From positions 1 through 64,000 of the IMG/VR virus record IMGVR_UViG_3300044266_000210: DNA of 64,000 bases; one strand, written 5' to 3'. This document shows, piece after piece, positions 1 through 64,000 of the stretch. The notes under the pieces are model-generated. The model was not told the origin of the DNA. It searched no databases and saw only the letters and a list, made by a program, of their open reading frames with translations. The position numbers were made by a program, and so were the translations under genes. How positions within the stretch are numbered: position 1 is the stretch's first letter; each line of letters starts with the position of its first letter. The DNA is from a virus. Its lineage: Duplodnaviria; Caudoviricetes.

Positions 1-9700: not shown

Positions 9701-10181
9701 CCTGAACGGATTGAATCAGACAGAAGTAGCCGCGCTTCCGCCTACTGCACCATTCAGGCAAGCAGCACCGGCGGCACCGGATCAGGCTTATCTTAATAAA
9801 ATTTCTGCTAGTGGAGGCACTGGCGCTGTAGCCAGAGCATTCGGTGTAAATTCTATAAATGAAGTTAGTCAAAATGAATTGCCTGCCGATGCGAGTCAGC
9901 AGACACAAGACAGCAGTCCGAGTATTTTACAAAAATATAAAGACAAATTAGGGTTAAGCAATGCTACAGCGCAAGATGCCGCAGTATTAGGATTAAAATT
10001 ATTTGCTGAAAGAAAGTCTCTTTTAGGACCAACAGGGATACCTGGAAGTTTAGAGGGTAACTTTATAGGCGTTAGGAATCAACTAGGCCCTGTAAATGTA
10101 GTAACAGATTTAGGAAAATCTGCACCTAGTGTTTTTGGTAGTAAAACTTCAAGTCCGTTAGATAAAATAATGTTAAGGTAA
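6717..10181 (+). CDS. Baseplate hub protein (gp27-like) with long C-terminal extension
   Basis: Position between gp53- and gp5-like genes; ILGDP and FSGVYMITTCKSTFKDGQFKQTL hub motifs; about 450-aa low-complexity tail. Confidence 0.6.
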   Translation: MAEVERKTGAGNNQTASGSITPGGGPPAKNVLHKYRSVTYLFTMAALTSEQVSDPKTYNGGKPLQYVIVKSGGKGENAIQMTNSMKVGPFAPQGDAGGTGGAGRGGGYKNVDHGANFLGEFNQNSPGHFDMFIDHVEVETIMARDKNSASTQPTKITFEVFEPYSINGFIEALQVASQSAGHPSYAKAPFVLKVEFLGYPDDDGMPEAVTEKYGTRYFPFTIAKCDVSLDERGTKYSIEAVPTNEIAFGNPSTLKKSVKVGQPTPGSSFPGNTVGGILTNLVMAVEQQIKKEAEDTNPDSKEYDKYKVAFPSWTGTKWDYNTPNDIAKAKVTEITEDKNLFTMPEPNKDNGKYAMTSKKTDAKDAGSAPKSVPYDPTNPVIQFNEGKSIQECMEAIVRDSRYVRDKLEKMMSGQFNEVVKNNMLDYFLIKLEVKELPQIDKTKNKHYYEYTYVVTPYKMLYTRVPGFGNQTVDQKELYKACVRKYDYIYTGKNLDITQFKLSFNNLYFEGIPVGMGNPSGVQSRDTITKTGGTEAKKTNTSEDSTKKDLPATGPQSAANITAVQNRSGGQTQLSPYYAMAQALHNSIISDTSSNMITGELDILGDPVYLVTGGLGNNSPTSEEGSPRLSDTGEAQFTYGDVLVNINFRNPIDIGPDGMYQFDSKLLPFSGVYMITTCKSTFKDGQFKQTLNIVRQPGQAIPTEDPENTPQSATTPITDPGKSNSSVPNPDETLTKDAAPISASSSGVVPENFTRQSIGDQTYPNPGLPGTNGQPVTVVPGINPNLPAVSRMISPLGIAEQPSFSMPMPARAATGLLQRSYSPGGYLASAAMGILNSFGVRGPAAQLASQYLNGVARKINSIPVLGSGIGVGASINILQNNPQPQTVSDYNNQQLPTQPSATPSISGLSGNALGYLTNNLTAIPGVSNNSALMVQSALQGNSTDPLAVAAAFGINQAQIAGLSPNLTSVLEGKLQSLTKAVPQDTDLNTAVKNGVNLNGLNQTEVAALPPTAPFRQAAPAAPDQAYLNKISASGGTGAVARAFGVNSINEVSQNELPADASQQTQDSSPSILQKYKDKLGLSNATAQDAAVLGLKLFAERKSLLGPTGIPGSLEGNFIGVRNQLGPVNVVTDLGKSAPSVFGSKTSSPLDKIMLR

Positions 10182-10184
10182 AAA

Positions 10185-12470
10185 ATGTCAGTAGAAAAAC
10201 GAACGCTTAGTAAACTTCCTAGCCCGGGTCCTTATTTGGCTGAAATTACAAACCACCTTGATCCTACTTTTATGGGTAACCTCGAAGTTGCTCTAATAAA
10301 AACTGTACAGAACAGTCCTGATCTGCAAGGAGATACTTTCACAGTAAGATATCTAAGCCCATTCTATGGAGTAACAAGTCTTAGGTTTCAAGGAAATAAC
10401 AGTAAGAACTTTCAAGATGTACAAAAATCTTACGGTATGTGGATGGTGCCACCCGATGTAGGTACTATTGTTATGGTTATTTTCCTAGACGGTGACCCTA
10501 ATCAAGGTTACTGGATAGGATGTGTTCCTGATTTTGCACAAAATCATATGATTCCCGGAATTGCTGCGTCATTGGATAGTGCAATGACCGAGGAACAACT
10601 TAAACGCTACGGCACAAAATATGTGCCTGTGGCTGAATTTTTAAAGGGCGAAAATGCTAAAGGCAAAGTTAACCCAAGCGAAATAGATAAACCTGTACAC
10701 CCATTTGCTGATCGATTGGTAGAGCAAGGATTGTTACTAGATACAGTTCGCGGAGTAACTTCAAGTAGTGCTCGCAGAGAAGCACCTAGTGCGGTCTTTG
10801 GTATTAGTACACCCGGTCCTGTTGATCCAGATGGCAAGAAAGGCGAGTTGGGATATTCAGACGGATCAACTGCTAAGAAAACATTTCCTATAAGCAGACT
10901 AGGCGGAACACAGTTCGTTATGGACGACGGTGATATAAATGGCGAAAATGAATTAGTAAGAATTCGTACTAGAACAGGTCATCAGATTCTTTTACATAAT
11001 AGCCAAGATCTTATCTACATTGGAAATAGTAAAGGCACAGCATGGCTTGAAATAACAAGTGCAGGAAAACTAGATATTTTTGCTACAGATAGTGTTAGTA
11101 TTCACACTGAATCAGATTTTAATCTACGAGCAGACAGAGATTTTAACGTCGAGGCAGGCCGCAATATTAATATGCGTGCTGTTAAAAATATGGAAACCAA
11201 CATTGCAGGTTTTTATAATCTTGCAATTGATGATTATGCAAAAATTTCTATAAGGAATGATGTAGATCTTACAATCGGTCAAACTGCTAAAGTATCTGCA
11301 GGACAGGATTTTAATTTGTCGGCATCGAAGGATTTAGTATTTGGTGCGGGCAATACATTTAATGCTACTGGAGGCGAAGGAGTATTATTTGGCTCGGGCG
11401 GTAATTTCAGTGTTGATAGTAATGGTAATGTGATTATTGTTGGCGCACAAATTGATATGAATGGGTCGCCGGCTCCTGCTCCTACAGGACCTGAACAGCC
11501 AGAAACTCCTCCGTTATTACCAATATATAGTCTTCCAAATAGAGATCCTAAGGCCACTGGCTGGGCTAATGACAAATATAATACAGGTACAATCAAGACA
11601 ATTTTACAACGAGTTCCGACACATGAGCCATGGGATCAACACGAAAATGTCAATCCTACAAGATTCAGTTCTGCCGCAACTGATATCACAGTAGGAGTCA
11701 GTAGAGCAGGTAGCGGCATTGCCGATAGTCCTAATGCAGGCGCCCAAGAATCTGCAAACCAACCTGAGGTCCCGCCAGGAACTTGTACACCTGAATATGC
11801 TAAAGATATCAATGCAGCCTCGGCACAACCTGGAATTAGTGCTCTTAAAGCAGCCTGCCAAAAATTAGGTTATTCTGATCCGTATCAAGTAGCCTCACTA
11901 TTAGGTATTGCTGGCGGCGAGAGCCGTTGGAAAACAGTTGAAGAATCATTTAACTATTCTGCTGGTAGACTATTACAAGTATTCCCTAGTGTCTTTAAGG
12001 GTGACCAGGCGCTTGCACAACAATATGCAGGCAATCCTGGAAACAAACTTCCTGAATTACTATATGGATACAATACTTCTAAAGGTAAGGGTTTAGGAAA
12101 TACACAACCCGGTGACGGTGCTGCCTTCATCGGTCGAGGATACATTCAGTTAACCGGTAGAGGAAACTATGCCAAATATGCAAAACTTAGCGGATATGAT
12201 ATCGTAAACAACCCGCAACTAATGAATGATCCAAAAGTGGCCGCAGAAGTTTGTGTTTGGTACATGAAAGATCGTGTCAAAGCACCTCCTGGCTCCGGAT
12301 ATTTTGAAGCAGCCTGTAATGCAGTTGGATACAATGTGCCTGACATTCATGCTCGTAAGAAAGGATACTATGAGTGCTTCTTAGGTCAGTTACAAGGATC
12401 TACAGTTAGTAGTGGCACAAATGGATTTGTCACCGACAGCTCAGGAACTCCTATCAAAACTGGACAATAA
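10185..12470 (+). CDS. Baseplate spike/hub (gp5/VgrG-like) with C-terminal GH19 lysozyme/chitinase domain
   Basis: OB-fold (SYGMWMVPPDVG..V.V.F.DGD), beta-helix repeats, PTHEPW, then GH19 motifs GES and GRGYIQLTGRGNY. Confidence 0.85.
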   Translation: MSVEKRTLSKLPSPGPYLAEITNHLDPTFMGNLEVALIKTVQNSPDLQGDTFTVRYLSPFYGVTSLRFQGNNSKNFQDVQKSYGMWMVPPDVGTIVMVIFLDGDPNQGYWIGCVPDFAQNHMIPGIAASLDSAMTEEQLKRYGTKYVPVAEFLKGENAKGKVNPSEIDKPVHPFADRLVEQGLLLDTVRGVTSSSARREAPSAVFGISTPGPVDPDGKKGELGYSDGSTAKKTFPISRLGGTQFVMDDGDINGENELVRIRTRTGHQILLHNSQDLIYIGNSKGTAWLEITSAGKLDIFATDSVSIHTESDFNLRADRDFNVEAGRNINMRAVKNMETNIAGFYNLAIDDYAKISIRNDVDLTIGQTAKVSAGQDFNLSASKDLVFGAGNTFNATGGEGVLFGSGGNFSVDSNGNVIIVGAQIDMNGSPAPAPTGPEQPETPPLLPIYSLPNRDPKATGWANDKYNTGTIKTILQRVPTHEPWDQHENVNPTRFSSAATDITVGVSRAGSGIADSPNAGAQESANQPEVPPGTCTPEYAKDINAASAQPGISALKAACQKLGYSDPYQVASLLGIAGGESRWKTVEESFNYSAGRLLQVFPSVFKGDQALAQQYAGNPGNKLPELLYGYNTSKGKGLGNTQPGDGAAFIGRGYIQLTGRGNYAKYAKLSGYDIVNNPQLMNDPKVAAEVCVWYMKDRVKAPPGSGYFEAACNAVGYNVPDIHARKKGYYECFLGQLQGSTVSSGTNGFVTDSSGTPIKTGQ

Positions 12471-12480
12471 ATATTAGATT

Positions 12481-12918
12481 ATGCCATACAAGTCAATCGA
12501 ATTAAACAACGCTTCGGCCGTACCAGCTGCAACTCCTAGTAAAGTTCAGTTCTATAAAGGATTTAGCACAATAGATGCAGGTAATCCTACATCAAGACTT
12601 TTTGACCTTAGCCTAATTAAACAAAATATTATTAATACCTTTAGCACTAGACGCGGCGAACGAGTAATGAATCCTTCGTTTGGTAGTATCATTTGGGATG
12701 TACTAATGGAACCAATGACACCTAGTTTGAAAGAAACACTTAATGCAGATATACAAAAAATCTGTAGTAGTGATCCTAGGGCTGTTCCTGTAGATATAAA
12801 GTTAATTGAATTTTCAAGTGGTTACATTGTAGAGGTAACAATGAAGTTAGTAGGGTTTGATGTCTCTAGTCAAATGACATTAACATTTGATCAAACTATA
12901 GGACTCACCGTTCAATAA
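12481..12918 (+). CDS. Baseplate wedge subunit (gp25-like)
   Basis: TRRGERVMNPSFGS...DPR motif; ATAAATA at 12467-12473 just upstream. Confidence 0.9.
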   Translation: MPYKSIELNNASAVPAATPSKVQFYKGFSTIDAGNPTSRLFDLSLIKQNIINTFSTRRGERVMNPSFGSIIWDVLMEPMTPSLKETLNADIQKICSSDPRAVPVDIKLIEFSSGYIVEVTMKLVGFDVSSQMTLTFDQTIGLTVQ

Positions 12919-12924
12919 CTGCGT

Positions 12925-12945
12925 GGTTTATATTAAAAATAAATA
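12925..12945 (+). promoter_or_regulatory. Late promoter (GGTTT-N10-TAAATA)
   Basis: ATAAATA at 12939-12945 upstream of the gp6-like gene. Confidence 0.55.
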
Positions 12946-12962
12946 TGATGTAGAACAAGATT

Positions 12963-15900
12963 ATGACCATACCATCAACAAATTCAAAACTGTTAGTAGC
13001 TGAAGATTGGACAAAAATATATCAATCTTTAAAGAATGCCGATTTTCAAAGTTATGATTTTGAAACTATTCGCCGCGTACTAATTTCTTATGTTCAGGAA
13101 AACTTTCCTGAAGATTTTAACGACTATATTGATAGCAGTGAATTTGTTGCTCTTATTGATGTCATTGCATTCCTTGGACAAAATTTAAGTTTTCGTATCG
13201 ATTTAAATGCTCGTGAAAACTTCTTAGAAACCGCACAGCGTAGAGATAGTATTCTACGCCTGGCACAATTGATTAGCTATGTTCCAAAGCGTAATCGCCC
13301 TGCTAGCGGATTGCTTAAAATTACCGCACTAAGCACAACAGAGAACATTACAGATAGTTCGGGTATTAATATTGCCAACGGAACAATTGAGTGGAATGAT
13401 CCTACTAATTCTAATTGGTATGAACAATTTACTGCAATTTTAAATTCTGCAATGCCGGGAACAACTGTTTTTGGAAAACCAAACGATCGCGCAACATTAA
13501 ATGGAATTTTAACTGAGCAATACCAACTGAATACCACTAACCAAGATATTCCTATCTACACATTTAGTAAGAATATTAACGGAACTGGAATGACATTTGA
13601 AATTGTACCGGCAGCATTTTCTGGAAAGAGTTATATCTATGAAGCAGATCCAAAACCTGCGGCCCCGTTTAGTCTAATCTACCAAAACGACAACCAAGGA
13701 GCAGGCAGCAGCGGGTCAGGGTTCTTTGCTATGTTTAAGCAAGGCACACTTGCGATGTCTAGCTTTGCAGTTACAAATCCTGTACCTAACGAAATTGTCG
13801 GAGTTAATGTTAGTAATATTAACGACACAGATGTCTGGTTATGGCAGTTAGATCCTAGTGGTAACTATCCTGATAAACCTTGGACCAAGGTTCCTTCTGT
13901 TGTAGGAAACAATGTTATCTATAATAGTGTTAGCTTTGGAAATAAAAATCTTTATAGTGTAACTACACGAGATAACGATCAGATAGATATTAGCTTTACT
14001 GACGGCAATTTTGGAAATCTACCTAGTGGAAATTTCCAACTATTCTATCGTCAAAGTAATGGTCTTGCCTATACCATTAAACCAAATCAATTATTGGGTA
14101 TTTTAGTAAGTGTTCCTTATCTAAGTAAGTCAGGAAGTTTTGAAACACTAACACTAACATTATCTTTACAGTATACAGTTAGCAATAGTGCGTCAAGCGA
14201 AACTAATGCATCTATTCAACAAAACGCACCTCAGACCTATTACTTACAAAACCGTATGGTCACTGGCGAAGATTATAATATTGCGCCATTGACACTAACT
14301 AGCGGAGTTTTAAAAGTTAAAAGTCAGATGCGAGAAGTTAGCGGTGTTAGCAAATATTTTGAGTTAAGTGATGTTAGTGCAAAGTATAGTTCTACAAATA
14401 TTTTTGGTACAGACGGCTCTGTGTACAAAGATGTTAATGAAAAAAACTTTGAATTTAATTTCACAACAAGGAATGAATTATCTGCGGTCATAAGAACTGA
14501 GTTATCAAAGATAATTGCATCTAATCCCTTCTTAACTTTTTATCATGACAAATATAGAAGTCTAGCACCAGTAACCTTAAACTCTAATTTAGAAAGCCCA
14601 ACCTATCAATGGAACTCTTCAAATGTTGTTACAGGACAGGGACGAGGATATTTTTATTCTAGAAATCGCAGACTAAGTGTTAATGTTCCACAGAGTGTTG
14701 GTACATATACAAGTAGTGTGCTTCAATATATTACTCCTGGTGCATTGATAAAATTTGTTCCTCCAAAGAATAATTTAGACCAACGACAATATTTTCTTCC
14801 TAACGGAAAAATTGTTCCGCAGAAAACCAATAAGACAGTTGACTATGTATGGAGCACAGTCTTACAAGTTGTAGGTGACGGAAGTAATGTTGGATTAGGA
14901 AATCTCAGTGATGGCACTGGCCCTGTTATTTTAGGAAATCGTCCCGGCCAAGGAGCGATTCCTGTAGAAATTGTTCCAGCATTTATCAATACCTTATCTT
15001 ATACTTTTGAAAGCGACCTAATAAATCTTTGCTTGACTCAAAGAAATTTTGGATTAAGATTTGATACCACTTCTAGAACATGGCAAATAATTGAAGATAC
15101 AAATCTTGATTTAATAAATCCATTTAATTTAACTTATCAAGGCGATGTTACCAATACAAATAAAGATGCAAGTTGGATGATTGCATTTACATGGATTGGT
15201 ACAAGATACAAGGTTCGTTATAGAAATACCAGTTATATTTTCCAAAGTGCTGCTCAAACTTCATTTTACTCTAATGCAAGCGATGTAAATTTTGATTATA
15301 CCAATAATTCTGTTATTAGAGATAAAATAAATGTACTAAGCATAAATTCAAAACCTGGCACGAATGAATCCCTAGGCACCGATTACCTTTGGCAAATCGA
15401 TGGCCCCATTGTTGAATTTGACGGATACATTGATCCTGCAAGAGTAGAGGTTAGCTTTTACAATCATCAAGATAGTGGTAGGATAGGCCAGTTAATTAAT
15501 CCAGATATTTTTACAGATGTTGTTGGATCTCATATCGACGGAACAACCGATGGATTTATTTTAATGAAACTTACCAGCGACGGAATGGGAATGTCTTTAA
15601 GTACCGATCAATATCTAGTTTTTAGTACAGAAAATTCTGCTCGTTTATATTTTCAAAATGTATTAGACACAGAATATCTATATTATTTTGTTGACACTGA
15701 TACTGTTAAGACTGTTGACAGTTATAATGAATTTGTAACGGCAGCTGACTATATTGCGTTTCCTGGCAGAGCTGGTCTAAATTTCCATTACCAGCATAAT
15801 AGTGGTGAAGAATATAGGATAGATCCTAGTAAGAGTAATATTGTTGATGTCTATATGTTAACATCTGCATATGATAGCGAATATAGAAATTGGTTGCTAA

Positions 15901-16397
15901 CTGGTGCTGGATCAGAACCATTATCTCCTACTAGCTACAATTTAGAAAGTAACTACGCAGACATACTTGAACCTATAAAAACAGTCAGCGACGAAATAGT
16001 CTATCAGCCTGTAAAATATAAAGTTTTATTTGGTACAAGTGCAGATATTAATCTGCAGGCAAAGTTTAAAGCTGTTAAAAGTTCTACTAGTACATTAAGT
16101 GATAATGAGATTATTTCTAATATTCTTAAAGGTATAAACACTTTCTTTGCTTTAGAAAACTGGGATTTTGGACAGAGTTTCCATTTCAGTGAACTATCAA
16201 CTTATGTAATGAATTTAATGACACCAGATATCACTAACTTTGTTATTGTACCTACGATGAATAACTTTGGTAGTTTATACGAAGTTGCCTGCCAAAGTAA
16301 CGAAATTTTTATTAGCGGAGCAAGAGCATCTGACATCGCAGTGATTGATGCTATTACAGCCGCCCAACTAAACACAACATTAATTAACGCTGGATAA
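12963..16397 (+). CDS. Baseplate wedge subunit (gp6-like)
   Basis: DFETIR, ENFLETAQRRDSILRLA..SY.P, FTDGNFG..P, QNRMVTGEDY. Confidence 0.88.
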   Translation: MTIPSTNSKLLVAEDWTKIYQSLKNADFQSYDFETIRRVLISYVQENFPEDFNDYIDSSEFVALIDVIAFLGQNLSFRIDLNARENFLETAQRRDSILRLAQLISYVPKRNRPASGLLKITALSTTENITDSSGINIANGTIEWNDPTNSNWYEQFTAILNSAMPGTTVFGKPNDRATLNGILTEQYQLNTTNQDIPIYTFSKNINGTGMTFEIVPAAFSGKSYIYEADPKPAAPFSLIYQNDNQGAGSSGSGFFAMFKQGTLAMSSFAVTNPVPNEIVGVNVSNINDTDVWLWQLDPSGNYPDKPWTKVPSVVGNNVIYNSVSFGNKNLYSVTTRDNDQIDISFTDGNFGNLPSGNFQLFYRQSNGLAYTIKPNQLLGILVSVPYLSKSGSFETLTLTLSLQYTVSNSASSETNASIQQNAPQTYYLQNRMVTGEDYNIAPLTLTSGVLKVKSQMREVSGVSKYFELSDVSAKYSSTNIFGTDGSVYKDVNEKNFEFNFTTRNELSAVIRTELSKIIASNPFLTFYHDKYRSLAPVTLNSNLESPTYQWNSSNVVTGQGRGYFYSRNRRLSVNVPQSVGTYTSSVLQYITPGALIKFVPPKNNLDQRQYFLPNGKIVPQKTNKTVDYVWSTVLQVVGDGSNVGLGNLSDGTGPVILGNRPGQGAIPVEIVPAFINTLSYTFESDLINLCLTQRNFGLRFDTTSRTWQIIEDTNLDLINPFNLTYQGDVTNTNKDASWMIAFTWIGTRYKVRYRNTSYIFQSAAQTSFYSNASDVNFDYTNNSVIRDKINVLSINSKPGTNESLGTDYLWQIDGPIVEFDGYIDPARVEVSFYNHQDSGRIGQLINPDIFTDVVGSHIDGTTDGFILMKLTSDGMGMSLSTDQYLVFSTENSARLYFQNVLDTEYLYYFVDTDTVKTVDSYNEFVTAADYIAFPGRAGLNFHYQHNSGEEYRIDPSKSNIVDVYMLTSAYDSEYRNWLLTGAGSEPLSPTSYNLESNYADILEPIKTVSDEIVYQPVKYKVLFGTSADINLQAKFKAVKSSTSTLSDNEIISNILKGINTFFALENWDFGQSFHFSELSTYVMNLMTPDITNFVIVPTMNNFGSLYEVACQSNEIFISGARASDIAVIDAITAAQLNTTLINAG

Positions 16398-16402
16398 GAA
16401 AT

Positions 16403-19400
16403 ATGGCAAATAAAAAAGTTAGTGCAGTCAATTTGCTACCTGAGTATTTTAAAACTCTTAAAAACACAAAGTTTTTAAGTAGTACAGTTGACAAACTAAT
16501 ACAGAAACCTGAGTTAGAAAGTATTGACGGCTATATCGGAAGTCAGAGTACACCTACCTATAAGTCCAGCGATGTTTATATTTCAAACGGTAATCCGTAT
16601 CAATTAGATCCTGCATTAATATTTTACGACAACCTACAGAATATACAAGGAACCCAAGGATACGATGATTTTATTAATGAGGTAGCTGCCAAGGGCGGTT
16701 ATACAAATAATCTAGATAGACTTTTAAGATCTAAATTTTACAGTTACAATGCTCATATCGATTGGGACAAACTTGTAAACTACCAAAATTATTTTTGGAT
16801 GCCATATGGTGCAGAAACACTGGAAGTTCCTACATGGAACTTAGACATTAATAATGATATTGTAGGTCTTTCACAGGCAACAGTAGAAGTATTACTACCT
16901 GACGGAACAACAGAGGTAGTTGATCTTTCAAACGGTATGATGCTAAGTTTTGGCGGACAAGAAATAGATGAGTATTATCATAACAAAGAGTTTTTTGTTG
17001 AAGGCGTTGGTTCATCTATTAAACTAGTTCCATTTGACAAGTTAATTATTTCCGAAACTTTTTTAAGTCCTTACCCTGATGGATTTGATTCCAACAATTA
17101 TGATACATTGCCTTACGACAATGATAGAGAGTTACCAAATTTAAAACCTGAGTATGTTACTATTAATAGAGCAAGCAAGGACCTAAATCCTTGGAGTAGG
17201 TATAATCGCTGGGTGCATAAAGATGTAGTTAGACAAAGTGCTATGCTAAATGGTCTTGAGCCTAATCTATCTGTTGGTCGAGCACAACGACCGATTATTG
17301 AATTTAAGCCAGACATTAAATTGTACAACTTTGGATCTGCAGGAATAGTTCCTGTAGATTTTATGGACACAAAAACCCTTGATCCTTTTAATACAGTTGA
17401 GGGATCTACATCACCTGTGCATGTAGACGGTGTGTTATTAGAAAACGGACATAGGATTATTTTCAACGCCGCTGATCTAGCAGGTATCCGTGGTAAGGTG
17501 TATGAGGTTGTATATATTATACAAAATGGTGTACCAACATTAACACTGGAACCTACCTATGAACCAGTAGAGCAGGATTCTATAACTGTATTACTAGGTA
17601 ACGATAACAACGGTACTGAGTGGTGGTATAACGGCGATGTATGGGTATATGCCCAACAGCGAGAGTCCTTAAATCAAGCACCCCTATTTGATCTGTTTGA
17701 CCAAACAGGTCTAAGCTATGGAGATAAAAATCATTATCTAAGTGACTTCACAGGAAATAAGATTTTTAGTTATGCCGTAGGTAACGGTACAGTTGATCCT
17801 TATTTAGGATTTGCTATAAGTTACAAGACTGTAAATCTTATCGGCAGTATTTTATTTGATAATAATCTTTGCTCAGACAGTATCGTTATAAGCGAATTAT
17901 CTAAACCAACATATATAATTTCTGCAAACTCCGCATATATTAAAATAAACAACGAATATAAAAATGCGTGGGTTCGTTCACAAGAATATGAAATTCCTGT
18001 CCTAGCATCTACTGCTACTGGTATTTTAAGTTATTACGAAGAGCCTCTAGGCCTAACTAATAATCCATTAAACGGTGTAACAACACAATTTACAATTAGC
18101 GAATTAACTGAGCATGTTAGTTCAATGATTGATAGAACACCGCCTCTGTCAAATTTTGTTCCGTTAAGAGACAGAGCAGATTATACAAATCTAGGCACAA
18201 GATTAATTTCTAATGATAATCCTATTTCTTTTGCCCAGGTATTTTTAGGAAAAAAAGAACACGACCTCATAAGAGCATTTGAACAGTCTGCTGATAACTA
18301 CGGTAACTTTAAATTAGCATTTCAAAATAAGTTATTATATATTAGCGATCAGATATCTCCTATTGATGCAGTTGATCAAATATTAACTGAGCTTAACCAA
18401 GATAAAGTTTACGAAAATAGTTATTATATATCCGATATGGCTGGCTACGGTGTGCCAGAGTCATCTAGGTCTTGGACTGTGTCTCGATCTACTATTAATA
18501 GTCCGTCATTTCCTCTGGCCAACGACTTTGATTTAAATGTATTGTCAAATCGAGCTGTCTATGTTTACAAAAACAACGAACAGTTGATTCACGGAACAGA
18601 TTATTTGTTCAATACAGATACTACTACAGTTGACATTTTAACTCCGCTATCAGTTGGCGATGTTATTGTTATAAAAGATTATCAAGATACAACTGCAAAT
18701 TACATTCCATTGACTCCTAGCAAATTAGGACTATATCCAAAGTTTGCACCTGCAATTTTTACTGATAACAGTTATGTAACTCCTCAAACAGTAATACAAG
18801 GTCACGATGGTAGCATAATGATTGCCTACGGTGATTTTCGAGATGCAGTTGTATTAGAATTAGAAAAAAGAATTTACAATAATATCAAATCTAATTACAA
18901 CACAAGTCTGTTTGATATTAACCTTGTACATCCCGGTGCCTTTAGAACAATCGACTACAGTCTGGAAGAAGTTAATGATATCATCGAAGGTGACTTCGTA
19001 AGATGGGCCAGCAAGTTCGGTATCGACTATATAACCAATGACACATTTGATGCTGAAAATAGTAAAACCTGGAATTTTTATCAAACAAATATTTCTTCAG
19101 TAGACATAAACTTTTCTGGAAGTTTAAGAGGATTATTATTATATCTATACGGTACGGACAAACCGCACCTAGCACCTTGGGAGATGTTAGGAATATATGA
19201 TAAGCCTGACTGGTGGGAAAGTACCTACGGTCCTGCACCGTATACAAATGGTAACTTAATTCTTTGGACAGATATTGCAGAAGGAAAAGTTAATGGAGTT
19301 ATCAACGATCTTTATTCGAGACCTGGTCTATTAAACATTATTCCTACTGATGAAAACGGAGATTTGATTGATCCTAACACATTGGTCACAGATACAACTC

Positions 19401-22400
19401 CTGCAAATATTAGAAAAAGTTGGACCTTTGGTGATGTTGGTCCTGCAGAATTAGCATGGCGTAGAAGTAGCTATTATCCTTTTGCTGTACAAAGATTATT
19501 AGCATTAACCAAACCGGCTGACTACTGTTCTAAATTATACGATCCTAGCAGGATGAAATATAATCTAGCAGGACAGTGGACCTACGGAGATACAGAAACA
19601 TTTTTAAAATTAAATGTTTTATCGATTTATAACGAGAAAAATAATCTAACTAGTGGGTACAGTGCCCTAGTTAGCGAAATTGGTCAGGCAAGAAATAAAA
19701 ATTACATTTCAGAACTAAGACAAGATTTAAGTTATGCCGACTACAGATTATTTGCAAAATTAAATGGGTACGCCGATAAAGATACTCTGCAAATCGTTAT
19801 TGATGCATACGAGCCTACAAGTACAGCACCGGGCTCTGTTTTGCCTCCGCAAAATTATCAACTTTGGTTTAATACAAGTAATCCTTTACAGAGTCTGGCA
19901 ATCTCTGGAATGATTGTCCAACGAGTAGAAGGTGGATATAGTGTTAGAGGGTACGATAAACAAGATGCATATTTTCCTATATTCCGTCCTCTAAGAAACA
20001 TAGGTACACAATCATTGACAGTTGGCGGAATCTCTGAAAAATATGTTGAGTGGCAAGCTGGCAGTACAGGTGGAGCCACGGGGCTAAGTTCTGCAGATAC
20101 CACCACAGCAAATTCTGCACCTACTGGAAATTTTTATTCTAAAGGGCAGTATGTTTTATACAGTGGAAATTTTTATAGAACAGTTGTAGCACATAGAGCC
20201 GGATCTGTATTTCAAACTGAGTATTTCCAACGAGTTCCTAAACTTCCGACTAAAGGCGGAGCTACAGTACAATTGCCTGTTACCTTTGATCAAACTGTGT
20301 CTAGAGTTCCCTACGGAACCTTTTACTCAAGTATTCAAGAAGTATATGACTTGATAGTAGGATACGGTCGCTGGTTAGAAAGTCAGGGATTTATTTTTGA
20401 TGAGTTCAACAGCGATCTTAATAGAGTACTTGACTGGAATTTAAGTGCTGATGAATTTTTATTCTGGTCAACACAGAACTGGTCAACCGGCAGTATTATA
20501 ACACTTAGCCCATTTGCAAACGGTATTAATTGTCAAACATCAAACACTATTGTAGATAATATTTTTGATAGTTTTTATGAATACAGTGTGTTAGGTGCCA
20601 ACGGACAACCGTATCCTAAAAATGATCTAAACATTTTAAGAGATAGCGGTGTTTGCCTAATTCAGACAAACCCTATAACTGACGGCATTTATTTTGCTAG
20701 ACTAAATTTAGTACAAAAAGATCATTCTATTGTCTTTGACAACGAAACTATATTCGGGGATGTAATATATAACGGAAAGACAGCCAGCAGACAACGACGA
20801 GTCAAGCTAGTAGGATTCCGCACAGCAGGATGGGACGGCGGCTTAACCAGCCCTGGCTTTGTCTATGATAAAGGTATCTATTCAGACTGGACTCCTAATA
20901 CTCCTTATACTATTGGTGATGTTGTGCGCTTTAGCCAAGGATACTACTCTGCAAATCAAAATATTGAGCGTGCAGAAACATTTGATTTTACAAAATGGGA
21001 TGCATTGCAGAAAAAACCAACACCTGCGCTACTGCCAAACTTTGATTATAAAATTGGTCAGTTTGAAGATTTTTATAGTTTAGATGTTGATAACTTTGAT
21101 GCAGGGCAACAAAAATTAGCACAGCACCTTACAGGATATACTCAGAGAGTATATTTGAATAATATATTCCCGGATCCTGTTGCTCAGTATAAATTTTATC
21201 AAGGATTTATTAGAGAGAAGGGTACAAAGAATGCAATTGAAAAATTTGCTAAGGTAAGTCAAACTACTAACCAAGGCGATATAAGTTACAATGAAGAATG
21301 GGCATTTAGAGTAGGACACTACGGATCTTTCAGAACATTGAAAGAAATTGAAACACCTTTAATTGAAGGCACCTTCTTAGAAAATCCACAGATAATTAGT
21401 TTTGTCAACGAGGTACCTGAGGCAACTGCTAACGATCTGATTCATTATGTTACACCTAATGCTCTAACCATTGTTCCTGATAATTTTAATCCAACATCTT
21501 TATTTTCTACAAACACATCAACAGATAGTCTGTTACTTCAACACAGCGGATATGTTCGTATTAATGATGTTACAGCTACAGCCTACAATGAAAATAGTCT
21601 ATTAGATATAGCAAATTCAGGTCAACTGAAAGATGGCGATACAATATGGCTTGGGTTTACAACCAACGGCGATTGGGAGATTTATAGATATACCTACATT
21701 CCTGCGGAGGTGCTTGGAGTATTTGTAAGCAATCCTTTAAGTAGTATCACCTTTACTACCAAGTATCCTCATACTTTATCTGTAGGGCAAATAGTTGGTA
21801 TCAACCAACTTAATAGTCAAGTTGACGGAATTTATAAAGTAATTGAAGTTATTAACGACAAACAATTTGCAGTCAGTAGCTCTTTGGCAAATATTACAAA
21901 TGCTCCACTACCTGTGCCTGGACAATTGTATGCTTTTAAATCTGTAAGAGTAAGTAACTTTGATTCTCTACCGTCCGACCAAACATTATTTGAAGACCGA
22001 CCTGGAACCAAGTATTGGATTGACAACGATAATGGCTGGGCAGTCTATGAAAAGACAGATAATTTTACTGGAACAAATTACCTAGATATAACAACAGGAA
22101 CACAACTAGGTACAGGAATTAGTAAACCAAAAGGTTCCTCTGTGTTAGTTGCCGGCGCCCCTAATAACTATAGACTCCAGTATGGCCTCGTTACCTTGTA
22201 CGAAAAACAACAAAACGGTCAGTATGCAGATCTAGTTCGTTGGAGAATTGGGCCTACATATAATACGGTACCAACTGGGTTTGGTAGCACAATAGTCTAC
22301 GACACACTTCCATTTACAGGTTCTCGTTACGGACTTGTATTTGTCGGAGCTCCGTTAGTTGGTGTAGTAAAAGTAAGTTCTGTTAACTCACAAGATCTTA

Positions 22401-25400
22401 TAGAAGGTAAACACGAGTATATCACAAACACTTCTGCAGGGTTTGGACGATTCATATTAGTAGAAAATAATAAGAAAACAAAACTTGTACTAATAGGTTC
22501 TGACAATGCAGTTTATTCTTATGTTGTCAGCGATAACGCAGGAGTAATTGGTATCACCGGAGGCGGAATGTTCACTTCTGGTACAGTATCTGGTATGACA
22601 AATACTGTGTTAAATGATATAATTGCGGTCGGGTTAACAAATAAAGTAGAGATCTACAATAAAACTTTATCGTTAACACAGACCATACAAGTGGATAATC
22701 AGAATGTTTTACTGAGCCCCGGAGGAGAATATCTAGTTGTAGGAAATCCTACAGCAACTAATCCTAACGGATCCTACGGACAGGTATATGTTTACAAAAA
22801 TGTAAACAATACATTTGTTCTTGATCAAACTATATATAATCCTGCTACAAAAGTAGGAATGAATTTTGGAACATCTATTGATATAACCACAGGTACAGAG
22901 TCCTTGGTGATATCTGCTACTGGTACAAACGGTACACTAGACACAACCTTTGATAAAAATCTAATGACACTTGATGGAAATATTACACGCATCAAGGGTA
23001 CTGAACTATACACAGGTGCAGTCTATGTGTATTATAAGCAATATCAAAGATTTGTATATACACAAGAGTTACACAACCCTTATGTTATAACTAATCCAGG
23101 CACTAATTTTGGAAAAACAGTTGCGACCGACGATGCAGAAATAGTAGTAGCAATGCCATCTAGCAGTAACCTAAGTCTTAACTCGGGATTTAGTGTTTTT
23201 GATAAAATTAATAAAGATACATATAGCTTGAAAAAGATCAGTAAACAAATTCCGTTTGTTGATACAGATCCTATTGGCAGAATATCTCTTATTGACACAA
23301 ATAAAGATCAGGTTATCGAGTACCTTGATGTGTATGATCCGTTGAAAGGAAGAATTCCCGGTATAGCAGAGCAAGAAATTAGCTATAAGCTAATGAACGA
23401 CCCTGCAATTTATACCATAGGTATGACTGGTGTTAATGTTGACACAAATAAAACCTGGCTTGACGAACACGTAGGAGAGCTATGGTGGGACCTAAGTACC
23501 GCAAAGTATCAATGGTATGAGCAAGGAGATCTTGAATACCGTAGAAATAATTGGGGTAAACTATTCCCGGGCGCCACAATCGATGTGTACGAATGGGTAG
23601 GAACAACATTATTACCAACCGAGTGGTTAGCTAAAGCAGATACAGTTGCAGGACTAGCAGATGGTATAAGTGGCCAACCAAAATACATTGATAACGGTGT
23701 AGTTGCTGTTAAACAGGTCTATGATCCTGTAACCAATAGTTTTACTAATGTCTATTATTACTGGGTCAAGAATAAAACAGTCAAGCCTAATGGAACCAAG
23801 AGAAAATTAAGTGCTTACGATGTAGCCAGTGTCATTGCAGATCCTAAAGCCTATGGACTTAAATTCGCCAGCATTATTAGTAGCGATACTATTATGTTAA
23901 GCAATGTCGGTGGTTTGCCTGTTGCTAATAATGTTAGTATTAACATAACTCAAGATGTAGCCACAGAATTTATACAGAGTCCTCGACATACTCAGTGGTA
24001 TATTCTTAATGAAGGCAGTGATGTTAAGATGCCCCCTGAGTATCTTGAAAATAAAATGATGGATAGCCTACTAGGACACGACAAATTAGGTAACCTAGTA
24101 CCTGATACTACTTTATCTGAGCGAACAAAATACGGTATAGGTATTCGCCCTCGCCAATCGATGTTTAAAGATAGGCACGCTGCACTACGAAATATCATTG
24201 AATTTGCAAATGATGTTTTAATTTCTACACCGATAACAGGTTATCATAGTTTTGTAAATTTAAATGCACAAGAAGAAATTCCTGATAAGTTTAGTAACAA
24301 ATATGATCACCTAGTTGAAGATACTGTTACCCTAGCATCTATTGATACTACAGGATACCAGCAGGCCATACTTAACTGTTCAATTGATAGCAACGGTGCA
24401 GTTGGCAATGTTATTATTGCACAGCCAGGCAGTGGATACGGAAAATTAAATCCTATCTATAGTTCTACGGGAACTGTTATGGGGTACGAAGGACCTACAT
24501 TTACTGTAGACGATGCTCTATATGCAACTACCTTTGATAATAATACAACTACCTTTGATGAGAATAGAACAAAGTTTATTACTAAAGACGAGCCAAACAC
24601 ATTTGCCGAAGGACTAACAATTTCCACAATGGTCGATGAAACCGGCAGTATTGTTCGTGCAACTATTGTAAATGCAGGTAAGAGATTTGGAGCAAACTTT
24701 AGATTAATCAGTCGCCCTCATACTGTTATTGTACAAAGCGATGATACCTACAATGGTAAGTGGACAAGATTTGAATGGGATTATGTGTTTAATCAATGGA
24801 ACAGAGCACATACCCAGGCATTCAATACAACCTTGTATTGGGATTATGTTGATTATGCAAGTGCTGATTATAACAAATACCAAATATATAGTGCAGTAGT
24901 TGGAAACCCCTATGATCTTCCTACACTTTCTTTAACAGAAGGACAGTATGTTAAGATTAATAACGGAGGCGATGGAAACTATATTGTTCTAAGACAAACT
25001 GCTCCCGGTGTATATGGTAGCTATGGTAACGGATTTGACTTGGTATACAAACAAAATGGAACAATTCAGTTTAACAAAGACTTATGGGAAATCAGAGATA
25101 ACCCATTGAACTGGGATTATATCAATACCTACGACCAAACTTTATGGGATCAAACTCCAGACACTGAACTTGTTTATATTTTTGCAGCTCTTAAGCACGA
25201 CTTGTTCACGTATGAACTAAAGTCCAACTGGAATAAACTATTTTTTAAAGCAGTTAGGTATGCATTAACAGAACAAAAGTTACTAGATTGGGCATTTAAG
25301 ACTTCTTTCATTACGCTAACCCATACTCTAGGTGAGCTAACACAACCGCCTGTATATAAGATGCAGGACAGCGGTTATTATGAGGATTATGTCAAAGAAG

Positions 25401-28195
25401 TTAAACCGTATCATACACAAATAAGACAGTTTATTAGCAAGTACACTGTTACAGAAACAGAAAATACACCATCTGGTCTATTCAATATTGCCAATACTGA
25501 CCTGACTGAATTTGATAGAACCTCAACAATAGGTCTCAAATTTGATAGAACCAGTTTTGACAACATGGTAGGAAGTTTTGAGGTTCTAGATACCTTTGTA
25601 GCCGACGGCGTAAGTAAATCCTATCCATTGAGTTGGGTTCCTGCGTTTGATAAAACAGGAATAACAATTAAAATAAATGGTATCATTGTGCCAAGTAGCC
25701 AATGGAGCGTTAATTATATAGAAAAATTATATAATGGATTCCATAAAAAGTTTGCCACACTAGAGATTTTTGGCGCCGAGGCTCTTACTAATGGTACTCT
25801 AATCACGGCTTCTTATAAGAAGAATGCTAACCAACTCAACGAAACAGAGCGTGTGTTGGCCTACTATACATCTACCTACGGTGTAGTTGGGCTTGATTTA
25901 ACGGCATTAGTTGATGGAATAGGTTATCCTGGCTTGACATTAGGAGGCCAGTACGAAGGTTCTGGATTTAATAATGCATTTGGAGGAGTGACACCCGATA
26001 GTTTAGTCACCGGCGGAACATGGATTAATGGTGAAAAGAATACTGCACTTGGAATCAACCCAGAAGATATAACAATTTCTGGCGAAGTTGGATTTGTAAA
26101 TACCTTCTCAGGACATGCTCCAAGTGAATTAGTTGAAGGGTTCATAATAGATAGTCTAGGTATAAATGTTTATACACTTGGCCATGCTGTACCTCCTTTA
26201 ATTATTAACGGGAATATCGCTACCTCAGTTTCGACTGAAGTTCAAAGCTATAGTCTTCCTAGCCTTCCTGCTTCTGTTGATAACATTAATGTGGTTCTAA
26301 ATAATCAAACTTTAGAATATACAACTTCTACCTTGGTATTAGGAGATAATAAGTTTGGAATTGATTGGACAAGCTCTTTATTGCTAATTCCTCCACAGTC
26401 TGTTACTGGACTTTTACACTATAGTTTAATTACAGTAGGCGGCGGTACTCAAGATGTTGGAACAATAGATAAACAAACAGCTATTGCTAATAATTCCACA
26501 GCAACAATTGTAAGTATTTTATCTGCAGGATTAGTACAAGATACATTTATTACAGTTAATGGGTTTAGGACAACTGATATTTCATTAATTACTCAAGACG
26601 GAAATGCTGCTGTAGTTGTTAACGGACTTGATCCTCTACAATCAAATGTAATTCAAGTATGGTTCTTTACAGAGTCACATGATAATTTCAATCAAATAGT
26701 TGATCAAACAAGCACCGAATCGTCCTTTGTATTAACTTCTACAGGAACACATATTGTAGAACTTATACATAATGGAACTACAGAGAAGTTAACATCATCG
26801 CAATATACCATTGTTGGAAATCTTTTAACTCTAAATAATGGATTAATGACAACAGGCGACACTGTTAAGGTTACATCCTTTATTGATAATACAGGTACAA
26901 TGGGTCCTGTAGTTGAGGAGTTTGTAGGAGACCCTGGCAGAAGATTTGTAATGAGTTCCCCGCCAGTTAGCAACTATTATATCTGGATTTCTTTAGTAAG
27001 ACAAGACGGAACAACTAAATCTTTAATCAGCGGCGTAGATTTTGTTGTGTTAGAAGATAATATGACCATTGAAATTAGTGATAACTGGAACATCACTAAT
27101 TTAGATACAGTACAAGTAATGAGTTTCAAGGTTCCTTTATATAAAGGTAATGTATTAGGCTATAGAATGTTTAAAGATATGCTAGGCGGCACATCATTTA
27201 CAAGATATAGTCTACAAAACACAACATATCTAACACAACCGTTGAATTCTACTGACACAGAAATACACGTTGCCGATGCAACTGTATTGACAGTTCCGTT
27301 AGTAGATGAAAATATTCCGGGAGTTATATTAATAAATTCTGAAAGAATTGAATTCTATCAAGTTGACGGAAATATATTAAAACAAATTACTAGGGGAACA
27401 TTAGGAACGGGCGTAAATTCAACATTAGATTACGGAACTCAAGTATTTGATCAAGGATCTTTACAACAGTTTTCTACAAGTGATGTAACGGATATTCAAT
27501 ATCATTATACATCATCGTCTACCGATTATTATGTCATAGGGACATCTGATGTCACTGTCACTATTCCAAATACAACTAACACAATAATTTCTAAAGGGAT
27601 TACCCTAGATACAAATATTATATTAAACAATCAAGTTGATGTATATCTTGGTGGACATCTTCTTAGAAAAGATAGTCTATACCAGCACAATACAGAAATT
27701 CAACTTGATAGTATATCTACAAGTACTATTGTTGGAACTGTTCAACATTTTGTTGACCTATTAAATGTTAATGCATTGCCAGGCGATAGCTACACCGATA
27801 CCAGCACTGGAAAAGTTTGGACATTCACTAGTACAAGAAGCGATGATATTAATGTGCCTGGATGGGTATATTCGGGCATGACTTTAACAGCACCGGATTA
27901 TACTGTATTTGTCGATGGTGCAGTACAAAAAATTCAGTTAAATAATGCTGTACAAGATGGATTAGAGCTAGCATTAGTTAAAAAGCACGGTATTACTAGC
28001 GATTTTAACGATGTATTAACAACTGCAACAACTCAAAGATTGTGGAATAGTACATCAACTATAGCTCTGTTCTTAAAAGATAGTCCTACAGAATTACCAA
28101 AAGTTATTTTTACATCTGCAGATGGTATTTTAAGGGATGAGCAAGCAAGACCATTAACAAATGAACACGATGAAGTTTTAACAGGAAAATCGTAA
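16403..28195 (+). CDS. Giant virion structural protein (3930 aa, baseplate-associated)
   Basis: Follows gp6; N-terminal NLLPEYF; CBM-like W/Y-rich modules, FG-GAP-like propeller repeats and beta-rich repeats. Confidence 0.7.
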   Translation: MANKKVSAVNLLPEYFKTLKNTKFLSSTVDKLIQKPELESIDGYIGSQSTPTYKSSDVYISNGNPYQLDPALIFYDNLQNIQGTQGYDDFINEVAAKGGYTNNLDRLLRSKFYSYNAHIDWDKLVNYQNYFWMPYGAETLEVPTWNLDINNDIVGLSQATVEVLLPDGTTEVVDLSNGMMLSFGGQEIDEYYHNKEFFVEGVGSSIKLVPFDKLIISETFLSPYPDGFDSNNYDTLPYDNDRELPNLKPEYVTINRASKDLNPWSRYNRWVHKDVVRQSAMLNGLEPNLSVGRAQRPIIEFKPDIKLYNFGSAGIVPVDFMDTKTLDPFNTVEGSTSPVHVDGVLLENGHRIIFNAADLAGIRGKVYEVVYIIQNGVPTLTLEPTYEPVEQDSITVLLGNDNNGTEWWYNGDVWVYAQQRESLNQAPLFDLFDQTGLSYGDKNHYLSDFTGNKIFSYAVGNGTVDPYLGFAISYKTVNLIGSILFDNNLCSDSIVISELSKPTYIISANSAYIKINNEYKNAWVRSQEYEIPVLASTATGILSYYEEPLGLTNNPLNGVTTQFTISELTEHVSSMIDRTPPLSNFVPLRDRADYTNLGTRLISNDNPISFAQVFLGKKEHDLIRAFEQSADNYGNFKLAFQNKLLYISDQISPIDAVDQILTELNQDKVYENSYYISDMAGYGVPESSRSWTVSRSTINSPSFPLANDFDLNVLSNRAVYVYKNNEQLIHGTDYLFNTDTTTVDILTPLSVGDVIVIKDYQDTTANYIPLTPSKLGLYPKFAPAIFTDNSYVTPQTVIQGHDGSIMIAYGDFRDAVVLELEKRIYNNIKSNYNTSLFDINLVHPGAFRTIDYSLEEVNDIIEGDFVRWASKFGIDYITNDTFDAENSKTWNFYQTNISSVDINFSGSLRGLLLYLYGTDKPHLAPWEMLGIYDKPDWWESTYGPAPYTNGNLILWTDIAEGKVNGVINDLYSRPGLLNIIPTDENGDLIDPNTLVTDTTPANIRKSWTFGDVGPAELAWRRSSYYPFAVQRLLALTKPADYCSKLYDPSRMKYNLAGQWTYGDTETFLKLNVLSIYNEKNNLTSGYSALVSEIGQARNKNYISELRQDLSYADYRLFAKLNGYADKDTLQIVIDAYEPTSTAPGSVLPPQNYQLWFNTSNPLQSLAISGMIVQRVEGGYSVRGYDKQDAYFPIFRPLRNIGTQSLTVGGISEKYVEWQAGSTGGATGLSSADTTTANSAPTGNFYSKGQYVLYSGNFYRTVVAHRAGSVFQTEYFQRVPKLPTKGGATVQLPVTFDQTVSRVPYGTFYSSIQEVYDLIVGYGRWLESQGFIFDEFNSDLNRVLDWNLSADEFLFWSTQNWSTGSIITLSPFANGINCQTSNTIVDNIFDSFYEYSVLGANGQPYPKNDLNILRDSGVCLIQTNPITDGIYFARLNLVQKDHSIVFDNETIFGDVIYNGKTASRQRRVKLVGFRTAGWDGGLTSPGFVYDKGIYSDWTPNTPYTIGDVVRFSQGYYSANQNIERAETFDFTKWDALQKKPTPALLPNFDYKIGQFEDFYSLDVDNFDAGQQKLAQHLTGYTQRVYLNNIFPDPVAQYKFYQGFIREKGTKNAIEKFAKVSQTTNQGDISYNEEWAFRVGHYGSFRTLKEIETPLIEGTFLENPQIISFVNEVPEATANDLIHYVTPNALTIVPDNFNPTSLFSTNTSTDSLLLQHSGYVRINDVTATAYNENSLLDIANSGQLKDGDTIWLGFTTNGDWEIYRYTYIPAEVLGVFVSNPLSSITFTTKYPHTLSVGQIVGINQLNSQVDGIYKVIEVINDKQFAVSSSLANITNAPLPVPGQLYAFKSVRVSNFDSLPSDQTLFEDRPGTKYWIDNDNGWAVYEKTDNFTGTNYLDITTGTQLGTGISKPKGSSVLVAGAPNNYRLQYGLVTLYEKQQNGQYADLVRWRIGPTYNTVPTGFGSTIVYDTLPFTGSRYGLVFVGAPLVGVVKVSSVNSQDLIEGKHEYITNTSAGFGRFILVENNKKTKLVLIGSDNAVYSYVVSDNAGVIGITGGGMFTSGTVSGMTNTVLNDIIAVGLTNKVEIYNKTLSLTQTIQVDNQNVLLSPGGEYLVVGNPTATNPNGSYGQVYVYKNVNNTFVLDQTIYNPATKVGMNFGTSIDITTGTESLVISATGTNGTLDTTFDKNLMTLDGNITRIKGTELYTGAVYVYYKQYQRFVYTQELHNPYVITNPGTNFGKTVATDDAEIVVAMPSSSNLSLNSGFSVFDKINKDTYSLKKISKQIPFVDTDPIGRISLIDTNKDQVIEYLDVYDPLKGRIPGIAEQEISYKLMNDPAIYTIGMTGVNVDTNKTWLDEHVGELWWDLSTAKYQWYEQGDLEYRRNNWGKLFPGATIDVYEWVGTTLLPTEWLAKADTVAGLADGISGQPKYIDNGVVAVKQVYDPVTNSFTNVYYYWVKNKTVKPNGTKRKLSAYDVASVIADPKAYGLKFASIISSDTIMLSNVGGLPVANNVSINITQDVATEFIQSPRHTQWYILNEGSDVKMPPEYLENKMMDSLLGHDKLGNLVPDTTLSERTKYGIGIRPRQSMFKDRHAALRNIIEFANDVLISTPITGYHSFVNLNAQEEIPDKFSNKYDHLVEDTVTLASIDTTGYQQAILNCSIDSNGAVGNVIIAQPGSGYGKLNPIYSSTGTVMGYEGPTFTVDDALYATTFDNNTTTFDENRTKFITKDEPNTFAEGLTISTMVDETGSIVRATIVNAGKRFGANFRLISRPHTVIVQSDDTYNGKWTRFEWDYVFNQWNRAHTQAFNTTLYWDYVDYASADYNKYQIYSAVVGNPYDLPTLSLTEGQYVKINNGGDGNYIVLRQTAPGVYGSYGNGFDLVYKQNGTIQFNKDLWEIRDNPLNWDYINTYDQTLWDQTPDTELVYIFAALKHDLFTYELKSNWNKLFFKAVRYALTEQKLLDWAFKTSFITLTHTLGELTQPPVYKMQDSGYYEDYVKEVKPYHTQIRQFISKYTVTETENTPSGLFNIANTDLTEFDRTSTIGLKFDRTSFDNMVGSFEVLDTFVADGVSKSYPLSWVPAFDKTGITIKINGIIVPSSQWSVNYIEKLYNGFHKKFATLEIFGAEALTNGTLITASYKKNANQLNETERVLAYYTSTYGVVGLDLTALVDGIGYPGLTLGGQYEGSGFNNAFGGVTPDSLVTGGTWINGEKNTALGINPEDITISGEVGFVNTFSGHAPSELVEGFIIDSLGINVYTLGHAVPPLIINGNIATSVSTEVQSYSLPSLPASVDNINVVLNNQTLEYTTSTLVLGDNKFGIDWTSSLLLIPPQSVTGLLHYSLITVGGGTQDVGTIDKQTAIANNSTATIVSILSAGLVQDTFITVNGFRTTDISLITQDGNAAVVVNGLDPLQSNVIQVWFFTESHDNFNQIVDQTSTESSFVLTSTGTHIVELIHNGTTEKLTSSQYTIVGNLLTLNNGLMTTGDTVKVTSFIDNTGTMGPVVEEFVGDPGRRFVMSSPPVSNYYIWISLVRQDGTTKSLISGVDFVVLEDNMTIEISDNWNITNLDTVQVMSFKVPLYKGNVLGYRMFKDMLGGTSFTRYSLQNTTYLTQPLNSTDTEIHVADATVLTVPLVDENIPGVILINSERIEFYQVDGNILKQITRGTLGTGVNSTLDYGTQVFDQGSLQQFSTSDVTDIQYHYTSSSTDYYVIGTSDVTVTIPNTTNTIISKGITLDTNIILNNQVDVYLGGHLLRKDSLYQHNTEIQLDSISTSTIVGTVQHFVDLLNVNALPGDSYTDTSTGKVWTFTSTRSDDINVPGWVYSGMTLTAPDYTVFVDGAVQKIQLNNAVQDGLELALVKKHGITSDFNDVLTTATTQRLWNSTSTIALFLKDSPTELPKVIFTSADGILRDEQARPLTNEHDEVLTGKS

Positions 28196-28196
28196 A

Positions 28197-29438
28197 ATGC
28201 CAAATGTAAATTTATTACCTACAATTAATACAGCAACTGATAATAATTCATATTTTGTTGTATCTGATAACGGGCTAGTCCGTCGTTTTAAGTTTGAAAA
28301 TCTGTTAAATCAAGTACAGAAGACAATTCCTGATGCTAATAGAACTGATCAAAATTTATTCACAAATACAGATGTTACTTTTAGAAGTGTTACAATAAAT
28401 GATGTTGCTCAAAGACTTGCCGGAACAACTGATCCTGCACACGGATTCCAAATTGAATGTTTTAGTCCTAATGGACCTGCGTTAAAAACAAACGATATTC
28501 TGGGAGCGATACGATTTGGCGGATACGATGGCAACCAATTTGTTATCAAAGATGGACTAGTTTCGTCTGCTGGTATCAATGCTGTTGCTGCACAAGATTG
28601 GTCAAACAACGGAACTACAAATACATCGGCTGCGTCTGTATTACAACTTTATTATCAACCTGTAAACACTAGATTAGAAAGACAAAGCAGGGTTACTGCT
28701 ATGTTTGTTTCAAGCACACAGACTAACTATTCATTACCGCCTACTTCAATAATTAGAATAGGAGCAGTACCGACTAGTGCTAATCTTGTAACAACTTCGT
28801 CAGATGGAAATACTAGTTATCAAGGACTAGGAAGAGCAGATGTTTCTTTTTTAAATTCACGAGTTCAAATTATTGGACATCCTGGTGAAGATACAGGTGC
28901 TCCTAACGCTACTCTAACAGGAACAAATGCGTTAACATTCTCATCTAGCCGGGGCAATATTTTTGCAGGTAACAGACAAGCATTACAAATTGACGATAGT
29001 CTTGGAGTAATTCAATTTAATGGAGTTACTCAAACTTCTCCCGGTCCTGACATCGGACGCCCTGCTATAATTATTCGAGCACACACTACTTGTAATTTTA
29101 CAAATCAACAACAAGGTGCAGGACTTCATGTAAGAATGATGTCTAGCTCGACAAACAAAATGGTACTGGCATTAGACCTTCAGCCAGAAGGAAGTCACTA
29201 CCATAGTGCATATCATGAATTTACTGACATGGACGGAAACAACAGTATCACTATGTCTGGCAATACTATTGTTTTTAGCGATCAGTCTATTCAATCTACT
29301 GCCTATCAAGGGTTTGTTTCTGTACCGACAAGTTCAAGTTCTCAAGGAAATCAAGGACAAATGGCCTATGACAGCAATTATTTTTATGTTTGTGTAGCAC
29401 AAAACCACTGGAAGCGTATTGCAGCCTCGGATTTTTAA
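28197..29438 (+). CDS. Tail fibre-like structural protein
   Basis: Beta-rich; C-terminal PTSSSSQGNQGQMAYDSNYFYVCVAQNHWKRI motif common in phage fibres. Confidence 0.6.
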   Translation: MPNVNLLPTINTATDNNSYFVVSDNGLVRRFKFENLLNQVQKTIPDANRTDQNLFTNTDVTFRSVTINDVAQRLAGTTDPAHGFQIECFSPNGPALKTNDILGAIRFGGYDGNQFVIKDGLVSSAGINAVAAQDWSNNGTTNTSAASVLQLYYQPVNTRLERQSRVTAMFVSSTQTNYSLPPTSIIRIGAVPTSANLVTTSSDGNTSYQGLGRADVSFLNSRVQIIGHPGEDTGAPNATLTGTNALTFSSSRGNIFAGNRQALQIDDSLGVIQFNGVTQTSPGPDIGRPAIIIRAHTTCNFTNQQQGAGLHVRMMSSSTNKMVLALDLQPEGSHYHSAYHEFTDMDGNNSITMSGNTIVFSDQSIQSTAYQGFVSVPTSSSSQGNQGQMAYDSNYFYVCVAQNHWKRIAASDF

Positions 29439-29469
29439 CAGCATAAATAGCATATTGGAATATAACAAA

Positions 29470-30087
29470 ATGACAGATAATTCTACTAATCATAAGGATA
29501 CAGGCGCTTTCACAGTAAAAGGGCATATTAAGATCTATGATCCGGAAACTGGTGAAGTTTACCGCGATCAACCAAATGCTATTCACTACGAAAATTTTAG
29601 TGTTGCTCTAGCTGCCAGTACAAGCAATCAAGGACATAGCTTTATTTCTGAAATGTGCTTTGGTAATGGAGGAACTCGTATTGATGATACCGGAATTATT
29701 ACTTACCTAACACCCAATGTAGTAGACGGAAGTGCAAGTTTGTATAACCAAACATACATAAAAGGGGTTGATGCTAATCAACCGGGTGCGCTCAATCCTA
29801 CACGCAACTACATGGAGATTCGACATGTAGCCGGATCTTATTATACAGACATTGTGGTTAGTTGTTTATTAGACCTAGGAGAACCTGCAGGACAAGATGC
29901 ATTTGATACTGCGGCTAATACCAAAGGTAGTTATGTATTTGATGAAATTGGTCTGCGCGGTTATAGCCCAGACGGTCCTGGACAAGGATTATTATTAACT
30001 CATGTTATTTTTCACCCTGTTCAAAAGAGTTTGAACAGACTAATTCAAATTGATTATACTGTACGAGTACAGAGTTTGACTGCCTAA
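29470..30087 (+). CDS. Virion structural protein
   Basis: KGHIKIYD..NAIHYEN, FDEIGL, FHPVQKSLNRLIQIDYT; ATG 29470 lies downstream of ATAAATA at 29443-29449. Confidence 0.65.
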   Translation: MTDNSTNHKDTGAFTVKGHIKIYDPETGEVYRDQPNAIHYENFSVALAASTSNQGHSFISEMCFGNGGTRIDDTGIITYLTPNVVDGSASLYNQTYIKGVDANQPGALNPTRNYMEIRHVAGSYYTDIVVSCLLDLGEPAGQDAFDTAANTKGSYVFDEIGLRGYSPDGPGQGLLLTHVIFHPVQKSLNRLIQIDYTVRVQSLTA

Positions 30088-30097
30088 GGAGTAACAG

Positions 30098-30829
30098 ATG
30101 TCATACATAGTTTACACCAATAGCGGAACAGTACTAACAACAGTAGCAACTGGTAAACTTAATACCAGTACAGTTAGTCTTACACTGGTAGGAAGAAATA
30201 CACCTAACTACGGTCAATATTTTAATCAAAATTTTATTGATCTATTAACAAATTTTGCAAGCCCTAGCTATGTTCCTCCTCAATATCCAATCGAAGGACA
30301 GCTATGGTACGATACAACTAGCCATAGACTAAAAATTTATACGGCAGGCAACGGATTTAAAATCATTAATGCTCCTGTTATATCACCGGCACAACCAGTT
30401 GGCCAAGTACCCGGCGAATTCTGGTATAATCCAACAGAAGAAAGTTTAAATTTTTTAAACAGTGACGGACAGTATGTAATTATTACTACTTTTCCTAAAA
30501 ACGATGTAAGCGGATGGATACATCCAACTAATCCTATATTAGATGCAACAACAAATACAACAAAGGTTAGTTTATTAAAGAGTTACGGAGATATAGTCGG
30601 AGCATTAACCACTGCAGGATTTACAGCAAGTCTCATTGATAGCACTGGAGTTTTTAAAAGAGCCAATACATCATCATTTGAAGTTGTCAGTGGCCTTACT
30701 ATTATTGGAGATATGAAAGTTACAGGAGATCTAGTTGCTGGTAATTTTATTTCTAAGTCTACTTTAAAGTCGGTTGTAGCATCGTCGGTAGATTTTGCAG
30801 ATTTTAAGCAAAGAATAGCATCACTATAA
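30098..30829 (+). CDS. Tail fibre/baseplate-associated protein
   Basis: LTLVGRN..NYG...NQNF..LL.NFA...P.EGQLWYD N-terminal module, shared with the next gene. Confidence 0.6.
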   Translation: MSYIVYTNSGTVLTTVATGKLNTSTVSLTLVGRNTPNYGQYFNQNFIDLLTNFASPSYVPPQYPIEGQLWYDTTSHRLKIYTAGNGFKIINAPVISPAQPVGQVPGEFWYNPTEESLNFLNSDGQYVIITTFPKNDVSGWIHPTNPILDATTNTTKVSLLKSYGDIVGALTTAGFTASLIDSTGVFKRANTSSFEVVSGLTIIGDMKVTGDLVAGNFISKSTLKSVVASSVDFADFKQRIASL

Positions 30830-30838
30830 GAAAAGATT

Positions 30839-32041
30839 ATGCCATACATTTTAAAGAAAACTAACGGACAAACATTAACAACGGTACAAGACGCCAGTGT
30901 AGATAACTCTACAGGCTTGACATTTGTTGGTAGAAATTATAGCGGGTATGGTCAGCCAGTTGAAGAAAATTTTGTAAAGTTATTAGAAAATTTTGCAAAT
31001 ACTACAGCCCCAGCAAAACCGGTACAGGGCCAACTTTGGTTTAACAATGCTCCTAATAGTCGTAGACTTTTAGTTTCTTATGATGGTAAAAGTTTTAGAG
31101 ATGTTTCAAATGTGCCATACAGCACATCTGCTCCAAAGAATGCCACTACTGGTGACCTATGGTGGGATAGTCTAAACAGTCAAATTAAGGTCTATGATAG
31201 TGTAACTGACACCTGGACTGCAAGCCAACCAAACGGCGGCGCAGGAAGTGCATGGGATTTTGGCAGAATTTTAGATAGTGACTTAGTTGAAAGAAATTCC
31301 ATCAAAGCAGTACTAGGTGGTTATACAACTCTTAACATAAGTGCAACGGAATATGTTCCAGACGGCTCTGCAAATTTACCACAGTTTCCAATAGTCAAGA
31401 AAGGAATTACCTTAACAGGTGCAGATCCTGTTACAGGAGTTAGCGCAACATCTACAAGTTCGAATTATATTTTTTGGGGAACAGCAGCCGATGCTCTAAA
31501 GTCCCAACACATTGATATTTCATCTAACACAACTACCGCTACATATTATCTGACATTTGCTACAGGTACAAGCGGCACTCAAACATTATATGCTCGCAGT
31601 AACATAAGTTACAATCCAACTACTGATGTATTAAATGTTACCGCAGCCAGTGCTCTATATGCTGATATTGCAGAACGCTATGAATCAGATGCAGTATATG
31701 AACCTGGAACCGTTTTAATGCTTGGCGGCGAAAAAGAAGTTACTTTAGCCTGCTATAGTGCTACGACAGCAGTCGCAGGAATCGTGAGTACAAAACCTGC
31801 ATATATGTTAAATTCTGAGGCAGGATCCGACGAAACTCACCCCTTTATTGCCTTAAAAGGTCGGGTTCCTTGCAAGATTTGCGGCCCTGTTAAGAAAGGT
31901 GACATACTAGTATCCAGCGGAGATAAGCCTGGATATGCTTGCGTGGCAGATCCAACATACTCAGTTCATCCGGCTGCTATAATAGGAAAAGCCCTCGAAA
32001 ATTTCGAAGGCTCTTTTGGTGTAATTGAAGTTAAGGTTTAA
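30839..32041 (+). CDS. Tail fibre-like protein with C-terminal chaperone/peptidase-G2-like domain
   Basis: Paralogous N-terminal module; C-terminal YADIAERY..PGTV..GIVST.PA..IALKGRVPCK..IGKALE. Confidence 0.65.
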   Translation: MPYILKKTNGQTLTTVQDASVDNSTGLTFVGRNYSGYGQPVEENFVKLLENFANTTAPAKPVQGQLWFNNAPNSRRLLVSYDGKSFRDVSNVPYSTSAPKNATTGDLWWDSLNSQIKVYDSVTDTWTASQPNGGAGSAWDFGRILDSDLVERNSIKAVLGGYTTLNISATEYVPDGSANLPQFPIVKKGITLTGADPVTGVSATSTSSNYIFWGTAADALKSQHIDISSNTTTATYYLTFATGTSGTQTLYARSNISYNPTTDVLNVTAASALYADIAERYESDAVYEPGTVLMLGGEKEVTLACYSATTAVAGIVSTKPAYMLNSEAGSDETHPFIALKGRVPCKICGPVKKGDILVSSGDKPGYACVADPTYSVHPAAIIGKALENFEGSFGVIEVKV

Positions 32042-32919
32042 ATAGCCATTGGTGCTTTAATAGTATCGTGGCTTTCGTAGTCTTCCAACTCAACATCTTC
32101 CATTGTAAATTTATTGATATCTGTTATTGCAGAGTTCAACTTTAATTTTGGCAATGGTAATGGATTTCTTGATAATTGCTCTCGAACCTGATCAAAATGG
32201 TTTTGATAAATGTGTGCATCACCGATGGTAATGATTAAATCACCAACTTCTAATCCACATACCTGGGCAATCATATGTGTGAATAAAGCATAAGATGCAA
32301 TGTTAAATGGCACTCCAAGAAACATGTCTGCACTTCGTTGATACATCTGACAACTAAGTTTACCATTGTTTACATAGAATTGACTCATCATATGACATGG
32401 TGGCAATGCCATTAACTCTAGTTCTCCGGGGTTCCACGCACTAATGATATGTCTGCGACTATAAGGATCTGTTTTGATACCGTTAATTAAATCAGATAAT
32501 TGGTCTAAGTTTTGTAATACAACTTTGTTGATTCGGATAAGCGGCTTGCGCCAACGTCGCCACTGCACTCCGTAGACCCTACCAAGGTCGCCTGGGTGTC
32601 GTCTAAGTCGTTTATTAGCCCAATAATCTGCACTAGCGTTGGCCGTCCATATAGTTGTCTTGCTAGTGTTACGATCTCCATGTAGTATCTCAGCGAGGCG
32701 TCTTTCATCTCCGCTTCCTTCTATAAACCATAACAGTTCGCTAACAACAGCACGCCATGCTAACTTTTTAGTAGTGAGTGCTGGGAATCCTTGTTGTAGA
32801 TTAAACCTAAGTTGCATACCAAAGATACCTCTGGTTCCAACTCCGGTTCGGTCTGGACGATCATCGCCTGATTCTAAAATTTCTTTTAAGGCGCCAAGAT
32901 AAACGGTATCTGCTGTCAT
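32038..32919 (-). CDS. thyA: Thymidylate synthase
   Basis: DRTGVGT, ELLWF, MALPPCH, YQRSADMFLGVPFN, DAHIY; start revised to ATG 32919. Confidence 0.97.
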   Translation of the reverse strand: MTADTVYLGALKEILESGDDRPDRTGVGTRGIFGMQLRFNLQQGFPALTTKKLAWRAVVSELLWFIEGSGDERRLAEILHGDRNTSKTTIWTANASADYWANKRLRRHPGDLGRVYGVQWRRWRKPLIRINKVVLQNLDQLSDLINGIKTDPYSRRHIISAWNPGELELMALPPCHMMSQFYVNNGKLSCQMYQRSADMFLGVPFNIASYALFTHMIAQVCGLEVGDLIITIGDAHIYQNHFDQVREQLSRNPLPLPKLKLNSAITDINKFTMEDVELEDYESHDTIKAPMAI

Positions 32920-33092
32920 TAAATTTTTGTTATTTGTTTTTCGTTGTAGATGTGTAACGCACCTGCAACTTCTGGTACAGTACACTCTACGACTACTCGA
33001 CGCTCGCCTGCAAGCGTATCAAATACTGCAACTACAACACCGGGCCATTTATAACCCGATGTTTTTTCTACTTTATCACCGATACTGAACAT
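32919..33092 (-). CDS. DfrB/R67-like type II dihydrofolate reductase homologue (57 aa, absent from ORF track)
   Basis: MFSIGDKVEKTSGYKWPGVVVAVFDTLAGERRVVVECTVPEVAGALHIYNEKQITKI follows the R67 pattern GDRVRKKSG..W.G..V...VE....G.VQIY; stop/start overlaps on both sides. Confidence 0.75.
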   Translation of the reverse strand: MFSIGDKVEKTSGYKWPGVVVAVFDTLAGERRVVVECTVPEVAGALHIYNEKQITKI

Positions 33093-33751
33093 CAGGCTTC
33101 GGCTCCTTCTTTTTTGGCCTTGGCCTTGGGAGGATCGATAGCATCTGCTTGTTTACGTAATGCTTGTGCCTCTTTAAAGAGCTTATCTGCTTTGCTACGA
33201 AGTTGAGTAGGACTTAGTGTTTCTGTTGACTCAACTGGTGCTTCGTAGTTGACAGAACCGGAAGTTGTACGACCTGGGTCGTCTGCAGGAATTACAGGAG
33301 TATCAAAATTTGTATCTAACTCTGCATTAACTTCTTTGCTAGTCTTTACATTATCTTTGATACTACCGTCTCTGACAGCAAGGTCGTCAACACTTACACC
33401 TCGTTGTTCTGCAATTAGCTGATTTAGTTCGCTTAGAACAACAGTTACATTTGGATTCCCAGTAGGAGTCATTAGAACCATACTGGTAGGAACTTTTTTC
33501 AACATTCCACGAGAATGAAGAGCGTTCAACATTGAACTTCCGTCCTGAAATCTGCGAACAGCTAGGACATCTGCCAGTTCATTTGCTTCTTGGCCGCTAG
33601 GGTCTTGGATGACACTCATTAAAGAGTCGTGCCACGAATCTGGTAAACTGCCTGTGCCTATAACCAGAGCACTACCAGAATCACCTGGCAATGTTCTGTA
33701 GGCTACGGCGACTTTAGCACCGTTGTTTTTCATTTTGCCTACATGCTTCAT
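33092..33751 (-). CDS. Hypothetical protein
   Basis: 219-aa ORF with SD, in operon. Confidence 0.75.
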   Translation of the reverse strand: MKHVGKMKNNGAKVAVAYRTLPGDSGSALVIGTGSLPDSWHDSLMSVIQDPSGQEANELADVLAVRRFQDGSSMLNALHSRGMLKKVPTSMVLMTPTGNPNVTVVLSELNQLIAEQRGVSVDDLAVRDGSIKDNVKTSKEVNAELDTNFDTPVIPADDPGRTTSGSVNYEAPVESTETLSPTQLRSKADKLFKEAQALRKQADAIDPPKAKAKKEGAEA

Positions 33752-33760
33752 ATATTTTCC

Positions 33761-34024
33761 TTATTCGTGTGTTTGTTCTTGCTGATCAGGAACGGGCGGC
33801 GCTGGAGGTGTTACAGCATTAATAAATGCATTTAACCTGTCAAATACTCCGCCTACTCCTGCAACCTCGGCTGCACCAAATGCACCGCGACGAACTGCGG
33901 TATCGATAATAGAACGAATGTTTTGTAGATCAACAATGTTTAATTCTGGTTGTGGAGCCTGTGGAGCTTCAGGTTGTCCGCCAACGTCTTGGCTAACAGT
34001 CTGGGCTTGTTCTTGGTTTTCCAT
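33761..34024 (-). CDS. Hypothetical protein
   Basis: 87-aa ORF with AAGGA SD. Confidence 0.7.
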   Translation of the reverse strand: MENQEQAQTVSQDVGGQPEAPQAPQPELNIVDLQNIRSIIDTAVRRGAFGAAEVAGVGGVFDRLNAFINAVTPPAPPVPDQQEQTHE

Positions 34025-34038
34025 TTTAAATTTCCTTT

Positions 34039-34317
34039 TTATTTTTTATGTACATAAGGGCAACCCAATGTAAGCATAGTAATTTCTCTAGGATCTTCTA
34101 CGCCAATTTCTATCATTTCCACAGTTTTATTATTACTGTCTAAAGATAAAGTCTTGCGGATTGCATACCTACTATTTAAGTGGTAGTTAATCCATTGGTC
34201 TAAATTCTTGAGATCACAAATACCAATTTTAATTTTGGTAAAATGATTGGGGATAAAGCTCAGACGCCTTACCCCCAAGACACTCAACGGGTTTACTTCG
34301 TTTCTACTTAGACTCAT
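34039..34317 (-). CDS. Hypothetical protein
   Basis: 92-aa ORF with ATGA overlap to the upstream gene. Confidence 0.65.
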   Translation of the reverse strand: MSLSRNEVNPLSVLGVRRLSFIPNHFTKIKIGICDLKNLDQWINYHLNSRYAIRKTLSLDSNNKTVEMIEIGVEDPREITMLTLGCPYVHKK

Positions 34318-35576
34318 TTTCCTAGTTCGTAGTGTGCGGTCTGTCCAAAGGGTGCAATAATTTCTTTGTTGCCATGTATAATAAACAGCGTATCGCAGTA
34401 GTCCTCATCACCCCAGCTACCACAAGGGTATCCATCTGTGAACATAATGAATTTTTTGGGTTGAATGTCGTTATCTTTCATGAATTGGAAGTTAACATCA
34501 AAGTCAGTACCACCACCCCCTTGGCAACGATAATCATTAATATCTTCTGCGGTATCACCTGTGAATTGTTGATAGCCATAGACATCTGTATCGAAAGTCC
34601 ACAGATCAAGTTTAAAGTCTTTATACTCTTCCATAATGCCTTTAACTTCGCTTAAGAAGTCTTTAGCCATTGCATCACTAATAGATCCGCTCATGTCAAT
34701 ACAGACACTGACATCAATGGTTTCTTCATTCATCATACCAGGTAAAACAGCACCGCAGTGTTGGCTCTTACGATTGGGACGAGTAAAACTGAAGTTGCTC
34801 TTAAAGATACTTTGGATGTTCATACGCAACATTTGTCGCCAGTCCATCTTAGGCTCAGTAAACGCTTGAATCATTCTTGCAACACCTGCAGGAACTTTAC
34901 CAGCACCTGCGGATTGTGCGGCCGCAACCATTGCTTCTTTGATCTCGTCACGGATCTGTTTCTTTTCCTCAGCAGTTAGCTTAGGGCGCTTGCTCTTGCC
35001 ATCACCGTCTTGTTCATCACCGTCGCCGTCACCTTCGCCATCACCGTCAAGGTGTTCATCCAACAGCTCGCCTAGCTGACTAATGTCAATCTTAACGGCA
35101 TTCTTTTCAATGTCTTCGTAAATTTGTTCGTAGCTCCAACCGCGATATTTGTTGTCTTGGAAAATTTTAATAAAATGCGGCACTTCACCGATACGCTCGT
35201 CTTTAAGGATTTGATTAGCGGCATAGTCAGCGGCAATGTTTGACAACTGTGGATCTCGGCTTTCACGGCGTCCCATGTGATCAAATACATTATGTAAAAC
35301 TTCGTGTGCAAATCCAAATTCGCATTCTTTTGGATTAAGTGCGTGAACAAAATCGTTGTTATAATAGAAGTGGCGACCATCTGTGGCCAATGTACCAATC
35401 CAGTCTGTAGCGTCGACTAGTTTAAGACGAGTAGCCAAATTACCAAAAAAAGGATGTCGCAGTAGAAGGCCAATACGGGCAGTGATTAGTTTCTCAACAA
35501 TCTTATTTTTTTGATCTTGAGTAAATTCTTGTTTGGTTATTTGTTTTTGTTTAGTTGCTGTAGTTGTCTTGCTCAC
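34314..35576 (-). CDS. Metallopeptidase-like plus vWA domain protein (DUF2201-like)
   Basis: HEVLH (HExxH), MIDAS DMSGS, GGGTDF, FTDG; GTG start at 35576 after AGGAG. Confidence 0.85.
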   Translation of the reverse strand: MSKTTTATKQKQITKQEFTQDQKNKIVEKLITARIGLLLRHPFFGNLATRLKLVDATDWIGTLATDGRHFYYNNDFVHALNPKECEFGFAHEVLHNVFDHMGRRESRDPQLSNIAADYAANQILKDERIGEVPHFIKIFQDNKYRGWSYEQIYEDIEKNAVKIDISQLGELLDEHLDGDGEGDGDGDEQDGDGKSKRPKLTAEEKKQIRDEIKEAMVAAAQSAGAGKVPAGVARMIQAFTEPKMDWRQMLRMNIQSIFKSNFSFTRPNRKSQHCGAVLPGMMNEETIDVSVCIDMSGSISDAMAKDFLSEVKGIMEEYKDFKLDLWTFDTDVYGYQQFTGDTAEDINDYRCQGGGGTDFDVNFQFMKDNDIQPKKFIMFTDGYPCGSWGDEDYCDTLFIIHGNKEIIAPFGQTAHYELGK

Positions 35577-35605
35577 AATAAACTCCTGTTTTGTGTATAT
35601 ATACA

Positions 35606-35634
35606 ATTATACACTCAAAATGTAAAAAATGCAA
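35606..35634 (-). promoter_or_regulatory. Sigma70-like promoter
   Basis: TTGCAT-17 nt-TATAAT. Confidence 0.6.
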
Positions 35635-35636
35635 GT

Positions 35637-35658
35637 AAAAAGGCCCCGAAGGGCCTTT
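35637..35658 (-). terminator. Rho-independent terminator
   Basis: GGCCC-TTCG-GGGCC followed by TTTTT on the - strand, right after the ATPase stop. Confidence 0.85.
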
Positions 35659-35660
35659 GG

Positions 35661-36743
35661 TTAACCTTCCATGGCAGTAATAATGTACTTGCCGTACTTG
35701 TCGTGGAAACGATCGAAGTTATTCAATTTGGAAGCATCAAACGGAAGCTGATAGTTAGTCAACGCAACCTTAGCGCCCATAACAACCAATTCAGTTGGGA
35801 AATTATCCATCATGAAGCCAAAGAAGTTATCGGCCATACCGTCCCAATCTTTGACCTTCTTTTCGTAGGCACTTTGAAGTTCGTAACACATACTAACAGT
35901 CAAAGAGTACATGGCGGAGATTTCCTTGATGTCACATTTCTTAACATCGCCTTTAAGGATAGCCTCGGGTTTGGGCATTTGCTTGGCAACTTTGCGGTGA
36001 GCCATAAACTTAACTGCAAGACCTTCACCAATAGCACCTGCAACCAAATCAGTCAAAGTGTTTTCGGGCAAGTCGTCGTCTTGCAAAAGTTCGCTAACAA
36101 ACGACCAAGAACGCGGTGTAGCGAATGCACGGCTCGAACTCTTCGGATCAAAGTCATAAAGATCTTGTTTAGCAAAGCCAACATAACCAACAACCTGCTC
36201 GTGGACTTTATTATTAGTAGCCCATTGGAGCCAATCTTCGTAATCAGTTTTCAGTTCAATGTGAACAAACCGGTTTGCCAACGGAGCAGGCATACGATAA
36301 GTAACGCCCTTGTCGGTTTCACGGTTACCTGCGGCAACAATTGAAACACCTTTGGGCAGTTTGTAAGTACCTACACGGCGGTTAAGGATAAGCTGATAAG
36401 CGGCTGCTTGAGTAGCAGGAGCCGCAGAGTTAAGTTCGTCTAAGAACAAAATTGCGGTGCTGTCTTCGTCTTGCGGAAGCTCAGAAGGCGGAGCCCAGGT
36501 CATGGACTTAGCATCGGAATTGTAATAAGGAATACCCTTAATGTCGGTAGGTTCCCAAAGGCTTAGTCGAACATCAATAACCTCGCGGCCTTGTTCGTCA
36601 CCAATTTGTTTAACAATATCGGATTTACCGATACCTGGAGGACCCCACATAAAAACCGGGCGCTGAATTTTAACACATTTACGAATGCTTCGTTTAGCTT
36701 CGTTAGGAGTAACAGTACGATTGGTAGAAATTTGCTCTGCCAT
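35661..36743 (-). CDS. MoxR-like AAA+ ATPase
   Basis: Walker A GPPGIGKS, Walker B ILFLDE, AAGN, LANRF, TPRSW; paired with the vWA gene. Confidence 0.9.
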   Translation of the reverse strand: MAEQISTNRTVTPNEAKRSIRKCVKIQRPVFMWGPPGIGKSDIVKQIGDEQGREVIDVRLSLWEPTDIKGIPYYNSDAKSMTWAPPSELPQDEDSTAILFLDELNSAAPATQAAAYQLILNRRVGTYKLPKGVSIVAAGNRETDKGVTYRMPAPLANRFVHIELKTDYEDWLQWATNNKVHEQVVGYVGFAKQDLYDFDPKSSSRAFATPRSWSFVSELLQDDDLPENTLTDLVAGAIGEGLAVKFMAHRKVAKQMPKPEAILKGDVKKCDIKEISAMYSLTVSMCYELQSAYEKKVKDWDGMADNFFGFMMDNFPTELVVMGAKVALTNYQLPFDASKLNNFDRFHDKYGKYIITAMEG

Positions 36744-36803
36744 TTTTTGCTCTTTCAAAGTTAAGATTGAAATACTAAAACCTTGTTGCTTCAGTATGTT
36801 ATT

Positions 36804-36832
36804 ATTATACAGTCAATCTTGTGTCTTGTCAA
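36804..36832 (-). promoter_or_regulatory. Consensus sigma70 promoter
   Basis: TTGACA-17 nt-TATAAT, exact. Confidence 0.85.
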
Positions 36833-37220
36833 GTGCTCTGGCTTTTGCTGTAGTAAATTTTTCAATGTTGCCCGAAAACAACACTAATTGTACAGCCATT
36901 TTGTCGCTAAAAACCCAAACTCCTTTGTGGTTTATATGCCACGGACAATCTATATAATTGTCCAACCGGAGTACTAGTTGATTGGTATATTTAAATCCTT
37001 CTCTGGTCTCTTCAAACCGGACAAAATGAGATTTAAAATATTTGGATAAGGTTTCGAACCCTTGTGGTGTAAGACGCATACCACCCGTTTCTTTGTTTCT
37101 AGGGTTTTGCCAAAAAACAGATTGAAGTTTTTTTAGGTGTGGATCGTCAATGGCAAGACCTTCTTGTTCTGCCAAATATTTTGTGATTTCAATCTTTTGG
37201 TTCTTCAAGGAACTTCTCAC
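36813..37220 (-). CDS. Hypothetical protein
   Basis: ORF in operon; start uncertain. Confidence 0.65.
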   Translation of the reverse strand: MRSSLKNQKIEITKYLAEQEGLAIDDPHLKKLQSVFWQNPRNKETGGMRLTPQGFETLSKYFKSHFVRFEETREGFKYTNQLVLRLDNYIDCPWHINHKGVWVFSDKMAVQLVLFSGNIEKFTTAKARALDKTQD

Positions 37221-37488
37221 CTGTTGTAAGTTTAAAAACAGAGAAGTCCGCTGTATTGAATTGTTTATTCAATTTTTCAGCAAGATTAAATGCATGGCCG
37301 CTATTTGAAAAACTAACTTTTTTGTATTTTGGCCCAACTTGTTGTGCCACGATACTGTTTGTTTTTAAATTAATGGGCTTGTCTTTATAAAAAACAGCCC
37401 AAATGGCATCCGCATCTAAAACTTGTTCTGTCTTATATGTTTTCTTATTTGTTATTTCTAACAAAACGGTTGGCTTTGGTCTGCTCAT
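37189..37488 (-). CDS. Hypothetical protein
   Basis: 99-aa ORF with GGAG SD and upstream TAAATA. Confidence 0.75.
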   Translation of the reverse strand: MSRPKPTVLLEITNKKTYKTEQVLDADAIWAVFYKDKPINLKTNSIVAQQVGPKYKKVSFSNSGHAFNLAEKLNKQFNTADFSVFKLTTGEKFLEEPKD

Positions 37489-37525
37489 AATATATACGCT
37501 ACTCCGATAAGTGCGTATATATTTA
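37489..37525 (-). promoter_or_regulatory. Late promoter overlapping an RBS-occluding hairpin
   Basis: 11-bp stem 37489-37499/37513-37523 encloses GGAG and ends at the ATG; TAAATA (37520-37525) overlaps the 5' arm. Confidence 0.6.
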
Positions 37526-37536
37526 CCAAAATTAGA

Positions 37537-37749
37537 TCAAAAAGTTCCGCCGTTAAACTTAACTACAATGTCTTCTTGTGGAGCAGTACCTGTTGGTTCC
37601 CCGGCTAGTCGTGTCATGACAACACTAAGACTATTCTGTAGGTCAGTTACTTCTTTAATAGATAAAGTTAGATTCTTTTGACCAGTTTTAATAGCAACTC
37701 TGGCCTTATTTAAAAAATCTTCAATCGGAAGTGTATTAAGATCGCTCAT
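37537..37749 (-). CDS. Hypothetical protein
   Basis: 70-aa ORF with ATGA overlap. Confidence 0.65.
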   Translation of the reverse strand: MSDLNTLPIEDFLNKARVAIKTGQKNLTLSIKEVTDLQNSLSVVMTRLAGEPTGTAPQEDIVVKFNGGTF

Positions 37750-38222
37750 TCCTTACTCACAATACTTAATTTAACTTTCATTTCGTTTTCTGTTTTAAAC
37801 GGGCCGTAATATGGGTATCTTTGTAGGGTTATTAGTTTAGGGCAAAAACTTGTAGCCCACCCCTTTTTTCTATAGATAATATAATAGCCTGCACAGTATT
37901 GACTTTTACTTTTTGGGCTTTTTGCAAATAAAGGTAGTCGTTCTTTTACACTATACACAGGATCATAAGGTTTGTAACTGCAAGGAAAATCGTAGATCAC
38001 ATAATTTTTATCGCCAGCGTCTTGCGTTTTTTTGCGTACACTTTCTTCGAATAGCTCGATGCCAAGTTGTGTTTTTAATTCAGACAGAGTTTTAAACCCT
38101 ACTGCCTTGCCCTTGTGTATAAAATGATAGCCCTTTTTATCTTTTGTAATCGCACCTATTTTTCTTTGATTTTCAGTTACGACCCATTCTTTATTAGGAA
38201 TTAATACCTTTGCTGTATTCAC
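37746..38222 (-). CDS. Hypothetical protein
   Basis: 158-aa ORF coupled to its neighbours. Confidence 0.7.
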   Translation of the reverse strand: MNTAKVLIPNKEWVVTENQRKIGAITKDKKGYHFIHKGKAVGFKTLSELKTQLGIELFEESVRKKTQDAGDKNYVIYDFPCSYKPYDPVYSVKERLPLFAKSPKSKSQYCAGYYIIYRKKGWATSFCPKLITLQRYPYYGPFKTENEMKVKLSIVSKE

Positions 38223-39211
38223 TGTGTGTACCTCGCATTAAGTGGTTCGGCGTAGCTCTGTACCTGTTCACTGACTTTTTGCAAATCATATTCGGCACAG
38301 AATTTCATTAACCTAATTCCAACCTGTGGAATATTTTTATCTGCTTTCGTAGCAGTTTCGATTGTTTCTTTGATAATGTATTTAATCTCTTCGGGCTGTG
38401 CAGTTAGGTCACATAGCACAACATTTCGATTATAATCATCCAACACACGATGCTCTGTGCCCTCGTGGTCGGTCCAACGCTGAAGCATTAGGTTGTTCCA
38501 TGCCCATCCTTTACTATCTCGGTCGGCATAGGCTTCACGGAGACCAACTTTATTCTTTGTGCCTTTCTCGCGTACTCCCGGATAAGCACTAAAGATGTTG
38601 TCGGAGGTGTCGCCACGCATACACTTCTCAAAGAGTAGCCATTTAGGGTCCGGTGCGCCTTTTGCTTCACCAGTTTTCTTATCAATGACAGGTTTACCTT
38701 TGGCATCAAAATATCCTTCATGTGTCGTTGTAATTTCCATTACGCCATTATATTGTCGAACATTTGGAGCAATGAGCTGTGCGAAGTCGCCGTCTGTTGA
38801 AATGATAACATGGTTGTCATTAGGGTGTGTTTGGATAAACCCAGCAATGAGATCATCTGCTTCTAGTTGTGGATTGTGCAGAACAGTGCAATTAGTTTTA
38901 TTGATAATGAAATCTTTAAACTGATCAAATGTTTCCCAAAACACACGATCTTCTTCGGCCTCGCGAGGGCTCTGCGCGGCCCGAGCGTCGGAGCGGTTCC
39001 TCTTGTAAGGAGCATAATGATCTTTGCGCCAGCTACGACCTTCGAGACAAAATACAATATGGTCTCCGTTAAAGTCTCGCCATGCCTTGCGAATACTACC
39101 AAGTGTTGTATGAATACTCATACCAACCTTGTCTTCTAGACTACCGCGAATAACATGTCGGGCACGGAAAAAGGTGTTTGCAGTATCTACAAGAATATAA
39201 GTTTTAGCCAT
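38219..39211 (-). CDS. 5'-3' exonuclease/flap nuclease (T4 RNase H-like)
   Basis: ILVD, SWRK..YAPYK.NR, EADDLI, STDGDF.QL, GDTSDNI. Confidence 0.92.
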   Translation of the reverse strand: MAKTYILVDTANTFFRARHVIRGSLEDKVGMSIHTTLGSIRKAWRDFNGDHIVFCLEGRSWRKDHYAPYKRNRSDARAAQSPREAEEDRVFWETFDQFKDFIINKTNCTVLHNPQLEADDLIAGFIQTHPNDNHVIISTDGDFAQLIAPNVRQYNGVMEITTTHEGYFDAKGKPVIDKKTGEAKGAPDPKWLLFEKCMRGDTSDNIFSAYPGVREKGTKNKVGLREAYADRDSKGWAWNNLMLQRWTDHEGTEHRVLDDYNRNVVLCDLTAQPEEIKYIIKETIETATKADKNIPQVGIRLMKFCAEYDLQKVSEQVQSYAEPLNARYTQ

Positions 39212-39669
39212 TAGCTGACCTCAGTTCTACCATCATCTCTCAAAGCGCGATTTACATAGCCTGCGCCTCTACGGCTCATGTCAACACCTTCGTCGGCGCC
39301 AACATTACGACAAAGTTCGTTAAACCATTGATCCACAATTTCTTCGTCTGTAGCACCAGTATAACCGGCACCTCTTAATTGTACTACAAAATACTCATTC
39401 CAGTCAAGTTCGAAAAAACCATTTCTTACATTTTCTTTGTTTACATGAGTTTCCAAAACAGCTACCCAGGGTTCTTTCTTTTCTGTGGCCAATTCTTTTG
39501 GACTTAGTTTAGCCAATCGTTCTTGTTCTTTAGCTCTTTCGGCTGCTTCCGTTGCGGCAGTAGCAGTTTGTTTGGCTTCTTCTGCAATTTGTAATGCTTT
39601 TTCGGCATCTGCCTTTGCCTGTGCTTCTACCTTATCTATACCTAATATTTTTTTAAATAGATTTTTCAT
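39211..39669 (-). CDS. Hypothetical protein
   Basis: ORF with probable ATG at 39669 overlapping the upstream stop. Confidence 0.7.
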   Translation of the reverse strand: MKNLFKKILGIDKVEAQAKADAEKALQIAEEAKQTATAATEAAERAKEQERLAKLSPKELATEKKEPWVAVLETHVNKENVRNGFFELDWNEYFVVQLRGAGYTGATDEEIVDQWFNELCRNVGADEGVDMSRRGAGYVNRALRDDGRTEVS

Positions 39670-39959
39670 TGTTTCCCTCGTAAATTCCAAAAGATAAACT
39701 CGTTCCGTTCAATCCAGTATTCATCTAGAACAGGATCACCGGGTCCAGAAATCCATCTTTCCCCGTGGTATGCTCTCCTACCCCACAGTCGTTTACCTGT
39801 TAGAAAACATTTTTTTGGAGCCCAACACATTTTAAGAGTCCATCCTGAAGCTCTGCGTAGTCCCCAATCTTCTGAGGGCGGACTTTGTTGCACTTCGTCA
39901 CTCATTCTGCTTAGGCTCATCTTTCTCTTTGACGCAAACCCCGTCATTAGGTTCCCCAT
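39666..39959 (-). CDS. Hypothetical protein
   Basis: 97-aa Trp-rich ORF in operon; start uncertain. Confidence 0.55.
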   Translation of the reverse strand: MGNLMTGFASKRKMSLSRMSDEVQQSPPSEDWGLRRASGWTLKMCWAPKKCFLTGKRLWGRRAYHGERWISGPGDPVLDEYWIERNEFIFWNLRGKQ

Positions 39960-40801
39960 TCGTTTTTAAACAGTGGCACCTGAAGTCGATCACTGTACCG
40001 CCATCCTTTTCGCATTGCCATTTCTGCCACTGCACGATTATTAAGGGTGTACACCCGCTCAACACCACCAACAGGCATAATATAAACAGGACCCGTAAAG
40101 CCTGCCGCCCTATATTCCTCAACAGCTCGTTCAGCATCTGCAAGATCCTCCTCTGTGCTAATAACAAACTTCAAATAAACATAAGCACCGATATCTTGAT
40201 ATGCTTTAACTACTGCTGGTTTGATAGCATCCTTCCACGGCTCGCCACTACAAGGAAGTTTGGCACTAACGCTGAATGTAATTTCTCTGCTATAATTTTT
40301 CTCGTGATCCCATTGCCAGTCTTTTAGGAATTGAGCGAAGTCTGCAGTCAGTCGCATGGTGCCATTTGTCTCAAATGTAAGTTCACGCAGACTACGCATC
40401 TTAGGATGATTGAGCAGGTCTGGATATTGCTTCTGCCATCCTAGTAATGGTTCGCCTCCTGTGATTACGAGATGTTCGTACCGCCATTCTTTGTAAGGTA
40501 ACGTATCCACAATAGCATCGGCAATCGCATCAGTAGAAAGAAGGGGAGATAGATGCTTAAAGCGAGGATCCCAACTAGCGTAACTATCACAACCTGTACT
40601 AACCAAAGGAAGCGATTTGTACTCGGTGTACTGAGCCGGGTCAATATTGTTTGCTTCATTGCTAAGTTCTCCTCGTGGCATGCCAAACCCTTGGCACTTA
40701 AAGTTACACCCGAAGGTGCGTAAAAAGACAGAAGGAACACCCATATAGCGTCCTTCGCCTTGTACTGAATAAAAAAGTTCTGCGATTTTAATCTTGCTCA
40801 T
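39947..40801 (-). CDS. queE: 7-carboxy-7-deazaguanine synthase (radical SAM)
   Basis: ELFYSVQGEG...PSVFLRTFGCNFKC...CDS, ITGGEPL, ETNGT, KFVI, RLQ. Confidence 0.88.
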   Translation of the reverse strand: MSKIKIAELFYSVQGEGRYMGVPSVFLRTFGCNFKCQGFGMPRGELSNEANNIDPAQYTEYKSLPLVSTGCDSYASWDPRFKHLSPLLSTDAIADAIVDTLPYKEWRYEHLVITGGEPLLGWQKQYPDLLNHPKMRSLRELTFETNGTMRLTADFAQFLKDWQWDHEKNYSREITFSVSAKLPCSGEPWKDAIKPAVVKAYQDIGAYVYLKFVISTEEDLADAERAVEEYRAAGFTGPVYIMPVGGVERVYTLNNRAVAEMAMRKGWRYSDRLQVPLFKNEWGT

Positions 40802-41075
40802 ATATTTTTGACCATTGCTGTAATTTTAATTTTTTGTTTTCTGTTGCAACTTCTATTCCGTCTCTGTCGATAATACCTTGTTCAACTAGAATATCAACCA
40901 TAGCTAACACATCACCTATTTCAATTTCGAGCATTGTGCTATGTTTTACACCTGATTTGTAGTGAATACTATTTAGACCAAATCTTCGGCACTTGCTAAT
41001 TTCTACAATAACTTCGCCGCACTCTTCTTGGAGTATATCAAGGGCTTCTTGAAAACGAGATGGGTTAGGGTTCAT
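40788..41075 (-). CDS. MazG-like nucleotide pyrophosphohydrolase
   Basis: LQEECGE...EIGD acidic motifs in a small helical protein. Confidence 0.75.
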   Translation of the reverse strand: MNPNPSRFQEALDILQEECGEVIVEISKCRRFGLNSIHYKSGVKHSTMLEIEIGDVLAMVDILVEQGIIDRDGIEVATENKKLKLQQWSKIYEQD

Positions 41076-41098
41076 AGATGCTTTCGTACGATAAGTAC

Positions 41099-41127
41099 AT
41101 TATACATATTTTATTTAGACTTGTCAA
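41099..41127 (-). promoter_or_regulatory. Consensus sigma70 promoter
   Basis: TTGACA-17 nt-TATAAT, exact, upstream of MazG-like gene and queE. Confidence 0.85.
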
Positions 41128-41134
41128 GGACATT

Positions 41135-42172
41135 ATGGAAAAAACAATTATATCTTGGACTTTAAACGATTATTGTAAAGCACAATGTGAATATTGTCCT
41201 ACCCATTCTAAAGGGGGCGGACAACCACCAGAGATAAGTGAATATATCCGAATTGCAAATCTTCTTATAGATTCTTATAAAGTAAAGCAAGGAAGAAATA
41301 TAGAATGGATATTTAATGGTGGAGAACCATTTGATATGGATTATATGCCTTCGTTTCTTAAATTATGTAAGGAGCACGGGGATAGTGTAACGCTACATAC
41401 TAGCGGCGGAAGATTATGGATCGATTGGTGGGCAGTTGAGCCTCATGTAGATAATCTTGTATTAACATTTCACCATTGGCAAAATCCGGCTCTTATAAAA
41501 TACATTGTAGATACCTTTAAAAGCAAAGGCAAAGGATTTAGTTTAAGTGCCCCTATTAGACACACAAATGTTCAAGAAGATATTGATCGCGTACTAGAAC
41601 TTGAGGATCAACTTGGAATGTTAATTACAAAAACTCAATTATATTTCAACGCAGATCCTAGTGCAGGAATGTTAAAATACAGTTGGGAAGATCTACAGAA
41701 AATAGATTTTTTTAATTTAACCAAAGAAGGCAGAGTTCGAGCACTTGAAGAAAAAGCAAGAAGGATAGAAGAACAAAAAAAGCGAGAGGAAGAAAGATTA
41801 CGCCGTCTTGCTGAGCAACCACCACAGCCTGTGCCGGCACCACCTCCGCCACCTCCGCCACCTCCACCGGTAGAAAAAAGTCCTTTAGTTGAGGAAGTTA
41901 TATACTTCCAAGAAACTACCTGGGATCAGAGATACGAGGATTCTTACAATCAACATCCTAGCTATGCAGGACAGATGTGTAATGCCGGTGTAGAGAAATT
42001 AGTTATCGGGGCGCAAGGATGGGTAGCAGGTAGTAATTGCAATAATATTCCCTTAGGCAATATTTGGCATCCTGGATGGATGCCGCCCCAGGGTCCTCAA
42101 AAATGTGGAATGAAAGCCTGTGTAGATGCAAGCGATCAACTGATTACAAAGTTCCCTCTGAACGACCTTTAA
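41135..42172 (+). CDS. Radical SAM protein with twitch/SPASM-like C-terminus and poly-Pro insertion
   Basis: CKAQCEYC, GGEP, C-terminal CNAG...C...LGNI...C...C; start revised to ATG 41135 after AAGGA. Confidence 0.8.
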   Translation: MEKTIISWTLNDYCKAQCEYCPTHSKGGGQPPEISEYIRIANLLIDSYKVKQGRNIEWIFNGGEPFDMDYMPSFLKLCKEHGDSVTLHTSGGRLWIDWWAVEPHVDNLVLTFHHWQNPALIKYIVDTFKSKGKGFSLSAPIRHTNVQEDIDRVLELEDQLGMLITKTQLYFNADPSAGMLKYSWEDLQKIDFFNLTKEGRVRALEEKARRIEEQKKREEERLRRLAEQPPQPVPAPPPPPPPPPPVEKSPLVEEVIYFQETTWDQRYEDSYNQHPSYAGQMCNAGVEKLVIGAQGWVAGSNCNNIPLGNIWHPGWMPPQGPQKCGMKACVDASDQLITKFPLNDL

Positions 42173-42608
42173 GGTATTTGTCGTTGTGCATCCATGCACC
42201 TTTGTACCAGAATCCCCATTCTCGCTTTTGAGGTCCGGGCATGAATAGCGTCCAGCAGTCTACACCTTCGCATAGTTCAATACGATGATAACTAGTGGCA
42301 CTACAAACACGGAAGTGACCAGGACCGCGCCACATTCTTTCTTCACCGATCTTTTCTCCATTGGAGTTAAACTTTCCTACCCATTCGTAGTAGCCGCCCT
42401 TTAGGATAATCGTAGCATAACCCCATGGGTGATCATGCACATCATCGGGATCTGACTTAAGGAAACGGTGAAGAAACACATTGAAGGGGAAATGCTTTCT
42501 ATCTTTAAGAAAAAGGTAATAGCGTTCGAGATAAGGTTCATCGTTAATCCTGTCCATTACAATTCGTTTACGACCAAGTTTTTCTAACAAGTTAAGCAAT
42601 AGCTTCAT
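42144..42608 (-). CDS. Cupin-like hypothetical protein
   Basis: HDHPW...GGYYE...HRIEL metal-binding cupin pattern. Confidence 0.55.
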   Translation of the reverse strand: MKLLLNLLEKLGRKRIVMDRINDEPYLERYYLFLKDRKHFPFNVFLHRFLKSDPDDVHDHPWGYATIILKGGYYEWVGKFNSNGEKIGEERMWRGPGHFRVCSATSYHRIELCEGVDCWTLFMPGPQKREWGFWYKGAWMHNDKYLKGRSEGTL

Positions 42609-43584
42609 TTTGGCTCATCCAATTATATGTGGTTTCTACAATGTTTAACAAGGTACTATTCAACGGAGCCCAGTTTGTGTCTTGAATGAAAGCGGAAGGA
42701 TCTGCAATAAGTTCTGCAGGATCTCCATCGCGAACCGGGCCAAAATTATAACGAAGCGATTTTTGAGTAACTTTCTTAACAGCTTCGGTAATTTCTAAGT
42801 TAGAATAACCATGTCCTGTGCCTAGATTATATGCTCTGAATTCTCCTTTGTCAAGAGAGTCACAAAGAGTTACAGCCTTAACATGTGCATCAGCAATATC
42901 ACTGACATGTAGATAATCTCTTATACAGGTACCGTCTTTTGTAGGAAAATCTGATCCGAAAATTGTAAATGGAGTATCCTCGAGTATTGCTTGAACTACT
43001 CGGGGAATTAAGTGACTATCATTCCATACATTACCTAATTCGCCGTCTTTATCACAACCACAGGCATTAAAATATCGTAAAGCAATGCTACGATGACCAA
43101 ATGCACGACTGTGATCTGAAATAACATACTCACACATTTTTTTACTATGACCGTATGGACTAACAGGAATTCCTTCGGCAGATTCTAAAATAGGAACTGT
43201 ACAGTTATTACCATATGTTGCCGCACTACTACTGAATATAATTTTACCTTGCCAGCCCAACGATTGTAGATCGTTTAAGAATGTATTAGTCTTGGCAACA
43301 TTGTTATTATAGTATTCTCCAGGATCTTTAATGCTAGGTCCAACTAGACTTGTTCCTGCAATGTGTATAACAGCATCGGCTTCTTCGCGGTGTACAATCT
43401 CAGCACCAAGATTTACAAAGTCGTCAATAAACAATTGATCAACAAAGGAAGCTCCTTGGGGGATTGTATAGTTTCTATCTATACCTACGACCCGATATCC
43501 TGCTTTCTTAAAAGCCTTAGCGGTGTGCCCGCCAATAAAGCCAAGCACACCGGTTATAACAACAGTTTTAGTATTTTGATTCAC
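42592..43584 (-). CDS. galE: UDP-glucose 4-epimerase-like extended SDR
   Basis: ITGVLGFIG, FSSSAATYG, YGHSK, LRYFNA, DGTCIRDYLHV; GTG start at 43584 inferred. Confidence 0.85.
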   Translation of the reverse strand: MNQNTKTVVITGVLGFIGGHTAKAFKKAGYRVVGIDRNYTIPQGASFVDQLFIDDFVNLGAEIVHREEADAVIHIAGTSLVGPSIKDPGEYYNNNVAKTNTFLNDLQSLGWQGKIIFSSSAATYGNNCTVPILESAEGIPVSPYGHSKKMCEYVISDHSRAFGHRSIALRYFNACGCDKDGELGNVWNDSHLIPRVVQAILEDTPFTIFGSDFPTKDGTCIRDYLHVSDIADAHVKAVTLCDSLDKGEFRAYNLGTGHGYSNLEITEAVKKVTQKSLRYNFGPVRDGDPAELIADPSAFIQDTNWAPLNSTLLNIVETTYNWMSQNEAIA

Positions 43585-44743
43585 GAGTATGACTACGGTA
43601 ATCTGTGGACATACGCAACCATTTCTCACCCCGCCCGTCCATAATATCGCAGATGCGATCAATGGTACCATTGTTCCAGTTGCTAATATCTCCTGTATTG
43701 TGTTCCCACTTAAGAAGGTCTTTTAACTTATTCATAGCATCGTATATACTCCATGGAATATAAAGTCTGCTATGATCGTTAGCAAAAGTTTCTGGGAAAC
43801 TACGATAGGCAGGATAAAGTACATTACAACCAAGAGTGTCTGCTTCGGAAACAGTATTACTAACCCAATCTTGTAATGCACAATTAAACAAAACACGAGT
43901 ATCGTTAAGGAGGTTATAATAATCGTTTTTGCTTAGATCTTCAAAAACAGTTAACAGGCCCCGATTCTGTAGATCTCGTGTGCGTTGCATATAGCTATCA
44001 TTATTTGATCTCAGCTTGGCACCGCTGAATATACAAAACTCTACAGGAATGCTATTTCCGTATTGCTTGTTCCATTCTTCGATTAGATCCATGTAGAAGT
44101 CGGGCTGTTTCTCTTGATCCCAACGAGCTGCAAAACCTACACGCATTTTGCGTTGATTAAAAGGAATTAGATCTCCAACACGACTACGAACTTCATCTTT
44201 ACCAAATGCTAATCCTGAAATATTGTAGATTGGCGCCTTCCAGCCTGCAATCTTCATATGCATTACCATTTCTTCGTTAGTTGCAAGTACTCCGTCTACA
44301 AATGAATCAACCATTTTTTCGTAATGTCCCATGAAATCTTGCATACCCCATACATGAACAAAGTCATCAGGATCAATGGACTGAGCAAGACAACGAACAT
44401 AAATCCTAGGCCTGAGACTAGCATCGATCTGCTTAAGAATATATGGGAGGCTTTCGATTCCAGGCTGAAACATATCCTCAAAGTAAATAACATCTTCATT
44501 GTTAAGTTCACCAGCCTTCATCATACGCACAAGATTCATAAGTTGGCTCATACCAAAATATGTGCGTCCGTGTGCATCTAATACTTGCCCTGTTACAATT
44601 GCTTGATCGTTACTAAGTGTATCGCCGGGCACTAACACATAGTCAATGCCTCGGCGCTTAAACACAGCTTCGTTCCAGTCTTGTAACTGTAGAGTATAAC
44701 GGGCCTTGTAGGGCTCAAGACCCATGTAATACAGTTTTCTCAT
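43568..44743 (-). CDS. Glycosyltransferase (GT-B fold)
   Basis: GFAARWDQEKQP, then NCALQDWVSNTVSEA..LGC..LYP, a GT4-like nucleotide-sugar binding region. Confidence 0.75.
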   Translation of the reverse strand: MRKLYYMGLEPYKARYTLQLQDWNEAVFKRRGIDYVLVPGDTLSNDQAIVTGQVLDAHGRTYFGMSQLMNLVRMMKAGELNNEDVIYFEDMFQPGIESLPYILKQIDASLRPRIYVRCLAQSIDPDDFVHVWGMQDFMGHYEKMVDSFVDGVLATNEEMVMHMKIAGWKAPIYNISGLAFGKDEVRSRVGDLIPFNQRKMRVGFAARWDQEKQPDFYMDLIEEWNKQYGNSIPVEFCIFSGAKLRSNNDSYMQRTRDLQNRGLLTVFEDLSKNDYYNLLNDTRVLFNCALQDWVSNTVSEADTLGCNVLYPAYRSFPETFANDHSRLYIPWSIYDAMNKLKDLLKWEHNTGDISNWNNGTIDRICDIMDGRGEKWLRMSTDYRSHTRESKY

Positions 44744-44952
44744 GTGCGTTGTTTATAATCTTTTTTAAACTTTCTGTCATTATAATAAGGACGAGAAAAG
44801 TCTCGATATTCTTTACTCTTGTAAAGATCCGCAGGGTTAAAAGGTAGCAGATTAAATCTGCAATGATCCAACCATTTATCAAGATCGTCAAAGATCTTTG
44901 TAACTTCGGGTTTCATAACAAGAGTTTTCTGAATGTATGCAGGAACTGACAT
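44740..44952 (-). CDS. Hypothetical protein
   Basis: 70-aa ORF coupled to the glycosyltransferase gene. Confidence 0.65.
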   Translation of the reverse strand: MSVPAYIQKTLVMKPEVTKIFDDLDKWLDHCRFNLLPFNPADLYKSKEYRDFSRPYYNDRKFKKDYKQRT

Positions 44953-44957
44953 TTTAT

Positions 44958-45365
44958 TTAGATGTGATTAAAAATTGATGATGGAAATTTAATGAAGCAA
45001 CCATTTTCGTTGTCTTCACTTACCTCAATCCAAACCTCGCGGCCTGGATATCTTGCGACGATTGTCTTGAATAAATCACGAGCAATCATTTCGCAGGATT
45101 TGTAGTCAAGGCTTAGAGTGGCACCTTGACCATTATACAACGACTCGAGCCATCGTTTGAATTGGATGAATTCGATGTCCCGGTCATCGTGGAACACATT
45201 GATCCACACCCTGAAATGAAAGATGTGGCGATGAGGATAGCCCAAAAACGATACATCATATTCATCACCTGTAGCTAGATTAGGATCTTCCAAAGCAGCC
45301 GGATATTTGTGAATACCTTCTTTTTGGAATTTAACCCAAATCATAGAAGTTTCTTTTTCACTCAT
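44958..45365 (-). CDS. QueD-like T-fold protein (DpdL-like putative CDG decarboxylase)
   Basis: EGIH, LGYPHRHIF (LxxxHRHxF), DIEF, SCE, VSED.ENG. Confidence 0.7.
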   Translation of the reverse strand: MSEKETSMIWVKFQKEGIHKYPAALEDPNLATGDEYDVSFLGYPHRHIFHFRVWINVFHDDRDIEFIQFKRWLESLYNGQGATLSLDYKSCEMIARDLFKTIVARYPGREVWIEVSEDNENGCFIKFPSSIFNHI

Positions 45366-45540
45366 TGGTATCTTTCTTTGCTTTTGTAGTTGGCTTTTTT
45401 ACATCAGACTTCTGTGGGATATTGTCTTTCATCATGTTATACATCTCCCAGAGTTTCCAATCGATGCTTTCAAGCAACTTAAACAGTTTTTCTTGTGGGT
45501 CCTCTTTAGGACTTCCTTTTGTAATTTTTGAAGTAATCAT
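45358..45540 (-). CDS. Hypothetical protein
   Basis: 60-aa ORF with overlapping start and stop. Confidence 0.6.
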   Translation of the reverse strand: MITSKITKGSPKEDPQEKLFKLLESIDWKLWEMYNMMKDNIPQKSDVKKPTTKAKKDTNE

Positions 45541-46079
45541 TTTAATACCTTATCGTTTTTATATTTAGACCAGTCTGTAAATTTGCTACGATCCATTAGG
45601 GATTGTAGACTGTGTGTCCACACACCGGGGTTTGTTGCGTTAAAATCTTTGTCATCGATTTTAACCATAGTGTTATAATTCCACAATTTTATATAGGGAA
45701 TTCGTACACTAATTTGGGGAATAAAGTTATTGTAATCGCAGAGTCCACCTTCGTGGAATTCTTCAACGGCACTGGTCGGAATGTCAAGGCTACAAAGATA
45801 TCCGCGATCAAGAAAATATGTAATCATTGATTCCCAACGTTGCCATTCTAGATTATCTTTAGGATTAAAACTTTGATTGGCACCAAAGAAAATATGTCTA
45901 ATATGCTTGGTGGTATCTGTATAAGAATTTTGATCTGTAAGAAAACTTTCAATAACTTCTATTGATTGAATATCTGTTACGAACAGTGTTTCTAGGCCAA
46001 ATGCAGGAGTATGCTCAACTTCGGTTCCAATAAAGAACATAACATCTTCACTTGAACCAGACTCGTAATCACGCTTCAT
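45537..46079 (-). CDS. Hypothetical protein within the modification cluster
   Basis: 180-aa ORF (GTEVEHTP, HIFFGANQSF, KIDDKDF.ATNPGVW). Confidence 0.75.
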   Translation of the reverse strand: MKRDYESGSSEDVMFFIGTEVEHTPAFGLETLFVTDIQSIEVIESFLTDQNSYTDTTKHIRHIFFGANQSFNPKDNLEWQRWESMITYFLDRGYLCSLDIPTSAVEEFHEGGLCDYNNFIPQISVRIPYIKLWNYNTMVKIDDKDFNATNPGVWTHSLQSLMDRSKFTDWSKYKNDKVLK

Positions 46080-46320
46080 TTTTCTTTTTGCGCTTAGTTG
46101 TTTTAACAGTATTAACTTTAACAGAGTTTTCGTACTCTGTCAACGCATTTTGGACATCTCTGGTTAATGCCTCATCATCCCAAATTAATTCGGTTTTACC
46201 ATCTGCGTAGGTCTTAACAGTTAAATGACTACCCTGATTAATCTTAGGCCATCCATCACTAGGAACATTTACCATTTCTGCTATATCTGCAGATTCGATT
46301 ACTTTTTTCTTGCGTGGCAT
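46069..46320 (-). CDS. Hypothetical protein
   Basis: Probable ATG at 46320 immediately after the upstream stop. Confidence 0.6.
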   Translation of the reverse strand: MPRKKKVIESADIAEMVNVPSDGWPKINQGSHLTVKTYADGKTELIWDDEALTRDVQNALTEYENSVKVNTVKTTKRKKKNEA

Positions 46321-46321
46321 T

Positions 46322-46828
46322 TTATTCATCCTTAAAATCTGTAACATTGCCCTCGGCATCGGCAATAATAATGCGGGATACCGAACCGTCTTCGTTGGTA
46401 ACTTCTAACGGTCCCCATACCCAGCATTGAGTTTCGTCAAGGAACCAATCACCGTCCCCATCTTCTTCTAGTGCGTAAGACCCTTCTTCGTTAATTAATT
46501 CCTCTAGGCGTTCTGCTTCATCGGAATCTTCGATACCTTCAATATCGATATCTCCCCAGCAGCCGCCATCGAACATTTCAACCATTTCTGAATTTTCAAT
46601 ATTACTACCGCTTACTGAGAATAGATCTAAACTATCTTTAGCACCATTGCCGCCAGGTACTTCAGTAAATTCAAAGTCTGGAAATTCATCATCACTAGTT
46701 TCAATCGTGAATTCTGCGAATCTAAATCCGTCTATAACTTTAATATGTCCGTTACCGCCTCTCTGGAGGAAGTGTTCATGTTGCTCAACATTTTTTTTAT
46801 GATAAGTTTTAACTGTCCAAATTGCCAT
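46322..46828 (-). CDS. Highly acidic hypothetical protein
   Basis: 168 aa with about 44 D/E by hand count; GGAG SD. Confidence 0.7.
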   Translation of the reverse strand: MAIWTVKTYHKKNVEQHEHFLQRGGNGHIKVIDGFRFAEFTIETSDDEFPDFEFTEVPGGNGAKDSLDLFSVSGSNIENSEMVEMFDGGCWGDIDIEGIEDSDEAERLEELINEEGSYALEEDGDGDWFLDETQCWVWGPLEVTNEDGSVSRIIIADAEGNVTDFKDE

Positions 46829-46829
46829 T

Positions 46830-48383
46830 TTATTCTCCTGTTACACTTTCTTCAAGTGCTCTTAGATCGTCATCGTCGGGGTTTTCTGTATCAATTTCGT
46901 CTGAATTGGTAACTTCTTCTACTTCAAACAAACTGTGAAACTTATTTCTTGCGGGACCGCCTTGTAAGCGAGCACCGTCGAGACTTTGTAAAAAGCCGGC
47001 AGCACTATCTATTAGTGAAAATGCTTCTGCTTTATTTTTTGTTTCAAACAATTCTTTTACAAATGTTTCGAAGTAAAGTATATTACGAGGAACGAATGGA
47101 CTAGGCTCGTCCTGATTAATGTTTTTACTGTTTAACTTAGTCCATTGACGCCATGTTTTGTTAAATTTTGCATGTTCAACATCGGATAAGTGATTAGCCT
47201 TTTGTACAGCATCAATGTGTTGATAAACATTATGGCCCATCATTAATGCATAGGCAAAGCTATCCCAAGATGTCTTACCTTCTTTTCCTACTTTGTTTAG
47301 CATACCCGGAGCATACCAACAAATATCGCCCATTGTTAATCTGCGGCCAATTTCGCTTTCAAAAGGGAAGGGGATTGTGCTTCCTGAAAGTGCTTTGTTA
47401 TCTGGGGCTTTGTCCATAACAGTACTCCACTTTTTGGGCGTGTGTACTGGGTCTGTGTAGCAGAGTCCGTGTGCTGTTGCGACGAACGGTGAGGCGCAGT
47501 CAAAAGAGATGGTAATTTCTTCATTAATGTGTTTCCTAAGTTGTCGTTGAATTGAAGTTAGATAGCAAGACCAGTCTAACTGAGCTGTACCCAAAAAGTG
47601 GATCCAGTTTTTGCCTTTTAGCAAACCATCCTCTCTCATGGTCATTAGACGCTTGAGAGTAATATCCATTTTACACATGTTAACACCACCAAAGGCCCAA
47701 CCTTCTGCGGCTTTGTCACCCCATACATTGTTATCACTAAATTCTTTTACACCCTGATACCATTCTTCGGCAGTATCCCAGTCGCTTCCTTGCAATACAT
47801 TTAGGAATTTTGTATGACCTAGTCTACGACTTAACCAATATTCGTTATTGAATTTAGTCTTATCTAAACAATCTTGAAAACTAGTAAGTCCTGTGCGTTC
47901 TCTGTTTTCGGGCAAACATGCCCAGCTAGGAACATCTAGTAACATTGACCAGTCTGCTGTAAATTCTAACCAGGCAAGAATATCATCACGAATCTTATTT
48001 GCCGCAGGACCGTCAAAGTTTTTCCAATCAAATTGAATAACGCCCTTACCTATCTGATAGCCTCCTGAGTCTCCTAAGATCATTGTGTTGTTTTTATCGC
48101 GTCCGTGAATCATACTATCTTGTGTGATAGCTTTGTTTAGATCTAGTTGTGCATGGCCTGCGGAATATAAGGCATACTTATAATAAAAGTATCCTTGTTC
48201 AGGATTAAGAAAGTTCATACCTTCAATACCACGATCAAACCCCTTAGGAATACGATCGTTAGGTACAAATTCTCCTAATCGCTGTTTAGCAACATAGGTA
48301 CTATAAAAAGAACTAATTGCTGGCAAGTAGACAGCATAGTCTCTTTGTAATGGTGTTAGGTCAACTGGTGGTCTGTTCTTCAT
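46830..48383 (-). CDS. tRNA-guanine transglycosylase-like (DpdA-like) protein
   Basis: ILGDSGGYQ, MLLDVP, NVLQG, AFGG, IHFLG, ISFD: the TGT barrel motifs; clustered with queE. Confidence 0.8.
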   Translation of the reverse strand: MKNRPPVDLTPLQRDYAVYLPAISSFYSTYVAKQRLGEFVPNDRIPKGFDRGIEGMNFLNPEQGYFYYKYALYSAGHAQLDLNKAITQDSMIHGRDKNNTMILGDSGGYQIGKGVIQFDWKNFDGPAANKIRDDILAWLEFTADWSMLLDVPSWACLPENRERTGLTSFQDCLDKTKFNNEYWLSRRLGHTKFLNVLQGSDWDTAEEWYQGVKEFSDNNVWGDKAAEGWAFGGVNMCKMDITLKRLMTMREDGLLKGKNWIHFLGTAQLDWSCYLTSIQRQLRKHINEEITISFDCASPFVATAHGLCYTDPVHTPKKWSTVMDKAPDNKALSGSTIPFPFESEIGRRLTMGDICWYAPGMLNKVGKEGKTSWDSFAYALMMGHNVYQHIDAVQKANHLSDVEHAKFNKTWRQWTKLNSKNINQDEPSPFVPRNILYFETFVKELFETKNKAEAFSLIDSAAGFLQSLDGARLQGGPARNKFHSLFEVEEVTNSDEIDTENPDDDDLRALEESVTGE

Positions 48384-48738
48384 CTTTACTCAATATTACT
48401 GTTACTTCTAGTTGTTCTTCTGCTCTTTTAACTGCTTCAACTGCGGCAGCAATAGCAGGATGCTTCTTTGCTAGTGCCTCACGCTCCCATTGTTTGTTAC
48501 GCTGATCTCTTGCCCAATCTAGTAATGCCTCTGCTTCACCTGTTAAACTTATAGTTGAGTAGGTGCTGGGCATTGTTAACCAGGTGTTACCATCATAGAC
48601 TTCTACATTTTGGCTACTAGGATTATACCTCATATTACCGACCATAGACTGACCGCTGAAGCTGTTCATGTACAATGAACTAGTTCCACCACCACTAACC
48701 TGCAGGTACTTGCCAGCGTTTGAAATGCCTTTAATCAT
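48361..48738 (-). CDS. Hypothetical protein
   Basis: 125-aa ORF with ATGA overlap. Confidence 0.65.
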   Translation of the reverse strand: MIKGISNAGKYLQVSGGGTSSLYMNSFSGQSMVGNMRYNPSSQNVEVYDGNTWLTMPSTYSTISLTGEAEALLDWARDQRNKQWEREALAKKHPAIAAAVEAVKRAEEQLEVTVILSKDEEQTTS

Positions 48739-49469
48739 GCCTGTGCAGGAATAATATATTTGTAGGTAGCAATACCGCTATCTAACTCAATCTGCATTGC
48801 ACCGTCGTTACTAAAACTCATTTTAGTATTATTGCCGTCTGCAATCTTAAGAATGCTTAGTACAGCACCAACTGGCCATGTCCATGCTTTGTTTAGTTTA
48901 CCTGTTACGCCCGATGCAAAAGTAAATTCTCCACCGTGTGTACTCTGATCGCCAAATACAAACACCAGTTTGTCACCGTCTGTTTTAGCAAGGAATGTTG
49001 TATGTTCTGTGTTTGCACCTGCTTGAAATTGAAATCTTTGGATAGAACTTACAGTAGGCTCAACTTCAACATGCCAGTTAACTCCGCGGAACTTAACAGT
49101 CTTGAGTTTCTCGTTAATGATTTCTGTATTCATAAAACGATAGTCGTTCTTAAAGTCACCATCTTTATTTTCAAAATGTAACCCAACCGGCAAGTCTTCA
49201 CCATTTCGGGTCGCAGTAACAACTTCAATCTTAGCACCTTCTTGATATTCCTTGCCCTCAACTAGATAGCGCAGTTTTTCTAACTGAGGCATACCAAATA
49301 CTCCCTTCATGTTAGCCTGCGGATCCTTTGTTTCGGCATACATAATGACGCTACGGTCATCTGCCATACTATCAACTTGTGTTTTTTTATCGTCGCCTGT
49401 AACCTTAACAATGTTAAGAAATCCTAGTTTGTTTGTGTGGTTAACGATGTCTTGTAAAATGTCTCGCAT
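48735..49469 (-). CDS. DNA polymerase sliding clamp (gp45-like)
   Basis: 244 aa, next to the DNA polymerase; C-terminal GAMQIELDSGIATYKYIIPA typical of clamps. Confidence 0.65.
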   Translation of the reverse strand: MRDILQDIVNHTNKLGFLNIVKVTGDDKKTQVDSMADDRSVIMYAETKDPQANMKGVFGMPQLEKLRYLVEGKEYQEGAKIEVVTATRNGEDLPVGLHFENKDGDFKNDYRFMNTEIINEKLKTVKFRGVNWHVEVEPTVSSIQRFQFQAGANTEHTTFLAKTDGDKLVFVFGDQSTHGGEFTFASGVTGKLNKAWTWPVGAVLSILKIADGNNTKMSFSNDGAMQIELDSGIATYKYIIPAQA

Positions 49470-49488
49470 AATAATAATCCTTTGTTAA

Positions 49489-49517
49489 ATTTTATTTAGA
49501 TAATATGAAAAAGTCAA
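49489..49517 (-). promoter_or_regulatory. Sigma70-like promoter
   Basis: TTGACT-17 nt-TAAAAT. Confidence 0.55.
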
Positions 49518-49524
49518 GAGTTTT

Positions 49525-52197
49525 TTATTCAAAATCAAATAGACTTCCAAATGTATTCGTTTCAGTGGTACTATTTAGGTCCCACTCAAGTACCCCGATT
49601 AGGTTTTCAATTTTGTTATTGATAATAACACTTTCCATTTCTGCATGATCAAATGGTAATTCCTGAAACCATTTAGGCAAACGAAGTTCATCAACTGGAT
49701 AGGCTACCGATGTATATCCAAGCGGGTTAGATTTAAGTTTACAAACAATGACTTTCATACCGTCTACAATTTGCTGACTATATTTGTCGCTGTTCATTCT
49801 TTTAAGTGTATTCCAATTAATGCTTGCTCGAACATGACCTGGCATATTTGCCTTACCCTGTTTCTTTTCTTTTGCTTCGTACTCTGTTATGTTGTTTGCT
49901 CGTTTGGGAGAACCTTTCTCCCAACCAGGTCGTGCTTTGAACTCTGTCCTAAATTCCATAATTCTATCTAGTACTTCTCTTTCGTTACTACCATTAAGTA
50001 CTTTGGTTAGAATTTCTTCTAAGAACTTTTGCATAAATTCCGGAGTATCACTACGCTTAAGGTCTAGACCCATGGCCTTGATCTTACCTGGCTTGCCTTC
50101 TACATCTTGACGCTTGCCTTCTTTATCGTAATACAGAACAGCATAACGCTTCTTGGTAATGAACAGGCCTTTGATAGCAACAATTTCTCGACCTGCTTTA
50201 ATAACTTCGCCACGACTCTTAGGACAGTGGAATCCATCAAGCATAAACTGTGGAAAGGTACCGTTAACTTCTGCGGCAATAGAATCATATAGTTGAATTA
50301 CTGTATCTTTATCCCACGGAATTTCTTTTTTAGCAATTTCGTTCTTAAGACTAGTATACGCACTAAAATAGGCAGAGTCTGTATCTCCATAGATAATTGC
50401 TTTGCCTACATGATCATATTCACCGGTTACAACTTCATTTATTTTTGCGGCCATATGGCGAGCAATTTGTCGTCCGGTAAGAGTTGTGGATTGGCCAATA
50501 CGATCATCAAAGAACCTGCAACCAACGTTAAGAATAGCACCGTATAGGCTATTGAGGTTAATCTTTTTAACCAACTGTCTTTTATCCCAATATTCTTCTT
50601 CAATTTTATTCTCCGCCTTAATGGCATCTTTTAGTTTAGCCTGCATTTCCTTGCGTTCTGCATACCAGCGTTTCAACAGACCCGGGATAACGCCTTCGTG
50701 TTCGTGTGTAAAAATTGTGCCGTTGGCGCTGAGCATCCACGGCTTACCACTGTTAAAAATTAATTCATAGATTTGAGCACCGCTAGCAACATCTGTAGTA
50801 CCATCCTCCCAATCGATAATAATATCATTAGTACGGTCTTGGTTCATTACAAACTCATATTCGTTGGTAGCAAACTTACCTTCCCATGAACCAGCAAAGC
50901 TCAATCCTTTGGCTGTGGTCTTTTCTTCGATTTCAGCCTTGGTGTAATCTGGGCGTAGCTGACCCACGATTGTTTCTGGACCCATGTTGAGCGCACGAAT
51001 AACTGAAGGATACAGACTGTTAATGTCCATAGATCCGATCCAATCATGTAAGCCTTTCTTAGGATAGGCAACATAAGCGCCTGCGGCCTGACTATTTACG
51101 GTATCATCTCTACGAGGTCGACTAGGAACAATCATTCCTCTATGATGTGCTTCATTTACAATAGCCTGCTCTGTAACTGCTACAGCACCCATAGTGGTTT
51201 GTAGCAACACTGTGTTTTCGTGTGCAATTGTATTGGCTAGATCGATGAATTTTAGTTTTTTATCAAGTTTATCTAATAGCGCACAGTCTTGTCTGTTGTA
51301 TTCGATAAATTTACGGAAGTCGTTGTTGTAAAGCTGATCAAGTGTACCTTCGTAGACTGTTTTACTTTCTCCTACTTCCATTTCTCCAATGGCATCGAGC
51401 CTGTAGGAATGGCGTTCTTCATAAGTGTATTTGCGGTACAGCTCGAGACTGTCCAAATGAACGCGACCAACCAAGTCATAAGTAACAGCCGTTTTTCCAT
51501 ATTTTTCGTACTCTCGTTTTTTAGGGAATTGATTCCACAGACAGAATCTGCGTGTGTCCTCTTTGCTAAGAACTTTAGTAACTCTATTTACCGTGTATGG
51601 AATATCAAAGCCTTCGCTGTTCCAACCACTGAGTACATCTGCTTCACTAATAAGTTCTAAGAACATATCTAACATTTCATACTCTGTTTCAAACAGATAT
51701 GTGTTAGGAAAATCTTTAACCTGTATCTTTGCTTGTTCTAATGTAAGAGTCTTTGGTGGTACTGCAAGACAAACAAGTGTATCCATCCACTGTAGGTGAA
51801 CAGCAATCGCAGTAATTGGCATAAACGCATCGTCGGGACTTGCGTAACCTCGTTCTGGATCAAAGTCCACCTCAATATCGAAAAATGCTACATTTAGTTT
51901 TGGTGCTTCTCGACCTAGGTAATTTTCTTCTAGACATCGGAATACCGGATTTATATCGCTTTCGAAGAGTTTATAGCTAGAGTGTACCTTTTGCTCTTTA
52001 ATAAATTCTTTGAATGTTTTTGTAGTAACCCTTGATAGGCTATCGCCATAAATTGATTTGTACTTACCCCGTTGATCAGGATAGTAAAATAGATAACGAG
52101 CAGGATATGTCTGATACACTCTGCCCTGTTTAGGATCTCGTTCAACGACATGGATAATGTCCTTTTCGCGATCCCAAATCGCGTCAGTATAACTCAT
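49525..52197 (-). CDS. Family B DNA polymerase (T4 gp43-like)
   Basis: Exonuclease motifs FDIEV, NSEGFDIPY, YNRQD; polymerase motifs DINSLYPS, KINLNSLYG, YGDTDS, KKRY. Confidence 0.97.
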   Translation of the reverse strand: MSYTDAIWDREKDIIHVVERDPKQGRVYQTYPARYLFYYPDQRGKYKSIYGDSLSRVTTKTFKEFIKEQKVHSSYKLFESDINPVFRCLEENYLGREAPKLNVAFFDIEVDFDPERGYASPDDAFMPITAIAVHLQWMDTLVCLAVPPKTLTLEQAKIQVKDFPNTYLFETEYEMLDMFLELISEADVLSGWNSEGFDIPYTVNRVTKVLSKEDTRRFCLWNQFPKKREYEKYGKTAVTYDLVGRVHLDSLELYRKYTYEERHSYRLDAIGEMEVGESKTVYEGTLDQLYNNDFRKFIEYNRQDCALLDKLDKKLKFIDLANTIAHENTVLLQTTMGAVAVTEQAIVNEAHHRGMIVPSRPRRDDTVNSQAAGAYVAYPKKGLHDWIGSMDINSLYPSVIRALNMGPETIVGQLRPDYTKAEIEEKTTAKGLSFAGSWEGKFATNEYEFVMNQDRTNDIIIDWEDGTTDVASGAQIYELIFNSGKPWMLSANGTIFTHEHEGVIPGLLKRWYAERKEMQAKLKDAIKAENKIEEEYWDKRQLVKKINLNSLYGAILNVGCRFFDDRIGQSTTLTGRQIARHMAAKINEVVTGEYDHVGKAIIYGDTDSAYFSAYTSLKNEIAKKEIPWDKDTVIQLYDSIAAEVNGTFPQFMLDGFHCPKSRGEVIKAGREIVAIKGLFITKKRYAVLYYDKEGKRQDVEGKPGKIKAMGLDLKRSDTPEFMQKFLEEILTKVLNGSNEREVLDRIMEFRTEFKARPGWEKGSPKRANNITEYEAKEKKQGKANMPGHVRASINWNTLKRMNSDKYSQQIVDGMKVIVCKLKSNPLGYTSVAYPVDELRLPKWFQELPFDHAEMESVIINNKIENLIGVLEWDLNSTTETNTFGSLFDFE

Positions 52198-52209
52198 TAA
52201 TTTCTCCTA

Positions 52210-52257
52210 TGTCATTTGCGGCTGACACATACCAAACTGATCATTTGTGGCTGATCA
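52210..52257 (-). promoter_or_regulatory. Tandem hairpin translational operator upstream of DNA polymerase
   Basis: UGAUCA-GCCACAAA-UGAUCA and UGUCA-GCCGCAAA-UGACA immediately 5' of the AGGAG SD. Confidence 0.65.
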
Positions 52258-52281
52258 AACCTTTCATATGTTTATTTAATG

Positions 52282-52572
52282 TTAGTTAACTAACATTCTA
52301 ATTAAACCCACGGTGTCGATGGTGGTAAGTAGAATATAATTAGCGAGCATTCCGAAGGATCTACGAGTGAAAGCAGCCCAAGCATACATAGCACACCCAC
52401 TAATCCAAACAGGATACAATAACAAAAGCGGCGGATTAGGGACTGTGATTGCCATTGTGATCGAGCAGCCAATACTAACAGCCCAGGCAAGCAACTCGAC
52501 AACAAAGCGAAAAGGATGAGAGCGCCAATCATCTTTGATCCAGCCAAATATTCCTGTTAACAGGTCGTTCAT
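52282..52572 (-). CDS. Small membrane protein
   Basis: Three hydrophobic segments in 96 aa. Confidence 0.7.
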   Translation of the reverse strand: MNDLLTGIFGWIKDDWRSHPFRFVVELLAWAVSIGCSITMAITVPNPPLLLLYPVWISGCAMYAWAAFTRRSFGMLANYILLTTIDTVGLIRMLVN

Positions 52573-52841
52573 ACATCTTCACGGCGATTGGCGTGTCCAC
52601 TAATATCAACGATAGTTTCAAGATCGTCAAACTCGCGGAACACTTGATCCCATTGATCTTTTTGTGCAATCTTAATTGCCTTGCGAATTACACTCGGTTT
52701 AACTTCTAGTTCCTCTGCTACAGCTTTGATAGTTTCGTTAAGACCTTCGGTTAAGTCTTGAATTTCTTGCATGACAGTCATTCCTTCTGCCACGATTTGT
52801 TTGATTTTTGCTTGTTCTGGCGCACCAAATGCTTTACCCAT
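52569..52841 (-). CDS. Small coiled-coil DNA-binding protein (T4 DsbA/GapR-like)
   Basis: EIQDLTEGLNETIKAVAEELEVKPSVIRKAIKIA pattern; has its own sigma70 promoter. Confidence 0.5.
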   Translation of the reverse strand: MGKAFGAPEQAKIKQIVAEGMTVMQEIQDLTEGLNETIKAVAEELEVKPSVIRKAIKIAQKDQWDQVFREFDDLETIVDISGHANRREDV

Positions 52842-52861
52842 TATAATTCTCCTTGTGTGTT

Positions 52862-52890
52862 AGTATATAGCACTAGACTGGCAAGGTCAA
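52862..52890 (-). promoter_or_regulatory. Sigma70-like promoter
   Basis: TTGACC-17 nt-TATACT. Confidence 0.65.
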
Positions 52891-52891
52891 A

Positions 52892-53386
52892 TTATTTTTT
52901 GTTCAGAAATGTTGCGGCAAATCTTTTACAGATGTCTTTAAGTTTACCAGTTTGTGTTTCTTCTAGGCTAAACTTTACCTTCTCGTTGTCCTGTGTTGGA
53001 TCTATATACCCACAATAGACTTTGCGACATTTTGAATTGTTTACCAAATCGGTACAACTTTCTCCATAGCGTTCGTCCATATCCTCGTTGCAAGGACTTA
53101 GTGTGGTAATAATAATACTACCCTGTGGTATTGGACCGTAGTGTTCTTCATAACGATCCATAGCAACTCTTTCTGCGTGGCGTCTAGTTCCGTCCCCGGC
53201 CGCCTCGTTTACACCGAAGACTTTGCGGTTTTTGGGGTCTAAGACACAGGCCGCAACCATTCCGTATTTTTCTGAATCAATATTCTGACCCTTTATTACA
53301 TGGTAGCAGAGTTCAGCCAGAATCTTGTCCAGCTTAGGACGATTGTGAATTTCATAATCACTTTCATCAAACTCTCTTAGTCTCAT
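52892..53386 (-). CDS. Zinc-dependent cytidine/dCMP deaminase-superfamily protein
   Basis: HAE and TLSPC...C motifs, with an 11-residue spacer between the Cys residues. Confidence 0.8.
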   Translation of the reverse strand: MRLREFDESDYEIHNRPKLDKILAELCYHVIKGQNIDSEKYGMVAACVLDPKNRKVFGVNEAAGDGTRRHAERVAMDRYEEHYGPIPQGSIIITTLSPCNEDMDERYGESCTDLVNNSKCRKVYCGYIDPTQDNEKVKFSLEETQTGKLKDICKRFAATFLNKK

Positions 53387-55341
53387 TTTTTCTTGCTTGG
53401 TTCGTTGGCAGCATAATGTGCCGCTACAGCCATTTGTGCTTTCTTTTGTGGTGTTTTATTTTTAAACTGATGGTATTTGTTTGGATCGGCTTTTTGAAAA
53501 TCCTGTACCCATACATCTACATCAGCTTGTGGATTTAATTTTTCTGATACTTGTTGTGCCACACTTAGTACATAAGCATCTTCGTGGCAGTTCCATTTAC
53601 GCAGAGCCAATGCCTTGCGTGTAGGTTTGCCGTTAGGCTTCTTCATTGGACCCTTTACACCTGACATACGAGCACAGAAAGATTTGCGGCGTTTAGCGGC
53701 CTTACTACCTTTCTTTAACTTGCTAGGCTTGGTAGTAACTGCTGTTTGTAGTTTGCTACCAGGATGACTACGACGATAACTAGCTACACCCTTCTTATTC
53801 AACCCGCCTGATTTGCTCTTGCCTTTACTTGTTTGCCATGCTTCGGCTTCTGCTAGTAATTCTTGATCGTCGATATTTTCAACATCTTCCCAGACTTGAT
53901 CAACATCTACACCGTTCTGAGCGGCAATGTCTTCAATCATAGATTCGATAATATCAAATTTCTGATTAAGTTCGGCATCTTCGCTTAGACCTTTTTTCTT
54001 CTTAGCGATAGCAATAGCGGCCTGTTGTGCAGGATTAGCTGCCTCGGTAGCTTCAATGTCTTCTTTAGGCACACAGTTATTAACTCTAACACCGCCCTTC
54101 ATTTTAGTACCCTGCTTTTTATAGCCTTTCCAGCAACTAGGATCTAGTCGTTGTTTTTCTTCGTTAAGTACTGTTTCTAAATGGCTCATGAATTCATCTT
54201 CCATGACTCCGCGGCCGTGATGTGTTCCTGAGTATGTATCGTAGGATCCTTTACCCCAACCACCTACTGTACTATGATCTTCGCTGACCTGTTTGATTGC
54301 TTGGATAGCTGGTTTAACTTGATCTTGTTTTAATTTAACAGGAAATTCTTTTCCTGCATAATTAAAACTATCTTCGCCTCTACTGGCCGCTACAGCGTGA
54401 GCCTTAGCAAATTGTTCTGCCTTATCTTGACCGCCAAGTTTTCTAGCGGCTAAATCCCATAGCTTGTCTACTGCCCACATACCACCTTTAGCACTATTAT
54501 AAGCACCGTAGGCTGCAAGAGCAGTTCCGATAACAGGACCCAACAGCCCGACAATAGCAGGAGCACCGGCAGCACCAAGTGCGCCTAATGCCAGACCGCC
54601 TGCTGCTTTTGCTAGGAAAGGTGCATCTTCGTCGACTTCTTCTGCACGAGCAATTGTTTGCTTTAGACTATGAATACGACTTTGAATATCTTTTTGTTGA
54701 CGCCAGAAGCTATGATCATCACTGTATTCAAAGTTAGGATCAAACTGTCCCTGTAATTTTTCTAATTCAGCCTTCATCTGTGGAAGGTTTGCTTTATCAC
54801 GAGCTAGACTATCTGCACGGTTTTTTTCGTCCGATGCTGCCCTTATTTTATCATATCGTGCCTGTGCGCGACCGATCCCTGCATCTCTTCTACGAGCAAT
54901 ATCTAGTTCTTTTTCTCGACTTGCTGGATCATTGCCAAACGCCGCGCCCATTTTTGCCAGAGCTGATGCCATTTTAGCCTTGCGCTGATAATCCCCTAGA
55001 CTAACTTCATCTAGTTTTGCTTTTAATACTTCAATGCGTGTTGCAATATCTTCCATGTAAGGTTTCTTGTGTTTTTCCTTACCTTGTTTTTGTTCTTTTT
55101 TCTTGTCTCGATGGGCGCCTGCACCTGTCTGAGTTTTTAACGCACCTTGTCTAGGCTTTTGTTTAACTGGAACAGTAACACTATCGCCTTCTTGTGTAAT
55201 TAGCCCGCCTCGTTTAATAACATTGCCCATAGGCTTTGATATGCTAGCTACAGCACCTGCACTAGTACCGCCGCCTGTTGCACTTTCCAAAGTATAGACA
55301 GTGGCATCTTTATATTGTTTTACTTTAAATTCGTGTTTCAT
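53383..55341 (-). CDS. Modular basic/acidic protein, putative head-internal polyprotein
   Basis: Short basic modules (CWKGYKKQGTKMKGG..VNNCVP; GGLNKKGVASYRR..RRKSFCARM) separated by Glu-ending linkers. Confidence 0.6.
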   Translation of the reverse strand: MKHEFKVKQYKDATVYTLESATGGGTSAGAVASISKPMGNVIKRGGLITQEGDSVTVPVKQKPRQGALKTQTGAGAHRDKKKEQKQGKEKHKKPYMEDIATRIEVLKAKLDEVSLGDYQRKAKMASALAKMGAAFGNDPASREKELDIARRRDAGIGRAQARYDKIRAASDEKNRADSLARDKANLPQMKAELEKLQGQFDPNFEYSDDHSFWRQQKDIQSRIHSLKQTIARAEEVDEDAPFLAKAAGGLALGALGAAGAPAIVGLLGPVIGTALAAYGAYNSAKGGMWAVDKLWDLAARKLGGQDKAEQFAKAHAVAASRGEDSFNYAGKEFPVKLKQDQVKPAIQAIKQVSEDHSTVGGWGKGSYDTYSGTHHGRGVMEDEFMSHLETVLNEEKQRLDPSCWKGYKKQGTKMKGGVRVNNCVPKEDIEATEAANPAQQAAIAIAKKKKGLSEDAELNQKFDIIESMIEDIAAQNGVDVDQVWEDVENIDDQELLAEAEAWQTSKGKSKSGGLNKKGVASYRRSHPGSKLQTAVTTKPSKLKKGSKAAKRRKSFCARMSGVKGPMKKPNGKPTRKALALRKWNCHEDAYVLSVAQQVSEKLNPQADVDVWVQDFQKADPNKYHQFKNKTPQKKAQMAVAAHYAANEPSKKK

Positions 55342-55706
55342 TTTTTACTCATCCAATTACTGGTAGGGCTTACCTTGTGTGTATCTTCGGGTTCTGCACT
55401 TTTAGACCATGGAGTTACCTGTTTGCTGTCTGTAGGAACAGTTGCTTCGGCCTGGCGGAACATATTATATTCTTCTTCTGTGTAGGGATGCTGTGTGTTA
55501 TACTTTTCTACCCAACTTGCTTCATCCATATCAACTGGTTTTTTACTCTTACCGTCGGCCATAGCAGTGGCCATCCATAAACGATTCATGTGATAAGTTC
55601 TATCGTAGCCACCATCGTCACGAGAAACATAAACACCTTGCTGTACCGCGGCATGGCGCTTCTTCATTTTTCCCTTTCGCTCTACAATAAAATCTCTTGC
55701 TCTCAT
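55338..55706 (-). CDS. Hypothetical protein, putative virion-internal
   Basis: 122 aa; begins MRARDFIVE. Confidence 0.65.
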   Translation of the reverse strand: MRARDFIVERKGKMKKRHAAVQQGVYVSRDDGGYDRTYHMNRLWMATAMADGKSKKPVDMDEASWVEKYNTQHPYTEEEYNMFRQAEATVPTDSKQVTPWSKSAEPEDTHKVSPTSNWMSKK

Positions 55707-56149
55707 TGCGGGCCGCCCTTGCTACTTGCTCGTAACATCCATCCGTGCTTTTCGTGTGCGTCCATACGCTCTGCCAGGAAGTTGCTGAATCCGTGCTTGC
55801 CTTCTGCTTCGGCAGCATCGTATGTTTTCTTTAGGATCATGATCATCCGTTCATTGTCAATTAATAATTCTCGTACCATCGCTTCTAGAGGAATGATTTC
55901 AGTTTCATCTTTAACTTGAGTAAGCATACTGAAGCGAGCTAGGCTTGCTGGAGTGTAGGTCTTTAATTTGCGAATATTTTCGGCAAAATCGTCAACAACT
56001 CCATACACTTCGTCGTAAATCTTTTCAAAAAGTGCGTGATATTCAAAGAAATCGCTTCCTTCGACGTTCCAATGAAAGTTCTGCGCCTTTAGTGCAAAAC
56101 TATAGGTGCTTGCAAATGCTATTTTGGCTAACTGTTGTAACTGATCCAT
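55703..56149 (-). CDS. dps: Dps/ferritin-like DNA protection protein
   Basis: NFHWNVEG..F...H.LFE..Y.....D..AE ferroxidase motifs, HEKHGWML; ATAAATA upstream at 56157-56163. Confidence 0.9.
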   Translation of the reverse strand: MDQLQQLAKIAFASTYSFALKAQNFHWNVEGSDFFEYHALFEKIYDEVYGVVDDFAENIRKLKTYTPASLARFSMLTQVKDETEIIPLEAMVRELLIDNERMIMILKKTYDAAEAEGKHGFSNFLAERMDAHEKHGWMLRASSKGGPQ

Positions 56150-56155
56150 GATATG

Positions 56156-56419
56156 TTATTTATTATTTTTTCCAAACCAAAGTTTAAACCACTCTTCGGT
56201 TCCAGGACGTATTCCCTGTTCACGCTGTATTTGTCCTTTATTACTACCTACTACAGCAGGTTTTAACAGACTATTATATTGGGCCAGTGCCTCCATTGAT
56301 CCTAGTCCGCCCATCATGCTTGCAGGCATTAGGTTGTGTATAGGATCATCGGGTGCTAGATAGCAATCGTTATCCTCTTTAGGATTAAGATCTGCGCTGG
56401 TTATTTTGTATTGCTTCAT
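56156..56419 (-). CDS. Hypothetical protein
   Basis: 87-aa ORF ending IRPGTEEWFKLWF. Confidence 0.65.
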   Translation of the reverse strand: MKQYKITSADLNPKEDNDCYLAPDDPIHNLMPASMMGGLGSMEALAQYNSLLKPAVVGSNKGQIQREQGIRPGTEEWFKLWFGKNNK

Positions 56420-59400
56420 TCATTATAATCTTATCAATAAGAGAGGCAAAAATACGATCTAGATCTTCGTTAACACTTTCAGCAGCCCCGCCTACTAAGT
56501 CGCCTGCTCTTGCTGGGCGATTCTTACTTGGTCCAGTATTTTTCCACTGCCCTGCTGGTCCTAATTTGTTTCTGTCACTGCCAGCAAACGTACTCTTAGG
56601 CAACATAGCTTCATTCTTCTTAGCAATGTCTCTACCTTTTAGATGTTCTTCGCGGCGTTTATCGCCAGCGGCACGTAGTTTAGCTGTAGCACCATCCTTG
56701 GGATCTGTTAAGCGTTTAGCTGTTTGTGCCATTGCTTTACTTTCACCTTCCGCCACACCTTCGTTCTTTGGCATTAGGTGATAGTTTTTTCGTGCTTCGA
56801 TATCAACTAAGTCAGCATTTAGTTGACCCATTGTTAGTCCGTGTGGTCCGCGTCTTAAATCATCCATAACATCTGGATGTGCGTTTAACCACTTACGCAT
56901 ATCAGGAGTCATCTTACCAGCACGAATAGCATCAGCATAACTTGTTAGGAACTTGATGTATTCTTGTCTGTCAATCTCATTTCCTGCGGCACCGCCGCGG
57001 GCGCCTGCAACTGCTGGATAATAAGGACTTCCAGGATGGAATGGGTTACTTGCTACTTCAGAACCGTGACCACTTACACTTCCACCCTTACCGCCACTAC
57101 TTCCACCTTTACCACCACTAGCGTGTCCACCGCCTGAGCTAGCATGTCCACCACTTCCACCGTGTCCACCACCGCCTCCGCCACCTTTGGCCATAGCGTT
57201 GACACCTGTTGCTCCTAATGTGGCAGCACCCAGACCTTTTAAGAATCCTCTACGGTCTATACCTGCTTCCGCCACACCTTGCTCCACATCAACTATCTCA
57301 CCACGAGGAAAAGAATCTACAACTTTTTCTGCTGTAGTACGGGGCATGGGTTTTGTTTTGACCCATCTACCTGACTCCATTGTGTCCTGTTGCCAGTATT
57401 TAATCTGAACCAACTCTGCCAAGCCTTCCGCCACACCTTGCTGTTGTTTCTTCTCAGCATCCTTTTTAGCCTGTGCCATTACTTCTTCACCACGGCGACG
57501 ACTAGCATCACTCTTGGCACGCTCACGATCAAAGGCACGCTGTAGTTTAACGGCAGCACTCATTCGTGCTTCGTCTACGCTACTCTTTAAGTGACGGATA
57601 ACTGCACTTGCACTCTGCGTAACAGATGCCTGTGGATTCTTACGGCATACTTGTTGTATAACATTCATTAAGTACTCGTCACCGTATCGTGAGAATAGTT
57701 CAGGTTGCATCTCGTGTAAAAACTCTGCTACCTGTGCAGATTTATCTTCTTCGTATTCTTCCCAACCGTGATATTGCTTTTCATCTGTTTCGTTGATGTG
57801 TGTGCAGTTGCAAGGAGTTTGTCCACATACTGTACACATATCTTTGCCGCTTCTAATAAGAGCATTAAACAATCTTGTTTCAGATAGCGGTGCAGGTTGT
57901 GGTTCAACCTTAGGTGCCGGTTGTTTTGTAGGTTGTTGTGTGATGCCCATACCTTTTCTCGCAATATCCATTAAGTGTTTGATCCATGCCGGATCTAATT
58001 TTTGTGCTCCGTAGTTTCCGCTGTTGTATGCCGTATTCCACATAGCAAATTGTTGTTCGGGTGTCTTGTTAGGATCCTTTAAGACATTTCTTAGCTGTGT
58101 TCCGCTTACTCCAGTACCACCTTCTTCTGCGCCACGGCCGGTCACATTTGGTTCCACCTTGACATGTTCATAGCCGGCAAACTTGTTAACTGCCTTCATT
58201 AAAGCCTTACTCATACTATCGGCCATACTAGCACGATCGGTCCCTACAGTAATGATAATGTTATCATAGCGAGGTGCCTTACCCGGTAAAGGATTGATCA
58301 GTTCGTGTTTAATTTTTTGTATAAGTGTACCACCTTCGTGTGATACGGTGCTAATATTATCTGCATACTGTGGATACAGTTTACGCCATGTTTCTACTTT
58401 GACTGCGGGAGGAATAGGATCGTCTTTGCCTTCAGCAGTACCAATAAACATATATGGATCACCACCTACCTGTTTGGCTTTTTGTACAGCATAGTTGAAT
58501 AGCTGTTGATGCCCTACATGTCCGATAGCACTACCTATAGCAACAACTGCGGTCTTATTTGAATTAGCTCTTGGTTGTTCTGCACGAGCAGCCGCACGAG
58601 CTGCATTTTTTTGTGCTATAAGATCTTTTTGTTTTTCACTAGTTACCTTAACAGGTCCTAGTCGTGTGTTGATAACAATACCTTCGTAGTCCTGTCCTAA
58701 CTTATCTTTGCCAATAATATTTGGATCTTCATCAATTGCTTTTTCTAGAGCAATCTGTACAGGCTTTAATTTAGCTTCTACCTCTCTGCGTAGCTCTAGA
58801 CTTGCACGATCACGCTTGCCTGCTGTGTCACTAACAATACGCTTTAGTTCTTCTAAGTTTTCTAACGGATTGATAATTTCTGTAACATCTAGTCCTTCTT
58901 CTTGAACCAGTCTATTACTCATAAACATCACGCTTCCGCTCTGACCTAGATTAGCTAGTTGCTGAGCAGCCTCGTCGGGTAAATCATTACCTGTGCTTGC
59001 TTCTACAATACGATATGGTACTAGTACTAGTTCTACACCTTGTGGCAGTTGATCATATTCGATTCCAACAAACTTTAGTTTGCCTTCCTCAGTTTGTGTG
59101 GCAAATGGTAAAAATAATACTTCACAGGTTACCTGTTTGTCTACTAGAAATTCTGGTCCTAACTTGCTGTCAACAACCTTGATAGCCTTCATCATTTCGC
59201 CAAATAGCTTATCAAAATTTGCGGCACGCCCTAGAATCTCAGGATCAGTTGTACCTTTTTGTTTGTGATAGTCTACAAAGCCTGCTGAATATTTTGGTTC
59301 AGTGCGGCTGGTACCCATAAAAGGTTTACCGTCGCTGTTCTTACCAAAGCGGCCACCAAATCCGTCGATCTTGACATTTAGAGGAATATTCTGTAGTTTG

Positions 59401-60704
59401 AAACGACCGCCTTCTGATCTAAGTTCGTCTACCAAATCTAAAAAGTCTGCTGGCTTCAAATCACGAAGGTGTGGCATACCTTTGCGTAACTGTGCCTGTA
59501 CTTTAGGTTCTTCTGCTTCTTCAACAGGGCGATCTAATCCCACAGGTCCTTCTGAAGTTACTCTATAGTTCTTTACATAGTCTTGACGCATCTGTTCAAG
59601 ATTTTTTGGAGGAGTTATCTTTAAAGTTTTGAGTGCGTAGTTAAGTGCGGCATTCTTTTCGGCCATATCGCGCTGTGCATCACCTTTGTATAATCCTTGC
59701 GCTCCGGGAGCAAACAGTTTATCGACTAGCGCATCTAGTACCTGTTCTTTTTCTTCTGGTGTTAATACCAAATTCATGATCTCTAGTAGACCTGTAAAGC
59801 TCCAAGTCTTAGGAAGCAACTTTTTAAGTGCGCCAGTATCTATTCTTTTACCAAAGATAGTTTGAAATATAACGCCGAGGTCTTTCTCGTAACCGGCTGC
59901 AGGCAATGCTCGCATAACAGGTAACCCGTCATTTACTACCGGGCGTCCCTTTTCATCTGTAACGGGTTCATATTTTGCTCGCAGACCTCCACCTTCTTTA
60001 CTGCTGACAGCAAAACTGATCATATTATCTGTTGTAGGAACATCTTGTTCTGCACGAGCTTTACCGCGACCTACCATTTTGCGTAGTAAAAAGTCTTGTT
60101 TGGTTAATCTAGTAAACGCACCAATCAGATATTTGTGGAATACACCTTTAATACCTTGGCTTAGATCTTCCCAACTTGAACTGTGACTGAATCCTGCCCA
60201 GTCTGTAGGTTCATCTTTATCGTTGTAATCAACAAATTCAAAGTCAATCTGTACCTTTATTGGGGGATCGGTTAGTTCCCATAGACTGCTATATTGTTCA
60301 TTACCTCTGCTGTATCCTAAAAACTTAGCATTACCTACCACTTGTCCTTTTACACCATTCAACCACTGTGCTAGGTGAGGTTCGGAGTCTTTGTTAATCT
60401 GTGTATCTATGTCACCTACCTTAGGTTTGATACGCTCAAACTCATCGTCGGGTATGTCTGTATTGAAAAAATGTAGACTACTACCGCTTAGATACTTTCT
60501 ACTTTTAAGTACTTTTGGGCTCCATAGGTCATTGCCCTGGCTAGCCTTAAATCCTGCATTTATACTGTTTAATAATTGACTAAGGATAGGTACAATATAG
60601 GCACGATTGTGTACCTTAAGTTCTATCTGTTGTGCTTGGGCGCCATCTATCTCTAAATTACCGCCTTCTAAAAGTGTTCGCTTAAAAAATTCTCTTAAGA
60701 TCAT
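56385..60704 (-). CDS. Multidomain protein: Pol-beta-like nucleotidyltransferase, KxDG ligase-like domain, HxGH cytidylyltransferase, modular tail
   Basis: SGSS...GDID...QIDF; NVKIDG; GHVGH...VSGTQLR; C-terminal cassettes bounded by GVAE repeats. Confidence 0.65.
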   Translation of the reverse strand: MILREFFKRTLLEGGNLEIDGAQAQQIELKVHNRAYIVPILSQLLNSINAGFKASQGNDLWSPKVLKSRKYLSGSSLHFFNTDIPDDEFERIKPKVGDIDTQINKDSEPHLAQWLNGVKGQVVGNAKFLGYSRGNEQYSSLWELTDPPIKVQIDFEFVDYNDKDEPTDWAGFSHSSSWEDLSQGIKGVFHKYLIGAFTRLTKQDFLLRKMVGRGKARAEQDVPTTDNMISFAVSSKEGGGLRAKYEPVTDEKGRPVVNDGLPVMRALPAAGYEKDLGVIFQTIFGKRIDTGALKKLLPKTWSFTGLLEIMNLVLTPEEKEQVLDALVDKLFAPGAQGLYKGDAQRDMAEKNAALNYALKTLKITPPKNLEQMRQDYVKNYRVTSEGPVGLDRPVEEAEEPKVQAQLRKGMPHLRDLKPADFLDLVDELRSEGGRFKLQNIPLNVKIDGFGGRFGKNSDGKPFMGTSRTEPKYSAGFVDYHKQKGTTDPEILGRAANFDKLFGEMMKAIKVVDSKLGPEFLVDKQVTCEVLFLPFATQTEEGKLKFVGIEYDQLPQGVELVLVPYRIVEASTGNDLPDEAAQQLANLGQSGSVMFMSNRLVQEEGLDVTEIINPLENLEELKRIVSDTAGKRDRASLELRREVEAKLKPVQIALEKAIDEDPNIIGKDKLGQDYEGIVINTRLGPVKVTSEKQKDLIAQKNAARAAARAEQPRANSNKTAVVAIGSAIGHVGHQQLFNYAVQKAKQVGGDPYMFIGTAEGKDDPIPPAVKVETWRKLYPQYADNISTVSHEGGTLIQKIKHELINPLPGKAPRYDNIIITVGTDRASMADSMSKALMKAVNKFAGYEHVKVEPNVTGRGAEEGGTGVSGTQLRNVLKDPNKTPEQQFAMWNTAYNSGNYGAQKLDPAWIKHLMDIARKGMGITQQPTKQPAPKVEPQPAPLSETRLFNALIRSGKDMCTVCGQTPCNCTHINETDEKQYHGWEEYEEDKSAQVAEFLHEMQPELFSRYGDEYLMNVIQQVCRKNPQASVTQSASAVIRHLKSSVDEARMSAAVKLQRAFDRERAKSDASRRRGEEVMAQAKKDAEKKQQQGVAEGLAELVQIKYWQQDTMESGRWVKTKPMPRTTAEKVVDSFPRGEIVDVEQGVAEAGIDRRGFLKGLGAATLGATGVNAMAKGGGGGGGHGGSGGHASSGGGHASGGKGGSSGGKGGSVSGHGSEVASNPFHPGSPYYPAVAGARGGAAGNEIDRQEYIKFLTSYADAIRAGKMTPDMRKWLNAHPDVMDDLRRGPHGLTMGQLNADLVDIEARKNYHLMPKNEGVAEGESKAMAQTAKRLTDPKDGATAKLRAAGDKRREEHLKGRDIAKKNEAMLPKSTFAGSDRNKLGPAGQWKNTGPSKNRPARAGDLVGGAAESVNEDLDRIFASLIDKIIMNEAIQNNQRRS
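56747..57439 (-). repeat. Three exact 15-bp direct repeats AAGGTGTGGCGGAAG, encoding (E/Q)GVAE
   Basis: Copies at 56747-56761, 57266-57280 and 57425-57439; spacings 519 and 159 bp, both multiples of 3. Confidence 0.9.
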
Positions 60705-60705
60705 G

Positions 60706-61074
60706 TTACATTCCTATTTTATATTTGCCTTTGACAACATCTTCTTTGTAATGATCTAATAAGCGCTCACACATATCCTTTCTTAGTTCTTCGGAAAACA
60801 CTTTACCTAATTTTCCTTTTAATTTTTTATGTTCGTAGTATTCTTTGCAACCTTTTAGAACCATTGGCATGAATTCTTTAATTGCTTCGTCCTTACTATA
60901 ATTGCCTTTTTTAGAGGCTAACTTTCTAGCAATAGGAAAGAAATAATCTTTATGCAGTTTGTCGTGGTCAACGATGTACCAGAACAGATCGTCGCTGATG
61001 TTTTTATCATCGCGGCCCTTCTGAAGGTCTTTTACAGGGTCTAGGTTTTTGCCAAAGAATTCGTTAAGTAGCAT
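60706..61074 (-). CDS. Hypothetical protein
   Basis: Probable start MLLNEFF at 61074; ATAAATA at 61115-61121 upstream. Confidence 0.65.
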   Translation of the reverse strand: MLLNEFFGKNLDPVKDLQKGRDDKNISDDLFWYIVDHDKLHKDYFFPIARKLASKKGNYSKDEAIKEFMPMVLKGCKEYYEHKKLKGKLGKVFSEELRKDMCERLLDHYKEDVVKGKYKIGM

Positions 61075-61143
61075 AATTGTTCCAAAAGTATACACAGATA
61101 CTCTAAGTATAGAGTATTTATTATATTTTATTCTTTTGGAAAA

Positions 61144-61560
61144 TTAGTGATTGTAGTAGATACTGTCTACTTGACCTGCTTCGATAACAACAACTCCACG
61201 GACCCACACAAAATTACCTGTGAAATTATGATAAGATGAATGTGCTGATACAGTATTTCCGCTGTAAGAGCTACTATATTCAGTTTGTTGTTCTTCTGTG
61301 TCTGTAATATTAAACCAGTCTGCTTCCGTTGGGCTAGTAGCCAAGCTAGCCTGCATGGTTATAGTACCTATGAAATTGCTATCGTAAGTATACATAACAG
61401 TATGTAAACCATCACTAGAACCAAAGTAACCGTCGCCCTTAGCAGGAATACTTTTATAGACTAGAGTCTGGTTACTAGCAGTAAACAATGGATATGTAAC
61501 CTGTACACTGGCTGTATTTGTATAGGTAATGAATTCTAAACCTTGGGCTAAACTGGACAT
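61144..61560 (-). CDS. Hypothetical beta-rich late protein
   Basis: 138 aa (GTITMQASL..P...DWF, FTGNFVWVR); ATAAATA at 61580-61586. Confidence 0.65.
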   Translation of the reverse strand: MSSLAQGLEFITYTNTASVQVTYPLFTASNQTLVYKSIPAKGDGYFGSSDGLHTVMYTYDSNFIGTITMQASLATSPTEADWFNITDTEEQQTEYSSSYSGNTVSAHSSYHNFTGNFVWVRGVVVIEAGQVDSIYYNH

Positions 61561-62273
61561 GTTGATTCCTCTGACTGGGTATTTATCAAAGATCTTGGAA
61601 CAAATTCTTCGATCTTTGATGCCCTGTCGCCTAAAAACAGCAACAACATGCTTAGAGTAGGGCCGTCTTCAACATATATACTTGGATTGGTTACCCATCG
61701 TTTTCTATTTGTTAACCAGTTTGCTACACTTACAGGAACACGCATTTTTCCGTTGTATTTGGCCATCCAAGACCAGAGGTTATCTTTGAGAGTTTGATTA
61801 ATGTTTTCTTTAATATGTAATTTGTACTGGTATTGTTTGAAGGGTAAATGATTGCAGAGCACTTTTTTATGTCCGTTGTCTAACATATATTGATACTCTG
61901 CATCATTAGCAGGCTCGTACACCGCTTGAATCCAGTTACTCATTTTTTTACATATTTGTTTGAACAGTTTGGTATCGTTGCAGTATATACTAAAGATACT
62001 GCCCTCAGTTCTTACAAATATATCTTTATCTAAAAATACATCAATATCTTTAATAAACTCTAATAGTTTAATAGGATCAAATTCTTGTTCTCTTCTAGCA
62101 AAGAATCCTGAGGCATGTATTTGTTTAGTCAAGCATTGTGCAACGGCATACTGAATACCGTTTCGTTTTATCATATAAGATCCTTTGCAATAGCATTTGA
62201 TCTTATATGAATATTTGTGGTAGAACAGCTTATGCGTTGTCAGTTTCTGGTAGCTCATCTTTGGCCTTTTCAA
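61548..62273 (-). CDS. Hypothetical protein
   Basis: About 235-aa ORF overlapping the end of clpA; start uncertain. Confidence 0.65.
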   Translation of the reverse strand: MKRPKMSYQKLTTHKLFYHKYSYKIKCYCKGSYMIKRNGIQYAVAQCLTKQIHASGFFARREQEFDPIKLLEFIKDIDVFLDKDIFVRTEGSIFSIYCNDTKLFKQICKKMSNWIQAVYEPANDAEYQYMLDNGHKKVLCNHLPFKQYQYKLHIKENINQTLKDNLWSWMAKYNGKMRVPVSVANWLTNRKRWVTNPSIYVEDGPTLSMLLLFLGDRASKIEEFVPRSLINTQSEESTCPV

Positions 62274-64000
62274 TAGGCATTATGTCTATAACGTTGATTT
62301 TTAGCTCACTGTTTTCAACTATAATTTCAACAACCCCGCCATTTACTAACTTACCAAAAAGTATTTCTTTGCTTAAAGGTCGTTTAATATAGTCATCGAT
62401 ACAGCGTTGTAGAGGACGAGCACCCATTTTGCTATTAAATCCTTTGGTAATCAGCCACTCAACTGCTTCCGATGTAGGCTTAACATGAATATTTTTATCT
62501 TTAATTTGAGCATTAAGTTCATCAATGAACTTCTTAACAACTCGAATCATGGTCTGTTGATCTAGCTTACCAAACTTAATAACACCATCTAAACGATTTC
62601 GGAATTCGGGTGCAAAGAATCGGTTAACAGCATCTTTCGGATCGCTATCTCGCTCTAAACTACCAAAGCCTACACTATTCTTTTCAGCATCAGCGGCACC
62701 TAGGTTACTAGTCATAATAAGAATAGCATTTCTTGCATCTGCTTTCTTGCCATTACTACCTGTAACAAACCCGTTATCCATTACCTGTAGCAGAACTGTA
62801 AGAACACTAGGGTGTGCTTTTTCAACTTCGTCTAACAACAGTACACAGTTAGGTGTTTCTTGTAGGCTTGTGATTAACAATCCTGCATTGTCTTCGTAGC
62901 CTACATAACCCGGAGGAGCACCGATGAACTTGGCTACACTGTGTTGTTCTTGATATTCACTCATATCAAAGCGCACTAGTTTAATACCAAGATTTTGTGC
63001 CAACTGTTTAGCAGCCTCAGTCTTACCCACACCGGTTGGTCCTACAAATAAGAAGTTACCGATAGGACGGGTAGGTGATTTCAATCCTGCCTGTGCGATA
63101 AAGACCTTATCTAGTAGGCTTTCGATAGCTTGTTCCTGCCCAAAGACCTTAGACTTCATATTCTTTTCTAGGTTAGGTAAGTTGCTGGTCTCTTTACTGT
63201 TAATACTTTCAATAGGAATATTAGCAATACGACTAATTTCAAACAAGATTTCATCATGGTCAACAATACCGCCCTCTTCGTCTCGTAGTTTGAAACGAGC
63301 ACTAGCACAGTCAATTAGGTCAATAGCCTTATCTGGTAGTTTCTTATCGCTAAGATACTTAACGCTATATTTCACGCTGTCAATGACAGCCTGGTTAGTA
63401 ATCTTAACACCGTGATGTTTTTCGTAATACTTCTTAAGACCTTTGATAATCTTAACAGCAGTTGCCTCATCTGGCTCATCAATTACTACACGTTGGAATC
63501 GACGCATCAGAGCACGATCCTTTTCAAAGTGCTTACGGTATTCTTCCCATGTAGTACTGGCGATAACTTTAATTGTACCCTTACCTAATGTGCTTTTAAG
63601 CATATTGGCCATATCATTACTGTTATTACCTGCGGCACCAGCACCATTCATCATGTGTGCTTCGTCAATGAATAGGATACACTTACCTTTCTTTTCGAGA
63701 CCATGAATAACAGCCTTGAGTCGTTCTTCAAAGTCTCCACGGTATTTGCTGCCAGCTAGCATGGCGCTGATGTCCAGGCTATAGACAGTATGATCCTGCA
63801 CAAACTTAGGAACATTACCTTCGTAGATTTTACGAGCAAGTCCTTCTGCAATAGCAGTCTTACCTACACCTGGATCGCCTATCATAATAGCATTGGACTT
63901 AGTGCGGCGTGCTAACACCAGTTGAATTTCTTCAATTTCTTTTTCACGACCAATGACAGGATCAATTTTCTTACTCTTGGCTCTTGCACTAAGGTTTAGG
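62230..64000 (-). CDS. clpA: ClpA/ClpB-family AAA+ chaperone, 5'-partial
   Basis: IDPVIGRE, GDPGVGKT, KYRGDFEERL, FIDEAH, GPTGVGKT, RFDMSEY, GAPPGYVG, GARPL; lacks the ClpB middle domain; frame open to the window end. Confidence 0.92.
   Translation of the reverse strand, partial: LNLSARAKSKKIDPVIGREKEIEEIQLVLARRTKSNAIMIGDPGVGKTAIAEGLARKIYEGNVPKFVQDHTVYSLDISAMLAGSKYRGDFEERLKAVIHGLEKKGKCILFIDEAHMMNGAGAAGNNSNDMANMLKSTLGKGTIKVIASTTWEEYRKHFEKDRALMRRFQRVVIDEPDEATAVKIIKGLKKYYEKHHGVKITNQAVIDSVKYSVKYLSDKKLPDKAIDLIDCASARFKLRDEEGGIVDHDEILFEISRIANIPIESINSKETSNLPNLEKNMKSKVFGQEQAIESLLDKVFIAQAGLKSPTRPIGNFLFVGPTGVGKTEAAKQLAQNLGIKLVRFDMSEYQEQHSVAKFIGAPPGYVGYEDNAGLLITSLQETPNCVLLLDEVEKAHPSVLTVLLQVMDNGFVTGSNGKKADARNAILIMTSNLGAADAEKNSVGFGSLERDSDPKDAVNRFFAPEFRNRLDGVIKFGKLDQQTMIRVVKKFIDELNAQIKDKNIHVKPTSEAVEWLITKGFNSKMGARPLQRCIDDYIKRPLSKEILFGKLVNGGVVEIIVENSELKINVIDIMPIEKAKDELPETDNA

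Follow-up and report, generated by a model that had tools for sequence, protein, structure and literature searches.

A repeat of about 20 nucleotides at in-frame module borders in T4-related phages: a candidate exchange joint and head-protease site

A multi-module gene and its three repeats

The window considered here is a stretch of 64,000 nt (positions 1 to 64,000 of IMG/VR record IMGVR_UViG_3300044266_000210). The contig to which it belongs is a fragment of 131.5 kb with an estimated completeness of 37%, which places the whole phage genome at ~350 kb. Encoded within the window are a gp5-like hub-lysozyme, a gp6-like baseplate wedge and a family-B DNA polymerase, along with gp46/gp47-type (SbcCD-like) nucleases of the general recombination machinery (1598-4389, minus strand) and an HNH endonuclease (34314-35606). 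No integrase was found among the PHROG and Pfam matches of the scanned window genes, which represent part of its ORFs, or among the called genes of loci L131-L133, and no protease or capsid gene was found on the 131.5-kb contig fragment.

The gene of interest spans 56385-60704 on the minus strand, encodes 1439 amino acids and sits within an 8-kb run of co-oriented genes. Its multi-module layout was derived from the ORF list, PHROG matches and orthologues. The protein opens with a 13-residue leader ending in Leu-Leu-Glu (60666-60704, minus strand), a candidate capsid-targeting propeptide that resembles the leader of T4 IPII and IPIII as read from NC_000866. A conserved N-terminal body (approximately residues 14-950), a variable cassette region (approximately residues 951-1400) and a conserved C-terminal tail follow in turn. 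Residues 14-383 have homologues in myoviruses of Campylobacter, Vibrio, Xanthomonas and Stenotrophomonas, and a nucleotidyltransferase-like stretch within the body (residues 713-881, by PHROG) is the only recognised part of the protein. A peptidase domain was not found in it, Pfam searches with six segments of the gene returned nothing above cut-off, and the cassette region gave no tblastn match among 50,697 cultured-phage records. Three co-oriented neighbour genes of 164, 652 and 122 residues (52892-55706, minus strand) have N-termini like the capsid-targeting sequence (CTS) of T4, the 652-residue product carrying DUF6321 modules, and a fifth gene of the cluster (60706-61074, minus strand) begins with a leader of the same kind.

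Within the variable region, one 15-mer occurs exactly three times, at 56747-56761, 57266-57280 and 57425-57439, always on the minus strand and always encoding Gly-Val-Ala-Glu (GVAE) in the frame of the 1439-residue ORF. Two of the three copies, referred to here as joints, extend to 18 nt, and the spacings of 519 and 159 nt correspond to 173 and 53 codons. In gene order, the first joint (57425-57442, 18 nt) reads QQGVAE followed by G, and the second (57266-57283, 18 nt) reads EQGVAE followed by A. Between them lies cassette A, 49 residues in length (residues 1094-1142; 57279-57425, minus strand), for which neither a Pfam match nor, across 1 Mb of related loci, a relative was found. Cassette B, comprising 169 residues (residues 1147-1315; 56760-57266, minus strand), separates the second joint from the third (56747-56761, 15 nt), which reads NEGVAE followed by G. 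This cassette consists of a Tat-like signal that starts one residue past the second joint (57189-57266, minus strand), a Gly/His-rich stretch and a helical domain. Its AF2 model has a mean pLDDT of 55 with confident helices at residues 93-163 only, and the best structural match in a fold search (Z 4.4) was uninformative. The last 120 residues of the protein (56388-56747, minus strand) contain at least three sub-modules, termed C1, C2 and the conserved tail, with Glu-ending junctions that are free of the 15-mer; C2 and the tail reappear in other contexts in L114, L097, L124, L099, L100, L058 and P0004.

A sequence-only reading of this locus had described a 15-mer present three times in one gene, with two copies reaching 18 bp, that bounds unrelated cassettes of 53 and 173 codons. 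The window search and the spacings bear this out, and cassettes A and B have no mutual similarity. With up to two mismatches allowed, the window contains no copy beyond the three, nor does the full 131.5-kb contig with up to one mismatch, and none of 100 shuffles of the window reached three copies. The same reading had pointed to identical silent positions built from uncommon G-ending Val and Ala codons, which is also correct: GVAE occurs in the contig only at these three places, each time as GGT GTG GCG GAA, and GTG and GCG are rare there, accounting for 9.7% of Val and 7.5% of Ala codons, respectively. No attC-like or other hairpin is common to the three copies, whose z-scores (-2.8, -0.6 and -1.1) and folds differ.

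The joint in related phages and the exchange of modules

An exact-match scan of IMG/VR recovered at least 120 contigs with the joint, many with two to five clustered copies. Among the matches listed, 190 of 197 copies of its 12-base core lie in frame within ORFs of at least 100 codons, and the encoded context is almost always (K/E/Q)(Q/E/K)-GVAE-(G/A/E/D), the flanks being otherwise unrelated. In five large contigs searched for the core with up to one mismatch, all copies are clustered and on one strand, with 16 canonical copies against six silent variants. Outside these viral records, 185,579 prokaryote genomes were scanned for the exact 20-mer defined below in order to identify hosts or CRISPR spacers, which gave one mis-binned phage contig (L144, three copies) and five single matches. 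The five, four of them in assembled genomes and the fifth in a small MAG contig, come from records with a GC content of 53-66% and look like chance.

The uniformity of the silent positions extends to these relatives. Across 120 motif loci, 190 of 247 in-frame GVAE tetrapeptides among the matches listed have the canonical codons, and the next most common classes are single silent changes. Most copies were found via the DNA sequence itself, so that such large counts are biased by ascertainment; when one ascertained copy per locus is subtracted, 70 of 127 remain canonical (matches listed), against 0.9% expected from codon usage. Where protein homology was the sole route to a locus, the canonical form makes up 7 of 11 GVAE against the same expectation, with three more that differ by one or two silent changes, the unbiased sample amounting to 14 copies. 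Positions beyond the tetrapeptide are biased as well. The second codon ahead of the joint has G as its last base in 90 cases versus 26, against the local bias (p ~1e-22), and a Gly that follows the joint is encoded by GGC in 85 of 108 cases (both among the matches listed). Because these flanking silent positions are also biased, the element is better described as one of ~20 nt, with the consensus AG CAA GGT GTG GCG GAA GGC. The proposal of the sequence-only reading that the repeat is constrained at the DNA level, and not only as a peptide, is thus upheld by the three identical copies of the contig, by both corrected samples and by the flanking silent bias. The recurrence in related phages and the bias in frame and strand, which it had suggested testing, are likewise observed.

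What the joint connects is highly variable. Among the matches listed, 172 distinct joint copies link ~150 upstream to ~144 downstream flank families. When all pairs of copies were compared over 20-residue flanks, 22 pairs shared the upstream side only, 25 the downstream side only and one shared both (matches listed). For 21 of the upstream-shared and 24 of the downstream-shared pairs, identity on the other side does not exceed 20%, and none of these 45 pairs has any ungapped similarity there (0 nt). The exchange can be followed in individual genes. The orthologous genes of L005 and L071 can be aligned collinearly over 1.8 kb or more until a joint is reached, and again further on; between the collinear parts lie two cassettes in one and three different cassettes in the other, each bounded by GVAE or SVEE. 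In L100 and L058, the sequences downstream of the joint are collinear for 2.4 kb and those upstream are unrelated. These sequence comparisons show that homology between related phages ends exactly at the joint and that whole cassettes have been replaced between two joints. In the common flanks, one in three codons that specify a conserved residue has diverged, which indicates that joint-linked copies are not all recent.

The immediate orthologues of the window gene give a more mixed picture. In L124 and L125 (80% identity in the first 900 residues) and in P0004, the body and tail are kept and the cassettes differ, the proteins of L124 and P0004 being 1146 and 1342 residues long. The L124 orthologue has neither cassette A or B nor any of the three joints; in L124, joints are found instead in the orthologue of the 652-residue neighbour, two of them canonical and three decayed. 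When the window gene is compared with its two closest orthologues, no 15-mer marks the left edge of the variable region, and several module borders are likewise devoid of it, which argues that the joint promotes exchange without being indispensable. Thus, of the earlier proposal that the repeat is a recombination or insertion junction, the part that stands is that in-frame modules are acquired, lost and swapped there among related phages; a site-specific mechanism does not follow. Likewise, the expectation that cassettes would change exactly at the repeat holds for L005 and L071, and fails at the left breakpoint between the window gene and its closest orthologues.

Cassette B itself has homologues in at least six other architectures, where it always starts one to three residues past a Glu-ending junction. 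On its upstream side this junction is a canonical joint in the window and in P0006, and a decayed joint or another Glu-ending junction elsewhere. On its downstream side GVAE is present in the window, P0008 and P0010; two silent changes are found in P0008, and the canonical DNA of this downstream joint was checked in the window only. In several of these architectures a second GVAE, GVDE or GVEE stands behind the cassette.

Candidate cleavage sites

In T4, the internal proteins IPI, IPII and IPIII and the protein Alt each carry a CTS that is removed by the prohead protease gp21 (PMC9026906). The specificity of gp21 is of the hydrophobic-x-Glu type and includes the I-A-E of the T4 leader (PMC9026906). 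A comparable leader of ~10 residues with an aliphatic-x-Glu end is present in 5 of 296 ORFs of the contig, all five within 52892-61074, by a pattern that was picked after the genes had been seen. The homologue of the body in Campylobacter phage CP220 has a similar leader ahead of Gly-Gly-Asn, while that of Vibrio phage Va1 starts directly at Met-Gly-Gly-Asn, a difference that fits a removable propeptide. Candidate proteases are encoded by close relatives. G018 has three joints and a DNA polymerase with 80% identity to that of the window, and it encodes both gp21 (7e-26) and the capsid protein gp23 (2e-96); G001 likewise encodes both. In G002, the most complete motif-bearing contig, searches with Pfam models and with the capsid protein of G001 detected neither.

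The Tat-like signals bear on the same question. A Tat-type signal makes sense only near a free N-terminus. Residues 1147-1172 of the window protein, at the start of cassette B, combine an R-R-x-F-L-K core, a hydrophobic stretch and an A-x-A-like end. They score 20.9 bits against Pfam TAT_signal, under the cut-off of 22.7, and do not match TIGR01409. Six relatives do pass TIGR01409, among them L101, whose near-identical signal follows a joint. In L037, L071 and L079, a Tat signal stands directly behind a CTS-like leader of nine residues and ahead of a peptidoglycan-hydrolase-like domain, confirmed as GH19 in L037.

Taken with the leaders, the gp21 genes of relatives and the composition of the junctions, the positions of these signals make it plausible that a T4-type head protease cleaves after V-A-E and would free separate packaged peptides. 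The most serious alternative is that GVAE is a mere flexible spacer in an uncut 'polyvalent' multi-domain protein, the DNA joint still serving as an exchange point. There is ample precedent in phages for polyvalent proteins that combine many unrelated domains (PMC5512222), and the contig of the window is without a protease gene. An uncut chain, however, would leave a Tat-type signal useless in the middle of 1439 residues, yet such signals recur directly behind Glu-ending junctions in seven contexts (the window and six relatives). It would also leave no reason for the homologous modules that are joined by something other than GVAE to keep hydrophobic-x-Glu in the same register, as they do at 65 of 149 junctions among the matches listed, and both the T4-like leaders and the gp21 of close relatives weigh against it. 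The uncut spacer is considered unlikely, although it retains an appreciable share of the probability.

A proposed mechanism and its relation to known systems

With somewhat better than even confidence, the element is read here as a portable, frame-preserving joint of ~20 nt in T4-related phages of ~350 kb, one that would act at once as a crossover point for general recombination and, less securely, as a head-protease site. Crossovers between co-infecting or duplicated genomes would fall in the short identical stretch, and the exchange would be performed by the general recombination system of the phage itself, as with the PeSL cassettes and recer repeats discussed below. Every such exchange would keep the frame and regenerate a perfect joint, so that the silent sites stay uniform. 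At the protein level, the 1439-residue product would enter the prohead via its N-terminal leader, where a gp21-type protease may cut behind the Glu residue of V-A-E as well as that of other hydrophobic-x-Glu junctions. This would turn the modules into separate peptides that are packaged in the head and injected, and cassette B, once freed, would expose its Tat-type signal at a new N-terminus. Counting against this proposal, a stretch of 15-20 nt offers little length for homologous exchange driven by a recombinase.

A different nucleic-acid function, such as a translational pause for the separate folding of modules, an RNA-processing site or a protein-binding site, would accommodate the rare GTG and GCG codons, the Shine-Dalgarno-like AGGTG inside the motif, the one-stranded, near-exact copies of the five large contigs and the placement of nearly all copies in frame in long ORFs. 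The preference in the flanks, however, is for a specific sequence and not for rarity, with CAA, GGT and GAA among the common codons. The Shine-Dalgarno-like AAGGTG is not followed by a consistent start codon at a distance usable for internal translation initiation, and the three copies lack a common secondary structure. Nor would such a function account for the exact end of homology between phages at the joint, and it is regarded as improbable.

Slightly less probable still is that a dedicated enzyme, such as a homing-type endonuclease or integron-like recombinase, recognises the 20-mer and moves the cassettes. Its length suits nuclease recognition sites, the window has its own HNH endonuclease, and free-standing homing nucleases are numerous in T4-type phages (segD in T4). 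However, the arrays in the window, L124, L131, L132 and L133 have no nuclease or recombinase gene beside them, a phage with several copies would cut itself, and the exchange of PeSL cassettes in T4-type phages needs no such enzyme (PMC2839356). The imperfect palindromic attC hairpin that characterises integrons is absent from the three copies. The earlier suggestion of integron-like logic is accordingly not sustained, and a dedicated integron-like system is unlikely given the lack of both a common hairpin and a recombinase beside the arrays. Lastly, chance or mis-assembly at a short repeat, conceivable in a contig from a metagenome assembly, has a negligible probability given the shuffles, a repeat shorter than assembler k-mers and the presence of the joint and cassette B in independent assemblies from ENA, JGI and Logan.

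The joint as crossover point and protease site thus stays the preferred reading. A bolder form of it is offered only tentatively: the joint may amount to a recombinase-free 'integron inside a reading frame' that serves more than 140 module families, with the Tat modules freed by cleavage being re-exported to the periplasm of the next host. If the proposal is true, phages could invent and trade injected proteins as modules of 50-200 residues without introns, integrases or loss of frame, and part of the pool of orphan sequences in giant phages would be explained. The positions of the Tat signals just past the predicted cut sites suggest that some injected proteins may go on to the periplasm of the new host. 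In practical terms, the 20-mer offers a simple tag for candidate host-takeover or anti-defence cargo in metagenomes, and the joint suggests a natural design for packaging multiple payloads into T4-type heads.

A literature search found no publication that describes the joint and no paper that links GVAE to proheads. Its closest counterparts are systems that share some of its properties. With the T4 internal proteins, the window genes share a leader of ~10 residues that ends in aliphatic-x-Glu and a place in a variable cluster of non-core cargo. The T4 proteins are single modules that are cut once or twice, whereas the window gene has many modules, internal joints that resemble cut sites and a fixed DNA sequence at these joints. 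The 1439-residue protein also recalls the polyvalent proteins, which are similarly large, contain many unrelated domains and are thought to be delivered with the DNA (PMC5512222). Release from a polyvalent protein, if any, is by an embedded peptidase domain, of which the 1439-residue protein has no recognisable example. We know of no description of a DNA-level joint in polyvalent proteins.

At the DNA level, PeSL cassettes provide one precedent. Recombination at these elements shuffles, deletes and inserts genes, including by way of mini-circles, without a dedicated recombinase (PMC2839356, PMC4122927). Like the joint, they are short, conserved and situated where T4-type genomes are plastic. 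A PeSL, however, is intergenic, combines a sigma-70-like promoter with a terminator stem-loop and moves genes, whereas the joint lies inside an ORF, preserves the frame, has no hairpin common to its copies and moves modules. The second precedent is recer, repeats of ~15 bp in the genes of albumin- and IgG-binding surface proteins of Gram-positive bacteria (de Chateau & Bjorck 1996, as described in PMC3467074). As far as that description goes, both systems consist of several direct repeats of ~15 bp at module borders within intronless genes, for which in-frame shuffling has been proposed; of the features that define recer-type repeats, in-frame copies at the borders of unrelated modules are present in the window gene, and homology that ends at the repeat is found across the clade. 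On the same account, recer concerns one family of bacterial surface proteins with few module types, whereas the joint occurs in phage genes throughout a clade with ~150 unrelated families among the matches listed and, unlike recer, is probably also a protease site. What sets the joint apart from recer and PeSL is the union of a frame-preserving DNA joint with what is probably a protease site, together with a very large repertoire of modules.

Duplication ending at the joint

The related locus L114 carries the joint motif, an in-frame repeat that encodes GVAE, at 3462 and 4770 on the + strand. One upstream module is present twice (144 nt, 100% identity) in two different ORFs, and the canonical joint links each copy to a different downstream module. 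The repeated upstream module, both copies of which belong to one phage, is an intragenomic duplication with its end at the joint. Canonical joints also occur four times in G002, a 343-kb contig that contains L082 and is 99% complete according to CheckV. Neither T4-type gp21 nor gp23 was detected in G002 with Pfam models or with the G001 capsid protein as query, although the DNA polymerases of G002 and the window share 66% identity.

Cassette B and the surrounding genes

Within cassette B, a Gly/His-rich low-complexity stretch (57077-57182) is composed of imperfect repeats from families D1 and D3, with lengths of 21 and 18 nt, and is kept in every cassette B homologue. The 3' end of the 1439-aa cassette gene is overlapped by an 87-aa ORF (56156-56419, -), a clear homologue of which (L130:3636-3929) directly follows a cassette-bearing nucleotidyltransferase gene. 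A Dps/ferritin-like gene (55703-56149, -; Pfam Ferritin, 3e-17), which lacks a CTS-like leader, adjoins the cassette genes of the window, and has the same position in three relatives, each assembled independently (L131:8192-8632, L132:4916-5356 and L133:12139-12579). Upstream of the cargo cluster lies a ClpA/ClpB-like AAA+ gene (62230-64000, -; phrog_4871), with synteny conserved in L124 (210-2477) and L133 (1803-4076), where a DnaJ-like gene precedes it in the latter.

Elsewhere in the window, a 3930-aa ORF (16403-28195, +) matching the virion structural protein family phrog_10938 adjoins baseplate genes. A 430-aa HNH endonuclease (34314-35606, -; phrog_1314, 3e-108) is encoded ~20 kb from the cassette gene, and no tie between it and the joint was found.

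Small Tat-signal proteins in relatives

Three related loci encode, each on the - strand, small proteins of ~215 aa in which a 9-residue CTS-like leader is followed by a Tat signal and then by a domain resembling peptidoglycan hydrolases. This order is seen in the L037 protein (3861-4510), the only one of the three scanned against Pfam, which matched Glyco_hydro_19 (3.6e-14); the L071 (6654-6905) and L079 (11806-12040) proteins have motifs in common with it, as judged by eye. The three could be head-packaged wall hydrolases that are re-exported via Tat. Alternatively, they could be ordinary endolysins exported by Tat, with an odd N-region.
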